In this document: one piece after another, positions 1 through 64,000 of the stretch
Layout of the letters: each line of letters opens with the position of its first letter
How positions within the stretch are numbered: position 1 is the stretch's first letter
Sequence record: NC_024794.1
Source: Escherichia phage vB_EcoM_PhAPEC2
Length of the DNA: 64,000 nt
Strand: one strand, 5' to 3'
Notes under the pieces: model-generated
The model's database searches: none
Told to the model about the DNA's origin: nothing
What the model saw: the letters and a program-made list of their open reading frames with translations, nothing else
Program-made: the position numbers and the translations under genes

Positions 1-2214
1 TTATTTGGCCGCTTCCACGGCCTTCATGAATTTAACGATTTGAGCGACCTGTTCTTTGGAAAGAGTACCACGTCGTCCCATGTATTCTGACACAATATGA
101 TAATTGGTTTCGAATTCAATAACCATTTTATCATCATTATCGTAAGCATTATCTTTAAGCTTATCGAAAATTTTAGCACACAATTCTAACTTCCTGTTCA
201 GGTCTCTGTTATCAGCGCCTGCGAATCGATTCCATCCCCAACGATTATTTACTGTTGAAAGTTTTGCGAAATCTTTACTGATTTCTTTGTTCTTAGAGCT
301 AAAATACTTACTAAGAAAGTTAAGCTCTTCATTACGAGTAATATGATTCAAATAAGGCTGTGCTCTACGACTTGGTGATACATACTCATCATAATCTACT
401 TTATCGATTAGCATAATATAGTCATTAATTGATTTTTCAAACAAGCATTCTACTTCACCAAGTTTACGAACTTTCTTAGCAATCTGTGGGCGAACTACAG
501 TGAACTCTTTAATACCTGACAAATCAGCAATACGGGTCAAAAAATTGGAGTCATAGTTCAACCAACCTTTATCTGCGTCAAGACATTCAGCGTTAGAACG
601 ATTACGAATTACAACATAACCTTGAATCTCATCAGCTTTACTGGCCGGAATAAAGAGATCTTCTGATACCCAAACATCGTTTTCATTCTTAAAAAACCGA
701 TGAGCACTTGGGGATTTAGGACGAGGCTGCGATGAACGTTCTTTAACTTCAATCCATGGTTTAACTAATGCAAGAATTTCAGAGGTCTTATAAAATTTAA
801 GGCTATCACCAGCGAAAATAACCTTTAATCGTTCCAGAAGTTTCATTGCAACTTCATCTTCTGGGTTAATGAATAATACGCTACTACCCCATCCGGAAGG
901 AACCTTATCAACGAGTGTTGATGCATCGGTGGAAGTCAAAGCATCGTTCAGAGCACGCATCATTGGTACGCGGCCTTTCACATCGTCAATAACAATATCA
1001 ATATGCTTACGACTAATACCTAGCAGGCTATTAATTGAAATAGTTGCAGACGAGCTTCCGCTTTCACGAATACGACGAAGTCGTGGGTCTGAAACGATAT
1101 CATATACAACACCAAGGTTGCACCATTCGGGACCCATTTTAAAACGTTTGTACAACTCGGAATAAGTTAGTTGTTCTTTAGAATATTTCAGTGATTCAAT
1201 ATTAGAACCGGCTTTTTCCATGTATTTACGAGCAGAGTAACCAAGAGAATCGATTTCACGGAATACATGACGTGGATATTCACAATCAATCCATTTCTTA
1301 GAATCTTCAGCAAATAATTTTGCATCGATTTCTGCAACACGTTTATGGATATTTGCTACTGTGCGTTTATCAAATGACAATGCTTCACGAGACGGGGCTA
1401 CATCTAGTTCACCCATAGGGAATTTAATATAAGCTGTAGTGCATCGCGTCATCATCCATGTTTGTTCTTTAATAACACTTCCGATTGGATATACAATACC
1501 ACCATAAACAGCCATGATATTACCACGTTCACCCCATGGAGCTTCCTTGGCTAAATAAACATCATCGAATTCCGGGAAGTATTTGATATCTTTAACACCA
1601 CGAACTTCTGCGATATCACCTAGAGGACGCATAACATATGCAATTTCAGATGCGAACTTTTCAAAATCTTCTGGGTTAACCGGTACAACTACTTCTACAC
1701 CCGTACGGTCATCAGGACCCATCTTATCTACAAAGGTTGGCTTAATTTGTGGACCCGTGTCATCTTGGTAGATTACGTAACCACGAACTTCACCGTTGTG
1801 ATAAGACGTAAGGTTAAACGTATCGGTATATGCTAGTGGAGCTTTAGAGCCGAGTCCGAATCCACCAATGAAATCGTTACTCGATGTTTTAGTTGAAGCA
1901 AAATATGAGTTATAGATTCCTGGCTCTTCGTCATTACCTCGAATGGTGAAATCACTCATACCAGGACCAAAGTCTCGAACTACAAAACGTGGGTCTAAAC
2001 GACCTGGAGCCTGAACAATAAACTTATCAGTGCAACCATTAAGAATTTGACCATCGATACAGTTTGTGATTAATTCACGTACACAAGCCAATTCTTTGTT
2101 TGTATAAAGGTCATTAGACAAAATCTTATAAACTTTGCTATTGCCTTGAATAGTGAATGCTGTGCTCTTACCACCTGAACCAATAATCGTTTCTTTAGCC
2201 GTTTCAATAATCAT
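1..2214 (-). CDS. rIIA: rIIA protein (membrane-associated, N-terminal GHKL/HATPase-like fold)
   Basis: 737-aa ORF; N-terminus MIIETAKETIIGSGGKS...ELITNCIDG matches my memory of T4 rIIA; first gene of the conventional T4 map. Confidence 0.9.
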   Translation of the reverse strand: MIIETAKETIIGSGGKSTAFTIQGNSKVYKILSNDLYTNKELACVRELITNCIDGQILNGCTDKFIVQAPGRLDPRFVVRDFGPGMSDFTIRGNDEEPGIYNSYFASTKTSSNDFIGGFGLGSKAPLAYTDTFNLTSYHNGEVRGYVIYQDDTGPQIKPTFVDKMGPDDRTGVEVVVPVNPEDFEKFASEIAYVMRPLGDIAEVRGVKDIKYFPEFDDVYLAKEAPWGERGNIMAVYGGIVYPIGSVIKEQTWMMTRCTTAYIKFPMGELDVAPSREALSFDKRTVANIHKRVAEIDAKLFAEDSKKWIDCEYPRHVFREIDSLGYSARKYMEKAGSNIESLKYSKEQLTYSELYKRFKMGPEWCNLGVVYDIVSDPRLRRIRESGSSSATISINSLLGISRKHIDIVIDDVKGRVPMMRALNDALTSTDASTLVDKVPSGWGSSVLFINPEDEVAMKLLERLKVIFAGDSLKFYKTSEILALVKPWIEVKERSSQPRPKSPSAHRFFKNENDVWVSEDLFIPASKADEIQGYVVIRNRSNAECLDADKGWLNYDSNFLTRIADLSGIKEFTVVRPQIAKKVRKLGEVECLFEKSINDYIMLIDKVDYDEYVSPSRRAQPYLNHITRNEELNFLSKYFSSKNKEISKDFAKLSTVNNRWGWNRFAGADNRDLNRKLELCAKIFDKLKDNAYDNDDKMVIEFETNYHIVSEYMGRRGTLSKEQVAQIVKFMKAVEAAK

Positions 2215-2226
2215 ATTTTTCTCTCA

Positions 2227-2427
2227 TCACAAGTTACGTTTAAAAATTTCTGCTACTTCAAGAAGTTCTTCTTTAGTAGCTGTATCGGTTTGTATTTTAT
2301 ATCGAATTTCTTTAAAGCGTTCTTTAAAGGACTCTGCTGACTCGATATCAAAAAATCTTTGGATAAGACGGAATTCCCGGAGCACTGCTTTATCAAAAAG
2401 TTCCAAGTCCACGTTATATGTTCTCAT
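2227..2427 (-). CDS. hypothetical protein (rIIA.1 position)
   Basis: 66-aa ORF immediately upstream of rIIA, same strand. Confidence 0.5.
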   Translation of the reverse strand: MRTYNVDLELFDKAVLREFRLIQRFFDIESAESFKERFKEIRYKIQTDTATKEELLEVAEIFKRNL

Positions 2428-2519
2428 AATATTCTCTTCAGTAGATTCCTAGGGCACTATTACTAAAGACCATATAATTTATCATCTTATATGTAATAGT
2501 GCCTCAGGCTATTCAGGAT

Positions 2520-3620
2520 TTACGCTGTGAAGATTTTATCCCACATCGCAACAACTGCATCTCGATTATACTTCTTCCATACTGCTTCAGCACGTTTAAC
2601 TCGAGCTTCGTATGTGTCAGTGAATTCTAATACAGCTTTTGTGTAAAGCGCAACTACTTCTTTCTTAGGAGTAGAGGAATCAATTTCTACACGCACAGTA
2701 TCTGGGTCGTATTCGAATGTCGCATGAGGATAATCCTTAAAAACTAACTGGATTACAGGGACACCTTTAGAGATGGCTTCAATAGAACTATTCTCTACCG
2801 TACCTGTGTCAGGACACGTATTAATAAGTGCTTTAGCTGTTTTAAGACGTTCCATGATTTCACTGTGTGGAGCATCAATAATAACAGGATATTTAGCTGG
2901 TGGTGCCCATTTGCTTGGACAATAACCAATACCATTTTCGCCTAGTGCTTTAATTGCTTCAAGAGCAACATCAGTACGACGCATTTTAGTGTCATAACGT
3001 TGTGCACTAATAATCAGATCAGTCGCTGGAAGAACTTCAGGTTTCTCATTCAAACAAATAACCGGATAATCTTCGGCTTCAAACAATGGATTTGCTCGCC
3101 AATAATCATAATCAATTTTGTCAGTAAGAGCTGAAGTCATATGACAATATTTACGTTCAAATTCACGGAAGGCTTTAGTAGGAGCATAACTCTTACCACC
3201 ATTCTTATGAATTTGAATAGTCTGGTCCCAAATTTGAACAATGCCACGAGATACCGGTTCAAATGGTGTTGCCATAAAATTCTTATGAACTTTAGAGAGA
3301 CCTGCGTCTTTAATTGCCTGAACGGTTAGTTTAGTCGGTTCCATAGTAACAACAAAATCGTATTCATGGATGCCGGCTAGTTCAACAATCTTACGAGCCA
3401 TAGTATAACTCATACCTAGACTGAATTTTGTCAGATGACCAACAGGATGGTGTGTAACTTTCCAATCACCAAACGTGTCATTATCAAAGCCGATATAATC
3501 AATATCAGCACCGATGGATACAAGATATTTCAACACATTTAAATGTACTGCTTCAAGACCACCTTGTACACGGTCAGGGTTAAATGGGACTGCACGAGAT
3601 GGGATAAACATAACTTTCAT
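2520..3620 (-). CDS. GT-B (GT4-like) glycosyltransferase; candidate hmC sugar (arabinosyl) transferase
   Basis: 366 aa; C-terminal EX7E-like motif TGTVENSSIEAISKGVPVI typical of GT4 retaining glycosyltransferases; third ORF from the rIIA end, matching the position of the RB69 ORF003c-type transferase as I recall it. Confidence 0.6.
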   Translation of the reverse strand: MKVMFIPSRAVPFNPDRVQGGLEAVHLNVLKYLVSIGADIDYIGFDNDTFGDWKVTHHPVGHLTKFSLGMSYTMARKIVELAGIHEYDFVVTMEPTKLTVQAIKDAGLSKVHKNFMATPFEPVSRGIVQIWDQTIQIHKNGGKSYAPTKAFREFERKYCHMTSALTDKIDYDYWRANPLFEAEDYPVICLNEKPEVLPATDLIISAQRYDTKMRRTDVALEAIKALGENGIGYCPSKWAPPAKYPVIIDAPHSEIMERLKTAKALINTCPDTGTVENSSIEAISKGVPVIQLVFKDYPHATFEYDPDTVRVEIDSSTPKKEVVALYTKAVLEFTDTYEARVKRAEAVWKKYNRDAVVAMWDKIFTA

Positions 3621-3629
3621 AATTAAGCC

Positions 3630-3665
3630 TTATTAAAATTAAAATGAAGCTCCCGAAGGAGCTTA
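3630..3665 (-). terminator. intrinsic terminator after gene 39
   Basis: minus strand AAGCTCC-UUCG-GGAGCUU hairpin starting at the stop codon, then U-rich tract. Confidence 0.55.
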
Positions 3666-5480
3666 GGACATCCATTCTTTACGAAGTTCTGAATCATCAC
3701 CCAACAACATTTCAAAGAGTTCTTTCCAATTTTCAGGAAGTTTAACTACGTCGTACACAGGGTTCTGAATCATTTCACGATATTCTGACTTTTCAAGGGA
3801 GCCTAATCCCTTGATGTATCGAATACTATGCTTAGGCAGTGTATCTTTAACTTCTTCATACTCAGCTACAGTATAAAACCATTTTTGAGTTTTGCCAATT
3901 TGTGCAATAATTACAGGCGTTTTAACAAAGCGAATACGTCCTTGTTCAAACAATTCAGGCCAATTACTAAAGAAAGCAAGCAAAGCCGGATAGATACTTC
4001 CAAGACCGTCATGATCGGCATCGGTCATAATTGCAATATTACGATAGTTCGTATTCTCTGCCTTTTCACCAAGAATAAGACCTGTGATAGCACAGATATC
4101 AAAGAGCTCTTTGTTCTTCATCATATCGGCATATGACATACCCCAGCTATTCATCACCTTACCACGTAATGGGAATCCGCCATGTAGTTCACGGTCACGA
4201 ACATCAATGAGATAACCAATTGCCGAATCACCTTCTGTTAAGAACAATGTCGTATCTGCATCTTTACCACATTGGTTAGCTTTAATATGCTTATGAACCT
4301 TAGCTTTAGTTGCCTTTTTAGCTGCTTTAGTTTCTGCAGCCTTTTCTGCCGCCAATTTACGAGCTAATGCTGCTTCAACAATAGGCATAATCAAGGCTTC
4401 GTTTTTAAGAAGTGCCTGAGCAATTTTCTTAGCATCTAATTGGATATGATTACGAATATCACCATACGTTGACGTTAAACGTTCTTTAGTCTGAGAATCA
4501 AAACGCATGTTGCTCATGTCTCTAATAAACATCAACATTGTGAGGCATTCTTTAACACGAGCTTTAGTGACTTCAATACCCTTATATTTCTTTTTAATAC
4601 CCGGCAAAAGATGTTCGCAGATATCATCCATTACACATTCAACATGATGACCACCGTTTTTAGTATGGATGTTATTCACATAAGTTAAATGACGGAAGCC
4701 ATCTGGTGATGTTGTGAATGCTATAGAGACTTTATCATTTTCTTGAATGATGTTATCTTCACCAAATTGTTTAGCAAATCGTTTAAAATTACCATCAACC
4801 TTTTTACCATTAAATGTGAACTTGATATCAGGATAAACGACTGCTAATGTTTGAAGTCGGTCTAAAGTAATATCTAAATAAATTTGAGATAAATTATGCT
4901 CTTCAAATGAAGTGAAATCAGGAGTGAAGATTACTTTAGTGCCTTTACCTTTAGATTTCTTAGAAGACCATGATTTGTTTTCCATTCCATTTGAACAGTT
5001 AACAGTGATTTCATTTTCGCCATCTGACGTGATGCCTGTAAACAACGTAGAGAAGATATTAGTTAAACTACTCCCGACGCCATTCATACCACCAGTCTTG
5101 CGTTCAGAGTCATCACCAAAGTTACCACCAGCCTTTGGAATAGTCCAGGCTGCTACAGGCCCAGGAATTTGTTCACCTGTTTGGTCGGTAACTAAACCTT
5201 GAGGAATACCACGTCCGTTATCTTCCACCGAAACTTGATTATTTTTAATTTGCACATCAATTTTATTTGCAAACTTAAATGATGTACGAATAGCTTCATC
5301 AACCGAGTTGTCAATAATCTCATCGATTAATTTAACCAGACCAGGAACATATTCAACTTGTTGATATTTACCAAACAAAAAACGCTCATGTGCTTCTTTA
5401 GCCGAAGAACCAATATACATACCACTACGTTTCTTAATATGTTCTACATCTGACAATACCTTAATTTCATTTTTAATCAT
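3663..5480 (-). CDS. 39: DNA topoisomerase II large subunit (GyrB-like ATPase + Toprim), single uninterrupted ORF
   Basis: 605 aa; GHKL motif IDEIIDNSVDEA, Toprim LFLTEGDSAIGY; SD AGGAG before ATG; MotA-type middle promoter upstream. Confidence 0.9.
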   Translation of the reverse strand: MIKNEIKVLSDVEHIKKRSGMYIGSSAKEAHERFLFGKYQQVEYVPGLVKLIDEIIDNSVDEAIRTSFKFANKIDVQIKNNQVSVEDNGRGIPQGLVTDQTGEQIPGPVAAWTIPKAGGNFGDDSERKTGGMNGVGSSLTNIFSTLFTGITSDGENEITVNCSNGMENKSWSSKKSKGKGTKVIFTPDFTSFEEHNLSQIYLDITLDRLQTLAVVYPDIKFTFNGKKVDGNFKRFAKQFGEDNIIQENDKVSIAFTTSPDGFRHLTYVNNIHTKNGGHHVECVMDDICEHLLPGIKKKYKGIEVTKARVKECLTMLMFIRDMSNMRFDSQTKERLTSTYGDIRNHIQLDAKKIAQALLKNEALIMPIVEAALARKLAAEKAAETKAAKKATKAKVHKHIKANQCGKDADTTLFLTEGDSAIGYLIDVRDRELHGGFPLRGKVMNSWGMSYADMMKNKELFDICAITGLILGEKAENTNYRNIAIMTDADHDGLGSIYPALLAFFSNWPELFEQGRIRFVKTPVIIAQIGKTQKWFYTVAEYEEVKDTLPKHSIRYIKGLGSLEKSEYREMIQNPVYDVVKLPENWKELFEMLLGDDSELRKEWMS

Positions 5481-5499
5481 GTTGTCTCCTCGTTATGAA

Positions 5500-5531
5500 G
5501 GTATTCTATCATCCGAAATCTAAAGCAAAAA
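5500..5531 (-). promoter_or_regulatory. MotA-dependent middle promoter for gene 39
   Basis: minus strand TTTTGCTTTA (MotA box), 12 nt, TAGAAT, then SD and ATG; MotA box overlaps terminator U-tract. Confidence 0.6.
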
Positions 5532-5546
5532 GGGCCGAAGCCCTTA
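5524..5546 (-). terminator. intrinsic terminator
   Basis: minus strand AAGGGC-UUCG-GCCCUU followed by UUUUU. Confidence 0.6.
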
Positions 5547-5969
5547 TTTAAATTTAATTTTCTGAAGTGCATCAATTGCAGCCAAACGCCCTTGTTCACT
5601 TTTAACTGTAATGACCACATCGCCTGATACGATCACCGAACCATCAACAAATTCTATAGAACCTTTTTTGAAATCGACAGCTGTATCTGGTTCTGGAACT
5701 TCTTCAAAGAATTTAAATTCTGCACCATAAAGCAGAATATCACCTTGCATACTATGAATAGTTCGGCCATAATCGCCTACGGCTTCTACAGCAATAATCG
5801 AAACGCCGTAACCAATCATCTCTTCCACAATAAAATCTTTAGACAATAAAGTAGTATGCAGATTAGTATTAAGACGTTTACCAGTCGTATTAAGAAGTCT
5901 CAAGAAATTATCTTCCTGTCCTTTGATAATACGATATTTCTTACCAACTTCAAAACCTTTAAAAGCCAT
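5544..5969 (-). CDS. hypothetical protein
   Basis: 141-aa ORF with SD AAGAAGGG; followed by UUCG-hairpin terminator. Confidence 0.55.
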   Translation of the reverse strand: MAFKGFEVGKKYRIIKGQEDNFLRLLNTTGKRLNTNLHTTLLSKDFIVEEMIGYGVSIIAVEAVGDYGRTIHSMQGDILLYGAEFKFFEEVPEPDTAVDFKKGSIEFVDGSVIVSGDVVITVKSEQGRLAAIDALQKIKFK

Positions 5970-5971
5970 AA

Positions 5972-6151
5972 TTAACCCTTCTTAAGTAAGTCGTAAAAAC
6001 CACCGTTCACATGTTTAGGAGCAGAAGCCCGACGAGTAGACAGACGATGACATTCAGGGCAAACATCGTTTTCTCGTTCAGAAATCCTTTTAATTTTTTC
6101 ATATTCATGACCACAATCTTCAGATTGACATTTATAGTCGTATAACGGCAT
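5972..6151 (-). CDS. small zinc-ribbon protein (CxxC...CxxC)
   Basis: 59-aa ORF not in track (below 60 aa); [18 protein letters not shown]...CPECH; start overlaps upstream stop (TAATG). Confidence 0.45.
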   Translation of the reverse strand: MPLYDYKCQSEDCGHEYEKIKRISERENDVCPECHRLSTRRASAPKHVNGGFYDLLKKG

Positions 6152-6564
6152 TATTGTTCCTTAAAGTGAGCTTTCAACATTTGATACAAAGACCATGCCT
6201 GGTCGTTATTTTCGATAGTAATCGTCATCACAGGAAATTCAGACAATTCGTCAAGTTCACCAGAATCTTGCTCTTCAGACGCTTGATACGGATTTCCAAC
6301 TTCGTCAAAGAACTCTGCTTCGTTCGTGGAGAGCCAGATAAAGTTTTCATCAAGGATATCACCGCCTGTTGCGTATCCAACCATGCCAGTAGATGTCACA
6401 ATTTTAGTAGGACGTCCAAGATGGTCAACATCTAATACTTTAAATGGTTCCATGCCAAGACGTCGTGCATAAATCCCATTATCAGTGTGGTTTTTAATAA
6501 ACTCTTCTTGGACACGTTTATCTTTAAATTGGTACCATGAGTTAACGCGGAATTTATTAGCCAT
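6151..6564 (-). CDS. hypothetical protein
   Basis: track ORF 6151..6582; likely start at internal Met (MANKF) overlapping upstream stop as TAATG with SD AAGGAAA. Confidence 0.5.
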
Positions 6565-6791
6565 TAGTAAGTTTCCTTCCAATAAGTTGTACCATTTTCA
6601 GTGATTTCACGGAAGATACCATAGATAGGCATTTCATCACCGAGTTTTTCGTAAACGTAAACCACTTCAGTGTAGCATAAAAATTCAGTCCAGTTTTTCT
6701 GTACAACAACTAAATCAGGATTAAACAGAACATCTTCAAACTCATCGATGTTTGAATCAGTAGTTACGTTTTTAATGATTTGACGTTTCAT
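6564..6791 (-). CDS. hypothetical protein
   Basis: 75 aa, strong SD AAGAGGAGAA, early promoter upstream. Confidence 0.5.
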
Positions 6792-6807
6792 AATATTCTC
6801 CTCTTGT

Positions 6808-6850
6808 TTTTGATAGGTCTATAGTATCATAGACCATAGTTGTTGTACAT
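6808..6850 (-). promoter_or_regulatory. early (sigma70-type) promoter
   Basis: minus strand TGTACA, 17 nt, TACTAT, then SD AAGAGGAGAA. Confidence 0.45.
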
Positions 6851-7374
6851 CATTTTAGCAAAATAAAATCAACTTGTTCTGCCAATGAACGTCTGAACAT
6901 TAATTGACAGCTTCCGAGGATGAAATCAGGTGCTTCATAGACCGCGATGTAGTATCCTTTAGCTTTCAAGAGTTCAACATCCACCTGGTCATCAAACCAT
7001 GCATAAACCGCGTCAACACTTTCAAATCCAAAATAGAACCCTTGAGCCCAATCTTCACTCAATTCAAATGTGTGCTCAATTCTATGGTATCTTAAGATAT
7101 TTTGTTCAAGGAGTTTGTCTTCATTTACTGTAGGACGATTAGGGACATTATAGTTGTCGCCGTGATGGTAGAAGTTACCTGAGATTATTCCATGTTTATC
7201 AAGGAACTCCCATGTTTCTTCAGAGTTGTCGGTGCCTGACCAACCGTATGGCGAACGAGGTTCTTTATTCCAAGAGGTTTCCCAAATTCTGACGGCTTTA
7301 CCGTCTTCGATAGCAATTCCTGGTAATGATTCACGTTGAGTACAAAAACTACGTTCTACGCGGTAAACTAACAT
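6850..7374 (-). CDS. hypothetical protein
   Basis: track ORF 6850..7431 reads through a promoter; SD GGAGAA precedes internal ATG (MLVYRVERSF). Confidence 0.6.
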   Translation of the reverse strand: MLVYRVERSFCTQRESLPGIAIEDGKAVRIWETSWNKEPRSPYGWSGTDNSEETWEFLDKHGIISGNFYHHGDNYNVPNRPTVNEDKLLEQNILRYHRIEHTFELSEDWAQGFYFGFESVDAVYAWFDDQVDVELLKAKGYYIAVYEAPDFILGSCQLMFRRSLAEQVDFILLK

Positions 7375-7394
7375 ATTATTCTCCTCTGGTTGAT

Positions 7395-7431
7395 ATGGAT
7401 ATAATACCAAAACCAGAGGAGAAGTAAACAA
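7395..7431 (-). promoter_or_regulatory. early promoter with anti-SD spacer
   Basis: minus strand GTTTAC, TTCTCCTCTGGTTTTGG, TATTAT; spacer is reverse complement of the downstream SD region. Confidence 0.55.
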
Positions 7432-7433
7432 CT

Positions 7434-7853
7434 TTATGCGAAAGCAGCTGGGCTATATTTTTTAATTTGGAATTCAGGAACTACCATGAACTGTCCAGCG
7501 AAAACGATGTTATAAAGCTTAACACCATCTTCTACCCAACGGTCGCTAATAAATCCAGCGATTTGCTTAGTTTTCCACGGTGTTCCATCAGTTGCCGCAG
7601 CAATAGTGAATTCATGGTCTTTTTCAACAGAAACTGATCTGCATAGTCCCCATTTGAACGCTTTTTCTTCCGGTTCAATGAACTGGCTTGAGACGTAGCC
7701 AATATTACCATTAGCATCACGAACTTTAACTTGGTTACGACCAAAAACCGGATCACTCACAGAAAGAACTTCAACCAACTTCCCGGCAACTTTAGAGCGA
7801 GAAGCAACAGATACATATACGTAATCACCTGTAGAGAGATTTACAATATTCAT
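7434..7853 (-). CDS. hypothetical protein, tandem paralog family member A
   Basis: 139 aa; shares C-terminal block GFISDRWVEDGVKLYNIVFAGQF with the two following ORFs. Confidence 0.6.
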   Translation of the reverse strand: MNIVNLSTGDYVYVSVASRSKVAGKLVEVLSVSDPVFGRNQVKVRDANGNIGYVSSQFIEPEEKAFKWGLCRSVSVEKDHEFTIAAATDGTPWKTKQIAGFISDRWVEDGVKLYNIVFAGQFMVVPEFQIKKYSPAAFA

Positions 7854-7862
7854 AATAATTCC

Positions 7863-8318
7863 TTAAGCTTTACGAGGAGACACATAGCGAGTGATTTCAG
7901 ATTCTTTAACAACTCGGAAGTCACCTAAGAATACGATATTATATAACTTTTCACCATCTTCAACCCATTGGTCACTAATGAAGCCACACATAGTATCAGT
8001 TTTGCTTGGATAACCGTATTCATCGATGAAGTCAAATTCTTTATCAGTCTGGAATTCAACACCTTTACACAAGGCCCATTTGAACTGTACATTAGGCTCA
8101 GTAGAAGCAAAAGCACCACTCACACGAGTTTCCAGGAATTTAGGACTTACGTAAGCGTACTGAGTATCCTGACGTCCAAAACTAGGAATGATTCGAACTT
8201 TAACTTCTTTAATACGTCCCGTGCCATTTGTGCGAAGTCCGACAACTTCAACCAGACGACCTGCGGCTTTAGAACGGGATGCAGTTGATACACGCTTAAT
8301 TTCACCAATAGTAATCAT
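7863..8318 (-). CDS. hypothetical protein, tandem paralog family member B
   Basis: track ORF 7863..8381; real start likely MITIGEIKRV; conserved VSTASRSKAAGRLVEV and GFISDQWVEDGEKLYNIVFLGDF blocks. Confidence 0.6.
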   Translation of the reverse strand: MITIGEIKRVSTASRSKAAGRLVEVVGLRTNGTGRIKEVKVRIIPSFGRQDTQYAYVSPKFLETRVSGAFASTEPNVQFKWALCKGVEFQTDKEFDFIDEYGYPSKTDTMCGFISDQWVEDGEKLYNIVFLGDFRVVKESEITRYVSPRKA

Positions 8319-8345
8319 AATTTCTCTCTCTTTGTTTAAATTGAA

Positions 8346-8380
8346 TTCACTATACTCCATCCATCCTTGGATGTACAACA
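8346..8380 (-). promoter_or_regulatory. early promoter (cassette variant)
   Basis: minus strand TTGTAC, ATCCAAGGATGGATGGAG, TATAGT. Confidence 0.45.
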
Positions 8381-8875
8381 TTAATTAAGGATATTAACCA
8401 CAGCACTACGCGGAACTACACTAAAATCACCTGCATGAACTACGTTCAGAAGTTCAACACCGTCTTCAATCCACTGATCAGTTACCCATCCACTCACTGG
8501 ACCTGCAAACGGACGATGAATTGAAACAGCTTTACACAACAAATCAGTAGGCTCAATAGGCTTAATCAGAGTACCGTACATACAAGCGATATCCATATCA
8601 ATACAGATGTCTTTAACGGGTTCTACTTCTTCAATCAACAGTTCAAAGTCGGTGCTTGGAAGGGCGGTAGTAGAAATTGTACCATATGAATTTTTAATTT
8701 CTAAGAATAACCAAGGACCTTCAGCTTGTTTGATGAAGTTAACAATAGTGAAACTATTACCTTGAGTGGCACCTAAAATTTCACAAAACTTTTCATAAGC
8801 TCGCACTGAAGCACCGTACCAGTTGATTTGTTTTTCGTCTTTCAGGATGTAAGTAGCCGTAGTATTGATATTCAT
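8381..8875 (-). CDS. hypothetical protein, tandem paralog family member C (divergent N-terminus)
   Basis: track ORF 8381..8917; start moved to MNINTTATY because the upstream Met lies inside the promoter; C-terminal GWVTDQWIEDGVELLNVVHAGDF. Confidence 0.55.
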   Translation of the reverse strand: MNINTTATYILKDEKQINWYGASVRAYEKFCEILGATQGNSFTIVNFIKQAEGPWLFLEIKNSYGTISTTALPSTDFELLIEEVEPVKDICIDMDIACMYGTLIKPIEPTDLLCKAVSIHRPFAGPVSGWVTDQWIEDGVELLNVVHAGDFSVVPRSAVVNILN

Positions 8876-8899
8876 AATGGTTTCCCGTTTGGTTAAGAT

Positions 8900-8936
8900 A
8901 GAAAGATTATACTCCAACCATCCTTGGTTGTAAACC
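8900..8936 (-). promoter_or_regulatory. early promoter (duplicated cassette copy 1)
   Basis: minus strand GTTTAC, AACCAAGGATGGTTGGAG, TATAAT. Confidence 0.55.
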
Positions 8937-8940
8937 GGTT

Positions 8941-9618
8941 TTATCGCTGTTTTACACTTAACGGGTCAGGATTCTCAGGGACATCTTCAAGGCCAAGCGC
9001 ATAACGCTGAGCATATTTTAACATCAAAATATCTTTAGCACAATCATGAATACTATCATGAGCAACGAATCCTTTTAGCGTACCCATCGGTAATGGACAC
9101 ATACTTAATCCTCGTGTCAACGAGTAAGCTTCGATTGCCGTACGAATATCGCGTTGAGCCCAGAATTTAACCGGTTCTAATTTATCAGTATCAATATCTG
9201 GTTCAAGAACACCTTCATCACGATAGAGGTCACGAATCAAATCAACCAATATCGGGAAGTCAAAGCTCATACCACGGCACCACATCTGTGATTTCCATTG
9301 GTCAACTTTATTATCTCGGCAATAGTCTAAAAAGATTTTAATGCCTTCAAGCGTAGTGACATCATCTTCAGACGGAGCCAGGTTTTTACGCGCTTCAGCC
9401 GATTGTTCTTTCCACCATTTCATAGTGGATTTAGCGAAAACTCTCTTCCCTTTCTGAGAAGCTAAATTAAATTTAATTCGCTTACCTCGTTGAACAAGTT
9501 CTTCAAATGATTCAACAACTTCAGGGTCGGAATTATATGCAATAACCGCAAGGTCAATAACAGCCGCTTTTGATGTATTGCCGAATGTTTCAAAATCTAT
9601 AATAACGTCAGTGCTCAT
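8941..9618 (-). CDS. dexA: exonuclease A (DEDDh 3'-5' exonuclease)
   Basis: 225 aa; IIDFETFG exo motif; position upstream of dda as in T4. Confidence 0.8.
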   Translation of the reverse strand: MSTDVIIDFETFGNTSKAAVIDLAVIAYNSDPEVVESFEELVQRGKRIKFNLASQKGKRVFAKSTMKWWKEQSAEARKNLAPSEDDVTTLEGIKIFLDYCRDNKVDQWKSQMWCRGMSFDFPILVDLIRDLYRDEGVLEPDIDTDKLEPVKFWAQRDIRTAIEAYSLTRGLSMCPLPMGTLKGFVAHDSIHDCAKDILMLKYAQRYALGLEDVPENPDPLSVKQR

Positions 9619-9627
9619 AATTTTCTC

Positions 9628-10941
9628 TCAAATAAAATGGACGTCAAAACGACCACGAGTCGTGCCGACATACAATAACTGTTTAGCTAATTCTGAATCT
9701 GCATAATGGATACACGGTGTATAAACAAAGGCCGTGTCAACAGACATACCCTGGGCCTTATGGAAGGTTGATACTGGTAGTGCCTTCACCTTAGTGAACA
9801 TGCGTTTAGCATCCCAGAATTCGCTCCATGGAGCTTTACCACCTTTATTCCAAAATTTGTATGTTTCTGCGGCCTTAGCCAAAAACAAATTGAATTTATA
9901 AAGCTCTTCTTCAGAAGAAATAACCTTTATATCTTCTCGGATATATTCTTCATCATCCCCATATGTTTCTACTGTAAGATTCCAGTATCGTATCATATAT
10001 TCGCCTGAAACACCACGTGCTTTAACGAATGTAGACGTTTCTACAGCATCTCGAATACGAACGAATTGCCCGTTATTGAAAAGCATTTCGGTCATATTTT
10101 TACCATCTAGCTTATATGTCTTAGTAAATGGCTCTTGTAGAACAATGACTTCGTCTTTAATAAATGGTTTTTCTGTTTCAAGAAGTTTTCGGCGAATAAT
10201 TGAATTTAACTTGTCCACCGACTTATTTGTGAATGCCATCATTCGATTTTCGAAAAGGTCTTCAGGAGTTTTAACGACGTTAAAATAGTTCATCATATAC
10301 GATTTAAGGTCTGTATATCCATGAACACCGTGCCCATCAACTACTTTATCGTAAATCCATTTGCCATTACGAATATCAGTCGCAACATCAATAATTGGTG
10401 CATTGCTACGTTTAACTTCTGTAAGGTTGCATTGCACGAAGTCTTTGTGAGTGAAGAAAGGACTTAGATACGCAGTTGATTCGCCTGGGTCTACCGGACG
10501 AATCTGGCATCGGTCGCCGATTCCAATTACTGTACACCATTTAGGGATACTAGCTAACATTATTTTAAACAGAGAACGGTCGCACATTGATGCTTCATCA
10601 AATAACAGTACACGACACAAGGCTAAGTCGGGAACCTTTTTCTGTTCAAACAATACGTTTTCTTCGTATGTAGTTGGGTTGATTTTAAGAATGCTATGAA
10701 TAGTCGATGCTTCTTGACCCGCAAGTTTGCTTAGAACCTTTTTAGCAGCATGTGTAGGGGCTGCTAAAATAATACCTGATTCTCCAGAAGAAATAAGGGC
10801 TTCAACGATGAATCTAGTAAGGGTTGTTTTACCTGTACCAGCGGGCCCATTAATAGTTACGTGATGTTTCTTTTCTTTAATAGCTTTCATAACAACGTTG
10901 AAGGCGTTTTTCTGACCTTCAGTCAAATCATCAAATGTCAT
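9628..10941 (-). CDS. dda: Dda DNA helicase (SF1)
   Basis: 437 aa; Walker A GPAGTGKTT; T4 Dda is 439 aa. Confidence 0.9.
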   Translation of the reverse strand: MTFDDLTEGQKNAFNVVMKAIKEKKHHVTINGPAGTGKTTLTRFIVEALISSGESGIILAAPTHAAKKVLSKLAGQEASTIHSILKINPTTYEENVLFEQKKVPDLALCRVLLFDEASMCDRSLFKIMLASIPKWCTVIGIGDRCQIRPVDPGESTAYLSPFFTHKDFVQCNLTEVKRSNAPIIDVATDIRNGKWIYDKVVDGHGVHGYTDLKSYMMNYFNVVKTPEDLFENRMMAFTNKSVDKLNSIIRRKLLETEKPFIKDEVIVLQEPFTKTYKLDGKNMTEMLFNNGQFVRIRDAVETSTFVKARGVSGEYMIRYWNLTVETYGDDEEYIREDIKVISSEEELYKFNLFLAKAAETYKFWNKGGKAPWSEFWDAKRMFTKVKALPVSTFHKAQGMSVDTAFVYTPCIHYADSELAKQLLYVGTTRGRFDVHFI

Positions 10942-11249
10942 CGTAAAGTCCCTGCAATTGGAATACTAACAATACGGCCTGTGTCCAGGATTCGTTGATA
11001 CAATCTTTGCGTCTCCGCATCTAGTTTAATGTGTTTCATTTCGAGCTTATTAAACCAGAACTTACGCGGAGTTTCGACCATTCTTAGAACTCCCATTTTT
11101 AAATCTGTTTTATACTGTGTTTTCAAAGTATCGAAAACTTTATCTGCAATATCCTTTCTAAAAAATACTGCAGGACGATGCTCATCAAGTGGAACCGGGA
11201 CAGTAAATCCTTCCATATCTCGATAAACTATTGCATATACATAAACCAT
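10938..11249 (-). CDS. hypothetical protein (dda.1 position)
   Basis: 103 aa; ATGA overlap with dda. Confidence 0.55.
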   Translation of the reverse strand: MVYVYAIVYRDMEGFTVPVPLDEHRPAVFFRKDIADKVFDTLKTQYKTDLKMGVLRMVETPRKFWFNKLEMKHIKLDAETQRLYQRILDTGRIVSIPIAGTLR

Positions 11250-11251
11250 AA

Positions 11252-11998
11252 TTAACCTTTAATCAGTTGGAATAATGATGCGCTAAGTGGTAAGCCACGT
11301 TTCAATTTTAATTTACCAATGAAACCAATCTTTTCAAAACGTTGCAGACCTTGGATAACTTTATCATATGTATCGAAAAGCGATTCAGCATCAGTTAATT
11401 TAGTTTTAGTTTTCCAGTCAGAGCCTTTAAGAAGAACGTTGAGTTTAGTAAGTTCATGGCCTTCTGCTTGATGTGAGCCATTAATGCGTGCTTTCAAAGC
11501 AACAATTCTAAGTTTAGATTCGTTAGATAAAGGTTGATTTTTCATCATGTTCGCCATATGCTTAACACGATTTTCACGTTTTGCTCGGATTTTTAAAATA
11601 GTACCATAAACCTTTTTAATTTGGGCCCATTTCTTCTCGTCGAGATTAAGTTTCTCTACTTTACGAGCAGAAGGATTAGCGATACGTCTTGCAATGGCAT
11701 CACGTTTCTCAATAAGTTCTTCTAATGTTAAATCAGAACGAGCCGTGTTATATTTTTTCTTAACTGGGATAACATTACCTTTAATGTAGCCTATATCATT
11801 ATTAAAACGTTCTAAGGATAATTTCTCACCTTCAACAGAGTTATTAAAAGATTCACCTGAGTAAGCGCAGACCTTTTGATCAAGAATGTTTTTAAGGTAA
11901 TTAAAGTCTAAGTTAAAATCCTTAGAGCGTCTCTTCGCAGAAGCCCTGGTGTGGTCGAGACGACGATTGATTTTGTTAATTTTATTATTTGATAACAT
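11252..11998 (-). CDS. srd: hypothetical protein at Srd position
   Basis: 248 aa, basic; assignment by synteny (dda - srd - modA in T4) only. Confidence 0.4.
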   Translation of the reverse strand: MLSNNKINKINRRLDHTRASAKRRSKDFNLDFNYLKNILDQKVCAYSGESFNNSVEGEKLSLERFNNDIGYIKGNVIPVKKKYNTARSDLTLEELIEKRDAIARRIANPSARKVEKLNLDEKKWAQIKKVYGTILKIRAKRENRVKHMANMMKNQPLSNESKLRIVALKARINGSHQAEGHELTKLNVLLKGSDWKTKTKLTDAESLFDTYDKVIQGLQRFEKIGFIGKLKLKRGLPLSASLFQLIKG

Positions 11999-12044
11999 AA
12001 TATTTTCCTCTGTCTTACGGACGTTAAGGTCATTTAGCTGATAA

Positions 12045-12078
12045 GCTTATAATATCATGCCCTCAGGTAGTGTACACT
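12045..12078 (-). promoter_or_regulatory. early promoter upstream of srd-position gene
   Basis: minus strand GTGTAC, 17 nt, TATTAT. Confidence 0.45.
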
Positions 12079-12151
12079 CTTTTTTCATAAAATGCTTTAA
12101 TTTTTTATGTGTTATAATGGTTCTGAGTTCCATCCGGTTATTCCAATTCAG

Positions 12152-12760
12152 TCAGTAACTGACAATAGTCAGATTCCAGATTGTATAACGTCCATCTTGA
12201 ATAATAGAATCTACACGCAGTGTAGTCCCTATAGGGAGCATAAATTCACATTCGTCAGATATAAGTCTAGCATTAGACCGTCTTGTCGCTTCAGGGAAAG
12301 CTCCATTGAACTCACAAGATGGCGCAGCCAGAATCATGTTAAGCATATGTTCACGGAAGTTGAAAGCAAATGGTGCATCTTTGATGCAGAACATATTAAA
12401 TGTTCCGTAAAAATTATACGAAGCAAAGTTACGTGCTACACCGAACACTGGGCTGAAGCTCATTACTCTGTCAAATTTAATAATACTACCAATACCTTTA
12501 TCATCGAGTGTGGCCATAGTTTTCTTAGAGATTCCACGATACATTGTCTCAGGAACAGAAGACGTCCAATTTCTACGAACGATTGAACTTAAATCTTGTT
12601 GGATGCTATCAGGCTTGTTTTCCATACACTGCCATAGTACACTTTGTTCAATGTCGCTGAATTGCTCATCGATTTTGTACTGAAGCATATCTTGATAATC
12701 CGGGCATTGAGCACGACGAACCATTTCTTCAATTTCACACTCGTTATACGGCATAAACAT
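12152..12760 (-). CDS. modA: Mod-type ADP-ribosyltransferase
   Basis: 202 aa; R / S-x-S / E-x-E triad candidates (YRGIS, SFSP, ECEFML); synteny with T4 modA. Confidence 0.6.
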   Translation of the reverse strand: MFMPYNECEIEEMVRRAQCPDYQDMLQYKIDEQFSDIEQSVLWQCMENKPDSIQQDLSSIVRRNWTSSVPETMYRGISKKTMATLDDKGIGSIIKFDRVMSFSPVFGVARNFASYNFYGTFNMFCIKDAPFAFNFREHMLNMILAAPSCEFNGAFPEATRRSNARLISDECEFMLPIGTTLRVDSIIQDGRYTIWNLTIVSY

Positions 12761-12774
12761 TTAGGTTTCTCCTG

Positions 12775-12812
12775 TGGTTGATAAAAGTATAGTATCATCG
12801 TCTGTAGAGTTT
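12775..12812 (-). promoter_or_regulatory. early promoter upstream of modA
   Basis: minus strand GTGTAC-like -35, about 18 nt, TACTAT, then SD GGAGA. Confidence 0.4.
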
Positions 12813-12817
12813 GTACA

Positions 12818-13399
12818 CTAAAAATTCAACATTTTCAAATGAATGATTTTGTATAATCGAGATAAAGGGTCATATTCTAAGTCTTCAATTTCCACAATCT
12901 CAAATCGAGAGATGCCTGAGACCATGTACTCTTGTTCAGATTCAATCATATCTAGGACGTCAACACGCTTTTCTTCCATAACATGCTTAGGGTTCTTTCC
13001 GGCGAGTACAATGTTAACCATGTTTTGGTAGTAATCAAAAATGAATGGAGCATTCCTGAGACTAAGAATAGTGTACGTCTGATATTCCCATCTCCCGGAG
13101 AATTGACGAGCTGTGCTGAAATCAGTTGTGAACGATGTTACTCGTCCAGGAGACCAATGGCATCCAACAGAAAGAAGGGAAAGACGTTCTACTTCTTCTG
13201 GAGTTACACCACGGTAGAGTTCTACTGGTACTGTAGAAGTCATATGCTTACGAACAAGATGGTCTAATTCATAGTGGAAATCCGGGTCTTCCTTAGAATC
13301 GGTGCAAGCCCAGAGAATGTTTTGTTCTTGGCGGGTGAATTTGCTATCAATCAGATTTGTTAGGTATTCACGTTCTTGAAGTTCAGATTGACATGTCAT
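12818..13399 (-). CDS. modB: Mod-type ADP-ribosyltransferase
   Basis: 193 aa; YRGV, FSTAR, EQEYMV motifs; paralogous to preceding ORF. Confidence 0.6.
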   Translation of the reverse strand: MTCQSELQEREYLTNLIDSKFTRQEQNILWACTDSKEDPDFHYELDHLVRKHMTSTVPVELYRGVTPEEVERLSLLSVGCHWSPGRVTSFTTDFSTARQFSGRWEYQTYTILSLRNAPFIFDYYQNMVNIVLAGKNPKHVMEEKRVDVLDMIESEQEYMVSGISRFEIVEIEDLEYDPLSRLYKIIHLKMLNF

Positions 13400-13615
13400 G
13401 ATAGACCTCCATTTAAAGATAAGCCTATCATAACACGAGAGGAGGGAATGTAAACTACTTTTTAAGCTTTCCTACTAAAGGTCCATCAGGACCAGGTTGT
13501 TCTAACATGAATAAGGATGCTTTAAAAAGCAATGTCAACCCTTTCACCATTCGATACCATGTCTCAAAGTCTTTTTCCTTGATTTCTAGTAAGAATTTCT
13601 CTTTAAATTTCTCTT

Positions 13616-13804
13616 TCATTTCCAAGGACTCCATGGTGGAGGGTCGTCATAATAAGAGGCAAGGTCTTTCAGGGCTTCAACAGGTAAACTAAAGCCGTGT
13701 CGTTGTATAATACTATCTAGTTCATCAACAAGTTCACTACGATGCACTTTAGGAGCCTCAACTTCAGGCTCGTCAAACATACTCATAAGGTCCATATTAT
13801 TCAC
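13616..13804 (-). CDS. hypothetical protein
   Basis: 62-aa acidic ORF, overlaps next gene end. Confidence 0.4.
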   Translation of the reverse strand: MNNMDLMSMFDEPEVEAPKVHRSELVDELDSIIQRHGFSLPVEALKDLASYYDDPPPWSPWK

Positions 13805-14261
13805 CTAAATAAAAACTAGGCTGCTCGGAGAATGTTTCTAGCGCTACACCTTTTGTCTTAAAAAATTTCCAAATAGCTCGTTGCAAATGGATTAAATCTG
13901 CTAATGATGTAATAAAGTATTTTTTGGCAAAATACTTATGGTCTCGCTTTTCAAACAGATCTAAACGCTTTTCAGGATTCACATAAACTGCATTTTCAGT
14001 AGATTCATAACCTAAGTCCTTTATGCCTTCTTCAAGACTAAACGGAGAATTTTTAGAACGAGTAATAGCTCCAACTCGCTCTACACGAATTTTGTAACCT
14101 TTAGGAATCTGCAATTTGCAGAATTCTTCTACGATATATTGCGGATTATTTAGACTTTTGTTAATGAGAATAGCTATTTCTAGTGGAGTCTTATCTTCCA
14201 CTGGTATATGTTTAAACGACTTGGCTTCAAGCAAATACATTTTAAATAGCATAGCATCCAT
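13797..14261 (-). CDS. hypothetical protein
   Basis: 154-aa ORF, same strand. Confidence 0.55.
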   Translation of the reverse strand: MDAMLFKMYLLEAKSFKHIPVEDKTPLEIAILINKSLNNPQYIVEEFCKLQIPKGYKIRVERVGAITRSKNSPFSLEEGIKDLGYESTENAVYVNPEKRLDLFEKRDHKYFAKKYFITSLADLIHLQRAIWKFFKTKGVALETFSEQPSFYLGE

Positions 14262-14440
14262 TATAATTTCCTCGATGGTTCACCCATATAAAGTTTTACA
14301 ATACGTTCGCCTTCATCTTCGACGAGCTTCTCTTCATGCTTCTGGAGTTCTTTGACCATTTTCTCTTCAAAAACATCTAACCAATCTTCTGGTTCGACTC
14401 CATCATTCCAGCTTTTAAACCATTTTACTATTCTGTTCAT
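14261..14440 (-). CDS. hypothetical protein
   Basis: 59-aa ORF not in track; ATGA/TAATG coupling on both sides. Confidence 0.4.
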   Translation of the reverse strand: MNRIVKWFKSWNDGVEPEDWLDVFEEKMVKELQKHEEKLVEDEGERIVKLYMGEPSRKL

Positions 14441-14748
14441 TCACAGCTCCCTGAGCTTGAACCACAATCAGAATAACTTGACCCAGAATCACCAGGCCAA
14501 GACGATACGTATGAATGATTATAACTTGAAGAGTTTGAAGCAGACTTAGGACGAACAACTTCTTCCATCATTCCGTCACCGATATATTCCCAACTTTTTT
14601 CGTGTGTATCAGGAATAGGCATCACACCTTCGCCTGGTTTAACAGCAAACAACTTCTTCAGCATCGTAAGCATTAATTGTTCCTCGAACAAAACGAACAC
14701 CGCCATCATCCCAACGGATTTCGGCATTAAATTTGACGTCTTCACCAT
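14437..14748 (-). CDS. hypothetical protein (Ser/Gly/Cys-rich C-terminus); start uncertain
   Basis: 103-aa track ORF overlapping the next ORF in another frame; true start probably an internal Met. Confidence 0.3.
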   Translation of the reverse strand: MVKTSNLMPKSVGMMAVFVLFEEQLMLTMLKKLFAVKPGEGVMPIPDTHEKSWEYIGDGMMEEVVRPKSASNSSSYNHSYVSSWPGDSGSSYSDCGSSSGSCE

Positions 14749-14866
14749 CCATCATGAAAGAATGTACCACAACATCATCATAGTATCCAAGACCGTACTT
14801 TAATGAAACTTCTTGAGCAATCAAAGCACCTAATGTGTTATTAGGTTTAATCCAACGATTTAACAT
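14639..14866 (-). CDS. hypothetical protein
   Basis: 75 aa; SD AAGAGGAGAA; early-type promoter upstream. Confidence 0.5.
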   Translation of the reverse strand: MLNRWIKPNNTLGALIAQEVSLKYGLGYYDDVVVHSFMMDGEDVKFNAEIRWDDGGVRFVRGTINAYDAEEVVCC

Positions 14867-14884
14867 ATTGTTCTCCTCTTGAGT

Positions 14885-14925
14885 AAGTAAGAATATCTTA
14901 ACACAGTTTTTAGTGGTTGTAAACT
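14885..14925 (-). promoter_or_regulatory. early promoter
   Basis: minus strand GTTTAC, 17 nt, weak -10, then SD AAGAGGAGAA. Confidence 0.35.
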
Positions 14926-14934
14926 CTAGAAACG

Positions 14935-14960
14935 AAAAAAGGAATCCCGAAGGATTCCTT
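14935..14960 (-). terminator. intrinsic terminator after soc
   Basis: minus strand AAGGAAUCC-UUCG-GGAUUCCUU followed by UUUUUU. Confidence 0.7.
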
Positions 14961-14967
14961 AAATTAT

Positions 14968-15204
14968 TTAACCGCTTACTGGTGTAGGGGTAAACATTGC
15001 AGCGTTCTTAGTTTTCCAAGTTGCTGCATCAGAAACGACATCAGAATAAGCTGCCTTTTCTGATGGAAAGATTTGGTAATGGGAATCTGCAATTCGATGT
15101 TCGTTTGAATAAATCTCAAACGGTACAGAAACTTCCATACCTTTAACTTCTTTGCCTTCACCAGCCGGACGTGTAAAGGTTTTGATATTAACGTAACCAC
15201 CCAT
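14968..15204 (-). CDS. soc: small outer capsid protein Soc
   Basis: 78 aa; GYVNIKTF...HYQIFPSEKAAYS matches T4 Soc; late promoter TATAAATA about 30 nt upstream; strong terminator downstream. Confidence 0.85.
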   Translation of the reverse strand: MGGYVNIKTFTRPAGEGKEVKGMEVSVPFEIYSNEHRIADSHYQIFPSEKAAYSDVVSDAATWKTKNAAMFTPTPVSG

Positions 15205-15229
15205 AATTAACTCCTTTGTTGTTTAATTA

Positions 15230-15245
15230 CAGGTGTATTTATAAC
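15230..15245 (-). promoter_or_regulatory. late promoter (TATAAATA) for soc
   Basis: exact TATAAATA on the minus strand about 30 nt upstream of the soc ATG. Confidence 0.7.
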
Positions 15246-15249
15246 TTAA

Positions 15250-15771
15250 TCAGTAACCATTATCCTGACGTTCAAAGTTGTGTTGGTTTTTCAAGTAGTA
15301 AAGTTTAAAGATTTCTTCAGCAGAAAGACCCAGACCTTGGAACATATTTAGAACGAAATGCAGAATATCAATCATTTCAAATTTAATTTCAAGCTGGTCT
15401 TCAGGAGACAGTTCATCGATACGACGATTTCGATATTCAGCATGTTGTGCTTTCCATGGCTTCCATACAGAGCTAGCGGCTTTCTCACCATTGCTCATAC
15501 CGCCAAGTGAAGTCAACAATTCACGGAATTCATCATCAATATAATCTTTCTGATTACGCAGCCAATCAACAACATCGCCAGCAGTGGCCAATTCATCAGG
15601 ATGTTTGTTATGTTCAGGCTTGTCATTTGCCAGACGAACCTGTAAAGATTTCTGCATATCAAGCATTACCTGCAGTGGGTCTTTATCTTCGTGAATCAGA
15701 GCATTAAAATAAGCTTCTTCTGCTTTATCAACACCAGAAATAAGTTGTGAACATTCGTTAAAGTGTGCCAT
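15250..15771 (-). CDS. 56: dCTPase/dUTPase (dCTP pyrophosphatase, MazG-like)
   Basis: track ORF 15250..15786; MAHFNEC start as in T4 gp56; conserved EIKFE..DI.HFVLNMF block. Confidence 0.8.
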   Translation of the reverse strand: MAHFNECSQLISGVDKAEEAYFNALIHEDKDPLQVMLDMQKSLQVRLANDKPEHNKHPDELATAGDVVDWLRNQKDYIDDEFRELLTSLGGMSNGEKAASSVWKPWKAQHAEYRNRRIDELSPEDQLEIKFEMIDILHFVLNMFQGLGLSAEEIFKLYYLKNQHNFERQDNGY

Positions 15772-15860
15772 TATTTTTCCTTTCAATTCAGTATAAGAGA
15801 GTTAATTCTAACATTAATTTTATAAAGCGTAATAAATAATAAGGTAACTAAGGAGATATT

Positions 15861-16058
15861 ATGTTTAAACTTCCATCGTTAATCAACGCTATTAAAGGCA
15901 ATAAAAAGAAAACTGCTATCGCCGCAATAGTTGTAGGTGGCATTATTTCATGGAACTTCGGTATCGCACCATTATTAGTTGCTAATGGTATTATAGTTCC
16001 TTCTGTTCCATTGGATACTGTAGTTGATTTGGCCTTTGCTATTATAGGGCTTGTTTAA
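15861..16058 (+). CDS. small hydrophobic membrane protein (plus strand)
   Basis: 65 aa, two predicted TM helices; consensus SD TAAGGAG 7 nt before ATG; sits in 56/61 intergenic space, not antisense to a gene. Confidence 0.45.
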   Translation: MFKLPSLINAIKGNKKKTAIAAIVVGGIISWNFGIAPLLVANGIIVPSVPLDTVVDLAFAIIGLV

Positions 16059-17077
16059 ATCTTAGAATAATGAGATAATCTCATTTTAGCATGCAACCCA
16101 CTTGAAATATTCTGTTTCATATATTCTAAAATTTCTTGTGGTGTTGCATTTTCTTTCATTACCATATCATTCACATCCTTTGAATTCCATGGAGCTCTAT
16201 CCCAGAACATGACACGTTCGCCTGCATCAACTAATCGCTTCATACGAGCTATAGTATCCGGATGCCTAGGTTCATTATCCATTACCCATACCCGACGTTC
16301 TTTAAATGGTACCACATCTAAATCTATTGAGCCGCCTGTAATAGCGATTGCATTGGGTATAAATAAACTATCAATAGGGCCTTCCATTACCCAGACGTCC
16401 CCTTCCTTAACACGTTCAACACCGTAAATTTTTGTTGCAGACTCAAACGCTTTAATAGTGATATATTTCTGAGGAGCATCTTTACGAAGTGCACGTCCTT
16501 GGAATGACTCGGCCTTCCCATCTTTATTAAAAATAGGAATCACTAAACGTGGTTCGGGAATCTCTTTCTTATACGTACCCGGTTGAATCTTGTTGACCAA
16601 TTTAGGCCATTCTAATGTGAACCATAATCTGTTCCATGATTCTTTAGGAATACACCGAGACTTAACATATTTCACAATAGGATGCTCTTCAGGCAGCTTG
16701 TCTAGACGAGAACAAGACGGCAAAGAATTTATAGTCTTTTTCTCTGGCTCCGGTTTAGCTTCAGGAACCTTTTCAATCTTTGGTTCCATTCTAGCTTTTT
16801 CTTTACGAACTTCCATTAGATATTCGCGATAAAGCTCTTCATCATACTCTTTTAAGTATCCAGAAATTGTATTATGATATTGGCAGTTATAACAATGTAC
16901 ATTGCCAGGAGTACCACCGTAATACCATCCGCGGGCTTTCATTGCATCTGTCTGAGAGTCGCCACAAACTGGACAACGAAATGTTAATTTAAATGTGCTT
17001 GAATTATTGATTTGTCTAAAACGAGGGAGGTGAGAAAACGCACGATAAGCAAATTCATTATCTATCCATTCAGCCAT
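16055..17077 (-). CDS. 61: DNA primase
   Basis: 340 aa; zinc ribbon CPVCGDS...CYNC; closely matches remembered T4 gp61. Confidence 0.9.
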   Translation of the reverse strand: MAEWIDNEFAYRAFSHLPRFRQINNSSTFKLTFRCPVCGDSQTDAMKARGWYYGGTPGNVHCYNCQYHNTISGYLKEYDEELYREYLMEVRKEKARMEPKIEKVPEAKPEPEKKTINSLPSCSRLDKLPEEHPIVKYVKSRCIPKESWNRLWFTLEWPKLVNKIQPGTYKKEIPEPRLVIPIFNKDGKAESFQGRALRKDAPQKYITIKAFESATKIYGVERVKEGDVWVMEGPIDSLFIPNAIAITGGSIDLDVVPFKERRVWVMDNEPRHPDTIARMKRLVDAGERVMFWDRAPWNSKDVNDMVMKENATPQEILEYMKQNISSGLHAKMRLSHYSKI

Positions 17078-17116
17078 AGTATTCTCCAGAGGCCTTAAAT
17101 TAATAAGGCCATCATA

Positions 17117-17584
17117 TCACAACTTATTAATATTTACTTTAATTCGCTTTCTTTTCTTGGAAGGAATTTGTTCTGGACCTTTATTTACGACTGCACCTGT
17201 AGTTGTTCCTGATGCAATAGCTTGAGGACTGCCGCCTGAATCACCAGCAACCATATCCTCAAATAAAGGGAGTTCTTTAAATATTTCTTTCTGTTGTTCT
17301 TCCGTAATGTTATAGCGTGAAGCTACAGCACTCCAGGCAGACATCATTGAGGCCATTCCATTAAGACCCGGAACAGTGCTCATCATTCGCTTCATTGAAC
17401 GAACTGAAGCATGAAAAGGTGTATACGCCGCTTTTTCTTCGGGAGTAGAAGGACGTTTAAGAACACTTCCACGTTCATCGATGATTTTGGCGTCGTATGC
17501 TTTCCATTCGGTAAAAGGTTTTTGCATTAGTCGAATAAACTTATATGCGTAAACAGAATCTATTGCAGTGTTAATAATACCCAT
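17117..17584 (-). CDS. hypothetical protein (61.1 position)
   Basis: track ORF 17117..17611; SD AGGAGGT precedes internal Met (MGIINTAID). Confidence 0.55.
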   Translation of the reverse strand: MGIINTAIDSVYAYKFIRLMQKPFTEWKAYDAKIIDERGSVLKRPSTPEEKAAYTPFHASVRSMKRMMSTVPGLNGMASMMSAWSAVASRYNITEEQQKEIFKELPLFEDMVAGDSGGSPQAIASGTTTGAVVNKGPEQIPSKKRKRIKVNINKL

Positions 17585-17603
17585 AGGTACCTCCTGAGTA
17601 TAT

Positions 17604-17801
17604 TTAATCAATTACAAAGATTGCTTTGTCACCATTTATATCTGTGACTTCATATGTAGTGCCTTCATACTGTGGAATATTCCAAATTACACCATCATTA
17701 GCTTTTACGCTAATATGGCATTGGTGTTTTGAAACAACTTCGTAATCTTCAAAACTTGTAAAAACACTAATTTTAGAACCAGTGCAAATTGCAGTAGTCA
17801 T
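17604..17801 (-). CDS. hypothetical protein
   Basis: 65-aa ORF. Confidence 0.45.
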   Translation of the reverse strand: MTTAICTGSKISVFTSFEDYEVVSKHQCHISVKANDGVIWNIPQYEGTTYEVTDINGDKAIFVID

Positions 17802-17802
17802 T

Positions 17803-18462
17803 TTAACCTCGATTCATAAATGCATTAAATATTTGGTCATCAACAGAAATTTCTAATTCGACTTCAATTGCTTCGGCCTTTTCTTCAGGTGGTAATTCGT
17901 ATCCACACACTACAATTTTTTCATCGATATCAAAATATGCAGAAGCAATACGATTAATGTTATTTTCAGTTAAGTCCAAATCAACATCAACATCTTTTTG
18001 GCCTACACTTAAAGGATAACTAATACGGGTTATTTTATTATCTTTAACAAAGAGTCCACCAACATACTCTGTACTACGTTTGAAGTCTACACGTTTCCGA
18101 ATTGAAAGATATGATACATCTTTACCGTGAGCTCGGCTCATAGGACATAATGAATAACTAGAATAAGAGATGTCAAATCCTACACCTTCAATATGAGCCA
18201 ACGTGTCATGGTTAAACCAATTATAATCATATGCCAAATCCATTATATTGTAATATGTGAAAGGCACCGGATTAACATCATATGTTGTACCTTTAAAATC
18301 TGCCCAGGCAACGATTTCGTTATCTTTAACAATTACAAAAATTACACCAAGATGGTATCCGTTATTATTTTCATTCGGCGTTATATTATAACATTGCGCA
18401 TTAGGAAATTTACCATATTTAAATGGTGCGTTTTTGTGCATGTAATAAATCATATTATTCAC
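17803..18462 (-). CDS. hypothetical protein
   Basis: 219-aa ORF. Confidence 0.55.
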   Translation of the reverse strand: MNNMIYYMHKNAPFKYGKFPNAQCYNITPNENNNGYHLGVIFVIVKDNEIVAWADFKGTTYDVNPVPFTYYNIMDLAYDYNWFNHDTLAHIEGVGFDISYSSYSLCPMSRAHGKDVSYLSIRKRVDFKRSTEYVGGLFVKDNKITRISYPLSVGQKDVDVDLDLTENNINRIASAYFDIDEKIVVCGYELPPEEKAEAIEVELEISVDDQIFNAFMNRG

Positions 18463-18748
18463 CTGTGATTTCGGTTACGATATCTTTGTTATCGAAATTA
18501 GGGTCACAATACAAGACATAGTTGTACTGCATGATACCACCAGACTTAAGTTGTTCAACAACTTTATTAACCATATTAGGACGGTCTCGTTTAGTGATGT
18601 TCATGATATCAGAGAAGATTTGTTGTTCAACATCTTCTTGATTTGCAGACATTGACCACTCACAGAGGTCTTTATCATAACCTGCCGTAACTGGAGCCGG
18701 TGCACATGATACTGCAAGTAAGATTGCTGCCAATGATAACTTTTTCAT
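18455..18748 (-). CDS. sp: spackle-like periplasmic protein (signal peptide)
   Basis: 97 aa; signal peptide MKKLSLAAILLAVSCAPAPVTA; GYDKDLCEWSM...YNYVLYCD matches my memory of T4 Sp. Confidence 0.55.
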   Translation of the reverse strand: MKKLSLAAILLAVSCAPAPVTAGYDKDLCEWSMSANQEDVEQQIFSDIMNITKRDRPNMVNKVVEQLKSGGIMQYNYVLYCDPNFDNKDIVTEITGE

Positions 18749-18811
18749 TTTAGCTCCTTAGTTGATTTGATAGGACTACTATACTATAGTCCATCTATAA
18801 TGTAAACAAGT

Positions 18812-19060
18812 TTATTCTTTTTCGCGAATAATAATTACTTGTTGAGGCTGCTGAGCAGATTTCTTTTCGGCAACGATAGACCAAATTAAAGTTCCAATCC
18901 AACCAACCATCGTCCAGTTAAAGAGTAAAGATACAAAGAAGATTGCTGTTGTGCTTTTTGTGCCACGAATAAGTGCGATTACCCAAGGCAACATGTAAAT
19001 GATGATTGAACCAATACCTGCGATTAAAACTGCTACTGAACTAGCTACGAATAATTCCAT
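18812..19060 (-). CDS. small membrane protein
   Basis: 82 aa, two hydrophobic helices; SD AAGAGGAAA. Confidence 0.5.
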   Translation of the reverse strand: MELFVASSVAVLIAGIGSIIIYMLPWVIALIRGTKSTTAIFFVSLLFNWTMVGWIGTLIWSIVAEKKSAQQPQQVIIIREKE

Positions 19061-19067
19061 GTTAATT

Positions 19068-19115
19068 TCCTCTTGATTTGTTATGTTTATAGTATCTTGT
19101 TTTAACTTTGGTGTA
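19068..19115 (-). promoter_or_regulatory. early promoter
   Basis: minus strand GTTTAC, 17 nt, TACTAT. Confidence 0.45.
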
Positions 19116-19121
19116 AACCAA

Positions 19122-19490
19122 TTAATTAAATTTGTTTAAACGTTCAATACACTGGATGTAGTTATTCGCGATTTGTTTCTGGGTAGGCTCTTTACCAGTT
19201 GTTTCAACATAGCGAATGAATGCGATTTCAGTAGCCTGTAAACAATGCTCTTTAACACGTTGTTCTTTTGTCAATGCTACAGTATCAGAATCACGATAAC
19301 GTTGAGCATGAGCATCAGCTTGAATCATTCGATTACCTACAGTAACCGGGTCTTCCACTTCAACTTTAGGTTGTTCATATTGTTTAACATTCGGATTGTA
19401 AATCAGTTGGCCAACGTTATTAGGGATAAAGCCATGGGCACCACATCCGGTTAATCCAAATACCATTGCTAAAGCGATTAATTTTTTCAT
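19122..19490 (-). CDS. putative lipoprotein
   Basis: 122 aa; signal peptide with lipobox LTGC. Confidence 0.55.
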   Translation of the reverse strand: MKKLIALAMVFGLTGCGAHGFIPNNVGQLIYNPNVKQYEQPKVEVEDPVTVGNRMIQADAHAQRYRDSDTVALTKEQRVKEHCLQATEIAFIRYVETTGKEPTQKQIANNYIQCIERLNKFN

Positions 19491-19504
19491 TTCAATTTCC
19501 TCTG

Positions 19505-19555
19505 TAGTTGATAGAAAGATAGTAACACAGTATGCGGTGCTTGTAAACAGTTATT
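19505..19555 (-). promoter_or_regulatory. early promoter
   Basis: minus strand GTTTAC, 17 nt, TACTAT-like, SD AGAGGAAA. Confidence 0.4.
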
Positions 19556-19560
19556 TAAAA

Positions 19561-19770
19561 TTATCGAAAATCTGCTTCGAAAACTTTCTCGTCATTAACA
19601 AATGCTTTAACCAGTGCACTGTTCACTTCAGCAAGTTGTACCGCAACCCACTCGATTTCTTCACGGTCGCCTGATAACATGATATCTTTAGTGAACATCT
19701 CACCGCTTTTAAACCAACCAATAAAAGTAACTTTAGTTAATTTGCTCATATTTCCTCGCAAAATGCCCAT
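19561..19770 (-). CDS. small protein, possibly Dmd-like
   Basis: 69 aa; FIGWFK..MFTK..VKAFVNDEKV resembles my recollection of T4 Dmd; tentative. Confidence 0.35.
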   Translation of the reverse strand: MGILRGNMSKLTKVTFIGWFKSGEMFTKDIMLSGDREEIEWVAVQLAEVNSALVKAFVNDEKVFEADFR

Positions 19771-20063
19771 TCAGCGTGATAAACTGTAGCACCTTTAGTA
19801 TCATTCATTTGAACTACGTCTACCGGAGAAATTACTCGATAGAGACGTGGTTCACCTCCATAAGAGCGTGCTGCTCGTCCTGCATAAATCTTTGCTAAAC
19901 CGATATCTTCAGTAAAGAATACACGATCCAAGTTTTTCTTACGTCCAGTTTCAGACAGAACTCCTGTTTCCTCAGGAGGACAAAGCATGTTTTCGATGTT
20001 AGCTGAACTACTTGAACCGTGATAAAAAATCTTAAATTCTGCTTTACAATCGATGGTTTTCAT
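19746..20063 (-). CDS. hypothetical protein
   Basis: 105 aa; SD GGAGAA; early promoter upstream. Confidence 0.5.
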   Translation of the reverse strand: MKTIDCKAEFKIFYHGSSSSANIENMLCPPEETGVLSETGRKKNLDRVFFTEDIGLAKIYAGRAARSYGGEPRLYRVISPVDVVQMNDTKGATVYHAEWAFCEEI

Positions 20064-20071
20064 TTTGTTCT

Positions 20072-20112
20072 CCAGTAGTTGATATGTCTATAATAACACA
20101 ACTACTGGAGAA
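20072..20112 (-). promoter_or_regulatory. early promoter with anti-SD spacer
   Basis: minus strand GTTTAC, TTCTCCAGTAGTTGTGT, TATTAT; 13-bp inverted repeat with the SD region. Confidence 0.55.
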
Positions 20113-20118
20113 GTAAAC

Positions 20119-20493
20119 TTAAAAATGTAATTTAGATACGTCTGCGTTGATTTCGTTTTGGTTCGCGTCATATGCAATTAAACGAACCGCTTTAGACGGG
20201 TCATTCAATGCATAGAAATGATGGAACATTGCTCGAACGATATCACCATTTACGAGTTCTACCTGGATAGGAGAACCTTTTTCGAGTTGGAAATGTTCAT
20301 AAGCTTTGATGGTTCGTAGATAATCAAGTTTTTGATTTCCGGCTCCAACAATTTGTACGATACGTTTGCCCATGTTTTCCATACGAGATACAATAGTTTT
20401 AGGAGCAAGAATAACGTAGGTTGCCAGTGGAGAAACTACTTCAACAGTTGTGTTTTCGGTGATTGCAGTAAAAATTGCTTGAGACATATTCAT
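20119..20493 (-). CDS. hypothetical protein
   Basis: 124 aa; SD AAGAGGAAAA. Confidence 0.5.
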   Translation of the reverse strand: MNMSQAIFTAITENTTVEVVSPLATYVILAPKTIVSRMENMGKRIVQIVGAGNQKLDYLRTIKAYEHFQLEKGSPIQVELVNGDIVRAMFHHFYALNDPSKAVRLIAYDANQNEINADVSKLHF

Positions 20494-20519
20494 AATGTTT
20501 TCCTCTTGGTTGGTGTAAG

Positions 20520-20553
20520 TACATCATATCATGCCTAGAGGAAGATGTAAACC
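20520..20553 (-). promoter_or_regulatory. early promoter
   Basis: minus strand GTTTAC, 18 nt, TATGAT. Confidence 0.45.
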
Positions 20554-20555
20554 CC

Positions 20556-20580
20556 GAAAGGAGACCGAAGTCTCCTTTTT
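20556..20580. terminator. UUCG-type hairpin after gene 41 (possibly bidirectional)
   Basis: GGAGAC-CGAA-GTCTCC; T-run follows on plus strand, A-run precedes on minus strand. Confidence 0.35.
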
Positions 20581-20581
20581 A

Positions 20582-22024
20582 TTAAAATTTTAACTCATTG
20601 GCTAAGCTATCTAGGTCAGCCCGTGTTGCTTTGGCTTTACCTACGCGTTCCGTACGATTCACCTCTGCCTGACGCATCTGAGCACCTGCGTTTTCATTTA
20701 CTGTGTTAGGTGTGTTCATGCCTTCTTGCTCAATCTCAATCCATTTCTGGTTGCCTTTACGTACACCCATCAGGAATTTATTCCACTTATTCTTATCACC
20801 ATATCGTGATTTGATTTGTTTGATAAGTTGTTGTTCAGCTTGTGCAAGTTCTTCGGTTTCAATTACGGCCAACATGAAATCTGCCGTTGCTGGTAAACCT
20901 GCTGATTCTGCGATATCACTCATGTTCATGTCTGAAGCATCCCATGCTGCACGTCCTACTTGAGCTGCAGTCCATAGAACTGTTTCAGATTCTACTGCTA
21001 ATGCACGAAGTTCTTCTGCGATAGCTTTAACTAATGTGTAGCTATTTTCAGTGTAAACTCTGATACGACAAGACCCACAAATACCTAAGTAATCAACCAT
21101 GATTACAGATGGCACAAAGTTCTTCTTGAGTTTCAATTCATTAAGCAATGCACGGAATGTATTAGCATTAGCTCCGCCAGTAGGATACTGTTTAACTACT
21201 AAACGTCCTAATGTTGTTTTTGAACGCCATTTTTCCATCTTGGCTTTATATTCAGCATAAGATACGTTACCATCATCGATATCATCGAGTGATACGTCAA
21301 GCATGTTTGCATCTATACGCTTAGCACAAACTTCTTCGGCCATTTCCATGGAAATATAAAGAACGTTATGACCTGTTTGAAGATAATCTGCAGCAAGTGA
21401 ACAAAGGCCTAAAGATTTACCAACGTTAACACCGGCCATTAAAACATTCAGTGTACCGGTTTCAGCACCACCTTTAGTGATTTTATTCAGAATGTTTAAT
21501 TTGAACGGGACCTTACGTGCTTTATTTAGATAAGAAAGCCAGCGTGCTTCGTAGTCTTCCATCCAGTCATGTCCAACATAACTATCAAACGAAATTGAAA
21601 GTGCTTGACGCATAATATCAGGAATAGCTCCTACATCAGGCATTTTCTTGTTACGTTGTTCTGGAGGTAGTTCAGCATTAGTCTGAATCTCAATGATTTT
21701 GGATGTAGCATTATACATCGCTTTTTGCTGGACATATTTCTCAGTTTCTTTAACCAACCATTCGTGGTCTTCAGGAGTATCAGCCAATTTTTCAATTAGG
21801 TCTGAAGTTCCTTTATATTCGGCTTCAGTTAAAGAACTGTTATCTAAAGCCACCTTTAATGCATTGATAGATGGCATTGCATTATATTCGTTAACGTGGC
21901 TCTTTATAATTTTAAAGACGTTTTTTGCCGGTCCACGCTCAAAATACTCAGAATCCATATAAGGCCAGACCTTAGAAAAATAAGCCTGGTCGTATACTAG
22001 ATGAGACAAAATAATTTCTACCAC
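20582..22024 (-). CDS. 41: replicative DNA helicase (DnaB-like)
   Basis: 480 aa; GTG start with SD AAGGAG; matches remembered T4 gp41 along its length. Confidence 0.92.
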   Translation of the reverse strand: MVEIILSHLVYDQAYFSKVWPYMDSEYFERGPAKNVFKIIKSHVNEYNAMPSINALKVALDNSSLTEAEYKGTSDLIEKLADTPEDHEWLVKETEKYVQQKAMYNATSKIIEIQTNAELPPEQRNKKMPDVGAIPDIMRQALSISFDSYVGHDWMEDYEARWLSYLNKARKVPFKLNILNKITKGGAETGTLNVLMAGVNVGKSLGLCSLAADYLQTGHNVLYISMEMAEEVCAKRIDANMLDVSLDDIDDGNVSYAEYKAKMEKWRSKTTLGRLVVKQYPTGGANANTFRALLNELKLKKNFVPSVIMVDYLGICGSCRIRVYTENSYTLVKAIAEELRALAVESETVLWTAAQVGRAAWDASDMNMSDIAESAGLPATADFMLAVIETEELAQAEQQLIKQIKSRYGDKNKWNKFLMGVRKGNQKWIEIEQEGMNTPNTVNENAGAQMRQAEVNRTERVGKAKATRADLDSLANELKF

Positions 22025-22033
22025 GATAACTCC

Positions 22034-22375
22034 TTAAAAGAATTTAAATTTTTTCTTGGTTCGTTCATTAAAAGCTTGTTGTACTTGCATTGTAACACAT
22101 TTTTCAACATGTGGTGCAAGTTCTGCTTTTCTGTCCTGGTCAAGAACTGCAAAGTCCATTACGATTTTACCATCAACCCAGTCTAGTTTTGTAATATAGA
22201 CTATATGATGGGAACCGTCTTCAAGTGTAATCAGAATCTCTTGAATGACATTTTCCATTGCTGAACGGATAATTTTAAGAGATTCATTAAACACTCGTTC
22301 TTTGCGAATGTCTTCCCCTTCCGAAGAAGGGGATTCATCAACGATTTCTAGATTTAAATCATCGAGATTATTCAT
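22034..22375 (-). CDS. 40: hypothetical protein at gene 40 position
   Basis: track ORF 22034..22396; likely start at internal ATG overlapping the uvsX stop; synteny only. Confidence 0.45.
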   Translation of the reverse strand: MNNLDDLNLEIVDESPSSEGEDIRKERVFNESLKIIRSAMENVIQEILITLEDGSHHIVYITKLDWVDGKIVMDFAVLDQDRKAELAPHVEKCVTMQVQQAFNERTKKKFKFF

Positions 22376-23540
22376 CGAAATCTTCCATTTCGTCAAGGTC
22401 GTTTTCTATATCTGCTGCAGACGGAGCATCAGAAGTTTTAACCGGAACTTTAGTTGTTGCTTTGCAATTAATAAGGTCGTTAACAGCGTCATCAACTTCT
22501 TTAATAGAAGAGATAGCACCTAGTTTATATTTAGTTTCAATTGCATCTCGGAAAGGTTTGTGTTTAAACAAAGGTCCCCAGAATTCTACACAATCAGTAG
22601 CTTTAGCACGCCACGATTTCTCTTCACGAATCATTTCGCCTGTTTCTTCGTCAAGGAATTCACGAGCATACCAGCCGGCTTTAGGCTTAACAACAAATCC
22701 AATTTCAGTTGCCATTTCTAACAAGCCACTGAATGGGTCGATACCACCATCAAAATTAACTGTGATTGGGAAAGTAGATTTTTCTTTAACTGTACGAGAT
22801 TTTTCTGCTTTCAACGTGAAGTCATAACCGGTCAATTCTGTACCTTCTTTAACCTGACGTTTAGAGATAAAGAATACAGTGTTAGCAGAGTAAAGAATAC
22901 CTGTACCACCACCCATAATCTCTTTAGGATACAATCCGCCAATTTCCATTGCGGTATGGTTAATTGCAACACACGGAATATCTTTAATAGTCAGATACGG
23001 GGTCACAATGCGGAACAGAGATTTAAGTGCCTTAGCACGAGACATATCACCTACAACTTTCTCGTTCAATGCATCTTCGGTTTCTTTCTTAGATGCAGTA
23101 TTACCGATTGAATCGATAAAGATAATAACTTTATCACCGCGTTCAATAGCGTCAAGCTGATTAGTCATATCAACTTTAAGTTGTTCGACAGATTGAATCG
23201 GAGTATGAACTACACGGTCTAAATCAACACCCATTGAACGAAAATAAGATTCCGAAGCACCGAATTCTGAGTCATAAAACAAACAGATTGCATCTTTATA
23301 TTTCTTCATATACGCTGCAACCATAGTCAGCCCAAACAACGTTTTAAAGTGTTTAGAAGGAGCAGCAAAAATAGTTAAGCCTGATTGCAATCCTGCATTC
23401 AGAGCACCACCTAGTGCAATATTCAACATCGGAATACGAGTAGGGACTTCATCACGATTATTAAACAGCTTAGACTTAGTCAAGTCTGCAGTCATTTTAG
23501 AAGTAGAAGCTTTAATCAGACGAGATTTTAAATCAGACAT
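22368..23540 (-). CDS. uvsX: UvsX recombinase (RecA-like)
   Basis: 390 aa; N-terminus MSDLKSRLIKASTSK; RecA core motifs. Confidence 0.92.
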   Translation of the reverse strand: MSDLKSRLIKASTSKMTADLTKSKLFNNRDEVPTRIPMLNIALGGALNAGLQSGLTIFAAPSKHFKTLFGLTMVAAYMKKYKDAICLFYDSEFGASESYFRSMGVDLDRVVHTPIQSVEQLKVDMTNQLDAIERGDKVIIFIDSIGNTASKKETEDALNEKVVGDMSRAKALKSLFRIVTPYLTIKDIPCVAINHTAMEIGGLYPKEIMGGGTGILYSANTVFFISKRQVKEGTELTGYDFTLKAEKSRTVKEKSTFPITVNFDGGIDPFSGLLEMATEIGFVVKPKAGWYAREFLDEETGEMIREEKSWRAKATDCVEFWGPLFKHKPFRDAIETKYKLGAISSIKEVDDAVNDLINCKATTKVPVKTSDAPSAADIENDLDEMEDFDE

Positions 23541-23638
23541 TGTATTTTTCCATAGGCATCATTATATTTTACTCATGTTTAAAAGATAAGATGATTATAT
23601 ACTAAGGGTTATACAGCATTTAAAACTTTAAATGGCTC

Positions 23639-24187
23639 TTAACGGGCCCATTTGATGATTTCTGTAATCAAACCATTACGTTCGCTTGCATTAAATCCTA
23701 TAACTTTGTTAGCACCATCATGATTAAGTAATTGATACGTTTGGATTTTGTTATGAATTGCAAACTCTTCAAAATGTGAAATGACTGTATTAAAACCGAA
23801 TGAAGACAAAGTAATAAGGTCGTCTTCAAAACTTTCAGTCATTTCGTTACGTGTTAAAATAATTGTGAACACATCATGGTTTTGGCAAAGACGAACATAA
23901 TCCTGCTCATAAACATCAAGAACAGAGTCCGCATCTTGTCGAATACGTCCATAAACCCAGTTACTAATATATCCACGGTCTAACAGATAAATCTTAGTAG
24001 GGTCTAAATAATTCAACATCGTTTCGAAACAGCCAACTTCATTTCGAGACTTAACATCGAAACGTCCATCAACTGTTCGTTTAGGGAAATCAATCTTTAC
24101 ATATCTTTCACTAATTTCCATTATGTCATTAATGAAAGTTGTTTTACCGGCATTATCCGGGCCATCTACTAAAATAATTTTAGCCAT
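23639..24187 (-). CDS. P-loop kinase (NMP-kinase fold)
   Basis: 182 aa; Walker A GPDNAGKTT, LLDRGY motif; occupies the slot where T4 has beta-glucosyltransferase. Confidence 0.5.
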   Translation of the reverse strand: MAKIILVDGPDNAGKTTFINDIMEISERYVKIDFPKRTVDGRFDVKSRNEVGCFETMLNYLDPTKIYLLDRGYISNWVYGRIRQDADSVLDVYEQDYVRLCQNHDVFTIILTRNEMTESFEDDLITLSSFGFNTVISHFEEFAIHNKIQTYQLLNHDGANKVIGFNASERNGLITEIIKWAR

Positions 24188-24188
24188 T

Positions 24189-25091
24189 TTATTCCTCGAT
24201 TACGACATCTTCGTATTTAGGTATATTATACGGTGAAGAAATTAAAGCATTAAAGTAGATGAACTCACCAAGACCTGGATGGAATACTTCTTCAGGATTT
24301 TCGAAATATTGAATCTTCGGACGTCCTTTAAGAATTTGATAGTACTCAGTTTTAGTTGGATTAAAAATTCGAATCAGCGCTTCTTCAGGATACTTATTTC
24401 TGTCGAAACTATTATTTGGATCAGTTATATAAAGCGGTTGACCTAATTGAATTGCGCATTCAACAACTTGTTCAAAACGATAGCATGGGTCACTAATTCG
24501 AAATGGATGAAAAATACCATCTAGATGAATAGGAGCCAAATCACCTACAAGACGCTGCATGATGGAAGGACGTATAACTTTCTGAGTTACGATAATCTTA
24601 TTACCATCTGCACCTGCGTTAACCAGCACTTCTTTTTGACGTTCATTCAACACAGTAGTTTGAAGTGAACGATTAACTGACAACATATCGGTTTTTAAGA
24701 ATTCGTCAATATAAAAACGTGGTTTATTAGGGTCTGCCGTGATATTGAAATTGAATTCTACATCAAAAGCGCCGTCATATCCAGTGATATCTGTTATTAG
24801 AAAATCACAATCATAATAAGCAATTAATGAATCAACCACAAATTCATTTTCAGACCAGAAATATTTACGAGTGTTATACGCGTTATCTTTATACCATAAT
24901 GGAACAAACTTAAATTCCGGGAAAAGACGTTCACATTCTTTAATATCAGATGCATTACGTGGATATGTAATCACATCACCTGGATTAGCACGGTGCAAAT
25001 GAAGTTGGAAGTTGCCATCCTTAAGGATAGCATACTGTCCAGTTTCATAAGACCGCATACTCAAAATAGGTACGCGGAATTTATTAGCCAT
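24189..25091 (-). CDS. hypothetical protein (300 aa) in the beta-gt slot
   Basis: TAATG-coupled to gene 42; no motif recognised. Confidence 0.5.
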   Translation of the reverse strand: MANKFRVPILSMRSYETGQYAILKDGNFQLHLHRANPGDVITYPRNASDIKECERLFPEFKFVPLWYKDNAYNTRKYFWSENEFVVDSLIAYYDCDFLITDITGYDGAFDVEFNFNITADPNKPRFYIDEFLKTDMLSVNRSLQTTVLNERQKEVLVNAGADGNKIIVTQKVIRPSIMQRLVGDLAPIHLDGIFHPFRISDPCYRFEQVVECAIQLGQPLYITDPNNSFDRNKYPEEALIRIFNPTKTEYYQILKGRPKIQYFENPEEVFHPGLGEFIYFNALISSPYNIPKYEDVVIEE

Positions 25092-25807
25092 TAGTCAAGA
25101 AATCCTTTAACATAATCAAAATCACGTTCAAACACATGGGCACTTACCATGGTATGAGTATAATCACCAACTTCTACACCGCATTCGTTAGCGATATAAT
25201 GAAGTAATTTTCCTTGGAGATAAAAATCCAACTGCATAACAACAGCACAGTTCTGAGAACGCATATGGCAGTGGGTATAAAGCTTACCATCGCGAATATA
25301 ATAAGTCACTGAGTCAGTACATGGATATTCAAGCGTTTCGTCCGAATCAAGCAAAGCCTGATCAGAACTTTCTAGAATTTGGAACACAACTCTTCGAGAG
25401 TTAGGCTTCTCTTTAAGTTCTTTTAGAAGAGCTGGTAATTGGGCCGCAATGCGAGGACCGTAGAAAGTGTTGAAGTTCGCAGGCAAAACATCTGATTTAG
25501 GTTTAGAAATAAATTTAGCGACATTAGGATATGCCTTAAATGCTTCTTCTGCATCAGTACCACCAGAAATCATAAACTTCCAGAAGTCTTCGGCATATTC
25601 ATAAGAGATGCGGTTAATACGTGGGTCGGTCATTTTGAATGATGATGGAGTGTCAACAACTACTGTCATAGACCCAATTTCATTACAACGTCCAATACGA
25701 GAATCAGTTACGAATTCCGGGTTTTCTAAAATTTCACGATTGACTGCTTTAAATGCGGCTTGAAAATCTGCGGCTTTGATATATTTCATTGTGTTATGTT
25801 TTCCCAT
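25091..25807 (-). CDS. 42: dCMP hydroxymethylase (thymidylate-synthase fold)
   Basis: 238 aa; CTDSVTYYIRDGKLYTHCHMRSQN and AHVFERD align to remembered T4 gp42 (CTNTVQYLIRD...NMRSND, LHVYSRH). Confidence 0.85.
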   Translation of the reverse strand: MGKHNTMKYIKAADFQAAFKAVNREILENPEFVTDSRIGRCNEIGSMTVVVDTPSSFKMTDPRINRISYEYAEDFWKFMISGGTDAEEAFKAYPNVAKFISKPKSDVLPANFNTFYGPRIAAQLPALLKELKEKPNSRRVVFQILESSDQALLDSDETLEYPCTDSVTYYIRDGKLYTHCHMRSQNCAVVMQLDFYLQGKLLHYIANECGVEVGDYTHTMVSAHVFERDFDYVKGFLD

Positions 25808-25849
25808 GTTTACCTCAATACAATTTATTATATACTCAATTCATAAAGC

Positions 25850-26089
25850 TTATTTGAATTTCTTGGCAATGTTGATATAACGTAAAGCTTCAGAATCTAT
25901 ACTTCCAAGAACACTATGAAGGAATGCATCAGTGTAGTATTCCAATTGAACAGGTTCTTTAATCACTTTAGCCGCTTTGGTTTCAAACAGGCCCATAAGG
26001 GCCTTTTTAAGAATTTGTTCGTTAGTGTTCAGTTTAATAGTCAAAATCTCTTCATTAAGTTTATAATTAAAAGTTTTTCTAGAAATCAT
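25850..26089 (-). CDS. hypothetical protein
   Basis: 79 aa; ATGA-coupled to downstream gene. Confidence 0.45.
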   Translation of the reverse strand: MISRKTFNYKLNEEILTIKLNTNEQILKKALMGLFETKAAKVIKEPVQLEYYTDAFLHSVLGSIDSEALRYINIAKKFK

Positions 26090-27261
26090 TCCGGGTACCT
26101 CAAAGCGTCATCAGAGTTAGTTATATCAATAATAGATATGGAGTTTTCTGCTAACCCGTTTTTAGATAATTGACGTTTATAATACCTTTCACAATATGTA
26201 CACGTTGACCCACAGATTTCATTAGCACAATCAAAATCTGGATGTCTGAACCACCTTTTTTCTAAAAAGCCATCTAACAAAGAGGTTTCAATATTTACTG
26301 TATGTGAAAACTCAGTCTCATTTTCAAGAGTGAAAATAGTCTCTAAAGGCTTCCACAGTTCTAACAAATTACCTTCAAACTTTTCAGAAGCGTATGCTTC
26401 AAGAACTTTCAAAATGTAGTCTGTGCTACCTGTACGTCCTGAAACTTTGAATTGAGTGATACCAATATCATTATAAAGTTTCAAATCTTGTGGACGAACA
26501 AAACGAGTTCTCAACCAGTTAAATGGGTCTGTATCACGAGCTTTAATACAGTGCTGCATTGGATATCCGTTTAAGGATTTAGCATCATCAGCTGTAACAT
26601 CAGTACTATGGAAAATATAGCAAGAGTCACGATAGCTACAATGTGTTGTATACCCTTTACCAGCATTAGAACAGAACTCATTTACAAGAACTTCAAATAT
26701 TATATTGTTCTTATTGCAAAACTCTGCTGCACGCTTCAGGAAAGAAACTGAACGGTTCTTATGAATTCCGCAACAGACCTTTTTGATATTATATTGGTCA
26801 TGCAAGTATTTGATTTGAGTTACAGCATCGACATGTAGAATTGTTGAAACTTCAATCTCAATGTCTTTATTGACTTCACGAACAATTTCCATAACAACAG
26901 GGTTAGCGATAGTAATACGCCATACACCTATTGACCAAAGATACTGAACATAATCCTGAATAGCTTTCTTCTTCCACTCAACTAGTTCTCTTTTTGAACC
27001 AGGATTTATCGTGTTGAGTGTATAGTTAAAGCAAATACCTAATTCGTTACAACGTTTAACGTAATCTTCTAACATCTTTTTGTCAACGTCAGGAAGCCTA
27101 AAATCAGGTCTGGCTGCTACAAAAGCCATTTCTCTTGTAGAGCCGTATACTTCGTTTATCAAGCTATTAGGATAAGTTTTATTGAGCTCTACGATTTTAT
27201 CAAGAAGAGCTAAATCAAAATTCGTTCCAATTTTAAAAGTATTCATTTTTTTGCATCTCAC
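26086..27261 (-). CDS. U32-family-like protein (putative Fe-S enzyme)
   Basis: 391 aa; cysteine cluster EFCSNAGKGYTTHCSYRDSC and KVSGRTGS resembling the U32 KIEGR signature; assignment from motif memory. Confidence 0.45.
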   Translation of the reverse strand: MRCKKMNTFKIGTNFDLALLDKIVELNKTYPNSLINEVYGSTREMAFVAARPDFRLPDVDKKMLEDYVKRCNELGICFNYTLNTINPGSKRELVEWKKKAIQDYVQYLWSIGVWRITIANPVVMEIVREVNKDIEIEVSTILHVDAVTQIKYLHDQYNIKKVCCGIHKNRSVSFLKRAAEFCNKNNIIFEVLVNEFCSNAGKGYTTHCSYRDSCYIFHSTDVTADDAKSLNGYPMQHCIKARDTDPFNWLRTRFVRPQDLKLYNDIGITQFKVSGRTGSTDYILKVLEAYASEKFEGNLLELWKPLETIFTLENETEFSHTVNIETSLLDGFLEKRWFRHPDFDCANEICGSTCTYCERYYKRQLSKNGLAENSISIIDITNSDDALRYPE

Positions 27262-27302
27262 GTTAATTGATGCGATGGTTTTTGCAGGTCTTACTTAAAT
27301 TA

Positions 27303-27689
27303 TTATAGATTCGGTTTATATGATTTAAATGTTTCGAATTCGCCTTTATTCATAAGAGCTTTGAATTCGTCAGGACGCATAGCTTTGTCGTCGATAATCC
27401 AATCATATACTGGTTTATGTGTTAGCAAATTATGGTACTTCAAGCCAATGTTTGCCAAGTTCTGAATCAGACTTGGGAGAATGTCAATTGCTATACGACC
27501 AGGACCTACTGACTTCATACCGCGAGCAGTGTAAAGCGTTATGGTATGCCCTGCATCATACAGGGCATTAATGGCAGACACCATTTCGACGTCTGGTTTG
27601 AAGTTCACGTAATCACGATTGTTATTCCACTCTGTTATACAATCATCGACATCAAAACAAAGATTAAGCATGTTTTCTACACGGTGCAT
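27303..27689 (-). CDS. small HAD-superfamily phosphatase
   Basis: track ORF 27303..27704; HAD motif I FDVDDCIT near N-terminus, later IIDDKA; start probably overlaps upstream stop. Confidence 0.55.
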   Translation of the reverse strand: MHRVENMLNLCFDVDDCITEWNNNRDYVNFKPDVEMVSAINALYDAGHTITLYTARGMKSVGPGRIAIDILPSLIQNLANIGLKYHNLLTHKPVYDWIIDDKAMRPDEFKALMNKGEFETFKSYKPNL

Positions 27690-29374
27690 TAGATTCGTTC
27701 CCATTGATGAGTGATATCGCCACCGATTGGACGATAAGAAACACCAGTTTCTTTATCAGTTAGTACCCATTTACCAGGATTTTTTGTAATCAGAGTAGCC
27801 GTTACAGGTTCTGCTACGTCATAACTAATAGAGCCGTCCTGAAGTACACGGCCCATGTTACGTAATTGCTTAGTCAGAAGTTCCATACCTTTATAATATG
27901 CGGCTACCGCTTTAAGTGGATTATTCTTGAAATAACCACCTAATGCAATCCAGATAATTGCCACAGCCAAATGATGATACTCGTTAAACGAACTCATCTT
28001 TCCATATTTGTAAACTAATGGATTGATGTTAATAGTCACATTACAAGTTGTTTCATCAATAGTAAACTGTCCCCAGGTCGGATTAGCGTTGAATTCATCA
28101 TAACCTGAAACAGCATAAAGCACTTTAGCTTCATCGTACAATTTTGGCCCGTAAATCTTGGTTTCGCCAAAATATCCACGAGGGTCGATAAACTTGACTT
28201 CGCCGTTATCAGTAATCATAGTATTACTGAAGTTAGGGTCACCATGAATAACAGAGTACTGTCCCTGAGAACGGTTATGATAACGAATAAGGTGTTCTAA
28301 AGCTTGTTTCAGCATTGGCTTCAGACGCCCAATCTTAGTGTAGTTCACATGGGTGATTTTACCAAATGAATCAATCAATGGTTGAATGCTTTCACAACGA
28401 TCAATAACTTTCGTATAGAATTCTTTAGTGAAATCACGACGAACAGTTTCAGGACTTACAAAATAAGTGTCTGTGCTGAATTTCAGTGCATCTAAAATTG
28501 CATCAACAATTTGTGGACGAGCAAGACTTGATTTGGATTTAATATATTCAAATGCCGGCTTACCTTTAATGCGTTCCATTTCAAAGTTATTTTCATTAAC
28601 AGAAACTAACTGAGGAACTGAATCTGATTTCACTTTAAGATACCATGAAATCTCATCTTTCTGAAGAGCTCGACCCTGTTCGGTTAATGCGAATTTAGTT
28701 ACAGTTTCTTCACCAATTTCAACTGCATTAAAACTACGATTAAGTTCACGAACTTCATGAGCTTTTTCAAGTTTAGGCATATCACCTAAATCAATTAGAT
28801 TCATAAGCTCTGATTTATTGAATGCGCTGCCGTAAAGGAATTCTACGAAATCACGTCCTTTGCAGTATTCATGAATTTCCTCATCGGTAGAACCCATATA
28901 GAATTCCCAGTCTTTGAACTGATAAATTCCTACAACATTACCACCTGTTGAACCTACGTTAGTGATATTTTCACCGTCGAAATTATATCGACATTCGTCA
29001 CCCTTAACATAGATTGCGTTAACATTCCAAGACCATGAACCAAAATCGGGAATAATATCACACCAGTTAACAATTACATTATGACCGTCTAAATCTTTGT
29101 GTAATTTAGCAAGAGCATAAGCAGAACCGTACGCTTCATCAACTGTACGAATAGTCACATTGAACCCTTCTTGCTCACAATAAGCTCGAACAGTTTCAGC
29201 AAATTTTGAATGAACTACTACAATAATTTCATCTGCGCCAAGGTCAGAATAAATTGTATACAAATTGCTCAGAATAGTGTCTTGTTTATAGTTAACAAGC
29301 ACCTTAGGAATATGATGCGTTATTGGATATAAACGAGTTGCCAATCCAGCACCAAGAATAACAGCTTTTTTCAT
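27689..29374 (-). CDS. bifunctional sugar-1-phosphate nucleotidyltransferase (RmlA-like) / APH-like sugar kinase
   Basis: 561 aa; N-terminal ILGAGLATRLYPIT (G-x-G-T-R-L-x-P-x-T signature); C-terminal HGDPNFSNTMI (Brenner HGD...N kinase loop). Confidence 0.7.
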   Translation of the reverse strand: MKKAVILGAGLATRLYPITHHIPKVLVNYKQDTILSNLYTIYSDLGADEIIVVVHSKFAETVRAYCEQEGFNVTIRTVDEAYGSAYALAKLHKDLDGHNVIVNWCDIIPDFGSWSWNVNAIYVKGDECRYNFDGENITNVGSTGGNVVGIYQFKDWEFYMGSTDEEIHEYCKGRDFVEFLYGSAFNKSELMNLIDLGDMPKLEKAHEVRELNRSFNAVEIGEETVTKFALTEQGRALQKDEISWYLKVKSDSVPQLVSVNENNFEMERIKGKPAFEYIKSKSSLARPQIVDAILDALKFSTDTYFVSPETVRRDFTKEFYTKVIDRCESIQPLIDSFGKITHVNYTKIGRLKPMLKQALEHLIRYHNRSQGQYSVIHGDPNFSNTMITDNGEVKFIDPRGYFGETKIYGPKLYDEAKVLYAVSGYDEFNANPTWGQFTIDETTCNVTININPLVYKYGKMSSFNEYHHLAVAIIWIALGGYFKNNPLKAVAAYYKGMELLTKQLRNMGRVLQDGSISYDVAEPVTATLITKNPGKWVLTDKETGVSYRPIGGDITHQWERI

Positions 29375-29404
29375 GTTGAAGTCCTCATTGGTAAGTAGGA
29401 GTAT

Positions 29405-29433
29405 TGTACACTATTCTAGTTAAAGCATTCATA
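29405..29433 (-). promoter_or_regulatory. MotA-type middle promoter for the nucleotidyltransferase/kinase gene
   Basis: minus strand AATGCTTTA, 12 nt, TACAAT, about 25 nt before the SD. Confidence 0.45.
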
Positions 29434-29559
29434 CTTTGCTTGTAGTCCAATCATAATCCATCCAATTACAAGTGTTGGAATCATTACTGGAGCCGTTAAG
29501 CTCCAGTAGATAGTCATGACAAGCATCAATAGTAAAAGTCCTATTGTTATTGCTTTCAT
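29416..29559 (-). CDS. small membrane peptide
   Basis: 47-aa hydrophobic ORF not in track; ATGA-coupled to the isomerase stop. Confidence 0.35.
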   Translation of the reverse strand: MKAITIGLLLLMLVMTIYWSLTAPVMIPTLVIGWIMIGLQAKYECFN

Positions 29560-30191
29560 TGTTCGCCTCGTAACATGGCACCTAGTGCACCGCCCGGGTG
29601 GAACTTAAGGAAATCATTAGAGGTAAATCCACGCTCAGACGAAAGGTTGATAGCGAACGTATCGATAAGCGCTAACAACAATGTAGTAGACATTGTCGGA
29701 GCTAAAGAGTTCTCGTCAACTTCTACCGCGATACCGGTACAGAACGTATAATCAAAAAGAGCTTCGTATTCTTGTGGAATGTCAGGGTTACAATGTAACA
29801 GAATCTGTTTAACCTGAGGACGAATCATACGAAGATGCTTAGCCACGCCTATCATTTCTTCAGTTTTACCAGAACGACTAATATGAATCAACACATCATT
29901 AGGCGCAATGAATCCTGCATCACCGTGAGAATAATGCCCAGTGTTCAAGTACATACTAGGGATACCGAGTGAAGCAAATGTCTCAGAAGCTTTAGTTGCA
30001 ATATTAGCATTCTTACCAACACCTGTAATAATTACTCGGCTTTCATAATTACTAAGTCCCGGGCGTCGAAGAGTTTCTAGAATAGCGTTATAACGAGCAG
30101 GGTTTTGACTAATTACTTTGGCCATAGCGGCCAAAGAAGAAGCTTGTTTTATGATTGCGTCAATAGCGATAGTAATAGGAGTAGTTTTCAT
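29556..30191 (-). CDS. SIS-domain sugar-phosphate isomerase, KdsD/GutQ-like arabinose-5-phosphate isomerase without CBS domains
   Basis: 211 aa; GVGKNANIATKASETFASLGIPS, HGDAG, ISRSG, LAPTMSTT, RGFTSNDF, HPGGALG all parallel E. coli KdsD SIS domain. Confidence 0.75.
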   Translation of the reverse strand: MKTTPITIAIDAIIKQASSLAAMAKVISQNPARYNAILETLRRPGLSNYESRVIITGVGKNANIATKASETFASLGIPSMYLNTGHYSHGDAGFIAPNDVLIHISRSGKTEEMIGVAKHLRMIRPQVKQILLHCNPDIPQEYEALFDYTFCTGIAVEVDENSLAPTMSTTLLLALIDTFAINLSSERGFTSNDFLKFHPGGALGAMLRGEQ

Positions 30192-30231
30192 ATTTCTCTC
30201 ATTTAATTAGTTTACCGTCCATGGCATTATA

Positions 30232-32943
30232 TCAAAAATCGAACATATCGAACAGAGATGCTTTCTTCTCGTAATCGAGTTTCGCTGCTGATGTGAATCC
30301 TTCAAGTGGTTTAATAAATGTCTTCTCAAGGAGAACAGTGTAGTCCATCCAATGAAGTACATCGTCTTTAATTAAATCTGTGATTTCAGTACCAGAAGGC
30401 CATGCGATACATTTATCACCGAATGGGTTTCCTTCGCGTAAAGGCAGAACATATACTTTTTCACCTTCTACAACTTGCGGTGCATCGATATTACCTTTGA
30501 TAGCTCGGTTATATGTCAGAATTCCACGAATATGGAACGGGCATTTGGGACCAGGGAATCCACCAACGTCATATTTAGCAATGTTATTCGCAGAAGATAC
30601 CGACGCGATGCTAATATAATTCAATTGATGGAATTCTTTTTCAAACTCTTTAAAATATTCTTGTAATGATTCTTCACCTTCTTGAAGCATACGACGAATA
30701 CATTCTTTAAGAGCTTTCTGAACCGCTTTAGGTGTACTTGATTTCTGAGTCTCTAGACCCATGATTTTGAGTTTAGGCTCAGCGTAACGAGTACCTTCCA
30801 TATCCCACACGTTTAATGCATAACGTTTCTTACCGGTCCAGAATCCACCAATACCTTTAGAACCGAGCGGAGGCCCAGCGATAGCTTCTCGGTCCATGAA
30901 CATTAAGTGTTGTTTATTGTTCATGTATTCACACATTTCACGGAAACCTCTATCAATAGCTGGTTCCATACGTTCACGTGCAAACTTATCTAAGAAGTCT
31001 ACCCAATGGTTAGTATCACGGAATTTAGATTCACCAACCTTATCAATAATTTTATCTGCAGATACATAAATGGAGTCTGTATCACCATAAAGAACGAAAG
31101 CTTCACCTTCCGTACCGCAAACTTCATTCAGATATTCATTAACTTTACGTTCAATCCACTGTAAAGCCATTTGCCCGAATGTTGTGATTGCAGTTGCATT
31201 GCGCAAATCGTAATAACGGAACCAAACGTTTCCAAGTGCACCATAAAGCGAGTTGATGAGCAATTTACGGTTAATCTGTGCAGTCATACCTGCAACTTCA
31301 GTACGTTGAGCTCTAAACAACATTTCATTAAGAGATTTAGCAGACAACTTTTTAATCTTTTCTTTAATCTCATCACTGAAGTCGAAACGATAATCAACAT
31401 CTAATGGTTCGTCAACAGAAAGATTAGGATTATGCAATGCCTCTTTAATTATTTCACCATTACGTTGAGCTGCAAGCATGTAACCTTTATGTTCTTTACG
31501 TTGATTAAAGACTTTAGTGATTTCGGTTGGAACTACACCATCACGGTCTTTATAATACATCATGCCGTTAGGAGAGCAACTGTACACATCTGAAGGACGT
31601 TCAGCGATTGCGTTAATATAATCATGCAATGGAGCTACTTTAAACGTTCCTGCTATTGTTTCTGGGCTAATATTCACTTGGCGAATAATACTTGGATACA
31701 GAGATGTAAGGTCGAAACTCATTACATATTTGTATCGATTTGGAATAGGTTCCTTAACAAAAGCGCCAGGATAAGGTTGAACCGGGTGAGAACGACCTTG
31801 TGGAATCACCTTGTTCTGCTCTTTAAGGCTATTAAAAATAATAGCATCCCATGTTTTAATTGGGCTAAACACAGATTGAATCTGTATCTTAGCATAATAA
31901 CCCATGTCCAAACTCAAGTTGATGAACTGACGCTTAGCATCAATTTGCAATACACGATACACGTCGATAATGTTATAAGAAATATATCGTTGGTGATTGC
32001 TTTCACGAAGTTTAGAAATAGGGCCGTCATATTTCAGTTTACCAACGTTCAATTCAAATTCTGAAATGTAATCCAGAGAATAGGACGGTTGATTGGTAAA
32101 AGAGAATTTTTTGTAAAGGTCAATGTAATCAAGAACAGAGATACCGAACAATGTAATGATTTCACGAGAACCATACATGTTTTCGATAACTTTAACACGA
32201 GTTTTACGATGAGGTGATAAACGTTTCGCAGTAGATTCGCCAAAAATATTCTTGATTCGGTTATACACATATGGAATATCAAATGACTCAACGTTCCATC
32301 CAGTCAAAATGACAGGAGTTTTCTGTTGCCAGAAGTTGAGATATTCCATCAATAATTCTTTTTCATTATCAAACGGCATATAAACGATTTTGTCGATAAT
32401 TTCGGATGGAACTTCATCACCACCTTGTTCTTGAAGCTTAGCCGCAATTTCGATAGACCATTCTTCTACATTACCATATGGAGAATTCAATAGATCAAAT
32501 ACGTAGAACCTGTCGTCAATTGAGTCATAATGGGTGATAGCATCAATAGGATGTTTTGCTTGTGACGGCTCAGGGAACCCGTCCGGAGATGTTACTTCGA
32601 TGTCGAAGTTAGCCACACGAATTTTTGTATGGTCGTATTTGATTTCATAGTTATAAGTGTCAGACAAATACGCCAATTTAAAATCGTCCATGCCAAGTGC
32701 TTCAAGTCCGATATCTTCCATGCGTTTAATCCATTGGGAGGCATCACGCATATTAGCGAACAACTTACGAGCACACGGTTTACCGTAGATATCGAAATAT
32801 TTCGTAGCCTGACTTTCTGGACAATGAGCAAACAGTGATGGTTTATATTCTACTTCACGAGTACGTTCACGGCCATTAGAATCGATGTAACGTTCAAAAA
32901 TTGAATCACCAATCTGTTCAACCGTTAAGTAAAATTCTTTCAT
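30232..32943 (-). CDS. 43: DNA polymerase (family B) with 3'-5' exonuclease
   Basis: 903 aa; matches remembered RB69 gp43 almost residue for residue (FDIPYVY, YGDTDS). Confidence 0.97.
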   Translation of the reverse strand: MKEFYLTVEQIGDSIFERYIDSNGRERTREVEYKPSLFAHCPESQATKYFDIYGKPCARKLFANMRDASQWIKRMEDIGLEALGMDDFKLAYLSDTYNYEIKYDHTKIRVANFDIEVTSPDGFPEPSQAKHPIDAITHYDSIDDRFYVFDLLNSPYGNVEEWSIEIAAKLQEQGGDEVPSEIIDKIVYMPFDNEKELLMEYLNFWQQKTPVILTGWNVESFDIPYVYNRIKNIFGESTAKRLSPHRKTRVKVIENMYGSREIITLFGISVLDYIDLYKKFSFTNQPSYSLDYISEFELNVGKLKYDGPISKLRESNHQRYISYNIIDVYRVLQIDAKRQFINLSLDMGYYAKIQIQSVFSPIKTWDAIIFNSLKEQNKVIPQGRSHPVQPYPGAFVKEPIPNRYKYVMSFDLTSLYPSIIRQVNISPETIAGTFKVAPLHDYINAIAERPSDVYSCSPNGMMYYKDRDGVVPTEITKVFNQRKEHKGYMLAAQRNGEIIKEALHNPNLSVDEPLDVDYRFDFSDEIKEKIKKLSAKSLNEMLFRAQRTEVAGMTAQINRKLLINSLYGALGNVWFRYYDLRNATAITTFGQMALQWIERKVNEYLNEVCGTEGEAFVLYGDTDSIYVSADKIIDKVGESKFRDTNHWVDFLDKFARERMEPAIDRGFREMCEYMNNKQHLMFMDREAIAGPPLGSKGIGGFWTGKKRYALNVWDMEGTRYAEPKLKIMGLETQKSSTPKAVQKALKECIRRMLQEGEESLQEYFKEFEKEFHQLNYISIASVSSANNIAKYDVGGFPGPKCPFHIRGILTYNRAIKGNIDAPQVVEGEKVYVLPLREGNPFGDKCIAWPSGTEITDLIKDDVLHWMDYTVLLEKTFIKPLEGFTSAAKLDYEKKASLFDMFDF

Positions 32944-32997
32944 TTAATTTCCTTTAGACGAGTTATTGTCTTTTGTTTGTTGATGAACTTATTATAC

Positions 32998-33022
32998 TCC
33001 AAATGGGACCGAAGTCCCATTG
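32998..33022 (-). terminator. stable UUCG hairpin between regA and gene 43
   Basis: minus strand AAUGGGAC-UUCG-GUCCCAUU then UUGGAG; only partly U-rich. Confidence 0.4.
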
Positions 33023-33024
33023 CT

Positions 33025-33393
33025 TTAATTACCAATTGTATATTTTGCTTTCAAAGTCCAGTCATCTTTCTGTTTAAAAGAGATAACTCGGAAGTTATTA
33101 GTCAGGCTAAATAGATCTTCACGAGCAGAGTCTTCAATAACAATCAATCCCCAGTCTTCAAGCAACTGAGCAATCGAATCACGCCGCTGATAGTCTTCAC
33201 CATCAATATCAACTTGTCGTCCGTCCATACGCAGCATTTCTTTAAAGTGGACGATATAGTACTTACCTTGCTTTTGGAGGATATGACAAGACTGGTAAAG
33301 GACTTTATCCTTGTTATTAGCGATGCCCATACGGGTCAGAGTCTCTTTGACTTTCAGAAAATCTTCAGGGTTCTTCAATTTAATTTCAATCAT
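33025..33393 (-). CDS. regA: translational repressor RegA
   Basis: track ORF 33025..33402; MIEIKLKNPEDFLKVKETLTRMGIANNKDKVLYQSCHILQK matches T4 RegA. Confidence 0.9.
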   Translation of the reverse strand: MIEIKLKNPEDFLKVKETLTRMGIANNKDKVLYQSCHILQKQGKYYIVHFKEMLRMDGRQVDIDGEDYQRRDSIAQLLEDWGLIVIEDSAREDLFSLTNNFRVISFKQKDDWTLKAKYTIGN

Positions 33394-33395
33394 TT

Positions 33396-33959
33396 TTACC
33401 ATTCCAATGCTAATTTTTTAAATTGTTTTTGTTCTTTCACATTTTTTGTAACTTCTTTGAGAAATTCATCAGTGACCATGGCCTTCAGTTCTTTAAGGAC
33501 TATTGGCAACTTGTTATTTTTTTCAAGGAGCCGCTTATACTCGGTAGCATCATTCATGTTGATTGTGTAACGTTTCATCAACAGTTTGATAACTAGTAAC
33601 TCTGAAGTGTCTTCGACTAGTTTAGCCCATTTAGAGAATCGACGACCACGCGGAATTGCCGCCATCATGTAGTTGAAGTGCGCTTCATCACTTAATTCAG
33701 AACCGACTAAGTTCATCATGTAAACAGCTGGCATACATTCTGGGAACTGGGATAATGAGTTCTCAACCATAAATTTTGAGTAGTCGACCTGAGCAATTGA
33801 CATAGATTTCTTTTCATTAATAGCATTAATGATTTTAAAGAATTCATTCTCAGGTTTTTCTTTAAACATATCAGCACATTTTTGAATCGCATCAGCGTCA
33901 TTAGACTTCCATGCAATTTGGTGCTCGTTAAGTTGGGCGTCATCATCAAATAAGTTCAT
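33396..33959 (-). CDS. 62: clamp-loader small subunit
   Basis: 187 aa; synteny regA-62-44-45. Confidence 0.85.
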
Positions 33960-33960
33960 A

Positions 33961-34923
33961 TTATTTCCAAGTCAGTTCGCAGGTCAGTTGAAGAAGCATA
34001 TACATAACATGTAATTCAATATTACTAGCTAGTCCATGAAACTTATTATTTTCGCCTGCAATTTCGTAAAGCGAAATAATACTTTTACCAGGTGCAACTT
34101 GGTCATAACATTCTGAAACTAATTTATCGATGAACCATGAATAATCTGCAGCATATTTTGGAGCTAATGCACGAAGCTGTTTGATATCTTTGTTCTTCAT
34201 TGCTTCGATAACATCAGAGACTGTGCCACGGTCATTAGTTACGATAGACAGAATACCTGCATCAAGAACACCTTTAGACGAGTACTGGTCTAATTGTCCA
34301 ATTGTACGACGAAAGTCCGGGAAGTTCTTTTTAACCAGAGCTGCAACAACTTTCATATCAGCGATTTCGATATTTTCATTCTTACAGATTTCAACCATAC
34401 GATGAATCATTTTCTTCATCATCGAGATTTTATCTTCTTCGGTTGGACGTCCGAATTCGATAACTCGACAACGACTACGTAATGGTTCAATAATTCCATC
34501 GATGTTGTTGGCAGTAATAATAATAGAACAGTTACTAGAGAATTCTTCCATAAACGTACGAAGGTGACGTTGTGATTCGGCGAGGCCACTACGGTCAAAT
34601 TCATCAATAACAATAACTTTCGGCTTGCCTTCCATTGAGACTGAACGAGCGAATGCAGTTAACGGACCACGCACAAAATCAATCTTACAATCAGAACCGT
34701 TGACGAACATCATTTCGGCATTGATATCATTACATAATGCTTTTGCTACAGTTGTTTTACCTGTGCCGGGAGAAGGAGAGTGCAAAATAATATGAGGAAG
34801 TTTTCCTTTAGATACTAAAGACTTGAATGTTTCATGGTCATACGCAGGCAGAATACATTCGTCAATGGAAGAAGGACGATATTTCTGTTCTAGAATGTGC
34901 TCTTTGGAATTGATAGTAATCAT
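33961..34923 (-). CDS. 44: clamp-loader large subunit (AAA+)
   Basis: 320 aa; Walker [15 protein letters not shown] Walker B. Confidence 0.9.
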
Positions 34924-34998
34924 GTAATTTTCCTCATTATCATTAAACTGGAGGATTTCTCCTCCATAATCGTACTACATTAAACGTAAAGCTTTGAC

Positions 34999-35685
34999 TT
35001 AGAAGTCGTGAGTAGAATCGGCTTCCATCGCAATAACATAACTCACTTGAGAGCTTTCAAACTTGGCTGCAACTTTATCACCAGCTCCCCACAACATTAC
35101 TTTATAGTTACCTGGCTGAATTTTCATATTAGCCATATTGATTACGAAGTTAAAGTTGTTAGAACCATCATAATCGGTAAGAGTCAAAGAATACTTAGGA
35201 CGAGTCAAGCCAGAATCTTCAACTTTATTGTAACCGTTGATAACAATTTTACCATCTTTATTTGTAATAGCAATTGTATCAATCTGAAGGCCACGTGAAA
35301 CTCGAAGCAATTGTTGAAGGTCTTCAGCTTTAATTTCAGTAATCACAGAAGCCACTGGGAATTGAATTGGCTTATTAGGAAAAACAATGGTGCTCTTGTC
35401 AGCGGCAGGCCAATAAACTGTGGAACGTGTATCTGCAATTTTAATATTGCCATCAGTGTGCATTGAAATTTCAGCATCATCAGACACTAGACTCAAAATG
35501 CTTAAGAAGCTATTCAAATCATAAAGTGCTACGTCAAAATCAATTTCATCAGAGATATTTGCTTCCGCATAAGTGGTGCCATTAACTGCACGAGTCATAA
35601 TAAATTTACCTTGACTCAGCAGAATGCCGGAGTTAATAGAGGCAAAGTTTTTCAGAATAGCGATAGTATCTTTAGACAGTTTCAT
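34999..35685 (-). CDS. 45: sliding clamp
   Basis: track ORF 34999..35700; MKLSKDT... matches T4 gp45 (228 aa). Confidence 0.9.
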   Translation of the reverse strand: MKLSKDTIAILKNFASINSGILLSQGKFIMTRAVNGTTYAEANISDEIDFDVALYDLNSFLSILSLVSDDAEISMHTDGNIKIADTRSTVYWPAADKSTIVFPNKPIQFPVASVITEIKAEDLQQLLRVSRGLQIDTIAITNKDGKIVINGYNKVEDSGLTRPKYSLTLTDYDGSNNFNFVINMANMKIQPGNYKVMLWGAGDKVAAKFESSQVSYVIAMEADSTHDF

Positions 35686-35727
35686 TTTATTTCCTTTCAA
35701 GACAATTCAAAGTTTATAACAAATTTA

Positions 35728-36144
35728 TTATGCAGCAACCATCTGCTTTTTAATAGCTTCAGGCAGTGATTCAATATATTCTGGAATTTTAGAAGCAACA
35801 ATTTCGCCAGCTGCAATTAGTTGTTCGTCGGCATCAACACAATAGAAATCTTCCAGACGCTCAGAACCGTCTTTATCAAGAACGATTTTAGCACCTGCTT
35901 CAATAGAATCTTTATAGTGCTTACGCATCAGATGAATCCACATATCAGATACATCATTATCAATAAAACCATAAATCATAAAACGAGTTTCTTGTGGCAA
36001 AGATTGGAGTTTTTTAGCACTTGCGTCATCACAATGCAGGACCCATGCTTTACGAACACGATTATGGTTATGTGGGTTAGCGTCAGTACGGATAGAAGTA
36101 ACTTTCAGATCAGCAGCAGTGAAACCTTTAGCAGTAGTAAACAT
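35728..36144 (-). CDS. rpbA: RNA polymerase-binding protein RpbA (by position)
   Basis: 138-aa ORF downstream of gene 45 as in T4. Confidence 0.5.
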   Translation of the reverse strand: MFTTAKGFTAADLKVTSIRTDANPHNHNRVRKAWVLHCDDASAKKLQSLPQETRFMIYGFIDNDVSDMWIHLMRKHYKDSIEAGAKIVLDKDGSERLEDFYCVDADEQLIAAGEIVASKIPEYIESLPEAIKKQMVAA

Positions 36145-36156
36145 ATTATTTCTCTC

Positions 36157-36345
36157 TTATTCGTAGAAGTCGGTAACTGTCCATGCGGAATTGCGATTAG
36201 ACATTATTTTATTATACTCATCTTTAAAAGCAGATTTGAGCATTTGTTCAGTAACAATATGTTCTTCACCTGAAAACGTATTGGTCAAAACATATTTTTT
36301 AATTTCAGGGACAACAAGAAGATGTTGGCCGGTTGAATACTCCAT
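36157..36345 (-). CDS. hypothetical protein (45.2 position)
   Basis: track ORF 36157..36357; SD GGAGAA precedes internal Met. Confidence 0.45.
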   Translation of the reverse strand: MEYSTGQHLLVVPEIKKYVLTNTFSGEEHIVTEQMLKSAFKDEYNKIMSNRNSAWTVTDFYE

Positions 36346-36399
36346 GTTGTTCTCCATTTAATTTGATGTGGTCATTATAACCACATCATGTTAAAGCGT

Positions 36400-38088
36400 T
36401 TATGAAACAGTCATTACCGTAAATCGTCCAACTTTGCTCATCTGAAGATGTTGTCCATAACGTTGAGGGTCATGGTCTCGATGAGAGATAATGAACACGT
36501 TAGTATTTTGTAAACTTCCAAGAATGGTATCTATAGCCTTAACAGCTTCAGAATCTACAGCGCCGTCAAAAACCTCATCAAGAATCAACGTGTTGATTTT
36601 AACACCGGAGACCTTTTCAGCAATATCTCGCCATGTAAACAACAATGCGATATCGATACGTGCCTTTTCACCTTGACTAAATGAAGCATAACTAAAATCT
36701 TCACGACCACGTGATTTTATAGATTCATTGAATTCTTCGTCAATAGAAAACACGTAATCAGCTTCCATGATTTTAAGATAATAGTTAATCTGCTTGTTGA
36801 ACAGAGGCACGTATTTTTTAATGATAGCACCTTTAATACCAGAATCTTTTAACATATCTGTGATAATACCACGATGGTATTTTTCAAGAACGATATCTGA
36901 TTTTGTTTTAATGATTTTATCAAGTTCTTTTTGAAGCAAAGCTATTTCATCGGCATGGTCGATAAATTCCGCCGAGGCTTGTTCTATTGCAGCTTTAACT
37001 TTCTTAGCTTTATCAATAGTGGCAATCATTGCTTGTTTCTTGGTACGAATATCAGATGCAAGGTCCTGTTTAGTCTTAACATTAGCTCTATATTCGTCCA
37101 CTAGGACACTCAGATTATCTCTGTGACAGGTAAGTTGCTCGAATGAGTGATTACATTCATGAAGCTTATCGGTAATCTTAGAGACAATAGGATCACCCTG
37201 GTGCAACTGTGATGCACAAGTAGGACATGTACCGCCATCATGATACATCTTAATAACTTTGTTATATGAGTCAATTTTAGATTTAATCAAGAATGCTTCT
37301 TGTCCTATCTTGTTGAATGCCTCGGTAGGGTCTTCATCAAGAACGATATTAAGTAGTCGCTCATTAGCTTCTTCGATTTCTGCTTTTAATGAACGAGCTT
37401 CTTTGGCTAGGTCGTCATACATATTCTGTAGACGAGCTACATTATCACCAGATAATTTCTTTTGACGTTCGATATTCTCGTTATAAATCTTAATTTGTTG
37501 GATAACACCATCTTTCTTAGCATCGAGAACTTGTCCCTGGGAATTAAGTTCTCGAACTTGAGACTTATTGATTTTATCCATTTCAGCGAGTGTGCCGACT
37601 TCTAAAAGGTCTTCGACAAGTTTTCTACGAGCAGGGGTGCTAAGAGCCATGAAAGGGGTATACCCTGCCGTCCCAAGCACAACGATTTGTTTAAAAGACG
37701 CATATGACATTCCGATGCTACGTTCAAATTCTTCTTGGAAGTCACGACTGCTGGCAGATTCATCGAGACGAACACCGTCAACGGAGATTTCGAAAATATT
37801 GGGCTTTTGTCCACGTCTAATGAAGTATTTTTTATCATCGAATTCCATCCAAAGCTCAACTAAGAGCTCTTTCTTGTTCGTGCTATTAATGATTTGTCCT
37901 TTCTTAACATCACGAAATGGTTTACCGAAAAGTCCGAAAGTAATGGCTTCTAACATCGTAGATTTACCACCGCCATTTTTACCAGTGATTAATGTCTTTT
38001 GGACTTTATCTAATTGGATATCAATAGGATTCCCACCTACCGACATGATGTTTTGATAACGAACACGATTTAATTTAAATGATTTCAT
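36400..38088 (-). CDS. 46: recombination nuclease subunit (Rad50/SbcC-like ATPase)
   Basis: 562 aa; Walker A GKNGGGKST, coiled-coil middle, zinc hook-like CPTC. Confidence 0.9.
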   Translation of the reverse strand: MKSFKLNRVRYQNIMSVGGNPIDIQLDKVQKTLITGKNGGGKSTMLEAITFGLFGKPFRDVKKGQIINSTNKKELLVELWMEFDDKKYFIRRGQKPNIFEISVDGVRLDESASSRDFQEEFERSIGMSYASFKQIVVLGTAGYTPFMALSTPARRKLVEDLLEVGTLAEMDKINKSQVRELNSQGQVLDAKKDGVIQQIKIYNENIERQKKLSGDNVARLQNMYDDLAKEARSLKAEIEEANERLLNIVLDEDPTEAFNKIGQEAFLIKSKIDSYNKVIKMYHDGGTCPTCASQLHQGDPIVSKITDKLHECNHSFEQLTCHRDNLSVLVDEYRANVKTKQDLASDIRTKKQAMIATIDKAKKVKAAIEQASAEFIDHADEIALLQKELDKIIKTKSDIVLEKYHRGIITDMLKDSGIKGAIIKKYVPLFNKQINYYLKIMEADYVFSIDEEFNESIKSRGREDFSYASFSQGEKARIDIALLFTWRDIAEKVSGVKINTLILDEVFDGAVDSEAVKAIDTILGSLQNTNVFIISHRDHDPQRYGQHLQMSKVGRFTVMTVS

Positions 38089-38339
38089 ATGTATTCTCTT
38101 CGAATGAAGTCCTCTACATATTTTAACATGTCATCTCTATCAGCAAAATATTCATCCAGTTCTGCATACATAACAACACCTGGCGCGTACTCACAGGTAA
38201 CATACATTGTTCCAAAGAAACGAGGAGTTGATTCCTCGTAATTCTCGGTCCATTCAACGATACCAATATAACCGTCACCAATACTAAATTCATGACGATG
38301 GATTTCATAATCAGTCTTCGTCATTATATGCATCCTCAA
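38085..38339 (-). CDS. hypothetical protein (46.1 position)
   Basis: 84 aa; ATGA overlap. Confidence 0.5.
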   Translation of the reverse strand: MRMHIMTKTDYEIHRHEFSIGDGYIGIVEWTENYEESTPRFFGTMYVTCEYAPGVVMYAELDEYFADRDDMLKYVEDFIRREYI

Positions 38340-38568
38340 TACACGCTTCAGCCATTTTAAGAATAGAGCCAGGAGTATCGTTGTCCATTATATTAAAGCT
38401 AAATTCAATAGCCCAGTCGGTGCAGACATGAACTGCTTTAACTTCATTGCCTTCAACGCGTAATGGCTCAATCCAATACTTGATAGTGTTCTCGAATCCA
38501 TCATCATCTTTAACGTCCATTTCAACTTCAAGCCTGAGTCCAGCATTGTTAAATTCATCTAAAGTCAT
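38311..38568 (-). CDS. hypothetical protein (46.2 position)
   Basis: 85 aa acidic; ATGA overlap with 47. Confidence 0.5.
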   Translation of the reverse strand: MTLDEFNNAGLRLEVEMDVKDDDGFENTIKYWIEPLRVEGNEVKAVHVCTDWAIEFSFNIMDNDTPGSILKMAEACIEDAYNDED

Positions 38569-39584
38569 TGTGTTGCCTCAATATAAAGTTCGTTGGAATA
38601 TTTGACCAGCGCTTCTCTGTCTTCGTCTGAGATATCTGGAATCGCGTCAATATATTCTTTAATGATATCTTGAAGTGATTTAATCTCGATTTCCTGGTCA
38701 TCATCAGATTCAACACTGTTATCAACTTTAGAAACCATACGAAGAGAGTGAACTACTTTTTCAAGTTCAGATTCAAACTTAGTCAACTCTGAATCAATTT
38801 CTGATACTATAACACGTACGGCTAGATTAGTATAATCAGAATAATTGATTTTGCCTTTAAACGGATAAGTGATTCGTCGATGCCATGTTGTTTCATTAGG
38901 AATAAATTCCATACGTTCAACATCAGTGTCAAATACCCAGAATCCGCGCGGGTCGTTCTCATCACCTGCAGTAAGGGTCCATGGTGTCCCAATATATTTG
39001 ACGTTAGCAGCTTCAGAGATTGTGTGGAAGTGGCCGGACCAGACTTGTTTATAGGTCTTTAAGAAATCAGGTTCAAGCCCATGAGACTTCATTCCTTTAT
39101 AGAAATAAAAACCATTCAGTTCCCAGTGCCCAACACAATACGCGGCAGAAGAAGTCTTGATGTGCTCTAAGATTTCACCTGTATTTTCTTCACACATCCA
39201 TGGAACGATATCAATCAGACATCCGTCAAAATCTACAGTAGTTGGATGCTCGTAAATAGTAAAGTTTTCAAATTGAGTTAACAATTCAGAAACAGTGTTA
39301 GGTGTTATTGTATTCTTAAACGCCATGTCATGGTTTCCTATCGTGACATGAACGTGAATGCCTGCTTTAGAAATCATATCAACGATTTCACGATTGAATT
39401 CCATTGTACGATGTGTTATTGCTTTACGGACGTCAAACCAATCACCGTACTGAATCCAAGTTTTAATCCCGTGTTTCTTAGAGTATTCAATTGCTTGACG
39501 AATACCATCACGTTGAATATCTTGAACCCACGGGTCGTCTTGTTTGACTCCGATATGGAAGTCGCCTAAGTGCAAAATTTTCAT
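38565..39584 (-). CDS. 47: recombination nuclease subunit (Mre11/SbcD-like phosphoesterase)
   Basis: 339 aa; LHLGDFHIG, GNHD motifs; MotA-type promoter upstream. Confidence 0.9.
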   Translation of the reverse strand: MKILHLGDFHIGVKQDDPWVQDIQRDGIRQAIEYSKKHGIKTWIQYGDWFDVRKAITHRTMEFNREIVDMISKAGIHVHVTIGNHDMAFKNTITPNTVSELLTQFENFTIYEHPTTVDFDGCLIDIVPWMCEENTGEILEHIKTSSAAYCVGHWELNGFYFYKGMKSHGLEPDFLKTYKQVWSGHFHTISEAANVKYIGTPWTLTAGDENDPRGFWVFDTDVERMEFIPNETTWHRRITYPFKGKINYSDYTNLAVRVIVSEIDSELTKFESELEKVVHSLRMVSKVDNSVESDDDQEIEIKSLQDIIKEYIDAIPDISDEDREALVKYSNELYIEATQ

Positions 39585-39602
39585 ATTATTTCCTCATTAG
39601 TT

Positions 39603-39640
39603 AATTCATTCTATCATCCGTTTATAAAGCAAAAAAGGAA
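39603..39640 (-). promoter_or_regulatory. MotA-dependent middle promoter for genes 47/46
   Basis: minus strand TTTTGCTTTA, 11 nt, TAGAAT, then SD AGGAA and ATG of gene 47. Confidence 0.6.
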
Positions 39641-39655
39641 CTCCGAAGAGTTCCT
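39630..39655 (-). terminator. intrinsic terminator
   Basis: minus strand GGAACUC-UUCG-GAGUUCC followed by UUUUUU. Confidence 0.6.
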
Positions 39656-39827
39656 ATCCACATAGTACACCGTACAGAGGCTCATTTGAACTTTTAAATC
39701 GAATGGGCTTGTATGTAATAGTTCCTTCGGCTTTAGCTTTATCATAAGACTCTTTAAAACGTCTCATTCTTTCTGCTTTGCCTTTACGGATTTTATCGAA
39801 ATTTTCAGAGGTCAGGTCATTCGTCAT
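39654..39827 (-). CDS. hypothetical small basic protein
   Basis: 57-aa ORF not in track, followed by UUCG terminator. Confidence 0.35.
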   Translation of the reverse strand: MTNDLTSENFDKIRKGKAERMRRFKESYDKAKAEGTITYKPIRFKSSNEPLYGVLCG

Positions 39828-39866
39828 GCATAATCACCTCTCAGAAAATACCTAAATCGATTTCTC

Positions 39867-40088
39867 TCATCGTTTCCACCATTTCTTAACTTGAAATGAA
39901 TCGACCCACACGAGTTGTTTTGGGTCTGCCTTTACAATAGGCGGACAAATTTCTGTAATAGAACTGTCGTGATATTCCTTTTCAGAAATTTTAACACAAA
40001 GAGGACCTCCCAATTTAAGGGTGAACCCTGCGTTCAGCTTCAGACGTTTAAACTTTGTTTGAACTAGCGCCATTAATGATGTCCTCAA
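39867..40088 (-). CDS. hypothetical protein
   Basis: 73-aa ORF; start uncertain. Confidence 0.4.
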   Translation of the reverse strand: MRTSLMALVQTKFKRLKLNAGFTLKLGGPLCVKISEKEYHDSSITEICPPIVKADPKQLVWVDSFQVKKWWKR

Positions 40089-40371
40089 TAGCCTGACGAG
40101 TAGTAACCCACTGGATTTTAATTAACTTGTCATTATATGGTTGTCGTAGAATATCCCGAGATTTCTTAATAGCATATTCGTAAGCTTCGAAGTTGTTTTG
40201 AATTGCTGCTTCTTGAGCATGAGCATAAAGACGGTTTAGTTCAAAACGATTCTTTTTAAGAATCTTTTCGGATTTTTTACGTGCTTCAGCTTCATTTTTC
40301 TTTTGGATTTCTTGTAGCATTTTAGCTACTGCATCTTCTGCTTCTTTATTTTCAATAATCTCGGTAGTCAT
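40048..40371 (-). CDS. hypothetical protein
   Basis: 107-aa ORF. Confidence 0.5.
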   Translation of the reverse strand: MTTEIIENKEAEDAVAKMLQEIQKKNEAEARKKSEKILKKNRFELNRLYAHAQEAAIQNNFEAYEYAIKKSRDILRQPYNDKLIKIQWVTTRQAIEDIINGASSNKV

Positions 40372-40372
40372 A

Positions 40373-40588
40373 TTATCTCATTAAATTAAAATAAAAACGT
40401 CCATCCTCTTCAATACAGAACTCATACTCAACCGGAGTCCCATTTATCGAAAATGACACGTCATGTGGGTTCAAAGGGTCGATGTCAAAATTAATTTTAA
40501 ATTCACGACCCAACAGTTTTACCAAATAAGGGATTGCTTCGTCAAAAGGTTCTTCTAAGTAGTTAGAGATGTCAATTGTCATCCTCAT
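40373..40588 (-). CDS. hypothetical protein; start uncertain
   Basis: track ORF 40373..40666 overlaps the 3' end of gene 55; internal Met taken. Confidence 0.35.
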
Positions 40589-41147
40589 ATAAAAAATCCA
40601 AACTAGGCGAATCGCTAACAACTTCCTTCTTTTCAGCCCCAGGAGCTTTATAAGCGGATTCTTCATAATGCGTCATTTTATCGTAGATGTCTTGAATAAA
40701 CGTTTCATCTACCAACGCTACCATATCATCGTCATGACTGTCGTAGACATTATGAACGAAGTAACTATATTTCTTTGCAACTTCCTTACGTTCTTTTTTG
40801 ATACGTTGGACAAAAGCATTAAAACAAGCTCGAGTTATGTATGCATGTGGGTTATTGTACTTAGTTTCGTCGAAATTATGAAGTCCCTTAATAGAGGCTT
40901 CAATCCCATCTGCAATCATCTCCTGCTTCCAAGACTGGGTATATCCTGAAAAGTTGAAACGTTTGGACAGGCCTTCGGCGATAAGCATAATTGCTAAACC
41001 GATGGTATCATTCTGACGAATAATTTTGTTTGGGTCTTTATTATTTAAGAGCTCCTTTTTCCACTCGATTATAGCGGCGAGAAGCTCTTTATTATTCACA
41101 TAGTTATTTTTAGGTTTTTGTTCGGTCATAAGTATCTCTTGGCTCAA
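40572..41147 (-). CDS. 55: late-transcription sigma factor
   Basis: 191 aa; closely matches remembered T4 gp55 ([44 protein letters not shown]). Confidence 0.9.
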
Positions 41148-41284
41148 TTCATAGGTCTATTATATCATAATATTTAGAGACCTATCTTAAAGCACGAGAT
41201 ACTATCAAAGATACGTAACTTTTATAAAGTTGTCGACTTAAAATTCACCAAACTTTTCTTCGGATATAGTGATTCGAGATAGTT

Positions 41285-41512
41285 TCATTTTAGTTCCTTT
41301 GCTGCTTCAAGAGCAGCATCCAGCGAATCAAATTGGTCAACGAAATCAATATTCAACGCATCGTCAACCGTAGCATATAACCACCATTGTTTGAATTCAT
41401 ATTCTAGGATAAATCCAGGCCCTTCAATCTGAGGAAGACCTAGGCTATTTGTACCAACTTCGTAACCAGCTAGACGCAAGTCATTAATCAAAGTTTCTGT
41501 TAATACGCTCAT
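41285..41512 (-). CDS. hypothetical protein
   Basis: 75 aa; ATGA overlap. Confidence 0.5.
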   Translation of the reverse strand: MSVLTETLINDLRLAGYEVGTNSLGLPQIEGPGFILEYEFKQWWLYATVDDALNIDFVDQFDSLDAALEAAKELK

Positions 41513-41841
41513 TTTACCGCCTTAACAATTTTCAGGTCAACGAATTTTTTCTTACGTTGATTTTTCATACGACGGATAGTCTTTTCAGAGATTTCATGTT
41601 TCTGATAAGCTTTAGATTCAACACCAAATGCAGCAACGTCAAATTCAGAAAGAATATATTGTACTAGAATTTCACGAATAGAATTACGTCCAATTTTCTG
41701 GTCGTGTTTTTGCATGATTTCATAAAGACGGAATTCCCACGCGTCAAGAACTTGAGGAGTAACAATATTGCCGGATTCCAGAAGAGCAACAACTTTATCG
41801 AAAGCGAAAGAATTAACTACGTTTTTGATTTTAGTAGACAT
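41509..41841 (-). CDS. hypothetical protein
   Basis: track ORF 41509..41880; first Met lies inside a consensus sigma70 -10; SD GAGGAAAA precedes MSTKIKNVV. Confidence 0.5.
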   Translation of the reverse strand: MSTKIKNVVNSFAFDKVVALLESGNIVTPQVLDAWEFRLYEIMQKHDQKIGRNSIREILVQYILSEFDVAAFGVESKAYQKHEISEKTIRRMKNQRKKKFVDLKIVKAVK

Positions 41842-41874
41842 ATTATTTTCCTCGGTTATTTTATTATCCAATGA

Positions 41875-41908
41875 GAGCATTATACTCTGCTCTCAAGAGT
41901 TTGTAAAT
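41875..41908 (-). promoter_or_regulatory. sigma70-consensus promoter
   Basis: minus strand TTTACA, 17 nt, TATAAT. Confidence 0.5.
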
Positions 41909-41910
41909 CG

Positions 41911-42111
41911 TTATCCGAACTTTTTAGCGCCTTTCCAGCCTTCGTACATAACTGCACAAGTCAGTAGTACAGCGTGCTGGCATTCTTTGTATTTGTAAAT
42001 CCAGAACCAGCGTAAGAAGTCTTCGTCCTCAACACCGTTGAGTTTCATGTTCGCGAAGAATTCAGCTCGTTCTTCGCGAAGTTTTTGAGATAACATAGAT
42101 TCAGGATTCAT
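41911..42111 (-). CDS. hypothetical protein
   Basis: 66 aa; ATGA overlap. Confidence 0.5.
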   Translation of the reverse strand: MNPESMLSQKLREERAEFFANMKLNGVEDEDFLRWFWIYKYKECQHAVLLTCAVMYEGWKGAKKFG

Positions 42112-42242
42112 TTTATATTCCAGACCCCATTTTCATCGATGAACTTAATCCAGTCATTTACAGACCATTTAGTTGTATCACCCTTTGGATTAACATTTAA
42201 AGTATATAATCCCTGCTTAAAAAGCATTCGTTTGATATTCAT
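42108..42242 (-). CDS. hypothetical small protein
   Basis: track ORF 42108..42335; SD GAGGAAATT precedes internal Met (MNIKRMLFKQ). Confidence 0.4.
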   Translation of the reverse strand: MNIKRMLFKQGLYTLNVNPKGDTTKWSVNDWIKFIDENGVWNIK

Positions 42243-42249
42243 AATTTCC

Positions 42250-42543
42250 TCAACTGTAACGATAACATTCGTTAGCTTTACGTTTGGCTTCAGTATGAGA
42301 AGTATTATAATCATACTCTTCTTTACTGTAAACATCCTTTTTCAACTTACGAACTTCTTTGCGGAGTTGTCGATTCATTTCATTCTTGACTTCAGAATCA
42401 ACGCCTTTCGTACGTTTCCATTTATCTGAGCGGAAAATGTTTTCAACCATGTCTTTGTGGCTAACACCGTCAGGAGCTTTACGCTTACCAAAATAGTCGT
42501 AATCACGAACTTTCAAATCTTTACGACGATATGTTTTACCCAT
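42250..42543 (-). CDS. hypothetical basic protein
   Basis: track ORF 42250..42573; SD GAGGT precedes MGKTYRRKDLK. Confidence 0.5.
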   Translation of the reverse strand: MGKTYRRKDLKVRDYDYFGKRKAPDGVSHKDMVENIFRSDKWKRTKGVDSEVKNEMNRQLRKEVRKLKKDVYSKEEYDYNTSHTEAKRKANECYRYS

Positions 42544-42550
42544 AAGTACC

Positions 42551-42799
42551 TCAGAGGTTGATTGATACAACACGTTTGATAAAATTCACTTCACTTACTG
42601 AAAGGTCTTTAAGACCGATTGATTCTAAACGCTGAGTAAGCGTCAACATCGGGATATAATCCCATTGGGTTTTATTTGCTTGATAAGTACGAACGCCATT
42701 AGCAATTTCAACATGCAAATCGGAAATGGTAACGAATACCGGTCGCTCGTCATTAACTTTAAGGGTTAGAACAACTTTCTTTGAATCTAAACTAATCAT
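42551..42799 (-). CDS. hypothetical protein
   Basis: 82 aa. Confidence 0.5.
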   Translation of the reverse strand: MISLDSKKVVLTLKVNDERPVFVTISDLHVEIANGVRTYQANKTQWDYIPMLTLTQRLESIGLKDLSVSEVNFIKRVVSINL

Positions 42800-42978
42800 G
42801 GCTTAATTTCCTTCGCAATTGAACAGAAGATACCACGGTCACAAAGCATTTCGCCAATTTCTGGATATTTGATTGAACGGTACCAAACATCCAGGCTTGA
42901 AACTCTGGTTATCTGTACTGCATTACCGTTGACAGAATAGTACTGGTCAACCTTAATTTCTTTATCTTCAATTGTCAT
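42796..42978 (-). CDS. hypothetical protein
   Basis: track ORF 42796..43098; SD AGAGGAAAA precedes MTIEDKEIKV. Confidence 0.4.
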   Translation of the reverse strand: MTIEDKEIKVDQYYSVNGNAVQITRVSSLDVWYRSIKYPEIGEMLCDRGIFCSIAKEIKP

Positions 42979-43143
42979 TTTATTTTCCTCTATAGTAGAT
43001 GGTTTAATCTTAACACATCTATTGAGGATGTAAACTGTTTTATGAAAATATTTTCGATTTGAGAGGGGCACAAGGAGATAGTGAAGTGAAGATTCCAATG
43101 GATTATATTAGAAATGAGATAAAGAAGACCAGGCGGCACCTGG

Positions 43144-43467
43144 TCAATCTTCTATGATATCAGAGTCATATCCTAATGAAATCAAGGACTTTTTAAACTC
43201 TGCAATATTCTTTTGTTTCTTATCATTTAAAAATATGACAGGATAACGAATATTAAGTGAAGTGAATCCTGCACGTTTAGCAAGAGATACGATTAAAGGA
43301 CGGTCATATTCAATCTTACCATTATTAGTGAGGACTTTATAAAATGTATAAGGAGCATTGAGCTCCTTTAAAAGTTTTGTAACAGTATAACATCCTGGAC
43401 AACGTCCAACTTCTTCAGGGATGCCATAGATTTCAATCTTGTTCTTTAAGTTCGAGTTTTGTTCCAC
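43144..43467 (-). CDS. glutaredoxin/NrdH-like redoxin (start uncertain, possibly GTG)
   Basis: C-terminal 100 aa has thioredoxin-fold pattern IEIYGIPEEVGRCPGCY...YPVIFLND; no ATG after upstream stop. Confidence 0.45.
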   Translation of the reverse strand: MEQNSNLKNKIEIYGIPEEVGRCPGCYTVTKLLKELNAPYTFYKVLTNNGKIEYDRPLIVSLAKRAGFTSLNIRYPVIFLNDKKQKNIAEFKKSLISLGYDSDIIED

Positions 43468-43750
43468 GAGAAATAATTCCTTGGTAAGCCCAATAAGGAG
43501 GATTAACAGAATCCTCACCAGAGTTTTCTTCAGGAAAATAAACCTGGATAACGAAGCCGGATTCATCAAAGGTAAAATAAACCGTAGGCAGTTCACCTAA
43601 CAAATCGGCACGAGCGTTGATTTCTTCGAGGTCTTGTTCACGTCCAGCCCAGAAGCTTGGGTTCAGACTACATTCATAGAAATAATAGTCATTACCGAAC
43701 ATATCAAAACCATTCCAACTCTCTACTACATACCGCTCAAAACTAATCAT
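43433..43750 (-). CDS. hypothetical protein
   Basis: 105-aa ORF. Confidence 0.5.
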   Translation of the reverse strand: MISFERYVVESWNGFDMFGNDYYFYECSLNPSFWAGREQDLEEINARADLLGELPTVYFTFDESGFVIQVYFPEENSGEDSVNPPYWAYQGIISRGTKLELKEQD

Positions 43751-43752
43751 AA

Positions 43753-43968
43753 TTAAGCCTTTTTATCAAGAACAGAATTCAGTTTATTAGTAATTTTGTC
43801 CAAACGTTCATTGAATTCGCTGGAGGATAAACCCTTTTCTGGAGAAATTAAACTAATCACGAAAAATACACCAGTAAAAGGAATAAGAAAAATAGCTCCA
43901 ACTGCCATAAACAAAAAGAACGTTACAGTTGTAAGAAAATCAGCTAAACCTTTACGAAATTTGTACAT
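43753..43968 (-). CDS. small membrane protein
   Basis: 71 aa, two TM helices; SD AAGGGTAAAT. Confidence 0.5.
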   Translation of the reverse strand: MYKFRKGLADFLTTVTFFLFMAVGAIFLIPFTGVFFVISLISPEKGLSSSEFNERLDKITNKLNSVLDKKA

Positions 43969-44078
43969 ATTTACCCTTAATTAACTAAGCATTGATAATC
44001 ATTAAACTATATTGCGAATAAAATTCTGGACCAAAACGAAAAATCATATCATTTATAGTATCCATAATGTAATTCAAT

Positions 44079-44549
44079 TTAATCATGTTTCCACACCCCA
44101 TCGGTATTTGACCAAAGTCGCTGATTATCTGATCCTCGCCACAGTTTTTTGGTCGGAAGATTTTTCTCATACTTCCCATCAATAATAACATCAACATATT
44201 TAAGCATTTCTAGTTGTTTAATATCTTCAAACTTATATCCTGTCCACAACCAAATGCTTTTATTGGGATAAAGATTTTTTACTGTTTGAGCAATGCAATG
44301 AATAACATCTCGGTTATCAGGATAGAGAGGGTCACCTCCGGTTATAGTTAATCCTTCTATATAATCATTATTCAAACATTCAATTAATTGTTCTAGTGTT
44401 TCACCAGTGAATGGAGCACCATTTCTAGCATTCCATGTTGATTTATTATAACACCCTTCGCATTTATGCAAACAACCTGTAACGAAAAGAACGACCCTGC
44501 AACCAGGGCCATTCACAAAATCGCAAGGGTAAAATCTATCATAATTCAT
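44079..44549 (-). CDS. nrdG: anaerobic ribonucleotide reductase activase
   Basis: 156 aa; Cys cluster CLHKCEGCYN; adjacent to nrdD. Confidence 0.85.
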   Translation of the reverse strand: MNYDRFYPCDFVNGPGCRVVLFVTGCLHKCEGCYNKSTWNARNGAPFTGETLEQLIECLNNDYIEGLTITGGDPLYPDNRDVIHCIAQTVKNLYPNKSIWLWTGYKFEDIKQLEMLKYVDVIIDGKYEKNLPTKKLWRGSDNQRLWSNTDGVWKHD

Positions 44550-46363
44550 TGGTGTTTAACCCTATGCATGATTTCTTTATTTTTACCGAGATTAAATCCG
44601 CGTTCGTTCGGATTTCCAAGATAACCGCATGTTCTTCTTATGGTGTTCATCTTTTTAGGATCAGTTTCTCCACAAACTGAACAAACAAATCCGTTTTCAG
44701 TAGGAGTCATTTCATGGGTACTTCCACATGTAAAACATTTATCTACTGGCATATTAACACCAAAATAATCTAAATGTTGTGCAGCATAATCCCACACGGC
44801 CTCAAGACCTTTTAAATTGTTTTTCATGTCAGGTAATTCAACATAAGAAATGTGACCACCTGTCGCAATGAAATGATATGGCGCTTCACGAGAAATCTTT
44901 TCAAACGGAGTAATATTTTCTTCTACTGAAACATGGAAACTGTTAGTGTACCAGCCTTTATCGGTAACATCTTTTACGCTTCCATATTTTTCTGTGTCGA
45001 GTTTACAGAAACGATAACACAAGTTTTCAGCAGGAGTAGAATATAAACTAAAAGCAAATCCAGTTCTTTCGGTCCACTGTTTAAGATGAGCATTCATTTT
45101 AGTTAAAATTTCTTGTCCAATATCACGGCCAACAAGAATATTCAATTCGTGAATACCAATGTATCCTAGGGACACTGAACTTCTACCGTTTTTAAATAAC
45201 TCAATTATATCGTCATCAGGTTTAAGACGAACCCCGAATGCACCTTCTTGGTAAAGAATAGGAGCAACAGTAGCTTTAACACCCTTTAAAGAACTAATTC
45301 TACACATCAAGGCTTCAAAACACAGATCCATTCGTTCATTAAATAGCTCAACAAATTTCTGTTCATTGAACTGTGTTCCAATATAAGAATCTAATGCGAT
45401 ACGAGGAAGATTCAGTGTTACAACGCCAAGATTATTACGACCGTCAAGAATTTCATTTCCAGTTGAATCTTTCCATACGCTCAAGAAACTACGACAACCC
45501 ATTGGAGAAACAGGAACAGATGAACCAGTGATAGCTTTATTATTCTTAACCGAAATAATGTCAGGATACATTCTTTTGCTTGCACATTCTAATGCAAGTT
45601 GTTTAATATCATAGTTCGGATCATCTTTATAAAGATTAACACCTTCTTCAACAAACATAACAAGTTTAGGAAAAATAGGAGTTATTCCATCACGACCAAG
45701 ACCTTTAATGCGGTTTTTAAGAATTGCCTTCTGAATCATTCGTTCAGTCCAGTCAGTTCCTGTACCAAATGTAATTGTCACAAAAGGCGTTTGTCCGTTT
45801 GAACTAAAGAGAGTATTTACTTCATACTCATAAGCTTGAAATGCGTCATAGACATCTTTTTCTGTTTTGGATTGAGCATAATTCAACGCATCAGCGATTT
45901 GCCATTTTTCTGCATCCTCAATATGTTTTGCATAGGTGCGTTTAACATAAGGAGAAAGAACTTTATCGACATTCGCAAATGTAGTTCCGCCATACTGGTG
46001 AGAAGCAACTTGTGCAGTAATTTGTGCCATAATTGCAGTAGCAACACCAATCGATTTAGGCGTTTCAATTTGAGCATTGCCTAATTTAAATCCATTCTCA
46101 AGCATCCCCTTTAAATCGACTAAACAACAATTGGTAAACGGAAGAGCAGGAGAATAATCAATATCATGCATGTGAATGATTCCGCTTTCATGCGCATGCA
46201 TAATAAAAGACGGGACCATATTTTTGGCAATGTGCTTAGACACAATACCAGCCATAAGGTCCCGTTGAGTTGGAAAAACACGAGAATCTTTATTAGCATT
46301 CTCGTTCAAAAGATCTTTATTAGTTTTATAAATTAATCCTTCAATTTCTTTTTCAATTTTCAT
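44546..46363 (-). CDS. nrdD: anaerobic ribonucleoside-triphosphate reductase (glycyl radical), uninterrupted
   Basis: 605 aa; C-terminal zinc ribbon CFTCGS...CSVCG and glycyl radical region RRTCGYLG. Confidence 0.92.
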   Translation of the reverse strand: MKIEKEIEGLIYKTNKDLLNENANKDSRVFPTQRDLMAGIVSKHIAKNMVPSFIMHAHESGIIHMHDIDYSPALPFTNCCLVDLKGMLENGFKLGNAQIETPKSIGVATAIMAQITAQVASHQYGGTTFANVDKVLSPYVKRTYAKHIEDAEKWQIADALNYAQSKTEKDVYDAFQAYEYEVNTLFSSNGQTPFVTITFGTGTDWTERMIQKAILKNRIKGLGRDGITPIFPKLVMFVEEGVNLYKDDPNYDIKQLALECASKRMYPDIISVKNNKAITGSSVPVSPMGCRSFLSVWKDSTGNEILDGRNNLGVVTLNLPRIALDSYIGTQFNEQKFVELFNERMDLCFEALMCRISSLKGVKATVAPILYQEGAFGVRLKPDDDIIELFKNGRSSVSLGYIGIHELNILVGRDIGQEILTKMNAHLKQWTERTGFAFSLYSTPAENLCYRFCKLDTEKYGSVKDVTDKGWYTNSFHVSVEENITPFEKISREAPYHFIATGGHISYVELPDMKNNLKGLEAVWDYAAQHLDYFGVNMPVDKCFTCGSTHEMTPTENGFVCSVCGETDPKKMNTIRRTCGYLGNPNERGFNLGKNKEIMHRVKHQ

Positions 46364-46833
46364 TTTAAACTCTTTCTAAGCTGCTTTTTGAATGAAGCTA
46401 TTAATTGTGTTTTAGTGTCAGATTCATTATATTTAAATCCTCTTTGAAGCATCTCAGTCATCATTTCCTCTTTACCTAGTCTTGAGAACTCTTTAGTTTT
46501 GTCTGGAACAAAATTAGGATGGATATTATTATCAGAATAATCTTGTTTCAAATAAGCAAGAAGAGCTTCAAGCCATTCTAGGTAGTCGACATCACGGCCT
46601 TTAAGACCAGAACGGTTGAACTTATGCTTCATTTGGCCTTCTGCTGCGTTGCACAGATTACAGAGTAATCCACGAACTCTACCTGCTTTTGGCCCGTTTA
46701 ATTCGTGGTCGTGGTCAAGATGGTTACCTTGAACATCAGGGTCTAATTCACGGTGGCAAATAGGACACTTACCGTTCTGTGCATCATAAAATTTTTGTTT
46801 TTCTTCTTTATATTTTGAGCCTGATAATAACAT
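46360..46833 (-). CDS. 49: endonuclease VII (Holliday junction resolvase)
   Basis: 157 aa; zinc site CPICH...HLDHDH; matches T4 gp49 length. Confidence 0.88.
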   Translation of the reverse strand: MLLSGSKYKEEKQKFYDAQNGKCPICHRELDPDVQGNHLDHDHELNGPKAGRVRGLLCNLCNAAEGQMKHKFNRSGLKGRDVDYLEWLEALLAYLKQDYSDNNIHPNFVPDKTKEFSRLGKEEMMTEMLQRGFKYNESDTKTQLIASFKKQLRKSLK

Positions 46834-46868
46834 GATAAACCCTTACCTTAAATAGATAAGGGTATTTA

Positions 46869-47282
46869 TTAACTTAAACGTCTTTCTAAATATTCAATGT
46901 ATTCTGCGGCTGCTTGCATCAGGTTACCTTCATAGCCGTCGTTATTTTCTTGTCCGGCTAATTTAGCTAATGCATAAGAAATTCGTTCACCTTCGAATTC
47001 ACCAAGTCCACCATCACAAACTACTTGGTCAATTTCTTCGAGTTCATCTATTGAATGGGATTCCCAGAAGCACCAAAGAGAAGTATCACGGTCATAGATG
47101 CAAAGTTTCTCACCTGTGTTCAACATCACTTCGATAATGCCATGGCCGCCATAACCATCTTCAGTAGTAGTACCAATTACCTTGATGATCGTATCTTTCT
47201 TTAATTCAGGAAACTTGAATTGTAGTTCTTCATCTTCTTTAACAATCTTGAACCATTTACCGCGAGTTTCAGAAATATTCAT
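46869..47282 (-). CDS. hypothetical protein (pin position)
   Basis: track ORF 46869..47411; internal Met taken; T4 has pin here. Confidence 0.4.
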   Translation of the reverse strand: MNISETRGKWFKIVKEDEELQFKFPELKKDTIIKVIGTTTEDGYGGHGIIEVMLNTGEKLCIYDRDTSLWCFWESHSIDELEEIDQVVCDGGLGEFEGERISYALAKLAGQENNDGYEGNLMQAAAEYIEYLERRLS

Positions 47283-47283
47283 A

Positions 47284-47481
47284 TCAATATTCTCTATAAA
47301 AGTTACGATGAGAACGTTTAGCTTTGCGAAGCTGTCGTTTAGTAGGACGAACTGTAAATGGTTGTCCGGAGAAAAAATTCGGATCGGTTTTAATAAGCAA
47401 ATACCAATCATGTTTGCCGTTTTTTAATAAACGGTACAATAATTTAACTTGCATAATAATCTCTTCCCATTTCCATATCAA
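47284..47481 (-). CDS. hypothetical basic protein
   Basis: 65-aa ORF. Confidence 0.4.
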   Translation of the reverse strand: MIWKWEEIIMQVKLLYRLLKNGKHDWYLLIKTDPNFFSGQPFTVRPTKRQLRKAKRSHRNFYREY

Positions 47482-47582
47482 TTAATTCATTTATTGAAGG
47501 TTCATCATAACATGGTTCTTCGTCGTTGTAAACTGTTTCGACGTCTGGCTCGACAGTCTCCCATCGAGCAGAATACCACGGT

Positions 47583-47918
47583 TTAACCCCGGAGTTTATT
47601 GAGCTCTTCATAATCAATCCAGGATTCTAGCCCTGACGGCAGGTCACATTCAATGTTCCACAGAAGCTCTTCAATGGCTTGCAGGCGATTATATTCTTCA
47701 ACAGTAATAGTAACCATTGTTTCAGGCTTTTTAACCATCATGTCATTCATCAGAATGTACAGGTCTTCACAAACAGCCGGGTCGTCCCATGTCCATATTT
47801 CAGCATCTCGAACCAATGAAGTCGGAATCGAATTTAAAACTTCAAGCTTAGTAGGAGCGTCAGGACCGAGAAGAGTTGCTACAAATTTATATGCTTTGGT
47901 GAAATCAATATTGTTCAT
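47583..47918 (-). CDS. hypothetical protein
   Basis: 111 aa; ATGA overlap with nrdC. Confidence 0.5.
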   Translation of the reverse strand: MNNIDFTKAYKFVATLLGPDAPTKLEVLNSIPTSLVRDAEIWTWDDPAVCEDLYILMNDMMVKKPETMVTITVEEYNRLQAIEELLWNIECDLPSGLESWIDYEELNKLRG

Positions 47919-48178
47919 TTAAAATATTCTCGCAGTTGGTCAAATCCACCAATGTGACTTCCGTCAGGAGCAAACACTTGAGGCATAGTCAATCCGACTT
48001 GTGATTCACGTCCAAGCTTAACCAGAAGCTCAGCAATTTTCTCATCATCAAACACACCTTTTTCTGGCATAACATTAATGAATTCAAATGGCTGTTTCTT
48101 AACAGTCAGCAATCGTTTTGCATTATCACAATAAATGCATTTATGAATAGTAGAGTCATACCCGTACACTTTAAACAT
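47915..48178 (-). CDS. nrdC: phage thioredoxin/glutaredoxin
   Basis: 87 aa; CIYCDNAKRLL active site; near-identical to remembered T4 NrdC. Confidence 0.85.
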   Translation of the reverse strand: MFKVYGYDSTIHKCIYCDNAKRLLTVKKQPFEFINVMPEKGVFDDEKIAELLVKLGRESQVGLTMPQVFAPDGSHIGGFDQLREYFK

Positions 48179-48585
48179 TATTTTTTCCTTTCATCGATTA
48201 AATACGCAACACCAAATACAATACATGTAATAAAACCTGTGATACCGATAGAGAACATCAACACTGTACCAAAGAACCAAATCAGATTATCTTTAGTAGT
48301 TTGTTTGATATCCATCTCACGAATTTCTATAGCTATCGTATCACCTTTATTCAGAAGCGTATAAAACGACGGTGATACATGCCTGTCAAAAACTCGACCT
48401 TGTTCATCTTTATAAACTGCAATAAATTCCAATTTAGAATATTTTCCTGTAGATTGGCCTGAGATTAATTCTACTACCTCCACAGGAATTACTTTAGTTT
48501 CCATGTAAGTATTCTGGCTGTTCCAAATGAATGGAATAATGGCAAAAACTAAAGCTGCGATAAAACAACGAAGGCTATATCTCAT
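48178..48585 (-). CDS. membrane protein
   Basis: 135 aa; N- and C-terminal hydrophobic helices. Confidence 0.55.
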   Translation of the reverse strand: MRYSLRCFIAALVFAIIPFIWNSQNTYMETKVIPVEVVELISGQSTGKYSKLEFIAVYKDEQGRVFDRHVSPSFYTLLNKGDTIAIEIREMDIKQTTKDNLIWFFGTVLMFSIGITGFITCIVFGVAYLIDERKK

Positions 48586-48890
48586 TATAATGTTCTCTCA
48601 AATTTGTGGAAGCATTTACGGCATTTCAATTTCAAGTTATCAGTGGTCCAGTTAACCAGTTGGACTTGGATAGTTCCACATTCCGGGCATGGATGTTTTG
48701 CTGCCGATTTGGCAGCATTTTCACGTCGTTCAACCATTTTCATTATTTCGTTCCATGCCGGAGGAACGAACTCTTCTTCACCGTGGATTTTATCTCGCTG
48801 AACAAATTCAATCTTTGAACTATCGTCAATAAACTTAACCAAGCCATGACTAGTGCTCATATCAATATCCTCTAAAAGACGTAGTTTCAT
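48585..48890 (-). CDS. zinc-ribbon protein
   Basis: 101 aa; CPECG...CRKC. Confidence 0.55.
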   Translation of the reverse strand: MKLRLLEDIDMSTSHGLVKFIDDSSKIEFVQRDKIHGEEEFVPPAWNEIMKMVERRENAAKSAAKHPCPECGTIQVQLVNWTTDNLKLKCRKCFHKFERTL

Positions 48891-49840
48891 TATAACACCT
48901 CAATGGCATTTCGTAAACCGTCCGCTTTCGCATTCAGAGCTTTTAACGATTTAGTTTGTTCTTTAATCTGGGCTTCGACTTCTTTCAGACGAGATTTGAG
49001 GTACTCACGTTCTTCGCTCAAGTTGTCAACTTTTTCTACTTTAGGTTCTTTAATAGTCTTAAGTTTATACTCGTTAGGGTTCTTCAGCTTAATTCGGGTA
49101 CGAGAACTGAATAACATTGAACCGTTATCTTCGGATTCGTCGAACGTTTCAACAACATCCATAGTCTCTAACAATGTAATAAGTTTATAAGACAACGAAC
49201 GAATAGTTTTGTTGTGCTTATTAATTTCTTCGGCTTTCATAGTACCGAGATTACGTGAGTAGTAATAAGGAACCTGGATATCAATTGACAATGATGCGTT
49301 ACCATTACCAGTTGGTTTGAATACTGCAGTAACCCAATCTTTAACATGAACTTTATTTGTACGGCCATCACCGCCAGTGAATAATTTACGAGAATGTTTA
49401 AAAAGCATATTCACTTGTTTATTGAATTCACAAGCAAATTTATCAGCAAATTTAGTTTCAGGAATGGTAGATAACCAATCAGCCAAATGAGTCTTTTTAA
49501 CATCATTAACAATAGTGAATTCAACCAAATCGGTTTTAGATGTCACAGATTTAATAAAGCTCGGTTTCATAAAGTTTTTAATGTTATCGCGAGCTACAGT
49601 AGAAGATAATAAACGAGAACGTTTGAACCATTGAAGCAGCGTCCCTAGTGAATGAGAATATGCATTTTGAGTATCTTTACAGATATGATTTTCTTGGCCT
49701 GTGTATGTACCAAAATCGCGAAGAATACCACTTACTACATCTCGGTGTGGAACATCAAATCCTAGTGCACCAACAGCGCGCTGGGCACGAACGTTAGCGA
49801 TAAGACCGGCAAAGTATTCAATGTAATGTGAACGTGTCAT
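48890..49840 (-). CDS. hypothetical protein with C-terminal coiled coil
   Basis: 316 aa; own copy of the duplicated promoter cassette upstream. Confidence 0.6.
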   Translation of the reverse strand: MTRSHYIEYFAGLIANVRAQRAVGALGFDVPHRDVVSGILRDFGTYTGQENHICKDTQNAYSHSLGTLLQWFKRSRLLSSTVARDNIKNFMKPSFIKSVTSKTDLVEFTIVNDVKKTHLADWLSTIPETKFADKFACEFNKQVNMLFKHSRKLFTGGDGRTNKVHVKDWVTAVFKPTGNGNASLSIDIQVPYYYSRNLGTMKAEEINKHNKTIRSLSYKLITLLETMDVVETFDESEDNGSMLFSSRTRIKLKNPNEYKLKTIKEPKVEKVDNLSEEREYLKSRLKEVEAQIKEQTKSLKALNAKADGLRNAIEVL

Positions 49841-49864
49841 AATATTTTCCTCTCGTTAAGATAG

Positions 49865-49899
49865 ATTCATTATACTCCAACCATCCTTGGTTGTAAACC
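49865..49899 (-). promoter_or_regulatory. early promoter (duplicated cassette copy 2)
   Basis: minus strand GTTTAC, AACCAAGGATGGTTGGAG, TATAAT; identical to 8900..8936 copy. Confidence 0.55.
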
Positions 49900-49902
49900 G
49901 TT

Positions 49903-50862
49903 TTATGATTTTAATGCATTCATTGCGTTAAAAAGTTTAGAATACTGCAACTGGAGATTCGTTACAACACTTTGAGCATCACGAAGCTTAGCTTGTGCTT
50001 TGTCAAGTTCAACGGACAGTTGGTCTACAGTAGCCTTGATTTGGTTGTAATGATAATCTTCGGCCGGAAGAAGGTCATTAGAAACATTTAGTTTTACTGC
50101 CGACAGTTTGCACACATTTGGCAAACATTTAAACATATCGGGTTGTGCCGGAGAATATGCGCTTAGAACCTCTGCATTACCGACTGGTGTTGCTGTGATA
50201 TTGCCTTCGAACGTTGCATTTTCCTTTTTAAGATTTTGATAGTATTCAGAGTCTTTGTGCCACCATGGCGCAGGAACCTTTTTACCAATAGATACACGAG
50301 CCTGGATAGCGATATGGCCCTTATTCTTGATAATGTCGATAATATTAAGCTCACGAGAATAAATCGCTTTAATCTGGTGGATATTATCACCTAAAACTTC
50401 CAACGCTTGGTGGAATACACGAGCAACGTTATCATTCTTAGGTTTATACGTGAGAGTGAACTCGTTCTCACTGATAACCATGATTTCCAACTTATCGTAA
50501 GTATATTTCAAATGTTTCATGTTAATTGCTTGAGGACGAATACGAGAAGCAATGGCCATCAAATTGTTAAGGTTATTTCTGAACTGTTTAGCAAAATATT
50601 GTCCATAACCGCCAATACAAAAATTACGAAGTTTCTGTTTGGCTAATAAACGGCTGAACTCACCATTTTTAATGAACTCTTTAACGGGTGTGTTAGTAAC
50701 GCATTCAAATTGAGTAAACTTACGAGAAGTAATCCCGTAATATGAACAGATTTCCTCAATCTCTTCAGGAGTCTTTACAGGCATACGGATAGGATTAGGT
50801 CCTGTGGTATATGCGTTCGAGGTAAATTCTTTGATAAGTTCTCTACGTGTAATAGAAGCCAT
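49903..50862 (-). CDS. hypothetical protein with C-terminal coiled coil
   Basis: 319 aa; own copy of the duplicated promoter cassette. Confidence 0.6.
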   Translation of the reverse strand: MASITRRELIKEFTSNAYTTGPNPIRMPVKTPEEIEEICSYYGITSRKFTQFECVTNTPVKEFIKNGEFSRLLAKQKLRNFCIGGYGQYFAKQFRNNLNNLMAIASRIRPQAINMKHLKYTYDKLEIMVISENEFTLTYKPKNDNVARVFHQALEVLGDNIHQIKAIYSRELNIIDIIKNKGHIAIQARVSIGKKVPAPWWHKDSEYYQNLKKENATFEGNITATPVGNAEVLSAYSPAQPDMFKCLPNVCKLSAVKLNVSNDLLPAEDYHYNQIKATVDQLSVELDKAQAKLRDAQSVVTNLQLQYSKLFNAMNALKS

Positions 50863-50884
50863 TTTATATTCCTCATGTTGAAAA

Positions 50885-50919
50885 ATTTATTATACTCCAA
50901 CCATCCTTGGTTGTACATC
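50885..50919 (-). promoter_or_regulatory. early promoter (duplicated cassette copy 3)
   Basis: minus strand TGTACA, ACCAAGGATGGTTGGAG, TATAAT. Confidence 0.55.
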
Positions 50920-51916
50920 ATTCCTTAAGAAGTTTTACTACTTGAATAAGATTAGCTCGTTCTGTTTTATTTTTACCGTTTAAGCCTGCTAATCGTGAGA
51001 TCTCATCGTCAGTCTGTTGAATAGTTACATTAAGTTCGTTAATCAAAGCTTCAAAGTATTTGATTTGCTCAGCATGTTTTGATTCAAATTTCTGAACCGG
51101 AATAACGTCTTGGTTTAGTTCATCAATAAGGTCTTTAAGAGCATCTTCTTGGTTGATATCATATTCAACTTCTTTTATTTCTTCAACGAGCTCGTCTTTA
51201 TATCTAACGTCTTTTAGTCCTGGAGCTGGTCCTGAAATCTCTTCTTTAAGAGTACAAACATACCCAATACGGTATCCAATACCCAGGAACGGCTTGATAT
51301 CAACTTCGTCGATAAATCCACAATGTTTAAGACCAGAGCCGATTAGGTCAAAATATCCTTGACGTCGTCCTTCAAACGTTACACGAACTACTAAGACGGT
51401 TTTACCTGCAACCTTTTGAAGCTCACATTTATAAAAGTCAGTTGAACCTGAATAACGTGGATGAGTTTTAAAGTTCATCTGACGATCTAGGCCCATTTGT
51501 AAACGTGCTGTTACGGCCATAAAACGTGTTTGGTTCTCGTTAAGATGAGCAACAATCCATTTCAAAGGCATTTTACCCTGTTCACGTCCGAACAAATCAG
51601 TACGTCCTAGATTACGCAGGATGTTGTTAGAGTTAATCATCGACAGAACGTTAAGTTTATTCAGCGCGCTGAAGATTCCATCAGCCATTGATTTTCCATA
51701 ACCTTTACACGCTTTAATAAGTGCTCGCGGCAGATTAGTATAGATTTCAGACGGCATATGAAAATCAAATTTTCTAACCAATAATTGATGAACTTGGATA
51801 GCAATTTGCTCATAATTAAGTGCTCTGCGATCGTTATGGTCTTTAAACCACACTTTAATCTGTGAAGCACATAAACCGTTAATTTCATGTTTTATCGCAT
51901 CAGATGTAATGCTCAT
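50918..51916 (-). CDS. hypothetical protein with C-terminal coiled coil
   Basis: 332 aa; degenerate copy of the promoter cassette upstream. Confidence 0.6.
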   Translation of the reverse strand: MSITSDAIKHEINGLCASQIKVWFKDHNDRRALNYEQIAIQVHQLLVRKFDFHMPSEIYTNLPRALIKACKGYGKSMADGIFSALNKLNVLSMINSNNILRNLGRTDLFGREQGKMPLKWIVAHLNENQTRFMAVTARLQMGLDRQMNFKTHPRYSGSTDFYKCELQKVAGKTVLVVRVTFEGRRQGYFDLIGSGLKHCGFIDEVDIKPFLGIGYRIGYVCTLKEEISGPAPGLKDVRYKDELVEEIKEVEYDINQEDALKDLIDELNQDVIPVQKFESKHAEQIKYFEALINELNVTIQQTDDEISRLAGLNGKNKTERANLIQVVKLLKE

Positions 51917-51978
51917 AACTATTTCCTCAGATTGAATTGGAACTCAAAACCATTATAACCCGTCCTTGGGTAAAGCGT

Positions 51979-52506
51979 TTATGCGTGAACCGTCTTTAAA
52001 CGTTCTTCAAATTTCCGAAGAGTACTAATACGTTCTGCTTTCTGTTTTGTATAGTTTGCAATACGTTCTGAAGTGAGAGCGTATCGTTCGTTTACTGTTT
52101 CTTTCATGAAGTCAGGGATTTCACGAGAAGCTTTAATTTCATCAAACTTATCGAGTACTGCCTGGTCTTCAGCGATTAAATTTTCGTACATCTCGATATC
52201 TTTCTTGATAAACTCGATATCTTCCTGGGTTACTTTGGATAAACGAGATGCTTTATCCTTTTTGTACTGCTCGTTAGTTTCACGAGACCAGAATAATGTA
52301 CGTTTTTTGTTGGTGTTTTTGTAGACTTCCACAATTCCAACTGAATCGATGATAACAATCCAATTCCAGCGAGATTTGAAAATCTGACCTCCGTCCACGG
52401 TAATCTCGTTACCATAAGCAACGTCATTAAAGAACTTGCTTTGTGCTTCAGATTTAAATTTACCGTCGTTATAATTTACCAGGTTGAAAATATCTTTAGC
52501 GTTCAT
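51979..52506 (-). CDS. hypothetical protein
   Basis: 175 aa; SD GGAGGT. Confidence 0.55.
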   Translation of the reverse strand: MNAKDIFNLVNYNDGKFKSEAQSKFFNDVAYGNEITVDGGQIFKSRWNWIVIIDSVGIVEVYKNTNKKRTLFWSRETNEQYKKDKASRLSKVTQEDIEFIKKDIEMYENLIAEDQAVLDKFDEIKASREIPDFMKETVNERYALTSERIANYTKQKAERISTLRKFEERLKTVHA

Positions 52507-52514
52507 GTTTTACC

Positions 52515-52558
52515 TCCAGTAGTTGATAGGTCTATAATAACATAACCATAGACCTTGT
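52515..52558 (-). promoter_or_regulatory. early promoter
   Basis: minus strand GTTTAC, 17 nt, TATTAT followed by AGACCTATCAA. Confidence 0.5.
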
Positions 52559-52564
52559 AAACAA

Positions 52565-52852
52565 CTAAAAGAAACTTTTTTCGGTATTTTTTCCACTGAA
52601 CCAAACAGACTTCGGGATTTTTTGTAATTTTTCAGATTTAAGTTTCTCTTCCCGTTCTTTCTTATATACACCCTTGTCGTACTGGAGCATCTCTATGGCA
52701 TTCTTTTGCAAACGATCTAAGGTAATTAAGGCTTTAGTTTTTCCTTTCAAGGAAGAGTCCTGGCGAACTTCCTCGCTATATTGCATCGTAGAACTAACCA
52801 TACGATGAGCATACAGTTCTACTGCGGCTTTAATTTTTTGCATAAAATCCAT
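52565..52852 (-). CDS. hypothetical protein
   Basis: 95 aa; SD AAGAGGA. Confidence 0.5.
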   Translation of the reverse strand: MDFMQKIKAAVELYAHRMVSSTMQYSEEVRQDSSLKGKTKALITLDRLQKNAIEMLQYDKGVYKKEREEKLKSEKLQKIPKSVWFSGKNTEKSFF

Positions 52853-52990
52853 AACATATCCTCTTCGATTTGTACATCATTATTTTTAAATATTTCTATG
52901 CCCTCAGTAAGTTCCTGGTGTCCTTCTTTGAGGTAAGCCATATGATTATTCATCTTTATGGCTTTTGTTACCTCAGAACTTCCTGTAAGC

Positions 52991-53971
52991 TTATTTCAGT
53001 AAAGTTACTTCAGAGATTTCCTCCCAACCATCCTTATCAGTTGAAATAAAATCTGCTACATAAAGAGCCGTACGTAATGATACATTGCGAAGACGAGATA
53101 CGTTAGCCTTCATCCAGGACAATGCTTTGTACGTTTCAGCATCAGTCAAGCCACGTTTCTGCATCATGTCAGTAGATAATATTACATCTTCAACTCGAAC
53201 CATAATCTCTTCATTAGAGTGTACTCCAAGGTCGAGATACACTGAACGAGATACTAAAGCTTGAAGGTGTGGAGCAAGTTTCGAACCGCGTTCTAACTCT
53301 TTATCGATATCAACGTTTGTAATGAAAACGATAGTACCTTCAAACTCAAATTCTTTATCAATACCCTTATCATCGAGATAAGATGACGCAGTGCTCCAAC
53401 AAACTTTGCGTTTATCTCCGGTATCTAATGCTGCTTTAAGAAGGTTCAAGATGTCCATATCTGAGAATACGTCAACGTCGTCGATTAAGAGAACGCTGTC
53501 TGCATCACGGTTGAGCCAAAGTTGTTCGTAAAGGCCAATACCAGAGATTTTACCATTAATGCTTTTGTATTTGATGAAACCGTTATCATTAGCGTTATTA
53601 AGTGCTTTATCCAGAGAATACGTCTTACCAATACCAGCTGCACCTGAAATAATGAGTGAACGAATTTTGCCATCGATAATGCCATTCGTCATCATGTTCA
53701 TTACTTTAAAGCGTTTGTTGATACGAGTTTTCATATCTTCAGTGCTTTCAACAACTGCAACTGGTGACGTCTCAACTCCTTCCATTACGATGTCTGATTT
53801 GAAGACCCATACTCCACGTTCAGAACCATCGATCATAACGAAAATTTTACCATCACCTAAGTGGGAACATTCAGGATTAAGCTTTGCCGGGAACCATGTC
53901 TTTGTGGCAACATAAGAACCAGAGATTTCGTTATTACGATAGATACCTTTTTTGATTTGAACGTTGAACAT
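52991..53971 (-). CDS. P-loop NTPase (Walker A/B)
   Basis: track ORF 52991..53992; SD GGAGAA precedes internal Met; Walker A GAAGIGKTY, Walker B LLIDDVD. Confidence 0.6.
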   Translation of the reverse strand: MFNVQIKKGIYRNNEISGSYVATKTWFPAKLNPECSHLGDGKIFVMIDGSERGVWVFKSDIVMEGVETSPVAVVESTEDMKTRINKRFKVMNMMTNGIIDGKIRSLIISGAAGIGKTYSLDKALNNANDNGFIKYKSINGKISGIGLYEQLWLNRDADSVLLIDDVDVFSDMDILNLLKAALDTGDKRKVCWSTASSYLDDKGIDKEFEFEGTIVFITNVDIDKELERGSKLAPHLQALVSRSVYLDLGVHSNEEIMVRVEDVILSTDMMQKRGLTDAETYKALSWMKANVSRLRNVSLRTALYVADFISTDKDGWEEISEVTLLK

Positions 53972-53995
53972 TTTATTCTCCAATTTACTCATTTT

Positions 53996-54038
53996 GTTTC
54001 GATAGGTCTATAATAACATGTTTAAAGCAAAAGTAAAC
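53996..54038 (-). promoter_or_regulatory. early promoter with embedded MotA-box-like sequence
   Basis: minus strand GTTTAC TTTTGCTTTA AACATGT TATTAT. Confidence 0.5.
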
Positions 54039-54040
54039 AA

Positions 54041-54259
54041 TTATTTGCGACGAGATTTTTTGGTAAGAGGTTTAAAGAACACTGCTTTACCGGCTGGGGT
54101 TAAGGTGACTCGTAATGCATTACCGATTCCTAAGGATGCTTTAACCAAACCTTTAGCTTTCAGTTCACCGAATGCTTGACGTTGGTCTGCATCACGAGTG
54201 TTAACCATAAGACCTTTATCACCTGCTTCACGAATCATTTCTAACATTTTGGTTTTCAT
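54041..54259 (-). CDS. small basic protein
   Basis: track ORF 54041..54316 reads through a promoter; SD AAGAGGAGAA precedes MKTKMLEMIREAG. Confidence 0.5.
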   Translation of the reverse strand: MKTKMLEMIREAGDKGLMVNTRDADQRQAFGELKAKGLVKASLGIGNALRVTLTPAGKAVFFKPLTKKSRRK

Positions 54260-54263
54260 TTTG

Positions 54264-54310
54264 TTCTCCTCTTGTTTTGATAGGTCTATAATAACATATC
54301 CTAAAAACAT
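54264..54310 (-). promoter_or_regulatory. early promoter
   Basis: minus strand GTGTAC, 17 nt, TATTAT, AGACCTATCAA, SD AAGAGGAGAA. Confidence 0.45.
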
Positions 54311-54339
54311 GTACACTACTTTTTAAAAATATTTTTACC

Positions 54340-54363
54340 CCCTAAAGGGCCCGAAGGCCCTTA
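54340..54363 (-). terminator. UUCG hairpin terminator
   Basis: minus strand AAGGGCC-UUCG-GGCCCUU then UUAGGGGGUAAAAAUAUUUUU. Confidence 0.45.
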
Positions 54364-55353
54364 TCATTTATAGTATGAATTGTGGTTTTCTAAATAGACT
54401 TGCTCAAGGAAATCATCCCAGAAACTCATATCTACTTTTTGTTGCATACCGTTCTTAGCGGCTTGTTCCGATGCTTGTTCAACTTGGCCAACGATATCTT
54501 CTAGGAATTCTTGTACAGTTTTAAACGTATGTTTACCAAGCTTAACATCGAGAATAAATGGAGCATCCTGAAGTGGGTAAACAAGGTCACCGGTTTTGTA
54601 AATTTCCAATAGTTGAAGTCCACCACGACATGCATGACTCAATGCTTTCCAGTCAATACCTTCGTTGGCTTCGGCCTTACGAGCACGTTCACCATAGTTC
54701 TCTTCCAGTTTAACCAGGATGGCATTGAACTCTTTATTGGTTAACGTGTCTTGGAATTTACGGTCCAACAGATTATAGAACGTTTGCTTACCCGTTTTCT
54801 CGTTTTCGGTTTCAACCCACGAAGCAAATTCACCTACAGGCAGAACATTCTTCATATGTGATAAACGAATTACTGCACCATTATCAAAGTATTGTCCCCA
54901 TTCATTAGAACGTTTAAGGGCTTGACGAAGAGCAGCCAGTCGAGAACCCTTGACGCCGTATTTAGAAGCTTGCTTACGGACATACCCTAAATAAGATTTC
55001 ATGTTAGTGGTATAGAAACGAGACCTGTTGTCTTGAATATACTTCCACACGTCAGGCAAATCAGATTTAATTACTAGACTTTGTGGAGTGTGAAGCATAT
55101 CTAATGCGACAGTTTCACCATCCGCAGCTAGTTTAAAGAAATATTTGAGACTATATAACTCATGGTCCACGTCGTCTTTTGTGTTCTTAGAAGATGTGTT
55201 ATTCGTGTTCTTGCTCATATGTTCTTTAACGTTACCGGTCAAGATATCACGAGCATGAGGGACATAAATTTCTTTAAAATCGACGTCAGATTCAGGAGTA
55301 GACGTTCCATAAAGGTGGCTACCAAAGTAGCCTTTCATAATTGTTTTCATCAT
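54364..55353 (-). CDS. Pol-beta-superfamily nucleotidyltransferase-fold protein
   Basis: 329 aa; N-terminal GYFGSHLYGTSTPESDVDF fits the G-S-x(n)-D-x-D minimal nucleotidyltransferase signature. Confidence 0.5.
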   Translation of the reverse strand: MMKTIMKGYFGSHLYGTSTPESDVDFKEIYVPHARDILTGNVKEHMSKNTNNTSSKNTKDDVDHELYSLKYFFKLAADGETVALDMLHTPQSLVIKSDLPDVWKYIQDNRSRFYTTNMKSYLGYVRKQASKYGVKGSRLAALRQALKRSNEWGQYFDNGAVIRLSHMKNVLPVGEFASWVETENEKTGKQTFYNLLDRKFQDTLTNKEFNAILVKLEENYGERARKAEANEGIDWKALSHACRGGLQLLEIYKTGDLVYPLQDAPFILDVKLGKHTFKTVQEFLEDIVGQVEQASEQAAKNGMQQKVDMSFWDDFLEQVYLENHNSYYK

Positions 55354-55823
55354 TTAGCCTTATATTCAAGAGTAGGACAGACTTTTTCTTTACGAGCTTT
55401 AAGGTATTCACCTATTAATGATTTCTTACGTTCAATAGGCTCAAGTCCATTTTTAATTCGTTCTTGGTTTTGTGCAATGAGCTCAACTTCTTTATAATAC
55501 TTCCGCTCTCTGTATAAGTCGATTAGCCACGGTATGCCTAATACTAAAACTATAGAAATACCAACACATAATGCAATGAATAAAACACCTACACCAATTG
55601 AGGCCGGAACTAATGTCCATAAACTACTAAAGACAAAGAATTTAGTTAAAATTTCCTGGCCAACGATTGTGGCCGCTGCTAAAATCGCAAATCCAATAAT
55701 CGAAACAAACAATACCGGGAGAAACGTTTTCCAAAAATAAGCACACAACGTTTTCGGTCGATTCCATGTACTATTAAACGCGGCATAAATTTTAAAGTGC
55801 CAAGAGTTTTCATTGATAATCAT
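55350..55823 (-). CDS. membrane protein
   Basis: 157 aa; several hydrophobic helices; ATGA-coupled. Confidence 0.55.
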   Translation of the reverse strand: MIINENSWHFKIYAAFNSTWNRPKTLCAYFWKTFLPVLFVSIIGFAILAAATIVGQEILTKFFVFSSLWTLVPASIGVGVLFIALCVGISIVLVLGIPWLIDLYRERKYYKEVELIAQNQERIKNGLEPIERKKSLIGEYLKARKEKVCPTLEYKAK

Positions 55824-55832
55824 AATAATTCC

Positions 55833-56378
55833 TTATTTCAAAGTTGGTATAATAGAATCAAGATAAGCTTTAAGAGCAACTGCTTCATCTTTGTCTAATG
55901 TAATGATATGTTGACGAAGGTCATCAATTTGACGAATAACTACGACATCACCATCTTCATAAGAAGGATTAACTCCTAGGACTGTTGTATAGTCAGGGCG
56001 GTCCTGATTTGTAATAAAAGCATTACGGCATTTAGCCCATTGAAGTTTGGCCTTTTTGGCTGTTTCAGATTCCATTAATTCTTTCACCTTAGTGACGAAT
56101 GTTTTCCAATTATTAATAGAAAAACATTCATCTTCGGTTTCGATATTGGCCGCATTGTAAAGACCAGGATAAAAACGAACTTGGAGGTCTTCACCAATGT
56201 TAATTACCTCTCGACGACGTCCAGACTGATTGAGTTTCAAAATCTTGTCCAGTTCCATAGGAAGAATAGTAGCAGCATCATCTTCTTGTGTCAGAACGTA
56301 CACATAACCACGTTTTTCAATACATAAATCACCGAACAGCTCGGTTGTTTCAATTACGGTTTTCATATTATTCACCAA
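55833..56378 (-). CDS. hypothetical protein
   Basis: 181-aa ORF; start may be internal Met (MKTVIETT). Confidence 0.5.
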   Translation of the reverse strand: MVNNMKTVIETTELFGDLCIEKRGYVYVLTQEDDAATILPMELDKILKLNQSGRRREVINIGEDLQVRFYPGLYNAANIETEDECFSINNWKTFVTKVKELMESETAKKAKLQWAKCRNAFITNQDRPDYTTVLGVNPSYEDGDVVVIRQIDDLRQHIITLDKDEAVALKAYLDSIIPTLK

Positions 56379-56646
56379 TTAAAGTTTCAACAAAATTCAC
56401 CAAAGCATTCTGGCAAGCGTCAACCTGATTTCTATAAAAATTAAATAATATCCATCAATTTATTAGCTTGTTCACGGGTCATTTTACCATACTCGTTTCA
56501 ATAAGATTCACTATGCCGTTTACCATGTTATAAGTAAACATCGGATAATTGTATTGTACTACAACATAAGCGATAAGCAAAAGTTTCATTTTGTTCTCCA
56601 TTTGTTTTGGTAGGATTACTATATCATAGTCCTACCAAGACGTAAA

Positions 56647-56937
56647 CTACCGATTATGTTTTAAAATACTATAAAGAGCTTCTACTTGGCTTGCATCCAG
56701 GTAAATAACATCATCATCTTGCTCAATGGAAATTCCGCCAGTATTACCTTCAACGAAATTACATTCGCATACTTCAACAGTGCGATATACATCACCAACT
56801 GGATGCTCAGGCTCCAGAACAATCACACCATCTTCAGAACAACCGCTTGGGTCATATAACATTACAGTTTCCTCGCTAACCATGAAAAGAATAAACCAAT
56901 TAAAACAGGTCCTACAGCCATTGTTAACCAAGCCCAA
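56647..56937 (-). CDS. hypothetical protein
   Basis: 96-aa ORF. Confidence 0.4.
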   Translation of the reverse strand: MGLVNNGCRTCFNWFILFMVSEETVMLYDPSGCSEDGVIVLEPEHPVGDVYRTVEVCECNFVEGNTGGISIEQDDDVIYLDASQVEALYSILKHNR

Positions 56938-57125
56938 GGTTCAAGATAATAAATCATCTCATGCTCCTGTGCCATCAGTTTCTTGGTTCACGTTTAAAAA
57001 TTTCATCATGCATTGATTGACAACCAACACAATATATCACCACCATATCATCTTCAGCGCTTTCAGGTAAAAGTTCAAGTACGCCGTCTTCAGATTTTCC
57101 AGTATAATCGTAAAGCATAATATCC

Positions 57126-57305
57126 TCACATAATCTCGTTAACATACATTTGCAATTCGGTGTGAGCTTCGGCCATCTTTTTCATAGCTCTGTTAATGTC
57201 GATGTCTCCATCTTCGCAACCATGAGCATTTTCCCAATCAGATACCGCATTAGCGTACTCTTCAATCAAAAACATTAACTTAGAAATTTTTTCTTTACGT
57301 GACAT
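57126..57305 (-). CDS. hypothetical protein
   Basis: track ORF 57126..57344 reads through a promoter; SD GAGGAGAA precedes MSRKEKIS. Confidence 0.45.
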   Translation of the reverse strand: MSRKEKISKLMFLIEEYANAVSDWENAHGCEDGDIDINRAMKKMAEAHTELQMYVNEIM

Positions 57306-57307
57306 AA

Positions 57308-57357
57308 CGTTCTCCTCTAGTAAGTAAAGACTACTATAACACAACCTGTGGAGAAGT
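57308..57357 (-). promoter_or_regulatory. early promoter with anti-SD spacer
   Basis: minus strand GTTTAC, TTCTCCACAGGTTGTGT, TATAGT. Confidence 0.5.
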
Positions 57358-57369
57358 AAACTGCTAAAT

Positions 57370-57402
57370 GCAAAAAAGCCCCAACCTTTCGGAAGGGGCT
57401 AG
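57370..57402 (-). terminator. intrinsic terminator
   Basis: minus strand AGCCCC..GAAAGG..GGGGCU hairpin followed by UUUUUU. Confidence 0.6.
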
Positions 57403-57406
57403 TAAA

Positions 57407-57709
57407 TTAGATAGATGTAGGCTCTAATTTTATTTTCATGAACTCGGCAAATTGTCTGGCAGTTTTTATGCCTTGTTCCTGGCATTCAAATGCATCATCA
57501 CAGGGGCTATTTTTGTAATGCTTTGCCATATAGTTATAAAATTTTTCAGAATTCTCAACATTTTGAATTTCGAACAAAGTATATACGTTTTTAATCCCTG
57601 ATTCCATAAAGTTATCAAAGTACGGGTCAACATATGCAGTGCCAACAATAGGAGTCGTTGCTGCAAAAAACCCCAGCATCGCCACAATGGCTATCGCTCT
57701 TAAGGCCAT
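57407..57709 (-). CDS. secreted protein (signal peptide)
   Basis: 100 aa; N-terminal MALRAIAIVAMLGFFAATTPIVGTA; terminator downstream. Confidence 0.5.
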   Translation of the reverse strand: MALRAIAIVAMLGFFAATTPIVGTAYVDPYFDNFMESGIKNVYTLFEIQNVENSEKFYNYMAKHYKNSPCDDAFECQEQGIKTARQFAEFMKIKLEPTSI

Positions 57710-57721
57710 ATAGGCCTCCTG

Positions 57722-57934
57722 TTAATTTTGGCCAGTATTTATTTTTCGCCTTTGGACGGCCTTAACATCTGCGAGGTATTTTTCCAGCTTGCGCTTGCGT
57801 GTATAATCAGCTTTAGAACCAGTTTGACGGATATCCTCGTTTAAATGAGAAATAGAATGTCCTAATTCTCTTCGGATTTCATCCAATTGGGTTACAGTAA
57901 GATTACGAAGTTGTCTTTCGTTTAATTGCTGCAT
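57722..57934 (-). CDS. hypothetical protein
   Basis: 70 aa; TATAAATA-like element upstream. Confidence 0.45.
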
Positions 57935-57961
57935 ATATACCTCTTGGTTAGATATTAGTAT

Positions 57962-58543
57962 TTATAACAACCCTGTCAAATCATTCCAATGCTTCCGGCA
58001 TAATGACACATATCTATCGGTATCACCAATTTCAATTTGACTGCCATCTGTAATTGGAAGTCCGTCTTCCGTGACTCTAGCTACCATTGTGGCCTTTTTA
58101 CCACAATGACAGACACCTTTAAGTTCAACAAGCTTATCGGCAATAGCCATTAATGCTTGAGAACCTTCAAATAGATTACCTTTAAAATCTGTTCGTAGAC
58201 CATATGCCATTACCGGCACATTGTATACGTCAACAATACGACTAAGTTGATACACCTTTTCAGTAGTTAAGAACTGAGCTTCGTCAACAAATACACAGTG
58301 AATATCCTTTTGCGCTGCAGCCCATTTATAGAATTCAAAGATATCCATGTCTTTTGTAATTATATTGGCATCCTGACGAATACCAATACGAGAGACTATT
58401 TCACCTTTTGAATCACGAGTATCAATAGCCGGTTTAAGAACTAATACACCCATGCCACGTTCTTTATAGTTGTGTGCGGCAGTAAGTAATGAAGCAGACT
58501 TACCAGCGTTCATAGCGGCATATGTAAAAATTAAACTAGCCAT
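57962..58543 (-). CDS. tk: thymidine kinase
   Basis: 193 aa; P-loop AAMNAGKS, zinc site CHCGKKA...CRKH. Confidence 0.9.
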   Translation of the reverse strand: MASLIFTYAAMNAGKSASLLTAAHNYKERGMGVLVLKPAIDTRDSKGEIVSRIGIRQDANIITKDMDIFEFYKWAAAQKDIHCVFVDEAQFLTTEKVYQLSRIVDVYNVPVMAYGLRTDFKGNLFEGSQALMAIADKLVELKGVCHCGKKATMVARVTEDGLPITDGSQIEIGDTDRYVSLCRKHWNDLTGLL

Positions 58544-58552
58544 AAGAGTCCC

Positions 58553-58735
58553 TTATAGTGAATTCACGTAGTCAATGAGTTCTTGTTCTTTCCTGTCAAA
58601 TGATTCCATCAATGCTTGATATTCTTCATCTGTTAAAGGAGCATATTCATCGTACGCATTGGTGGCTGCTTGCTCATCCAATAGGTCATGGATAAGTTCG
58701 AACAGTTTAGTTTTCTCTTCTTTAGTCAATTTCAT
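58553..58735 (-). CDS. hypothetical acidic protein
   Basis: 60 aa. Confidence 0.45.
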   Translation of the reverse strand: MKLTKEEKTKLFELIHDLLDEQAATNAYDEYAPLTDEEYQALMESFDRKEQELIDYVNSL

Positions 58736-59226
58736 TTAGGTTCCCAATCGACAATCACAATTTCTAGTTTAGTGGAATACGTATCTAAAATCTCTTCAAT
58801 GACATCCCAGTTTCCACCACCAATACCTGCACCAATTCTTGGCATATAAATTACAGGCTTTGTTATCTTATTCTTTCCGAATTCATTTAATTCTATTATA
58901 CAATTCATTAAAGCAGAGTACTCAAAATTAGGTCCAGGCTCAAACTGTGTATAAAGATTAAAGCAATAAGCTTTATGGGTCTTAAAATATTTTTCATAAA
59001 CCGAATAAGTCCCGAGTTTAGACTCGTCTCCGAATTCGGTTTGAAGTTTATCGGCTTCTAAAATTTTTGGATAAGCCTTTGCTAATTGTCCTGCCACACC
59101 AGCGCCCATTGTATGAAAACAATTACACCCATGAGCAATATTATTACCTTTAGAAAACAGGGCGACAATATCGCCCTTGATATAGTTTTTAATCACTTGC
59201 TGCAAGTCCTCTAGTATAAGAGTCAA
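58732..59226 (-). CDS. macro-domain-like protein (possible ADP-ribose binding/hydrolase)
   Basis: 164 aa; NNIAHGCNCFHTMGAGVAGQL resembles macro-domain glycine-rich loop; from motif memory. Confidence 0.45.
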   Translation of the reverse strand: MTLILEDLQQVIKNYIKGDIVALFSKGNNIAHGCNCFHTMGAGVAGQLAKAYPKILEADKLQTEFGDESKLGTYSVYEKYFKTHKAYCFNLYTQFEPGPNFEYSALMNCIIELNEFGKNKITKPVIYMPRIGAGIGGGNWDVIEEILDTYSTKLEIVIVDWEPK

Positions 59227-59536
59227 CTAGGCGGTCTACCATAGAATTGCATGCTGCCTTATCTTTAGGTTCCGCCACCGAGCATTCTAATATTTGCCAT
59301 TTTTTATGATATCGTTTAATTAAGGTAGACGCCTTGAACCTACTAGACGCCCCATCTTTTTCTCCGTCTTTATACGCATATAATAATTTTTGTGAAAAAT
59401 CTACTTTACACTCTTGACTTTTACCACAATAATCAGACGCCGTTCTGTTTGTATACTCCGTTACATCAGTATATGTAGTATTAGCAAAAGCGTTAAATGA
59501 AACCAAGCCAACTATTAAAGCCAACATTTTGGTCAT
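59189..59536 (-). CDS. secreted Cys-containing protein
   Basis: 115 aa; signal peptide MTKMLALIVGLVSFNAFA; ATGA-coupled. Confidence 0.5.
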   Translation of the reverse strand: MTKMLALIVGLVSFNAFANTTYTDVTEYTNRTASDYCGKSQECKVDFSQKLLYAYKDGEKDGASSRFKASTLIKRYHKKWQILECSVAEPKDKAACNSMVDRLVDSYTRGLAASD

Positions 59537-60075
59537 TCTTTTATTTCCAGTAGTTTATTTGATTTAAGGTAATTAGCCTTTTCTAGGACTTCAGAAGCAT
59601 ATTTACTTCCAGCACTTGTCTTCCATCCTGCATTATATGAGGATATAGCTTTTCTTATATCCCCATTATGTATATTTAACCAATAAGAAAATTCGATATA
59701 AGCCCATCTGGCTGAATTAGACCGCTTAGATAGCATTTTCTTAATTTGGGCATCAGTCATATTATAACCAAGCTGGTTAATTCTTGCCCTCATTGTTGGT
59801 AGATAATTTTGGAACATTCCATACGCATGGTGACCTTTCTTATCTTTAAGATTAATACCGGCAGATGATTCCTGCCATAGTATTGCGGCCATTATGTATC
59901 CAAGTCCTTTCTTATGCATATTTTCATGCGTTTTAAATTTTCCGTCCTTAGAAAACTGTTCCCCAAACTGATAAGCATAATTCAAGTTATCGAGTTGGAC
60001 ATTACTAAAAGTATGCTCGGAGCTATGTGCTGATAATGAAAGAGCAAATAGACCAGCGAGTAGTGCTTTTCTCAT
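59533..60075 (-). CDS. secreted lytic transglycosylase-like protein (SLT domain)
   Basis: 180 aa; signal peptide; SLT motifs QESSAG, AYGMFQ, SYNAGW. Confidence 0.6.
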   Translation of the reverse strand: MRKALLAGLFALSLSAHSSEHTFSNVQLDNLNYAYQFGEQFSKDGKFKTHENMHKKGLGYIMAAILWQESSAGINLKDKKGHHAYGMFQNYLPTMRARINQLGYNMTDAQIKKMLSKRSNSARWAYIEFSYWLNIHNGDIRKAISSYNAGWKTSAGSKYASEVLEKANYLKSNKLLEIKE

Positions 60076-60083
60076 GTTTACCT

Positions 60084-60542
60084 CTAGATTTTAATCACTG
60101 CTTTAGAAGCTTTTCCTGGTAGTCGTTTATTGTTAATAATAGCCATTCTGCATTGAAGAGTCTTCATTTTGAATGCTGGATTTTCGCGACAAACTGTAAG
60201 TCCTAACCAAAGATTTCCATCAGTTATTTCTAAACGGCCTGGGCGATATTCGACACCTTCGACAAAATCTTCATCAACATCTGGACGTGCCGGCATTGAT
60301 AAAAATTCTGTAACTTCTTTAACATGATTTTTTACTTTACGAAATAATTCAAAAACGTAATTCTCATCTATTTCTCTTTGGATGGCACGATCTAAGAGAT
60401 GTTGAGAATACTTGATATGAAAGCCTGGTAGTCCAAGAGACTTTGCAGCATCTTTTATACCGGCATTGATTTGACGAAACTCCGTTTCAAAGATTCGACG
60501 GAGTTTATTGCGGCGGATAAAAACGTCTGAATTGATAGTCAT
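60084..60542 (-). CDS. regB: RegB endoribonuclease
   Basis: 152 aa; near-identical to remembered T4 RegB (FIRRNKLRR..EITDGNLWLG..CRMAIIN). Confidence 0.88.
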   Translation of the reverse strand: MTINSDVFIRRNKLRRIFETEFRQINAGIKDAAKSLGLPGFHIKYSQHLLDRAIQREIDENYVFELFRKVKNHVKEVTEFLSMPARPDVDEDFVEGVEYRPGRLEITDGNLWLGLTVCRENPAFKMKTLQCRMAIINNKRLPGKASKAVIKI

Positions 60543-60545
60543 TTT

Positions 60546-60598
60546 GATTTCTCCTCTAGTTGACAGGTCTATAGTAACACAACTAGAGGAGAAGTAAA
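60546..60598 (-). promoter_or_regulatory. early promoter of regB with anti-SD spacer
   Basis: minus strand GTTTAC, TTCTCCTCTAGTTGTGT, TACTAT; 13-bp perfect inverted repeat with the SD-containing leader. Confidence 0.55.
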
Positions 60599-60603
60599 CT
60601 ACT

Positions 60604-60819
60604 TTATTGATAAAATGGAGTTAAAGCCCAAGATTCTTTAGATACCATATTGGCGAAATGCCTCATCTCTTCGATTTGGCGACGACGCTGGTCAGCATAG
60701 TCTTCTTCGCCTTCTTCCTTACAATCTTCAAGGTCTTCTTCAAGATACTTTAAGTATTCACTACAAATTTTGTTGACCTTTTCTTGAAAGTCCAATAACC
60801 CAGTAATACTAGAAGCCAT
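60604..60819 (-). CDS. hypothetical acidic protein
   Basis: 71 aa. Confidence 0.5.
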   Translation of the reverse strand: MASSITGLLDFQEKVNKICSEYLKYLEEDLEDCKEEGEEDYADQRRRQIEEMRHFANMVSKESWALTPFYQ

Positions 60820-61064
60820 TAGTATTTTTCCTCAGGTCGAAATACCGCGCGACAAGCCCACATACTAGCTTCCTTTAGACGCTCTTTAGCGCAGTTAAGT
60901 TGGGACAAAGCCGTCAGAGCTTCAGGAGTATTTGCTGATAATGCTTCTTCTGCCAGGGCGTCCAGAATAAGTCCTAAACGAACTTCGGCATCTTTAATAG
61001 CGTTCACTTTACCGATTTTATCATCGGTATGTGGCTTGTAGCCTTTGATGTCTTCAATCGACAT
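60819..61064 (-). CDS. hypothetical protein
   Basis: track ORF 60819..61232; internal Met (MSIEDIKG) overlaps upstream stop. Confidence 0.45.
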   Translation of the reverse strand: MSIEDIKGYKPHTDDKIGKVNAIKDAEVRLGLILDALAEEALSANTPEALTALSQLNCAKERLKEASMWACRAVFRPEEKY

Positions 61065-61278
61065 AAGGAATTTCCTCATCGGTGGCAAGGTCATATTCGA
61101 CCAATTGGATAGGCTCATTAATACCATATCCACGTACAGTGATATCGGTTGTCGGATATTTTCCAGTAATATCACCCGTTCTAAATGCTTCAATGAATGA
61201 TTGCTCGCCTGAGCAACTAAACCAGGCGGCAAAACATTTTAAAACATCTTCAGACCCTTCTATAACCAATTTAGCCAT
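61054..61278 (-). CDS. hypothetical protein
   Basis: 74 aa; TAATG-coupled to GrcA-like gene. Confidence 0.45.
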   Translation of the reverse strand: MAKLVIEGSEDVLKCFAAWFSCSGEQSFIEAFRTGDITGKYPTTDITVRGYGINEPIQLVEYDLATDEEIPYVD

Positions 61279-61640
61279 TATAGACTCTCAGTAAAGGTAC
61301 GAGCGATAACGTCGCGCTGTTGTTCCGGAGTCAGAGAGTTAAAGCGAACTGCATATCCGGATACACGGATGGTCAGCTGCGGATATTTTTCCGGATGCTT
61401 AACTGCATCTTCCAGAGTTTCACGACGCAGAACGTTAACGTTCAGGTGTTGACCACCTTCAATTTTAACTTTAGGTTGATGTTCAATTTCAATTTCACGA
61501 GCATGCAAACCGTAGAAAATTTCTGGGTCTACAATAGCGTCTTCTTTAAAAGTCTTAGAGACAATAATCCGGGCTTGAGTACCGTCTTCAAAATAAATAG
61601 TGCCTTTATGTGCACCTTCAAGAATTTGATATGCTTTCAT
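61278..61640 (-). CDS. autonomous glycyl-radical cofactor (GrcA/YfiD-like)
   Basis: 120 aa; C-terminus [31 protein letters not shown] is the glycyl-radical signature of PFL/GrcA. Confidence 0.8.
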
Positions 61641-61646
61641 ATAACC

Positions 61647-61955
61647 TCAATTAGAAAATAAATTTATCCAAGATTTTTCTTTAATCAAAAATGGGTCGGA
61701 ATTAAACGCCATTAAACTTTGAGTGATTAATCCCTTAAATGGCCCATCAATAAATTCCATTTTGAAATGCGGAATACTAGTCATCATCCGTGCATTAGGA
61801 GCAGTACAAAGAACCTGCTGCCCGGCGAACGGACCTTTAGTCAAACGATATCGTTTAGGTTTAAAATGGTAAATCTCGTAATTTTCTACAAGAGCCCTTT
61901 TATTGCATACTGGGCTGTTATAACAATACTCAAAAACTTCAATAGTGGTCATCAT
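61647..61955 (-). CDS. hypothetical protein
   Basis: 102 aa. Confidence 0.5.
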   Translation of the reverse strand: MMTTIEVFEYCYNSPVCNKRALVENYEIYHFKPKRYRLTKGPFAGQQVLCTAPNARMMTSIPHFKMEFIDGPFKGLITQSLMAFNSDPFLIKEKSWINLFSN

Positions 61956-62491
61956 TGCATTCCAATCACAAAAAATTGAGGACGAGCATTACCGCCGATG
62001 CAATATTTGCTTTTGCAGCAGTGCTGTACTGTTTTAATGTGGACATTGTAAATCTTATCCATATCGGGAGCTTTAATAGGCTCGTCAATTATATACAGAA
62101 TACGAGAAAGCGTTAATCCACGGAATTTAGAACCTTCATTGCCAATAAAACTACGAACAGAATCAGTAAATAAACGGAATCGAATATCATCGCTAGAATA
62201 ACGAGAAAATTCTTTTTCAATGTTGCCAGCAGAAATTTTAGCATAAGCTGAAGTATTAGAAAGAACAATAACTGTTCCACCGTCGTGCAGCCAATTAACA
62301 GCAAAATTAGTTACTGCGGTCGATTTACCTGATTGTCTGCCGCCGTCTAAACGAAGTGTACAGTACTGCTTGAGTACGTCTTCAAATGGTGGGACATAAC
62401 CATTCTTACAAATTTCTTCTACTCTAGCATCAGAATGGTGTGTAAAAGCATTCATCAGGGATAGATAAGGTCCGGTTAAAAATGTTCTCAT
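61952..62491 (-). CDS. hypothetical protein with P-loop-like motif
   Basis: 179 aa; GGRQSGKST. Confidence 0.5.
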   Translation of the reverse strand: MRTFLTGPYLSLMNAFTHHSDARVEEICKNGYVPPFEDVLKQYCTLRLDGGRQSGKSTAVTNFAVNWLHDGGTVIVLSNTSAYAKISAGNIEKEFSRYSSDDIRFRLFTDSVRSFIGNEGSKFRGLTLSRILYIIDEPIKAPDMDKIYNVHIKTVQHCCKSKYCIGGNARPQFFVIGMQ

Positions 62492-62670
62492 TTAGTTTCT
62501 CTTTTAGATTGGGGCCATTCCGTGGCGCATGAATTGTCCATTTCTGTATTTACCCATTACCGCACTTGGGCTCGACCTTATTACAGGTTGGCGGGAATCC
62601 CTCATAGAATCATGAGGTCCAGGTTGTTCCCATATTATTTAAATGTAAATAGGTCTAAGTATTAGCTTTA

Positions 62671-63249
62671 TTAATTACCACGGGCCGCATTAGCAACGGC
62701 GTAAGCATACTGAACATTAGCGTCCTTAAACGTACCTTTAGAGGTATCTATTTCTGCCTTAAAGCCGCCTTTAGCCATAACATCGGCAAATTCTTTACGG
62801 AAAGCCATTGCATCAAGACCTTTCCATGATGATTTATGCTTGGCAAATTCAAGACCGGCGTAGTTGACAGCTTTAGCCAATTTATTATCAATGACCCATT
62901 TACCGGCTTTAGGCACAAACTTCGGGCCTTTTTGTTTAGAGAACAGTTTTAAATTCCAGCGACGAAGATCACTATCGGCTTTAACAAAAGCTGCGTCTAA
63001 GTTACTAGCAACAACATCTTCAATATGAGCAAATTTAAGTCCGTCAACTTCAATATTTAGATCGTTACGCCAACGTAGTCCTTCCCAAGCGAAGGCTTTA
63101 AAATCAGAAGCTTTTGTGGCTAGATATCGTTCAAGTGGAGCAGTTTTAGGGTCAAAGCCGTTTCCGCCACGATAATTCCACTCGTCCTTATTAATGCCTT
63201 GAGCTTTTCCTGCAAAGGCCTCGGCGATAAATTCTTTATACGTTTTCAT
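62671..63249 (-). CDS. capsid internal protein (IP-type, capsid-targeting leader)
   Basis: 192 aa; N-terminus MKTYKEFIAEA matches the T4 IP capsid-targeting sequence MKTYQEFIAEA. Confidence 0.6.
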   Translation of the reverse strand: MKTYKEFIAEAFAGKAQGINKDEWNYRGGNGFDPKTAPLERYLATKASDFKAFAWEGLRWRNDLNIEVDGLKFAHIEDVVASNLDAAFVKADSDLRRWNLKLFSKQKGPKFVPKAGKWVIDNKLAKAVNYAGLEFAKHKSSWKGLDAMAFRKEFADVMAKGGFKAEIDTSKGTFKDANVQYAYAVANAARGN

Positions 63250-63312
63250 TTTTGTTTCCTTGTTTGTTTTGATAGAGTAATTATACCATATTAATACTTA
63301 AGCGTAAACAAT

Positions 63313-63429
63313 TTAAGCTTTATCGCCAGAAATAATTCCGAAGTTGTTAAAATCGTATCCAATATCGTCAACATCTACTTTAGGACCTTTGGCATCTGCT
63401 TCAATGATAAATTCTTGATACATTTTCAT
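63313..63429 (-). CDS. micro-ORF with capsid-targeting leader (putative internal peptide)
   Basis: 38 aa not in track: MKMYQEFIIEADAKGPKVDVDDIGYDFNNFGIISGDKA; SD TAAGGA upstream. Confidence 0.45.
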   Translation of the reverse strand: MKMYQEFIIEADAKGPKVDVDDIGYDFNNFGIISGDKA

Positions 63430-63435
63430 TTTTCC

Positions 63436-63849
63436 TTAGTAAATTGATTTACCATAGTATTTGTACCAAGTCGGACGTTGAGCAATTTTTTCATCTAAGC
63501 GTGCTTGACTTATCGCAATGGACGCTTCGGACGGGACATAATTATTACGAAATTCGGCAGGGATGTCGGAAATATCCTGGACTGTCGTGTCCTTGATTTT
63601 GAAACCACGTTTCAAACATTCAGCGATTAGCTCGATTTGTCGTAAACGTAAAAATTCGAGTTTGTCGTAAAAGAATGTTACGTGACCTGTGCCTAAGATA
63701 AATGTTGGAGAGATTTTAAAATCCTTTACACGTTTACCATTTTGAACATGTTTACGGACTGCACCGAATACACGAGGTAATTCGCGATACTCAGCCATAA
63801 GATGTTGGTCGGCCAGTTCAGAAACAAGTGTTAAATTGATACGAGTCAT
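63436..63849 (-). CDS. denV: endonuclease V (pyrimidine-dimer DNA glycosylase)
   Basis: track ORF 63436..63861 (TTG artefact start); [31 protein letters not shown] matches T4 DenV; SD GGAGGA. Confidence 0.9.
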
Positions 63850-63851
63850 AA

Positions 63852-63905
63852 TTTCCTCCAAGTAGTTGATGAATGTATAGTATCAAAACTCTTGGAGGAA
63901 GTAAA
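63852..63905 (-). promoter_or_regulatory. early promoter of denV with anti-SD spacer
   Basis: minus strand GTTTAC, TTCCTCCAAGAGTTTTGA, TACTAT; inverted repeat with leader CTTGGAGGAA. Confidence 0.5.
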
Positions 63906-63906
63906 C

Positions 63907-64000
63907 ACTATTTTTCTGAAGCGCCTGAAATATATTTTTCAAGACGTTGTTTCATTAGCGAGCCGTTCTTAGCGATTTCTTCTGGCTTATCGCACATACG
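63907..64000 (-). CDS. 3' end of a gene whose start lies beyond the window
   Basis: open frame running off the right edge, ending ...ISGASEK then TAG. Confidence 0.35.

What the first reader, a model, noticed from the sequence alone, without database searches (positions are those of the whole stretch)
58732..59226. Macro-domain-like protein downstream of thymidine kinase
The 164-aa product has a glycine-rich loop (HGCNCFHTMGAGVAGQL) like those of ADP-ribose-binding macro domains. The same window encodes two Mod-type ADP-ribosyltransferases, so an ADP-ribose eraser could tune phage-made marks or reverse host ADP-ribosylation of phage DNA or RNA.
Basis: inference. Interest (0 to 1): 0.5.

Follow-up and report, generated by a model that had tools for sequence, protein, structure and literature searches.

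The report
T4 Tk.4/AdfM macrodomain ortholog
This gene is the counterpart, in a T4-like coliphage, of T4 gene tk.4 (AdfM), a small ADP-ribose-removing "macrodomain" enzyme already shown genetically to protect T4 from the bacterial DarTG2 defence, so the finding is real but already known.

Summary

Two details need correcting. The real start is almost certainly GTG at 59196 (154 aa), not TTG at 59226 (164 aa). The gene also lies upstream of tk in the direction of transcription: regB > vs.1 > vs > macro > tk.2 > tk.

The window is a Tevenvirinae phage whose closest record is a Mosigvirus. The protein is 84% identical to T4 Tk.4 and sits in the same gene order. Tk.4 has been annotated as an A1pp/macro protein since 2006. 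A 2025 preprint named it AdfM: deleting it sensitises T4 to DarTG2.

The likely mechanism is hydrolysis of the ADP-ribose that DarT2 puts on thymidine in phage ssDNA. This is inferred, not shown biochemically for this family.

One nuance I did not see in the papers I read: this phage family has an invariant Gln (261/261) where DarG and TARG1 have the catalytic Lys. SCO6735, a proven thymidine-ADPr hydrolase, has Gln there too. The family therefore does not look like a captured DarG2.

The idea that it erases ModA/ModB marks has no support. Verdict: already known, low interest.

The parts
58732..59196 (-). Macrodomain gene, ortholog of T4 tk.4 / adfM (154 aa from GTG, stop included)
59197..59226 (-).
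   Evidence: No Shine-Dalgarno sequence lies before the TTG. T4's ATG aligns with the GTG at 59196. Homologues align only from residue 11.
59207..59212 (-). Shine-Dalgarno AGAGGA, 10 nt upstream of the GTG start, inside the end of vs
   Evidence: Read directly from the sequence. The equivalent GAGGA sits before T4's ATG.
59086..59133 (-). Loop 1, HGCNCFHTMGAGVAGQ (residues 22-37): ADP-ribose/substrate-binding loop with His22 and Asn25
   Evidence: H22 is 254/261 and N25 259/261 conserved; G33 and A35 are near-invariant. N25 aligns with SCO6735 Asn27 and PhiKZ AdfM Asn23; mutating either cuts activity (PMC9411070; PMC13309987).
58945..58959 (-). N-L-Y-T-Q motif (residues 80-84); Gln84 occupies the catalytic position
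   Evidence: Q84 and Y82 are invariant in 261/261 family members. hhalign and MAFFT put Q84 on TARG1 K84, the DarG 'PTK' Lys and SCO6735 Gln85. SCO6735 Q85A is inactive.
58807..58842 (-). Loop 2, PRIGAGIGGGNW (residues 119-130): glycine-rich diphosphate-binding loop
   Evidence: P119, I121, G122 and G124 are invariant in A2 and near-invariant across 261 members; W130 is 252/261. G122/G124 align with SCO6735 G126/G128, where G128E reduces activity.
59189..59536 (-). Context: vs (valyl-tRNA synthetase modifier), immediately upstream; its stop overlaps the macro start
   Evidence: PHROG 1256 at E 1.5e-35. T4 has the same order.
58553..58735 (-). Context: tk.2 ortholog (DUF7438), immediately downstream; its start overlaps the macro stop, and tk follows at 57962-58543
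   Evidence: 47.5% identity to T4 Tk.2. Pfam DUF7438 and TK.

Best explanation
The gene is the ortholog of phage T4 tk.4 (adfM, 'anti-DarT factor macrodomain'). It is an early-region, stand-alone macrodomain of about 17 kDa in the ALC1/TARG1-like class.

Proposed mechanism: when a host DarTG2 system senses infection, DarT2 ADP-ribosylates thymidine N3 in single-stranded phage DNA and blocks replication. The phage protein binds the ADP-ribose moiety in the cleft formed by loop 1 (HGCNC...MGAGVA) and loop 2 (PRIGAGIGGG). It then hydrolyses the thymine-ribose N-glycosidic bond, releasing free ADP-ribose and restoring the template.

Catalysis most likely follows the SCO6735-type route rather than the Lys-dependent DarG/TARG1 route. 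An invariant Gln (Gln84), held in place by Asn25, would position the distal ribose and an activated water. A supplementary stoichiometric inhibition of DarT2, as seen for SCO6735 and DarG, is possible.

Status of each step:
- Shown here: macro fold, class placement, orthology and synteny with T4 tk.4, conservation of the SCO6735-type active-site residues.
- Shown elsewhere, for T4 only: genetic requirement of tk.4 on DarTG2 hosts.
- Inferred: enzymatic DNA de-ADP-ribosylation by this family, the Gln-based mechanism, and transfer of the T4 phenotype to this phage.
For: Orthology:
- 84% identity and E 2e-103 to T4 Tk.4 over the full length.
- The order regB > vs.1 > vs > tk.4 > tk.2 > tk matches T4 and holds across Tequatro-, Mosig-, Dhaka- and Karamvirus.

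Function of the T4 ortholog:
- tk.4 is the only significant transposon-screen hit on a DarTG2 host.
- The deletion mutant is sensitised (10.1101/2025.11.20.689424).

Fold and class:
- Pfam Macro scores above its gathering cut-off.
- AF2 gives pLDDT 95.
- Foldseek top hits are TARG1 at 3e-10, Poa1p (TM 0.81) and DarG (TM 0.75-0.77).
- The PADLOC DarG model matches at E 6e-9.

Active site:
- Q84 aligns with SCO6735 Gln85, N25 with Asn27, H22 with His24, and G122/G124 with Gly126/Gly128.
- These positions are invariant or nearly so in 261 family members.
- SCO6735 cleaves DarT-made thymidine-ADPr faster than DarG; Q85A is dead and N27S nearly dead (PMC9411070).

Precedent in another phage:
- A different phage macrodomain, PhiKZ gp104, removes DarT2 ADP-ribose from DNA in vitro (PMC13309987).

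Expression:
- The protein is expressed in a T-even phage; T2 Tk.4 was detected in an infected-cell proteome.
Against: - No biochemical assay exists for any member of this Gln-type phage family. The T4 preprint infers enzymatic removal only by analogy.
- The protein lacks the catalytic Lys of DarG and TARG1.
- It also lacks SCO6735's long mobile loop and its DNA-positioning lysines: Lys34 is replaced by Ala32, and Lys89 lies in a 5-residue insertion absent here. Transfer of the SCO6735 mechanism is therefore incomplete.
- The sequence is closer to Bt_1257 and Poa1p (E 6e-11 and 1e-8) than to DarG (E 1e-3).
- The family is very large: 1,112 50%-identity clusters at E<=1e-30 and 2,799 phage records. 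DarTG2 may not be its only or main target.
- The phenotype was measured in T4, not in this phage, at 84% identity.
Confidence: 0.78

Rival explanations
1. It is an ADP-ribose-1''-phosphate phosphatase (Poa1p-like), or another scavenger of soluble ADP-ribose derivatives such as O-acetyl-ADP-ribose or ADPr-1''P toxins and signals. This is what the long-standing 'phosphatase / A1pp' annotation implies, and what Iyer et al. proposed in general for phage macrodomains.
For: - PHROG 335 and the T4 RefSeq record call it 'phosphatase; A1pp motif'.
- The family is far more widespread than would be expected for a counter to one defence system.
Against: - The annotation is a domain name inherited from SMART/CDD, not an assay.
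- At the catalytic position the phage family has an invariant Gln, like the DNA hydrolase SCO6735. By my reading of the alignment, Poa1p has Ser there ('LFTSS').
- The only phenotype reported for tk.4 is DarTG2 sensitivity.
- The two activities are not mutually exclusive, because macrodomains are often promiscuous.
Confidence: 0.1
2. It is an eraser that tunes the phage's own ADP-ribosylation marks, made by Alt/ModA/ModB on RNA polymerase, S1 and other host proteins, or their RNAylation products.
For: - The window does encode two Mod-like ARTs.
- SCO6735 and TARG1 also remove protein-linked mono-ADP-ribose.
Against: - There is no genomic linkage: 46 kb separates the genes, and the macro gene is conserved next to vs/tk, not next to mod.
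- By established knowledge, Alt/ModA/ModB modify arginine, whereas ALC1/TARG1-like macrodomains act on acidic-residue esters and thymine/uracil bases.
- The family occurs in many phage groups, including Vequintavirinae, Ackermannviridae-like, Pseudomonas, Vibrio and Acinetobacter phages. I did not check whether those phages carry Mod homologues.
Confidence: 0.04
3. It protects mainly without catalysis: it binds and inhibits DarT2 directly, or shields ADP-ribosylated DNA, acting as a stoichiometric antitoxin mimic.
For: Catalytically dead SCO6735 Q85A, DarG K80A and TARG1 K84A all inhibit DarT in vitro, SCO6735 most strongly.
Against: - The protein lacks the C-terminal DarT-binding domain of DarG. 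It is 154 aa and matches only positions 4-148 of the 338-position NCBIfam model.
- Complete invariance of the active-site residues Q84, N25, G122 and G124 across 261 diverged members argues for retained chemistry.
Confidence: 0.06

Closest known systems
Phage T4 Tk.4 = AdfM (anti-DarT factor macrodomain; NP_049723; bioRxiv 10.1101/2025.11.20.689424)
   Same: 84% identical over the whole length. Same size, same position between vs and the small tk.x genes upstream of tk, and the same start-stop overlap with vs. All family-invariant residues are shared.
   Different: The start codon is GTG rather than ATG. The host phage is a Mosigvirus-like relative that lacks tk.1 and tk.3. No experiment has been done on this allele.
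Streptomyces coelicolor SCO6735 and Bacteroides Bt_1257 (Gln-type subclass of ALC1-like macrodomains; PDB 5E3B, 2FG1/2AFC; PMC9411070)
   Different: The phage family lacks the 5-residue longer 'mobile loop' and the DNA-positioning Lys34 and Lys89. It has its own invariant residues: D49 and Y82 (both 261/261) and K/R60 (259/261). It has Thr83 where SCO6735 has Gly84. Overall identity is only about 21-30%.
DarG2 antitoxin macrodomain (T. aquaticus 5M31/5M3E, M. tuberculosis 5M3I) and its phage copy PhiKZ gp104 'AdfM' (PMC13309987)
   Different: - The catalytic Lys ('FPTK') is replaced by Gln.
- There is no C-terminal DarT-binding domain and no adjacent darT.
- Scores are weak: NCBIfam DarG 32 bits against a cut-off of 250, and PADLOC DarG 34 bits against 133 for PhiKZ gp104.
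- PhiKZ gp104 hits Mtb DarG at E 9e-25, this protein at E 6e-3.
- The two phage proteins that both carry the name AdfM therefore belong to different subfamilies.
Human TARG1/OARD1 (C6orf130)
   Same: Top Foldseek hit (E 3e-10). Shares the His-x-x-x...MGAGIA loop and the PRIG-x-G loop. TARG1 also removes thymine- and uracil-linked ADP-ribose.
   Different: The TARG1 catalytic dyad is not conserved: Lys84 aligns with Gln84, and Asp125 falls in the glycine stretch (G126-G127) of loop 2.
Yeast Poa1p (ADP-ribose-1''-phosphate phosphatase; PDB 6LFQ-6LFU)
   Different: Poa1p has Ser rather than Gln at the catalytic position and acts on a tRNA-splicing by-product. No phosphatase evidence exists for the phage family.

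Membership tests
Macrodomain superfamily (Pfam PF01661) | Profile score at or above Pfam's gathering threshold | tested here: met
   28.1 bits against a cut-off of 22, covering profile positions 2-117 of 118.
Macrodomain superfamily (Pfam PF01661) | Three-layer alpha/beta/alpha fold with a central mixed sheet, matching solved macrodomains | tested here: met
Macrodomain superfamily (Pfam PF01661) | Two glycine-rich ADP-ribose-binding loops (Asn + GxG after strand 2; P-x-I-G-x-G...G-G after strand 5) | tested here: met
   HGCNCFHTMGAGVA and PRIGAGIGGG are present, with N25, G33, G122 and G124 invariant or nearly so. Ligand binding itself was not tested.
ALC1/TARG1-like class of macrodomains | Closer in structure to TARG1, DarG, SCO6735/Bt_1257 and Poa1p than to MacroD-, PARG- or viral-type macrodomains | tested here: met
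T4 Tk.4 / AdfM orthologous group | Full-length high identity to T4 Tk.4 | tested here: met
   129/153 identical (84%), no gaps, E 2e-103.
T4 Tk.4 / AdfM orthologous group | Conserved position: vs > tk.4 > small tk.x ORFs > tk, on the early-gene strand | tested here: met
   Window gene order compared with T4 and four other Tevenvirinae.
T4 Tk.4 / AdfM orthologous group | Gene needed for growth on DarTG2-expressing hosts | not testable with these tools
   Shown only for T4. It needs a phage knockout and plaque assays.
DarG2 antitoxin (NCBIfam NF048014 equivalog) | Score at or above the equivalog cut-off; two-domain architecture with a C-terminal DarT-binding domain | tested here: not met
   32.4 bits against a cut-off of 250. 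The protein is 154 aa and matches only profile positions 4-148 of 338.
DarG2 antitoxin (NCBIfam NF048014 equivalog) | Catalytic lysine in the P-T-K motif (Taq/Mtb DarG Lys80) | tested here: not met
   Gln84 aligns to that position and is invariant in 261/261 family members. PhiKZ gp104 keeps the Lys.
DarG2 antitoxin (NCBIfam NF048014 equivalog) | Encoded next to a darT toxin gene | tested here: not met
   The neighbours are vs and tk.2. Two metagenomic homologue contexts also lack a DarT-type Pfam hit.
SCO6735/Bt_1257 Gln-type subclass | Gln at the TARG1-K84/DarG-K80 position, stabilised by the loop-1 Asn | tested here: met
   hhalign places N80...Q84 on SCO6735 N81...Q85 and N25 on Asn27. The roles of these residues are described in PMC9411070.
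SCO6735/Bt_1257 Gln-type subclass | Mobile loop five residues longer than in TARG1/DarG, carrying Lys89/Lys93; Lys34 in loop 1 | tested here: not met
   A 5-residue gap opposite SCO6735 'MKTGS'. Position 32 is Ala, Ser or Gly in 252/261 members.
Poa1p-type ADP-ribose-1''-phosphate phosphatase | Phosphatase activity on ADPr-1''P and the Poa1p active-site residues | not tested
   Only overall similarity was measured. His22 matches Poa1p His23. The paper defining Poa1p's catalytic residues was not in the library.

The most novel reading that the evidence does not exclude
The T4-type AdfM family is not a captured DarG2 antitoxin. It would be a third, phage-specific branch of the ALC1/TARG1-like macrodomains.
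- It has a Gln-based (SCO6735-like) catalytic centre.
- It has a short mobile loop.
- It has its own conserved residues of unknown role: Asp49 and Tyr82 (both 261/261) and Lys/Arg60 (259/261).

The family is very abundant: more than 1,100 50%-identity clusters at E<=1e-30, and roughly 2,800 of 50,697 phage records. It may therefore be a broad-spectrum eraser of base-linked ADP-ribose, acting on thymine in DNA and uracil in RNA, against several host ARTs rather than a dedicated DarT2 counter. On this reading, the two phage proteins currently sharing the name AdfM (T4 Tk.4 and PhiKZ gp104) arose independently.
Probability: 0.4. Interest if true: 0.4.

Novelty: already known. Interest (0 to 1): 0.22.

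Why it matters
For genome annotation, this gene and its roughly 2,800 phage homologues are usually labelled 'phosphatase' or 'hypothetical protein'. In at least one close relative the gene is truncated at an internal ATG. 'AdfM-like DNA ADP-ribosylglycohydrolase (putative), anti-DarTG2' would describe it better.

For phage therapy and host-range prediction, the gene's presence predicts resistance to DarTG2-type defence.

The one point with research value is mechanistic. The family carries an invariant Gln instead of the DarG/TARG1 lysine. This suggests water-mediated catalysis as in SCO6735, and an origin separate from DarG2 and from the PhiKZ AdfM. That is easily testable with Q84A and N25A mutants.

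Tried and rejected
- **Searching for bacterial DarT-linked homologues.** I looked up the contexts of a homologue labelled as a Nitrospirae MAG (P0112) and of a 246-aa homologue (P0118). Both sit on short phage-like contigs of hypothetical genes with no DarT-type domain. This says nothing about origin.
- **Promoter and terminator scan of 57.8-61.0 kb.** Promoter-like sites were fewer than in shuffles (7 against 10.7), and terminator-like sites were not enriched (3 against 1.9). No operon boundary could be assigned.
- **Hairpin inside the 5' end of the gene.** It is conserved in T4, T4_ev240 and IME08 but lost in PG7 and a Klebsiella phage. It can be explained by the K-G-D-I-V-A-L codons, so I did not treat it as a functional element.
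- **MAFFT alignment of Bt_1257 around the catalytic motif.** It was visibly shifted, so I relied on hhalign against SCO6735 instead.
- **Papers I could not read.** LeRoux 2022 (the DarTG paper) was not held. The Poa1p structure paper did not turn up in a search.
- **CmdTAC (mRNA ADP-ribosylation) as a target.** Rejected because the abstract of PMC11618068 says CmdTAC defends robustly against T-even phages that carry tk.4, and the paper does not mention tk.4 or any phage macrodomain.
- **First structure job.** I repeated it without that row.

Full report
**1. What is in the sequence**

On the minus strand an ORF runs from a TTG at 59226 to a stop at 58732 (164 aa). It contains the quoted HGCNCFHTMGAGVAGQL.

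The minus-strand gene order, going down in coordinates, is as follows.

| Coordinates | Gene | Evidence |
|---|---|---|
| 60084-60542 | regB | Pfam REGB_T4, E 5e-69 |
| 59533-60075 | vs.1-like SLT protein | Pfam SLT, weak (E 1.3e-3); PHROG 600, E 3.7e-67 |
| 59189-59536 | vs | PHROG 1256 |
| 58732-59226 | the macro ORF | see section 3 |
| 58553-58735 | 60-aa DUF7438 protein | 47.5% identical to T4 Tk.2 |
| 57962-58543 | tk | Pfam TK, E 7e-57 |

The macro gene therefore lies upstream of tk in the direction of transcription. It is 'downstream' only in plus-strand coordinates.

**2. Start codon**

The TTG at 59226 has no Shine-Dalgarno sequence and would overlap vs by 38 nt. Ten codons further in, a GTG at 59196 is preceded by AGAGGA (59207-59212) and overlaps the vs stop (GTGATTAA). 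T4's annotated ATG of tk.4, with its ATGA overlap with vs, aligns exactly to this GTG. Homologues align only from residue 11 of the 164-aa version.

I therefore take the CDS as 58732..59196, 154 aa. The nearest GenBank relative (OR062947) annotates only 125 aa from an internal ATG, which would remove the first strands and the His-Gly-Cys-Asn motif. That is an annotation artefact.

**3. It is a macrodomain**

- Pfam Macro (PF01661) scores 28.1 bits against a gathering cut-off of 22.
- PHROG 335 ('phosphatase') matches at E 8e-67.
- phmmer against PDB sequences gives Bt_1257 at 6e-11, Poa1p at 1e-8, SCO6735 at 6.5e-5, TARG1 at 7e-4, and the DarG macrodomains at 1e-3 to 6e-3.
- An AlphaFold2 model built on 45 homologues has mean pLDDT 95.1 and pTM 0.91.
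- Foldseek against the PDB returns TARG1 (3e-10), Poa1p (TM 0.81), Bt_1257 and the DarG macrodomains (TM 0.75-0.77).

The protein belongs to the ALC1/TARG1-like class.

**4. Which phage, which gene**

The region is 98-99% identical at the nucleotide level to a group of Escherichia phages including ST2, AlbertHofmann, APCEc01 and ATK47. One of them, 348Ecol098PP (OR062947.1), is classified as Mosigvirus, Tevenvirinae.

The 154-aa protein is 84% identical, without gaps, to T4 Tk.4 (NP_049723; E 2e-103). T4 has the same order vs > tk.4 > tk.3 > tk.2 > tk.1 > tk. The same synteny is seen in a Tequatrovirus with a divergent allele, a Dhakavirus, a Karamvirus and a Klebsiella phage. This is the tk.4 ortholog.

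**5. What is already known about tk.4**

- The A1pp/macro domain in tk.4 orthologues was reported in 2006 (PMC1524935). The T4 RefSeq record says 'phosphatase; contains A1pp phosphatase motif'.
- A November 2025 preprint (10.1101/2025.11.20.689424) screened a T4 transposon library on a DarTG2-expressing host. tk.4 was the single significant hit, and a clean knockout was sensitised to DarTG2. The authors noted structural similarity to Mtb DarG and named the gene adfM. They proposed, by analogy with the NADAR protein AdfN, enzymatic removal of ADP-ribose from DNA.
- A 2026 Cell Reports paper (PMC13309987) independently used the name AdfM for PhiKZ gp104. It showed in vitro removal of DarT2-made ADP-ribose from a TNTC oligonucleotide, reduced by an N23A mutation.
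- Tk.4 protein has been detected in T2-infected cells.
- Phage macrodomains in general were surveyed by Iyer et al. 2022, who found them in 41% of myoviruses.

The finding is therefore already known, both as a domain and as a function.

**6. Mechanism, and one nuance**

I aligned 45 homologues (A2) and then 261 family members from two database searches. The conserved positions are below.

| Residue | Conservation (of 261) |
|---|---|
| Gln84 | 261 |
| Tyr82 | 261 |
| Asp49 | 261 |
| Cys26 | 260 |
| Asn80 | 260 |
| Asn25 | 259 |
| Gly122 / Gly124 | 259 |
| His22 | 254 |

hhalign against TARG1 places Thr83-Gln84 on Thr83-Lys84 of TARG1, so the catalytic Lys is replaced by Gln. TARG1 Asp125 falls on a glycine. 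I supplied the TARG1 sequence from memory and then confirmed it as identical to PDB 2LGR. MAFFT puts the same Gln on the Lys of the DarG and PhiKZ 'FPTK' motif.

This is not a sign of inactivity. SCO6735 and Bt_1257 form a described subclass with Gln85 at this position. SCO6735 removes DarT-made thymidine-ADPr faster than DarG or TARG1. Its Q85A mutant is dead, N27S is nearly dead and G128E is impaired. A water-mediated mechanism has been proposed in which Gln85, held by Asn27, positions the distal ribose (PMC9411070). SCO6735 also removes uracil-ADPr from RNA (PMC13036486).

hhalign of the phage family against SCO6735 gives these equivalences:
- Asn80/Gln84 on Asn81/Gln85
- Asn25 on Asn27
- His22 on His24
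- Gly122/Gly124 on Gly126/Gly128

The most likely chemistry is therefore SCO6735-like.

The phage family also differs from SCO6735. It lacks the 5-residue extension of the mobile loop that contains Lys89. It has Ala, Ser or Gly where SCO6735 has the DNA-positioning Lys34. It has its own invariant Asp49 and Tyr82 and a conserved Lys/Arg60, whose roles I could not assess because model coordinates are not exposed.

**7. Not a DarG**

- The NCBIfam DarG equivalog scores 32 bits against a cut-off of 250, and only the macro half of the model matches.
- The PADLOC DarG model gives 34 bits, against 133 bits for PhiKZ gp104.
- PhiKZ gp104 hits Mtb DarG at E 9e-25 and keeps the Lys.
- There is no adjacent darT.

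The protein works against the same pathway as DarG2 but is not a member of that family. The two phage 'AdfM' proteins belong to different subfamilies.

**8.

Two Mod-like ADP-ribosyltransferase genes are indeed in the window, at 12152-12760 and 12818-13399 (PHROG 832), next to srd and mrh. They lie 46 kb away from the macro gene. Nothing links the macro gene to them. By established knowledge their products are arginine-linked, which is not a documented substrate of this macrodomain class. I give this rival about 4%.

**9. Distribution**

tblastn finds the protein in 2,799 of 50,697 phage records. These include Straboviridae of many hosts, rV5/FV3-like phages, Pseudomonas PAK_P/KPP10-like phages, Vibrio and Acinetobacter phages and others. 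A profile search of 1.84 billion cluster representatives gives 17,286 hits at E<=1e-3 and 1,112 at E<=1e-30.

Two metagenomic contexts I inspected look phage-like and have no DarT. The breadth leaves room for targets other than DarT2. This is the basis of the 'novel case' reading.

**10. Verdict**

The macrodomain interpretation is correct. The anti-DarT reading matches published T4 genetics. The Mod-eraser reading is unsupported. Novelty: already known. Interest: low (0.22). The residual value is the Gln-for-Lys active site and the likely independent origin from DarG2.

Noticed in passing
window 59159-59177 (- strand), plus the T-run to about 59150: An 8-bp GC-rich hairpin, AGGGCGAT-ATT-GTCGCCCT, followed by GTTTTCT, sits 20 nt inside the macro gene (about -13 kcal/mol). 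The scan flagged it as terminator-like. It is conserved in T4, T4_ev240 and IME08 but absent in PG7 and a Klebsiella phage. It may be a by-product of the K-G-D-I-V-A-L codons, or an attenuator or recombination junction between vs and tk.4.
   Followed up: partly
L003 (LR597657.1, T4_ev240) 1501-1980, compared with window 58732-59196: Tequatroviruses carry at least two tk.4 allele classes: T4/T6/window-type (84-100% identical to each other) and a type about 58% identical. T4_ev240 is identical to T4 for roughly the first 40 nt, up to the hairpin, and then diverges. This suggests mosaic exchange within an anti-defence gene.
   Followed up: partly
window 61278-61640 (- strand): A 120-aa ORF containing ...RVSGYAVRF..., a GrcA-like autonomous glycyl-radical cofactor. 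It matches the 'vs.6' Gly_radical ORF noted for T4-like phages in 2006 and is annotated GrcA in OR062947.
   Followed up: no
L002 (OR062947.1) 2618-2995: The closest GenBank relative annotates the macro gene from an internal ATG (125 aa), which cuts off the N-terminal strands and the His-Gly-Cys-Asn motif. Other records label the gene 'phosphatase', 'hypothetical protein', 'Poa1p-like' or 'leucine aminopeptidase, subunit E, domain 1'. Annotation of this family is inconsistent.
   Followed up: yes
window 58553-58735 (- strand): Only one small ORF (a Tk.2 ortholog, Pfam DUF7438) lies between the macro gene and tk. T4 has three there (tk.1, tk.2, tk.3), so tk.1 and tk.3 are absent in this phage.
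   Followed up: yes
window 59189-59536 (- strand), vs: The same preprint that names AdfM reports vs, the gene immediately upstream, as the most depleted T4 gene in minimal medium compared with LB. The two neighbours thus have unrelated conditional phenotypes despite translational overlap.
   Followed up: no
window 12152-12760 and 12818-13399 (- strand): The two Mod-like ADP-ribosyltransferases give no Pfam hit at E<=0.01 and are recognised only through PHROG 832 and PHROG 26695. Pfam lacks a model that captures ModA/ModB.
   Followed up: partly

What the first reader, a model, noticed from the sequence alone, without database searches (positions are those of the whole stretch)
59189..60075. 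Secreted lytic-transglycosylase-like protein coupled to a secreted Cys-containing protein
The 180-aa product has a signal peptide and SLT-like motifs (QESS, GMFQ, YNAGW); the ATGA-coupled 115-aa product also has a signal peptide. Both are exported, not virion-tail enzymes. Periplasmic peptidoglycan-remodelling proteins made early could serve superinfection exclusion or lysis timing. A spackle-like protein, a lipoprotein and a small membrane protein lie at 18455..19490.
Basis: partly seen in the sequence, partly recalled or inferred. Interest (0 to 1): 0.45.

Follow-up and report, generated by a model that had tools for sequence, protein, structure and literature searches.

The report
T4 vs.1–vs exported gene pair
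These are the already catalogued genes vs.1 and vs of a T4-like phage: vs.1 looks like an exported cell-wall-cutting enzyme, and vs, long labelled a modifier of a cytoplasmic tRNA synthetase, carries all the sequence marks of an exported protein and always sits directly behind vs.1.

Summary
Two minus-strand ORFs, 59533..60075 (180 aa) and 59189..59536 (115 aa), overlap by ATGA, and both start with a signal-peptide-like N-terminus. The window is a Mosigvirus (T4-like) phage, and the ORFs are orthologues of T4 vs.1 and vs, between regB and tk.4.

- Its mature part is predicted with high confidence as a four-helix bundle with two invariant Cys pairs.
- The signal-like N-terminus is kept across at least nine genera, and one orthologue has a lipobox.
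- In 34 of 34 loci holding vs, vs.1 lies immediately upstream (gap -8 to +7 nt).
- In published transposon data for T4 and Bas37, only these two genes of the block have depleted insertions. vs is the strongest hit in minimal medium.

Best reading: a periplasmic module of a transglycosylase plus a small partner. The gene identities are already known. The open point is the clash with the cytoplasmic ValRS annotation. Superinfection exclusion and lysis timing remain untested.

The parts
59533..60075 (-). vs.1 orthologue, 180 aa: an exported single-domain GH23 / family-1 lytic-transglycosylase-like protein. The predicted mature form is residues 19-180, 18.7 kDa, pI 9.6, with no Cys.
60022..60075 (-). 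Predicted Sec signal peptide of Vs.1 (MRKALLAGLFALSLSAHS | SEHTF).
   Evidence: Rule-based analysis. 30 of 31 family members keep the n-region/h-region pattern although this stretch is the least conserved in sequence. It is also present in the Ackermannviridae homologue of Det7.
59869..59871 (-). Codon of Glu69, the predicted catalytic acid in the W-Q-E-S-S motif.
   Evidence: Invariant in 31 diverse family members, as are S71, G86, Q89, Y147, N148, G150 and Y159. Codon checked.
59533..59536 (-). ATGA stop/start overlap that couples vs to vs.1.
   Evidence: Abutting or overlapping junctions (gap -8 to +7 nt) occur in 34 of 34 loci that hold vs.
59189..59536 (-). vs orthologue, 115 aa, annotated 'valyl-tRNA synthetase modifier'. 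Predicted exported four-helix bundle; mature form is residues 19-115, 10,966 Da, with 4 Cys.
   Evidence: phrog_1256 E 1.5e-35. 67-70% identical to T2/T4-type Vs. AF2 model pLDDT 87.4 with helices 20-37, 41-64, 69-85 and 90-114. No significant PDB fold match.
59483..59536 (-). Predicted Sec signal peptide of Vs (MTKMLALIVGLVSFNAFA | NTTYT).
   Evidence: The pattern is kept in 34 of 36 homologues and in distant orthologues from Acinetobacter, Providencia and RB49 phages. It is replaced by a lipobox (LSGC) in Aeromonas phage PS49.
59249..59428 (-). The four invariant Cys codons of Vs: C37 59426..59428, C43 59408..59410, C85 59282..59284, C96 59249..59251. They form two pairs, each flanking an inter-helix loop.
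   Evidence: Invariant in 36 sequences. Exactly four Cys with spacing C-x5/6-C ... C-x8/10-C in every full-length homologue examined. That they form disulfides is inferred.
60084..60542 (-). regB endoribonuclease gene, immediately upstream. Its TAG stop overlaps the GAGG Shine-Dalgarno sequence of vs.1. Context only.
   Evidence: Pfam REGB_T4 E 5.5e-69. Junction sequence.
58732..59196 (-). Macro-domain gene (T4 tk.4 orthologue) immediately downstream. It probably starts at the GTG at 59196, overlapping the vs stop (GTGATTAA). Context only.
   Evidence: Pfam Macro E 2.1e-6 and phrog_335. Start-codon reasoning. T4 tk.4 was named AdfM, an anti-DarTG2 factor, in bioRxiv 10.1101/2025.11.20.689424.

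Best explanation
The locus is the vs.1-vs gene pair of a T4-like (Mosigvirus) phage, and it most likely encodes a two-protein periplasmic module.

What each protein is:
- Vs.1 is made with a cleavable Sec signal peptide. It is released into the periplasm as an 18.7-kDa single-domain GH23 / family-1 lytic transglycosylase. It would cleave the MurNAc-GlcNAc bond of peptidoglycan with Glu69 as the single catalytic acid.
- Vs is translated by coupling from the same mRNA (ATGA overlap). It is exported in the same way and folds into an 11-kDa four-helix bundle stapled by two disulfides.
- I propose that Vs acts together with Vs.1 as a partner that restrains, targets or activates the enzyme. Limited wall remodelling in the infected cell then raises phage fitness, most visibly in minimal medium.

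Shown here:
- gene identity and the stop/start coupling;
- the lysozyme-like fold and intact catalytic motifs of Vs.1;
- the conserved signal-like N-termini and the conserved Cys pairs of Vs;
- the strict vs.1-vs adjacency.

Taken from a preprint:
- the shared fitness cost of insertions in the two genes.

Inferred, not shown:
- actual export and signal-peptide cleavage;
- disulfide formation;
- transglycosylase rather than hydrolase chemistry;
- any physical or functional Vs-Vs.1 interaction;
- the biological purpose.
For: Identity. The DNA is 98-99% identical to Mosigvirus phages, with the gene order regB / vs.1 / vs / macro / tk. phrog_600 and phrog_1256 match at full length.

Vs.1 enzyme.
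- E69, S71, G86, Q89, Y147, N148, G150 and Y159 are invariant.
- 28 of 31 relatives hit Pfam SLT.
- The AF2 model has pLDDT 84.6.

Export.
- Both N-termini fit the signal-peptide pattern. The pattern is retained although this is the least conserved stretch of sequence.
- A Vs orthologue has a lipoprotein lipobox instead.
- Vs has four invariant Cys, in two pairs that flank helix-helix loops.
- Vs has no in-frame Met after the signal peptide other than Met99, so no shorter cytoplasmic form starting at an ATG is evident (sequence).
- T4 Vs with an N-terminal His-tag was insoluble in the E. coli cytoplasm (PMC8076793).

Linkage.
- vs.1 lies immediately upstream of vs in 34 of 34 loci, from at least nine genera and from hosts ranging from E. 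coli to Acinetobacter.
- In Acinetobacter phages the pair is followed directly by further exported or membrane proteins and rI.

Phenotype (bioRxiv 10.1101/2025.11.20.689424).
- In T4 liquid LB competitions, mean insertion reads were about 27 for vs and 23 for vs.1, against 180-650 for regB, tk.4 and vs.3.
- In M9 versus LB, vs changed by log2FC -2.19 (adjusted p 0) and vs.1 by -0.87 (p 0.0055, adjusted 0.155).
- In the independent phage Bas37, reads were 23.5 for vs and 73.8 for vs.1, against 296-619 in the neighbours.
Against: - Vs is the gene assigned to the classical tau factor that binds host valyl-tRNA synthetase, a cytoplasmic enzyme. I know that assignment from annotations and from memory of the 1970s literature; I could not read those papers. 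The minimal-medium phenotype of vs also fits an amino-acid-charging role, which is how the preprint's authors read it.
- No signal-peptide predictor, no localisation data and no complex prediction were available here.
- Vs.1 occurs without Vs in Aeromonas phage avDM4, in Ackermannviridae and in Felix-O1-like phages. Vs is therefore not an obligatory partner.
- The Vs fold matches no known lysozyme or transglycosylase inhibitor and does not match Spackle.
- The low read counts for vs.1 insertions could partly reflect polarity on vs.
- This Vs.1 sequence itself scores below the Pfam SLT gathering threshold.
- From memory: T4 e mutants do not lyse, so Vs.1 cannot be a strong, unrestrained muralytic activity.
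Confidence: 0.55

Rival explanations
1. The annotation is right. Vs is the cytoplasmic tau peptide that binds and modifies host valyl-tRNA synthetase. Its hydrophobic N-terminus is not an effective export signal, or only part of the protein is exported. Its position behind vs.1 is compact operon packing with no functional link. Vs.1 is an unrelated exported wall enzyme.
For: Orthology to T4 vs is solid. Published annotation and a review table state that Vs binds valyl-tRNA ligase (PMC8076793). vs is the strongest minimal-medium hit in T4, as expected if aminoacylation matters when amino acids must be synthesised. ValRS is conserved in all the hosts concerned, so conservation of Vs across hosts does not argue against this reading.
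Against: A canonical signal-peptide pattern is retained across at least nine genera while its sequence drifts, and one orthologue has a lipobox. Two invariant closely spaced Cys pairs are typical of oxidised periplasmic proteins. No internal start is evident that would give a signal-less form. Adjacency to an exported enzyme is 34 of 34. The predicted mature mass of about 11.0 kDa, not the 12.9-13.1 kDa precursor, is the one close to the roughly 10 kDa I recall for tau (the recalled figure is unverified). A tau of that size would imply cleavage by signal peptidase, that is, export.
Confidence: 0.3
2. Vs.1 is an auxiliary or back-up endolysin. It would be either a signal-anchor-release (SAR) enzyme held inactive in the membrane until the holin fires, or a secreted enzyme that helps the main lysozyme at lysis. 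Vs would be its timing regulator, linked to lysis inhibition by RI.
For: Vs.1 has a muralytic fold with an N-terminal hydrophobic segment. rI lies in the same leftward gene block (57407..57709), and it directly follows the vs.1-vs cluster in Acinetobacter phages. Some Felix-O1-like homologues are annotated 'putative lysin'.
Against: The hydrophobic core is only about 13 residues and is followed by a small-x-small cleavage site. That fits a cleavable signal peptide, not a membrane-spanning SAR domain. Insertions in T4 vs.1 are tolerated, and the gene is classed non-essential. From memory: T4 lysis depends on e and t. e mutants fail to lyse unless spackle is also mutated, which leaves no room for a strong second endolysin.
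Confidence: 0.1
3. One reading: the exported pair serves superinfection exclusion, acting like or alongside Spackle and Imm against incoming phage.
For: It is an exported protein pair in an early-region gene block. The phage clearly invests in periplasmic defence proteins elsewhere (Spackle and an Imm-like protein at 18455..19060).
Against: Vs shows no sequence or fold similarity to Spackle. A wall-degrading enzyme would be expected to help entry of a second phage, not hinder it. The fitness cost of insertions appears in ordinary competition cultures and depends on the medium, which is not an obvious exclusion phenotype.
Confidence: 0.05

Closest known systems
Bacteriophage T4 vs.1 (uncharacterised 20.7-kDa protein; phrog_600)
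   Same: Orthologue: about 83% identical to the T2/T4-type protein, of the same length, in the same position between regB and vs, with the same marginal Pfam SLT match that was reported for T4-like phages.
   Different: Nothing of substance. This is the Mosigvirus version of the same gene. Its function has not been tested experimentally in any paper I could find.
Bacteriophage T4 vs ('valyl-tRNA synthetase modifier', tau peptide; phrog_1256, PF26829)
   Same: Orthologue: 67-70% identical, 115 aa, in the same position and coupled to vs.1.
   Different: The annotated function is cytoplasmic. The sequence features found here (signal peptide, two Cys pairs, a lipobox in one orthologue, obligatory adjacency to an exported enzyme) point to the periplasm.
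Small Sec-exported 'specialised' family-1 lytic transglycosylases of envelope-spanning machines (EtgA, VirB1, IpgF, P19) and E. coli MltE
   Different: The similarity is by fold only (12-19% identity). No secretion or conjugation machine is encoded nearby. The gene is in a lytic phage's early-region block. A partner role for Vs is hypothetical.
T4 Spackle (gp61.3) - gp5 lysozyme
   Same: Both are small, signal-peptide-bearing, helical, Cys-containing periplasmic phage proteins, and Spackle controls a phage lysozyme-fold enzyme. It is a functional analogy for Vs acting on Vs.1. The window encodes its own Spackle at 18455..18748.
   Different: There is no detectable sequence similarity, and Spackle is not among the fold matches of the Vs model. 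Spackle's target is a virion protein of the incoming phage, not a co-expressed enzyme.
Virion-associated phage transglycosylases (T7 gp16, phiKZ gp144, phi6 P5)
   Different: Those are structural or internal virion proteins without Sec signal peptides, and they act during entry. Vs.1 is a small stand-alone exported protein encoded among early-region genes.

Membership tests
GH23 / family-1 lytic transglycosylase (Pfam SLT, PF01464) | Lysozyme-like, mainly helical catalytic fold | tested here: met
GH23 / family-1 lytic transglycosylase (Pfam SLT, PF01464) | Catalytic Glu in an E-S motif, plus the G-L-M-Q-like and A-Y-N-x-G motifs and a downstream Tyr | tested here: met
   E69-S-S71, G86-M-F-Q89, S-Y147-N-A-G150 and Y159. 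All the key residues are invariant in 31 diverse homologues.
GH23 / family-1 lytic transglycosylase (Pfam SLT, PF01464) | Score above Pfam's gathering threshold | tested here: not met
   This sequence scores 18.8 bits against a cut-off of 21.3, E 0.0013. However, 28 of 31 relatives match SLT at E <= 0.01, best 1.3e-7, and many database relatives carry a precomputed PF01464 assignment.
GH23 / family-1 lytic transglycosylase (Pfam SLT, PF01464) | Non-hydrolytic cleavage giving 1,6-anhydro-MurNAc products, as opposed to goose-type lysozyme hydrolysis | not testable with these tools
   Needs muropeptide analysis of sacculus digests. The fold and motifs do not separate the two chemistries.
T4 Vs.1 family (phrog_600) | Full-length sequence match and position between regB and vs | tested here: met
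   phrog_600 E 3.7e-67 over residues 1-178. Gene order as in T4 and its relatives.
T4 Vs family (phrog_1256; PF26829) | Full-length sequence match and position directly downstream of vs.1 | tested here: met
   phrog_1256 E 1.5e-35. All database relatives carry PF26829. 67-70% identity to T2/T4-type Vs. Adjacency 34 of 34.
T4 Vs family (phrog_1256; PF26829) | Binds and modifies host valyl-tRNA synthetase | not testable with these tools
   Only annotation and a secondary citation could be read (PMC8076793). The original papers were not held.
Sec-dependent cleavable signal peptide (both proteins) | Positive n-region, uncharged hydrophobic h-region of about 10-15 residues, and small residues at -3 and -1 | tested here: met
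   My own rule-based scan. The pattern is retained in 30 of 31 Vs.1 and 34 of 36 Vs homologues. No SignalP-type predictor was available, and cleavage itself is untested.
SAR (signal-anchor-release) endolysin | N-terminal weakly hydrophobic membrane-spanning segment of about 18 or more residues without a signal-peptidase site | tested here: not met
   The Vs.1 h-region is about 13 residues (ALLAGLFALSLSA) and is followed by AHS|S.
Spackle (gp61.3) family | Sequence or fold similarity to Spackle | tested here: not met
   BLASTP of Vs against the window's own Spackle gives no alignment at E <= 100. No Spackle chain is among the 50 Foldseek PDB matches listed for the Vs model, and the best E-value is 0.85.
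Periplasmic lysozyme/transglycosylase inhibitor families (Ivy, MliC/PliC, PliG) | Fold similarity to a known inhibitor | tested here: not met
   The Vs model is an all-helical bundle. The Foldseek PDB search returned only generic helical proteins at E >= 0.85.

The most novel reading that the evidence does not exclude
The classical T4 'valyl-tRNA synthetase modifier' Vs is really a periplasmic, disulfide-bonded partner or regulator of the exported lytic transglycosylase Vs.1. On this reading its reported association with ValRS is a post-lysis artefact, a misassignment of the tau factor to this ORF, or a secondary property. The requirement for vs in minimal medium would then reflect envelope physiology (restraint or targeting of a wall-cutting enzyme), not tRNA charging.
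Probability: 0.3. Interest if true: 0.7.

Novelty: already known. Interest (0 to 1): 0.42.

Why it matters
As a gene call this is ordinary. Both genes are annotated in hundreds of T4-like genomes, and the transglycosylase similarity of vs.1 has been published.

It matters for two reasons. First, it exposes an unresolved inconsistency in one of the best-studied phages. The gene that has carried a cytoplasmic function for about fifty years has every sequence hallmark of an exported protein and is invariably coupled to an exported wall enzyme. Second, a 2025 transposon screen shows that these two genes, alone in their block, carry a fitness cost. vs is the strongest minimal-medium hit, and its role is described there as unknown.

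A few simple experiments would either correct a textbook annotation and define a new enzyme-partner pair acting on the cell wall during infection, or show how a signal-peptide-bearing protein reaches a cytoplasmic target. Those experiments are localisation, a double deletion, and an enzyme assay with and without Vs.

Tried and rejected
- Direct sequence searches of both proteins against PDB chains found nothing. A profile of the Vs.1 family gave only sub-threshold goose-type lysozyme hits. The fold searches were what worked.
- NCBIfam had no model for either protein.
- Vs as a Spackle-like or known-inhibitor-like protein was rejected: no sequence match and no fold match.
- Vs.1 as a SAR endolysin was rejected because of the h-region length and the cleavage site.
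- The word-indexed search and the single-sequence scan of 1.8 billion representatives suggested a very narrow Vs family (4 and 7 hits). This was a sensitivity limit. Looking downstream of vs.1 in an Acinetobacter phage revealed a distant Vs, which was confirmed by hhalign (87% probability, E 3.8e-6) and tblastn.
- Promoter searches directly upstream of vs.1 found nothing convincing: sigma-70-like, T4 early-like and MotA-box patterns. Expression timing therefore rests on homology with the T4 early region.
- The original ValRS-modification papers and the T4 genome review could not be read, because they are not held. Full-text searches found no paper that discusses a signal peptide on Vs or an experimental function for Vs.1.
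- The search for related loci with the most divergent Vs alignment failed for lack of a conserved stretch. The closer alignment worked.
- Complex prediction (Vs with Vs.1, Vs with ValRS) was not possible with the tools and caps.
Full report
**1. What is there**

Two ORFs lie on the minus strand at the coordinates given. One is 59533..60075 (180 aa) and the other is 59189..59536 (115 aa). The stop of the first and the start of the second overlap as ATGA.

The upstream gene, 60084..60542, is regB (Pfam REGB_T4, E 5.5e-69). Its TAG stop overlaps a GAGG Shine-Dalgarno sequence for the 180-aa ORF. Downstream come a macro-domain gene, tk and rI.

The DNA is 98-99% identical to Mosigvirus phages of E. 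coli such as ST2 and 348Ecol098PP. In those records the same ORFs are annotated 'hypothetical protein' and 'vs: valyl-tRNA ligase modifier'. PHROG profiles match both proteins at full length: phrog_600 at E 3.7e-67 and phrog_1256 'valyl tRNA synthetase modifier' at E 1.5e-35. The finding is therefore the T4 gene pair vs.1 / vs.

**2. The 180-aa protein, Vs.1**

These are E69, S71, G86, Q89, Y147, N148, G150 and Y159.

- Sequence. Pfam SLT scores only 18.8 bits for this sequence, below the cut-off of 21.3. However, 28 of 31 relatives match SLT, best E 1.3e-7.
- Foldseek. It agrees in rank, with probability 0.99-1, although its E-values are weak at 0.02-0.3.

The N-terminus MRKALLAGLFALSLSAHS|SEHTF fits a cleavable Sec signal peptide. 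Its 13-residue hydrophobic core is too short for a signal-anchor-release domain. The pattern is kept in 30 of 31 homologues and in the Ackermannviridae homologue of Det7.

The family is large: 2059 phage records across Straboviridae, Ackermannviridae and Felix-O1-like phages.

The SLT similarity of vs.1 was already published as 'marginally significant', with a suggested role in lysis (PMC1524935). I found no paper that tests the protein.

**3. The 115-aa protein, Vs**

This is the orthologue of T4 Vs, at 67-70% identity to the T2/T4 type. The family has no solved relative.

- Fold. The model is confident for residues 20-114 (pLDDT above 90): a four-helix bundle with helices 20-37, 41-64, 69-85 and 90-114. 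It has no significant match in the PDB; the best Foldseek E-value is 0.85.
- Cysteines. Four Cys are invariant: C37 and C43 flank the first inter-helix loop, and C85 and C96 the third.
- N-terminus. MTKMLALIVGLVSFNAFA|NTTYT is a textbook signal-peptide pattern.

Sequence searches first suggested a tiny family. Inspection of the gene downstream of vs.1 in an Acinetobacter phage then revealed a distant homologue with the same layout. It was confirmed by hhalign (87% probability, E 3.8e-6) and by tblastn links to Klebsiella, Salmonella, Providencia, Aeromonas and RB49-type phages.

I examined 34 loci that hold vs, namely 27 from IMG/VR, 6 GenBank phages and the window itself.
- vs.1 lies immediately upstream in all 34, with a gap of -8 to +7 nt.
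- Every full-length Vs has a signal-like N-terminus and exactly four Cys, with spacing C-x5/6-C ... C-x8/10-C.
- In Aeromonas phage PS49 the N-terminus carries a lipobox (LSGC) instead. This is another route to export.
- The signal region is the least conserved part in sequence while its physico-chemical pattern is kept, as expected for a working signal peptide.
- There is no in-frame Met after the signal peptide other than Met99, so an ATG-initiated signal-less form is not evident.

**4. Phenotypic data from the literature**

A 2025 preprint (bioRxiv 10.1101/2025.11.20.689424) mapped transposon-insertion fitness in T4.

- Both genes are non-essential on LB plates.
- In liquid LB competitions, mean reads per site were about 27 (vs) and 23 (vs.1), against 180-650 for regB, tk.4 and vs.3.
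- In M9-glucose versus LB, vs was the strongest depletion: log2FC -2.19, adjusted p 0. vs.1 followed at -0.87, p 0.0055, adjusted 0.155.
- A clean vs deletion plated poorly on M9.
- In the independent phage Bas37, the same two genes alone in the block are low: 23.5 and 73.8 against 296-619.

The authors say the biological role of the ValRS modification is unknown. Two caveats apply. Insertions in vs.1 may be partly polar on vs. Their M9 top agar also lacked the extra Mg/Ca added to LB top agar, so an envelope-related explanation for the medium effect is not excluded.

**5. Interpretation**

The best-supported reading is a periplasmic two-protein module: a small exported lytic-transglycosylase-like enzyme, and a translationally coupled, exported, disulfide-stapled helical protein that works with it. 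How Vs would act, whether by restraint, targeting or activation, is inference.

From memory, small Sec-exported transglycosylases such as EtgA are controlled by small partner proteins, and T4 Spackle controls the gp5 lysozyme. These are analogies, not homologies. Vs shows no similarity to Spackle.

The main rival is the annotation itself, in which Vs is the cytoplasmic tau peptide that modifies ValRS. I could not read the original work. Secondary sources only repeat that Vs binds valyl-tRNA ligase.

Two points bear on this rival.
- The predicted mature masses are 10,966 Da here and 11,046 Da for the T4 type. They, not the 12.9-13.1 kDa precursors, are close to the roughly 10 kDa I recall for tau (the recalled value is unverified). 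If that is right, tau had been processed by signal peptidase, which means it was exported.
- N-terminally His-tagged T4 Vs was insoluble in the E. coli cytoplasm. That is what one would expect of an uncleaved signal peptide and unformed disulfides.

Neither point is proof. The minimal-medium phenotype fits either reading.

The one suggestive fact is that in Acinetobacter phages vs.1-vs is followed directly by two more exported or membrane proteins and rI.

**6. Verdict**

- The genes are already known, and so is the transglycosylase prediction for vs.1.
- What is worth a second look is the conflict between the cytoplasmic label on vs and its consistently exported, vs.1-coupled character. Together with the new fitness data, this makes a cheap and decisive set of experiments possible.
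- I give the composite periplasmic-module reading 0.55 and the annotated cytoplasmic role with no link to vs.1 0.30. The stronger claim, that the ValRS role is an artefact or a misassignment, gets about 0.3.

Noticed in passing
window 58732..59226 (-): The macro-domain ORF directly downstream of vs is the T4 tk.4 orthologue (Pfam Macro, phrog_335). A 2025 preprint names T4 tk.4 AdfM, an anti-DarTG2 factor. The mechanical ORF call starts at the TTG at 59226, 38 nt inside vs. A GTG at 59196 overlapping the vs stop (GTGATTAA) gives 154 aa, close to the 155 aa of T4 tk.4, and an N-terminus that lines up with the RB49 and Aeromonas phage homologues. regB, vs.1, vs and tk.4 therefore form a tightly packed or coupled chain.
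   Followed up: partly
window 18455..19490 (-): 18455..18748 is a Spackle orthologue (phrog_1586, E 7.5e-42). 18812..19060 is an Imm-like small membrane protein (phrog_1039, E 1.2e-30, matching only the C-terminal part of that profile). 19122..19490 is a predicted lipoprotein (lipobox LTGC) of unknown function (phrog_1754). Spackle and the Imm-like gene are neighbours here. As I recall, sp and imm lie apart in T4.
   Followed up: partly
L002 1438..3284 and L005 665..2517 (Acinetobacter phages DLP2 and Acj9): In these phages vs.1 and vs are followed directly by a roughly 140-aa protein (with a signal-like N-terminus in DLP2), a 99-aa protein with an N-terminal hydrophobic segment, and rI. This is a contiguous run of five predicted envelope proteins. 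In the window the same genes are separated by tk, the macro gene and small ORFs.
   Followed up: partly
L006 1141..1467 (Aeromonas phage PS49, Karamvirus): The Vs orthologue begins MKKLFVLLVVVALSGCKMD. This is a lipoprotein lipobox instead of a signal-peptidase-I site, so this Vs would be a lipid-anchored periplasmic protein.
   Followed up: no
L036 1393..1650 (IMG/VR copy of Escherichia phage vB_EcoM_005; protein P0129): This is a natural internally deleted Vs of 85 aa. It keeps the signal-like N-terminus and the C-terminal half but lacks the first Cys pair. The vs.1 upstream is intact. It may be a naturally occurring vs-defective phage, useful for comparison.
   Followed up: no
window 59159..59177 (-): A terminator-like hairpin (8-bp stem with 5 G-C pairs, 3-nt loop, then GTTTTCT) lies 12-30 nt downstream of the vs stop, inside the start of the macro ORF. 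It could end or attenuate a regB-vs.1-vs transcript. The region as a whole has more terminator-like sites than shuffled controls (9 against 3.4).
   Followed up: no
window 61278..61640 (-): This 120-aa ORF corresponds to the gene annotated 'autonomous glycyl radical cofactor GrcA' in the near-identical phage 348Ecol098PP. It is the T4 vs.6 orthologue, which the literature links to a glycyl-radical domain (PMC1524935).
   Followed up: no
L003 1432..2926 (Aeromonas phage avDM4) and L004 1408..2663 (Salmonella phage Det7): These are phages with a signal-peptide-bearing Vs.1 homologue but no Vs. In avDM4 the next genes are an 83-aa protein without a signal peptide, then a predicted lipoprotein (IYGC lipobox), then the macro gene. 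In Det7 a 212-aa protein without a signal peptide abuts the 205-aa homologue.
   Followed up: partly

What the first reader, a model, noticed from the sequence alone, without database searches (positions are those of the whole stretch)
60546..60598. Early promoters whose spacer is the reverse complement of the downstream ribosome-binding site
At five or more sites (about 7395, 20072, 57308, 60546, 63852) the -35 GTTTAC is followed by TTCTCC(T/A)... and this spacer is an 8-13-bp inverted repeat of the SD-containing leader, with the -10 and start site in the loop. Transcripts started at the proximal promoter lack the 5' arm and are translatable; read-through transcripts would fold and hide the SD. 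T4 uses this logic at a few late genes (e, soc); here it is a repeated early-promoter design.
Basis: partly seen in the sequence, partly recalled or inferred. Interest (0 to 1): 0.55.

Follow-up and report, generated by a model that had tools for sequence, protein, structure and literature searches.

The report
Early promoters nested in SD-masking hairpins
In this RB69-like T4-type phage, several early promoters sit inside a hairpin whose far arm is the next gene's ribosome-binding site, so RNA reading through from upstream should be untranslatable while RNA started at the promoter itself is translatable; this is a conserved, little-described early-gene version of a trick T4 is known to use at late genes.

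Summary
The window is the first 64 kb of an RB69-like (Mosigvirus) phage. On the minus strand, four predicted early promoters have a spacer that is a 10-14-bp reverse complement of the downstream Shine-Dalgarno (SD) leader. These are regB at 60599, denV at 63906, motB.2 at 7429 and the RB69ORF040c homologue/dmd at 20118. The -10 and the inferred start site lie in the loop. They include the only three perfect inverted repeats of at least 12 nt with an 8-45-nt loop in the window. The fifth named site (57308) shares only TTCTCC/GGAGAA, is not significantly structured, and sits just after a terminator. modB (13455) uses a second geometry that masks the AUG.

Opening the SD is predicted to cost 12.6-15.7 kcal/mol in read-through RNA against 2.0-3.6 in promoter-proximal RNA. 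Arms covary among paralogues and among regB, denV and motB.2 orthologues. T4 itself has the design at about 8 early promoters, with G·U pairs that favour the sense RNA. No hairpin has a U-tract.

It is not specific to this phage. It is a new variant of known kinds: T4 e/soc hairpins, PeSLs and sigma-54 anti-SD insulators. Nothing has been tested experimentally.

The parts
60594..60599 (-). -35 hexamer GTTTAC of the regB early promoter
   Evidence: Corresponds to RB69 Pe:61376, predicted by Nolan 2006.
60580..60593 (-). 5' arm (anti-SD) UUCUCCUCUAGUUG, the first 14 nt of the 17-nt promoter spacer
60571..60576 (-). -10 hexamer TACTAT, preceded by TGT; lies in the hairpin loop. The inferred start site is G at about 60564.
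   Evidence: The start site is inferred from sigma-70 spacing and from the end of the Nolan 2006 promoter model.
60549..60562 (-). 3' arm CAACUAGAGGAGAA containing the regB Shine-Dalgarno (GAGGAG, 60551-60556)
   Evidence: Opening the SD costs 15.3 kcal/mol in read-through RNA against 2.8 in proximal RNA.
60084..60542 (-). regB coding sequence (start ATG 60540-60542), the gene gated by the hairpin
60604..60606 (-). Stop codon TAA of the upstream 71-aa ORF, 4 nt before the -35. No terminator lies between it and the promoter.
7372..7429 (-). motB.2 promoter-hairpin. -35 at 7424-7429; 5' arm 7411-7423 (UUCUCCUCUGGUU); -10 at 7401-7406; start site about 7394; 3' arm 7379-7391 (AACCAGAGGAGAA); ATG 7372-7374.
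   Evidence: Corresponds to RB69 Pe:7443.
20061..20118 (-). Promoter-hairpin of the RB69ORF040c homologue (105 aa, followed by a dmd-like ORF). -35 at 20113-20118; 5' arm 20099-20112; -10 at 20090-20095; start site about 20083; 3' arm 20068-20081; ATG 20061-20063. The GUUU of the -35 also pairs with AAAU at the AUG.
   Evidence: Corresponds to RB69 Pe:20537.
63847..63906 (-). denV promoter-hairpin. -35 at 63901-63906; 5' arm 63885-63900 (core UUCCUCCAAG, 63891-63900); -10 at 63877-63882; start site about 63870; 3' arm 63853-63868 (core CUUGGAGGAA, 63853-63862); ATG 63847-63849.
   Evidence: Corresponds to RB69 Pe:64934.
13392..13455 (-). modB promoter-hairpin with a second geometry. The 5' arm (13422-13437) is TGT plus the -10 TATGAT plus AGGCU, all upstream of the inferred start site at about 13420. 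The 3' arm (13392-13407) covers the end of the SD and the AUG (13397-13399).
   Evidence: (-22.5 kcal/mol, z = -3.95).
57303..57361 (-). Decayed or chimeric copy: only UUCUCC/GGAGAA pairs. An intrinsic terminator lies directly upstream.
   Evidence: z = +0.48; its leader pairs with the regB 5' arm at -20.8 kcal/mol against -10.2 with its own spacer; TransTerm terminator mobD.2a<--rI.
20491..20552 (-). Weak version (UUCCUCU/AGAGGAA, 7 bp) directly after the gene 41 terminator
42976..43035 (-). Weak split version (UCCUC/GAGGA plus UAGAUG/CAUCUA)
   Evidence: -12.1 kcal/mol, z = -2.17.

Best explanation
These are early sigma-70-type promoters built inside an RNA hairpin that masks the translation start of the gene they serve.

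What the sequence shows: the 5' arm is the promoter spacer (at modB, the -10 region), and the 3' arm is the Shine-Dalgarno leader.

Inferred steps:
1. RNA polymerase starting at the promoter begins about 2 nt before the 3' arm. Its transcript therefore lacks the 5' arm, has a free SD and is translated.
2. RNA arriving from upstream promoters, early or middle, carries both arms and folds into a hairpin of about -20 kcal/mol. The SD is hidden, so that RNA does not make the protein.
3. The 5' arm begins 7-11 nt after the upstream ORF's stop codon. From established ribosome footprint sizes (recalled from memory, not tested here), that is just beyond the reach of a terminating ribosome, so upstream translation should not open the hairpin.
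4. The result is gene-specific insulation. RegB, DenV, MotB.2, ModB and the ORF040c/Dmd unit would be made only from their own immediate-early transcripts.
5. Because several exposed leaders fit the RegB/S1 target (GGAGRAYARAA), synthesis could then be ended by RegB cleavage. That would give a short pulse of expression.
For: Anatomy:
- Four spacer-to-SD stems of 10-14 bp enclose the -10 and the start site.
- All five promoters, including modB, are in the published RB69 early-promoter predictions. The motB.2 model ends exactly at my inferred start site.

Chance:
-, as given under the observation check.

Predicted effect:
- The SD core opens at 12.6-15.7 kcal/mol in read-through RNA against 2.0-3.6 in proximal RNA. 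The other 15 promoters need 0.3-7.9.
- For the whole initiation region, the read-through minus proximal difference is 10.5-15.3 kcal/mol at these sites.

Selection on pairing:
- Each 5' arm pairs best with its own leader. It ranks first in row and column for all four window sites and for 5 of 7 T4 sites, with the other two ranking first in either row or column (self mean -20.1 kcal/mol, cross mean -12.2).
- regB orthologues from 43 viral contigs show at least 10 different arm sequences. Self duplexes average -18.6 against -12.1 for cross pairs, and self ranks first in 11 of 15 rows.
- On an ungapped 9-sequence alignment, 4 of 14 pairs have changes on both sides and none varies on one side only. 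The covariation score is 0.175 against 0.057 for shuffles (0 of 500 reach it), and all slid controls are 0.044 or lower.

RNA level, sense strand:
- T4 copies contain 2-3 G·U pairs each. The sense fold is -19 to -24 kcal/mol and the antisense -11 to -18.

The SD or AUG is the constant target:
- denV orthologues use either a spacer-to-SD stem or a stem between the -10/start-site region and the SD plus AUG. modB uses the latter in both this phage and T4.
- motB.2 keeps the design in T4 and in RB69-type phages despite a different gene order.

Link to read-through:
- Strong stems occur only where the upstream stop codon is within 7 nt of the -35. That holds for 9 of 28 promoters with a gap of 12 nt or less and 0 of 19 with a larger gap (Fisher p = 0.0067).
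- Decayed 6-9-bp versions sit right after intrinsic terminators, and distant regB orthologues with an upstream terminator lack the stem.
- Published predictions place a strong RB69 middle promoter (Pm:64182) upstream of regB, with no predicted terminator between them.

In vivo hint:
- RegB cuts single-stranded GGAG only. In T4 it cleaves the SDs of regB and motB.2, and moderately that of nrdC.8 (PMC1702504; PMC3014915).

Precedents:
- T4 e, soc, 49 and I-TevI (PMC3014915 section 29).
- Sigma-54 anti-SD insulators (bioRxiv 10.1101/086108).
Against: - There are no experimental data for this phage. Start sites are inferred from spacing, and the presence and amount of read-through RNA are inferred from the absence of predicted terminators.
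- Thermodynamic folding ignores co-transcriptional kinetics, protein S1 and ribosomes on the upstream ORF.
- About 19 promoters that also abut an upstream ORF have no such stem. The device is therefore gene-specific, and the reason for the choice of genes is conjecture.
- modB has a weak, 5-bp predicted terminator upstream yet keeps a strong hairpin.
- At T4 alt.-3 the upstream stop codon lies in the loop, so ribosomes would cross the 5' arm there.
- Some regB orthologues lack the stem although no upstream terminator is evident (L103-105, L108-109).
- The window's own regB leader (GGAGAAAUCAA) fits the RegB/S1 consensus poorly, which weakens the pulse idea for that gene.
Confidence: 0.7

Rival explanations
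1. PeSL-type transcription terminator or attenuator. The stem-loop stops or thins transcription arriving from upstream, so that each promoter resets transcript levels. This is the role Arbiol et al. 2010 proposed for promoter-early stem-loops.
For: - The composite of early promoter plus stem-loop plus SD is what defines a PeSL (PMC2839356 and PMC4122927).
- An RB49 PeSL stem-loop cut lacZ expression in a transcriptional fusion as strongly as rrnB T1.
- An untranslated masked cistron could also invite Rho-dependent termination. That would be an indirect attenuator effect (inference).
Against: - None of the window hairpins is followed by a U-run; the sequences after the stems are AAAUCAAAAUG, UAAUAUG, CAAAAUG and AUUAUG.
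- The consensus terminator scan run over 56000-64000, which covers the regB, denV and 57361 sites, calls none of them.
- None of the four spacer-to-SD hairpins is in the published TransTerm list for RB69, whereas true terminators next to other promoters are.
- Loops are 17-21 nt, which is unfavourable for intrinsic termination.
- A terminator would not need the SD or AUG as its 3' arm, yet that is the one constant across two geometries and many lineages.
Confidence: 0.1
2. DNA-level element. The repeated cassette and its palindrome would serve recombination (modular shuffling, mini-circles), cruciform formation, or binding of a dimeric repressor at the -10, rather than RNA folding.
For: - The four copies share about 45 nt (GTTTACTTCTCC...GTTGTGTTAYTATAGAC.TATCAAC...GGAGAA), enough for homologous exchange.
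- Apparent chimeras exist. The window 57361 leader matches the regB 3' arm, the 52562 leader resembles the 20118 arm, and L199 carries the 20118-type 5' arm with an unrelated leader.
- motB.2 has moved together with its promoter between T4 and RB69.
- PeSL crossovers were mapped between the -10 and the SD.
Against: - The arm interiors differ between copies but stay complementary, which a protein operator would not require.
- T4 copies have G·U pairs, which are mismatches in duplex or cruciform DNA and make the opposite strand 5-10 kcal/mol weaker.
- Loops of 17-21 nt disfavour cruciform extrusion.
- Recombination does not need an inverted repeat.
- Recombination may well occur as a by-product, so this rival is not exclusive of the best explanation.
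Confidence: 0.07
3. Nuclease shield or stabiliser. The hairpin hides the GGAG from RegB, or blocks 3' exonucleases, so that long polycistronic RNAs survive. The loss of translation would be incidental.
For: - RegB cuts only single-stranded GGAG/GGAU, and secondary structure protects against it (PMC3014915; PMC1702504).
- The SDs here are GGAG-type, and two leaders fit the RegB/S1 consensus well (20118 GGAGAACAAAA; 7429 GGAGAAUAAUA).
- The hairpins sit 7-11 nt after the upstream stop codon, a typical place for a 3' stabiliser.
Against: - A masked SD cannot be translated either, so protection and silencing come together and cannot be separated by sequence.
- The modB and many denV versions mask the AUG rather than the GGAG.
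- Phages could avoid RegB more simply by not using GGAG.
Confidence: 0.08
4. Activation device. The hairpin is opened by ribosomes finishing the upstream ORF (translational coupling), or is cut by RNase III. Read-through RNA would then be translated, but only in a coupled or processed form.
For: - The upstream stop codons lie 0-4 nt before the -35, close to the hairpin.
- At T4 alt.-3 the upstream ORF ends inside the loop.
- Perfect 14-bp stems are within reach of RNase III (from general knowledge, not tested).
Against: - The main stems start 7-11 nt after the stop codon, at or beyond the roughly 5-9 nt that a terminating ribosome covers or unwinds. This rests on established footprint data recalled from memory. 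The CUCC/GGAG pairs lie deeper still.
- RNase III cutting within a 14-bp stem would sever the SD from the ORF.
- No such processing is reported in the T4 post-transcription review.
Confidence: 0.05

Closest known systems
T4 hairpins that sequester the translation start of e (lysozyme), soc, 49 and I-TevI on long early or middle transcripts, with a promoter nested inside (PMC3014915 section 29)
   Same: The logic is the same. A hairpin hides the SD or AUG on read-through RNA, and a promoter inside the hairpin yields transcripts that lack the 5' arm and are translated. For gene e the difference is 100-fold.
   Different: In those cases the nested promoter is a late one (TATAAATA), so the switch delays expression until late. 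Here the nested promoter is an early sigma-70-type one, with the anti-SD arm in the -35/-10 spacer, so the switch confines expression to the gene's own early transcripts. None of the genes here is in the published list.
PeSL, promoter-early stem-loop cassettes of T4-like phages (Arbiol 2010, PMC2839356; Comeau 2014, PMC4122927)
   Same: Both are composites of a strong early promoter, a stem-loop, an SD and a start codon in short intergenic spaces. Both are repeated in the genome and show signs of recombination between copies.
   Different: PeSL stem-loops were described as G/C-run hairpins between or over the promoter boxes (RB49) or just upstream of the promoter (T4/PST), and were interpreted as terminators or attenuators and as recombination sites. 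Pairing with the SD is not mentioned. Here the 3' arm is the SD itself and there is no U-tract.
Insulator sequences in sigma-54 promoters: CT-rich anti-SD motifs that silence translation of read-through transcripts (Levy et al. 2017, bioRxiv 10.1101/086108)
   Same: A promoter encodes an anti-SD element upstream of its own start site. This element pairs with the downstream SD only in RNA coming from upstream.
   Different: Those are bacterial sigma-54 promoters with short 3-5-nt motifs within 25 nt of the SD, found in E. coli by an oligo library. Here they are phage sigma-70-type early promoters with 10-15-bp stems that covary and are conserved gene by gene.
RegB/S1 cleavage sites in T4 early SDs (GGAGRAYARAA; Durand 2006, PMC1702504)
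   Same: The 3' arms carry GGAG-type SDs followed by A-rich tracts. In T4, regB, motB.2 and nrdC.8, which have the hairpin design, are RegB substrates.
   Different: RegB sites are defined as single-stranded 11-mers. The hairpin context on read-through RNA is not part of that description.

Membership tests
T4-type SD-sequestering hairpin with nested promoter (e/soc/49/I-TevI class) | A stable RNA helix includes the SD and/or AUG on transcripts from upstream | tested here: met
   Predicted only. Hairpins are -20 to -24 kcal/mol (z = -3.4 to -5.8). Opening the SD costs 12.6-15.7 kcal/mol.
T4-type SD-sequestering hairpin with nested promoter (e/soc/49/I-TevI class) | A promoter lies within the hairpin so that its transcripts lack the 5' arm | tested here: met
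   By position. The -10 and the inferred start site are in the loop, and the 3' arm begins at about +3. The promoters are in the Nolan 2006 list. Start sites have not been mapped.
T4-type SD-sequestering hairpin with nested promoter (e/soc/49/I-TevI class) | The nested promoter is a late promoter (TATAAATA), giving late-only translation | tested here: not met
   The promoters are GTTTAC-N17/18-TAnnAT early type.
T4-type SD-sequestering hairpin with nested promoter (e/soc/49/I-TevI class) | Translation demonstrated to differ between long and short transcripts | not testable with these tools
   Needs reporter fusions or toeprinting.
PeSL (promoter-early stem-loop) | Strong sigma-70-like early promoter with an SD and start codon at the 3' end, in an intergenic space | tested here: met
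PeSL (promoter-early stem-loop) | Stable stem-loop within or next to the promoter | tested here: met
PeSL (promoter-early stem-loop) | The stem-loop acts as a transcription terminator or attenuator | tested here: not met
   Tested by sequence criteria only. There is no U-tract. The consensus scan of 56000-64000 does not call the regB or denV hairpin, and none of the four spacer-to-SD hairpins is in the published TransTerm list for RB69. Function itself was not assayed.
PeSL (promoter-early stem-loop) | Copies mediate recombination or modular shuffling of flanked genes | tested here: inconclusive
   Chimeric half-sites occur at 57361, 52562 and L199, and motB.2 has been relocated with its promoter. 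These fit the idea, but no breakpoint was mapped.
Promoter-encoded anti-SD insulators (sigma-54, Levy 2017) | A CT-rich anti-SD motif inside the promoter pairs with the downstream SD in read-through RNA | tested here: met
   UUCUCC or CCUCC sits directly after the -35 and pairs with GGAGAA or GGAGG.
Promoter-encoded anti-SD insulators (sigma-54, Levy 2017) | Sigma-54 promoter with a short 3-5-nt motif within 25 nt of the SD | tested here: not met
   These are sigma-70-type promoters with 10-14-bp arms 17-21 nt apart.
Rfam RNA families | Match to any curated covariance model | tested here: not met
   No hits at gathering threshold in the whole window.

The most novel reading that the evidence does not exclude
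Across T4-like phages, a defined subset of early genes is wired as an 'immediate-early only' pulse generator. The subset includes regB, modB, alc, denV, motB.2 and others, several of them regulators or enzymes that I recall, from memory and untested here, as harmful when over-expressed.

The early promoter is nested in an SD- or AUG-masking hairpin, so protein comes only from promoter-proximal RNA made in the first minutes. The exposed GGAG leader is then cut by RegB. All later read-through RNA, from early or middle promoters, stays translationally silent.

On this reading, the stem-loops of many PeSL cassettes are translational insulators rather than terminators. Recombination between cassettes would be tolerated only where pairing is restored or where a terminator makes pairing unnecessary.
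Probability: 0.4. Interest if true: 0.65.

Novelty: new variant of a known kind. Interest (0 to 1): 0.5.

Why it matters
If true, this gives a simple cis-encoded rule for why some T4-family genes behave as strictly immediate-early although they are continuously transcribed as parts of longer RNAs. It adds a third layer, alongside promoter shut-off and RegB cleavage, to the still incompletely explained early shut-off. It also reinterprets the stem-loops of PeSL cassettes.

The design is compact (about 60 nt) and self-insulating, with promoter and ribosome-binding site in one module. That is of practical interest for synthetic operons and phage engineering, because inserting or deleting genes next to such promoters would change translation as well as transcription. 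Annotation benefits too, for example in choosing start codons such as that of T4 ndd.4.

The hypothesis is directly testable with a handful of reporter constructs and existing 5'-end and long-read RNA methods.

Tried and rejected
- **Sequence-only alignment of 16 regB leaders.** MAFFT followed by RNAalifold gave no consensus structure, because indels shift the arms. I replaced it with self-versus-cross duplex matrices and an ungapped 9-sequence alignment for formal pair counts.
- **My own terminator detector.** It missed the terminators before 57361 and 20552. The resulting terminator-versus-stem test was not significant (0 of 9 against 11 of 49, p = 0.18). The distance from stop codon to -35 gave a cleaner test (p = 0.0067), and the published TransTerm list covered the terminators.
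- **First census.** It paired only the -35 plus spacer with the leader, and so missed the modB-type geometry. I redid it with everything upstream of the start site.
- **Palindromic operator idea.** Rejected because the arms covary rather than being conserved.
- **Intrinsic terminator idea.** Rejected for lack of a U-tract.
- **Rfam.** Nothing found.
- **Literature.** Five successful searches found no description of early promoters whose spacer pairs with the SD; two further attempts failed on a term-length error. The T4 genome review (PMC150520) is not held, and the older T4 papers I recall (Liebig and Rüger 1989; Sanson and Uzan 1993) were not looked up. Prior mention there cannot be excluded.
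- **Viral-contig scan for GTTTACTTCTCC-N8-TGKTA.** It returned mostly chance hits outside T4-like phages and only a few extra informative copies.
Full report
**What the window is.** A 6-kb stretch of the window (58000-64000) is 96-97% identical to Mosigvirus (RB69-like) phages such as p000v and phiE142, and 6200-8600 matches RB69 at the same coordinates. Gene order follows T4 and RB69 from the rIIA end to denV, with nearly all genes on the minus strand. The finding therefore has to be read on the minus strand.

**The observation.** On the minus strand, 60599-60540 reads GTTTAC TTCTCCTCTAGTTG tgt TACTAT agacctgt CAACTAGAGGAGAA atcaaa ATG, and the ATG starts regB.
- The first 14 nt of the 17-nt spacer are a perfect reverse complement of the leader that contains the SD GAGGAG.
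- The -10 and the position 7 nt after it, taken as the start site, lie in the 17-nt stretch between the arms.

The same layout occurs at three other sites:
- 7429: 13 bp, gene motB.2.
- 20118: 14 bp plus a 4-bp outer helix that reaches the AUG. The gene is the RB69ORF040c homologue, followed by a dmd-like ORF.
- 63906: 10 bp plus 4 bp across a bulge, gene denV.

**More than chance?** Yes.
- GTTTACTTCTCC occurs four times against 0.46 expected.
- The three perfect repeats are the only perfect inverted repeats with arms of at least 12 nt and loops of 8-45 nt in 64 kb. Simulations gave a mean of 0.18 and a maximum of 2 in 200.
- The four hairpins fold at -20.0 to -23.7 kcal/mol with z = -3.35 to -5.83. 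Site 57361 gives -10.5 kcal/mol and z = +0.48.
- Among 22 early-type promoters with an SD and start codon on this strand, these four stand apart, with spacer-leader duplexes of -19.8 to -23.5 kcal/mol. Sites 20552 (-12.8) and 43035 (-10.8) are weaker versions, and the remaining 16, including 57361 at -10.2, lie between -2.5 and -10.2.
- All five promoters discussed here, including modB, are in the published HMM predictions of RB69 early promoters: Pe:7443, Pe:13466, Pe:20537, Pe:61376 and Pe:64934. The motB.2 model ends exactly at my inferred start site.

**A second geometry.** At modB (-35 at 13455) the 5' arm is TGT plus the -10 TATGAT plus AGGCU, all upstream of the inferred start. It pairs with GGUCUAUCAUGACAUG, which covers the AUG. 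The fold is -22.5 kcal/mol with z = -3.95. T4 modB is built the same way.

**Predicted consequence.**
- Forcing the SD core open costs 12.6-15.7 kcal/mol in RNA that begins 120 nt upstream, against 2.0-3.6 kcal/mol in RNA that begins at the inferred start. The other 15 promoters need 0.3-7.9 kcal/mol in read-through RNA.
- For the whole initiation region (-13 to +3), the read-through minus proximal difference is 10.5-15.3 kcal/mol at 20118, 7429, 13455 and 60599. denV was too close to the window end to be scored.

**Is pairing under selection?** Three lines of evidence say so.
1. *Paralogues.* Every strong 5' arm pairs best with its own leader although all share CUCC/GGAG (self mean -20.1 kcal/mol, cross mean -12.2).
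2. *Orthologues.*
   - RegB homologues in 43 viral contigs show the same design with at least ten different arm sequences. Examples are UUUUCCUCUUGACUG/CAGUUAAGAGGAGAA in T4, AUCUCCUUUUAGU/ACUAAAAGGAGAU, AUCCUCAUUUG/CAAAUGAGGAU and CUCCUCUUG/CAAGAGGAG. Self duplexes average -18.6 kcal/mol against -12.1 for cross pairs, and self ranks first in 11 of 15 rows.
   - denV homologues use either a spacer-to-SD stem or a stem between the -10/start-site region and the SD plus AUG.
   - motB.2 keeps the design in T4 and in RB69-type phages although it sits at a different place in the gene order.
3. *Formal pair counts.* On an ungapped 9-sequence alignment, 4 of 14 pairs change on both sides and none varies on one side only. 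The covariation score is 0.175 against 0.057 in shuffles (0 of 500 reach it), and slid controls are 0.044 or lower. The sample is small.

**RNA or DNA, and which strand?** The window's stems are almost pure Watson-Crick and give no answer. T4 does. A census of T4 found the same design at ndd.4, alc, alt.-3, denV, regB, nrdC.8 and motB.2 (duplexes of -17.4 to -22.4 kcal/mol), and the redone census added modB. In the seven spacer-type sites there are 2-3 G·U pairs in six of them. These make the sense-strand fold 5-10 kcal/mol more stable than the antisense fold. That points to sense RNA, and argues against a cruciform or an operator.

**Link to read-through.**
- At the four spacer-to-SD sites the upstream ORF's stop codon lies 0-4 nt before the -35.
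- Over the window and T4 together, strong stems occur at 9 of 28 promoters whose upstream stop is within 12 nt, and at 0 of 19 with a larger gap (p = 0.0067).
- The decayed versions (window 57361 and 20552; T4 mrh.2 and 30.8) all sit directly after intrinsic terminators, which are also in the published RB69 terminator list.
- The most distant regB orthologues, which have a terminator upstream, have no stem.
- Published predictions place a strong RB69 middle promoter (Pm:64182) about 2.9 kb upstream of regB with no predicted terminator between them. My scan also found only weak 5-pair candidates there.
- One counter-example exists: a weak 5-bp predicted terminator precedes modB.

**Not a terminator.** No hairpin is followed by a U-run. 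The consensus scan I ran over 56000-64000 flags neither the regB nor the denV hairpin, and TransTerm in the published RB69 analysis lists none of the four spacer-to-SD hairpins. Rfam has no match in the window.

**Mechanism proposed.**
- *Shown by the sequence:* the anatomy, its non-random nature, covariation and the strand bias.
- *Inferred:* transcription starts in the loop; read-through RNA exists and folds; the folded SD blocks 30S binding.
- *From established knowledge, recalled from memory:* a terminating ribosome covers or unwinds only about 5-9 nt past the stop codon. The arms begin 7-11 nt past it, so upstream translation should not open the stem.
- *Precedent:* T4 e, soc, 49 and I-TevI work this way with nested late promoters, with a 100-fold effect for e (PMC3014915).
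- *RegB link:* RegB cuts only single-stranded GGAG, prefers GGAGRAYARAA, and cleaves the T4 regB and motB.2 SDs, and moderately that of nrdC.8, in vivo (PMC1702504; PMC3014915). This fits a pool of promoter-proximal RNAs with free SDs and suggests a pulse of synthesis. The window's 20118 and 7429 leaders fit that consensus, but its regB leader fits poorly.

**Comparison with what is known.**
- The logic equals the T4 late-gene hairpins, but the nested promoter is an early one.
- The composite equals a PeSL (PMC2839356, PMC4122927). However, PeSL stem-loops were described elsewhere in the promoter and read as terminators or recombination sites, with no mention of SD pairing.
- The concept of a promoter-encoded anti-SD insulator was shown for sigma-54 promoters (bioRxiv 10.1101/086108).
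- The T4 post-transcription review lists no early-promoter cases, and Nolan 2006 mentions no stem. Five literature searches found no description. Older T4 papers are outside the library, so prior mention cannot be excluded.

**Verdict.** The design is family-wide and gene-specific rather than peculiar to this phage, and it is a new variant of known kinds. Interest is moderate.

Noticed in passing
window 49898 and 8935 (minus strand): Two early promoters share an identical -35 to -10 block (GTTTAC AACCAAGGATGGTTGGAG TATAAT) and similar leaders. This looks like a repeated promoter cassette.
   Followed up: no
window 56647, 18807, 41908, 42333, 52562; T4 57990, 20612, 73939, 65799, 129918: Many other early promoters carry 6-11-bp inverted repeats that bracket the -10 but stop short of the SD, for example TTGGTAGGA/TCCTACCAA at 56604-56641. 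They do not mask translation in my folds, and their role is unexplained.
   Followed up: partly
window 57303-57361 and 52500-52562; locus L199: Half-sites. The 57361 leader pairs with the regB 5' arm (-20.8 kcal/mol) far better than with its own spacer (-10.2). The 52562 leader resembles the 20118 3' arm but has an unrelated spacer. L199 has the 20118-type 5' arm with an unrelated leader. These look like recombinants with a crossover in the conserved -10/start-site core.
   Followed up: partly
window 19746-20063: The 105-aa ORF behind promoter 20118 (RB69ORF040c homologue) overlaps the start of a dmd-like ORF. It is conserved in 50 viral contigs, including phages larger than 230 kb. No 105-aa counterpart is annotated between genes 41 and 61 in T4. 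Its function is unknown.
   Followed up: no
T4 NC_000866 166749-166807 (locus L074): The annotated ndd.4 start (166764) is the ATG inside ATGGAGG, which is the SD and 3' arm. The in-frame ATG 15 nt downstream is the one with proper SD spacing.
   Followed up: no
T4 136336 and 123093 (locus L073): The alc and alt.-3 promoters have the same 18-nt spacer and near-identical leaders. At alt.-3 the upstream ORF (alt.-2) ends inside the hairpin loop.
   Followed up: no
window 7434-8381: Two adjacent MotB-like paralogues (139 and 172 aa) lie upstream of motB.2. The order of motB, motB.1 and motB.2 differs from T4.
   Followed up: no
loci L089-L092, L097, L110, L111 (regB) and L132 (denV): Some lineages nest a second G+C-rich hairpin tightly round the -10 (for example GGGCCAUGAUACUAUGGCCC) inside a shorter outer anti-SD/SD helix. 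This resembles the RB49-type PeSL stem-loops.
   Followed up: no
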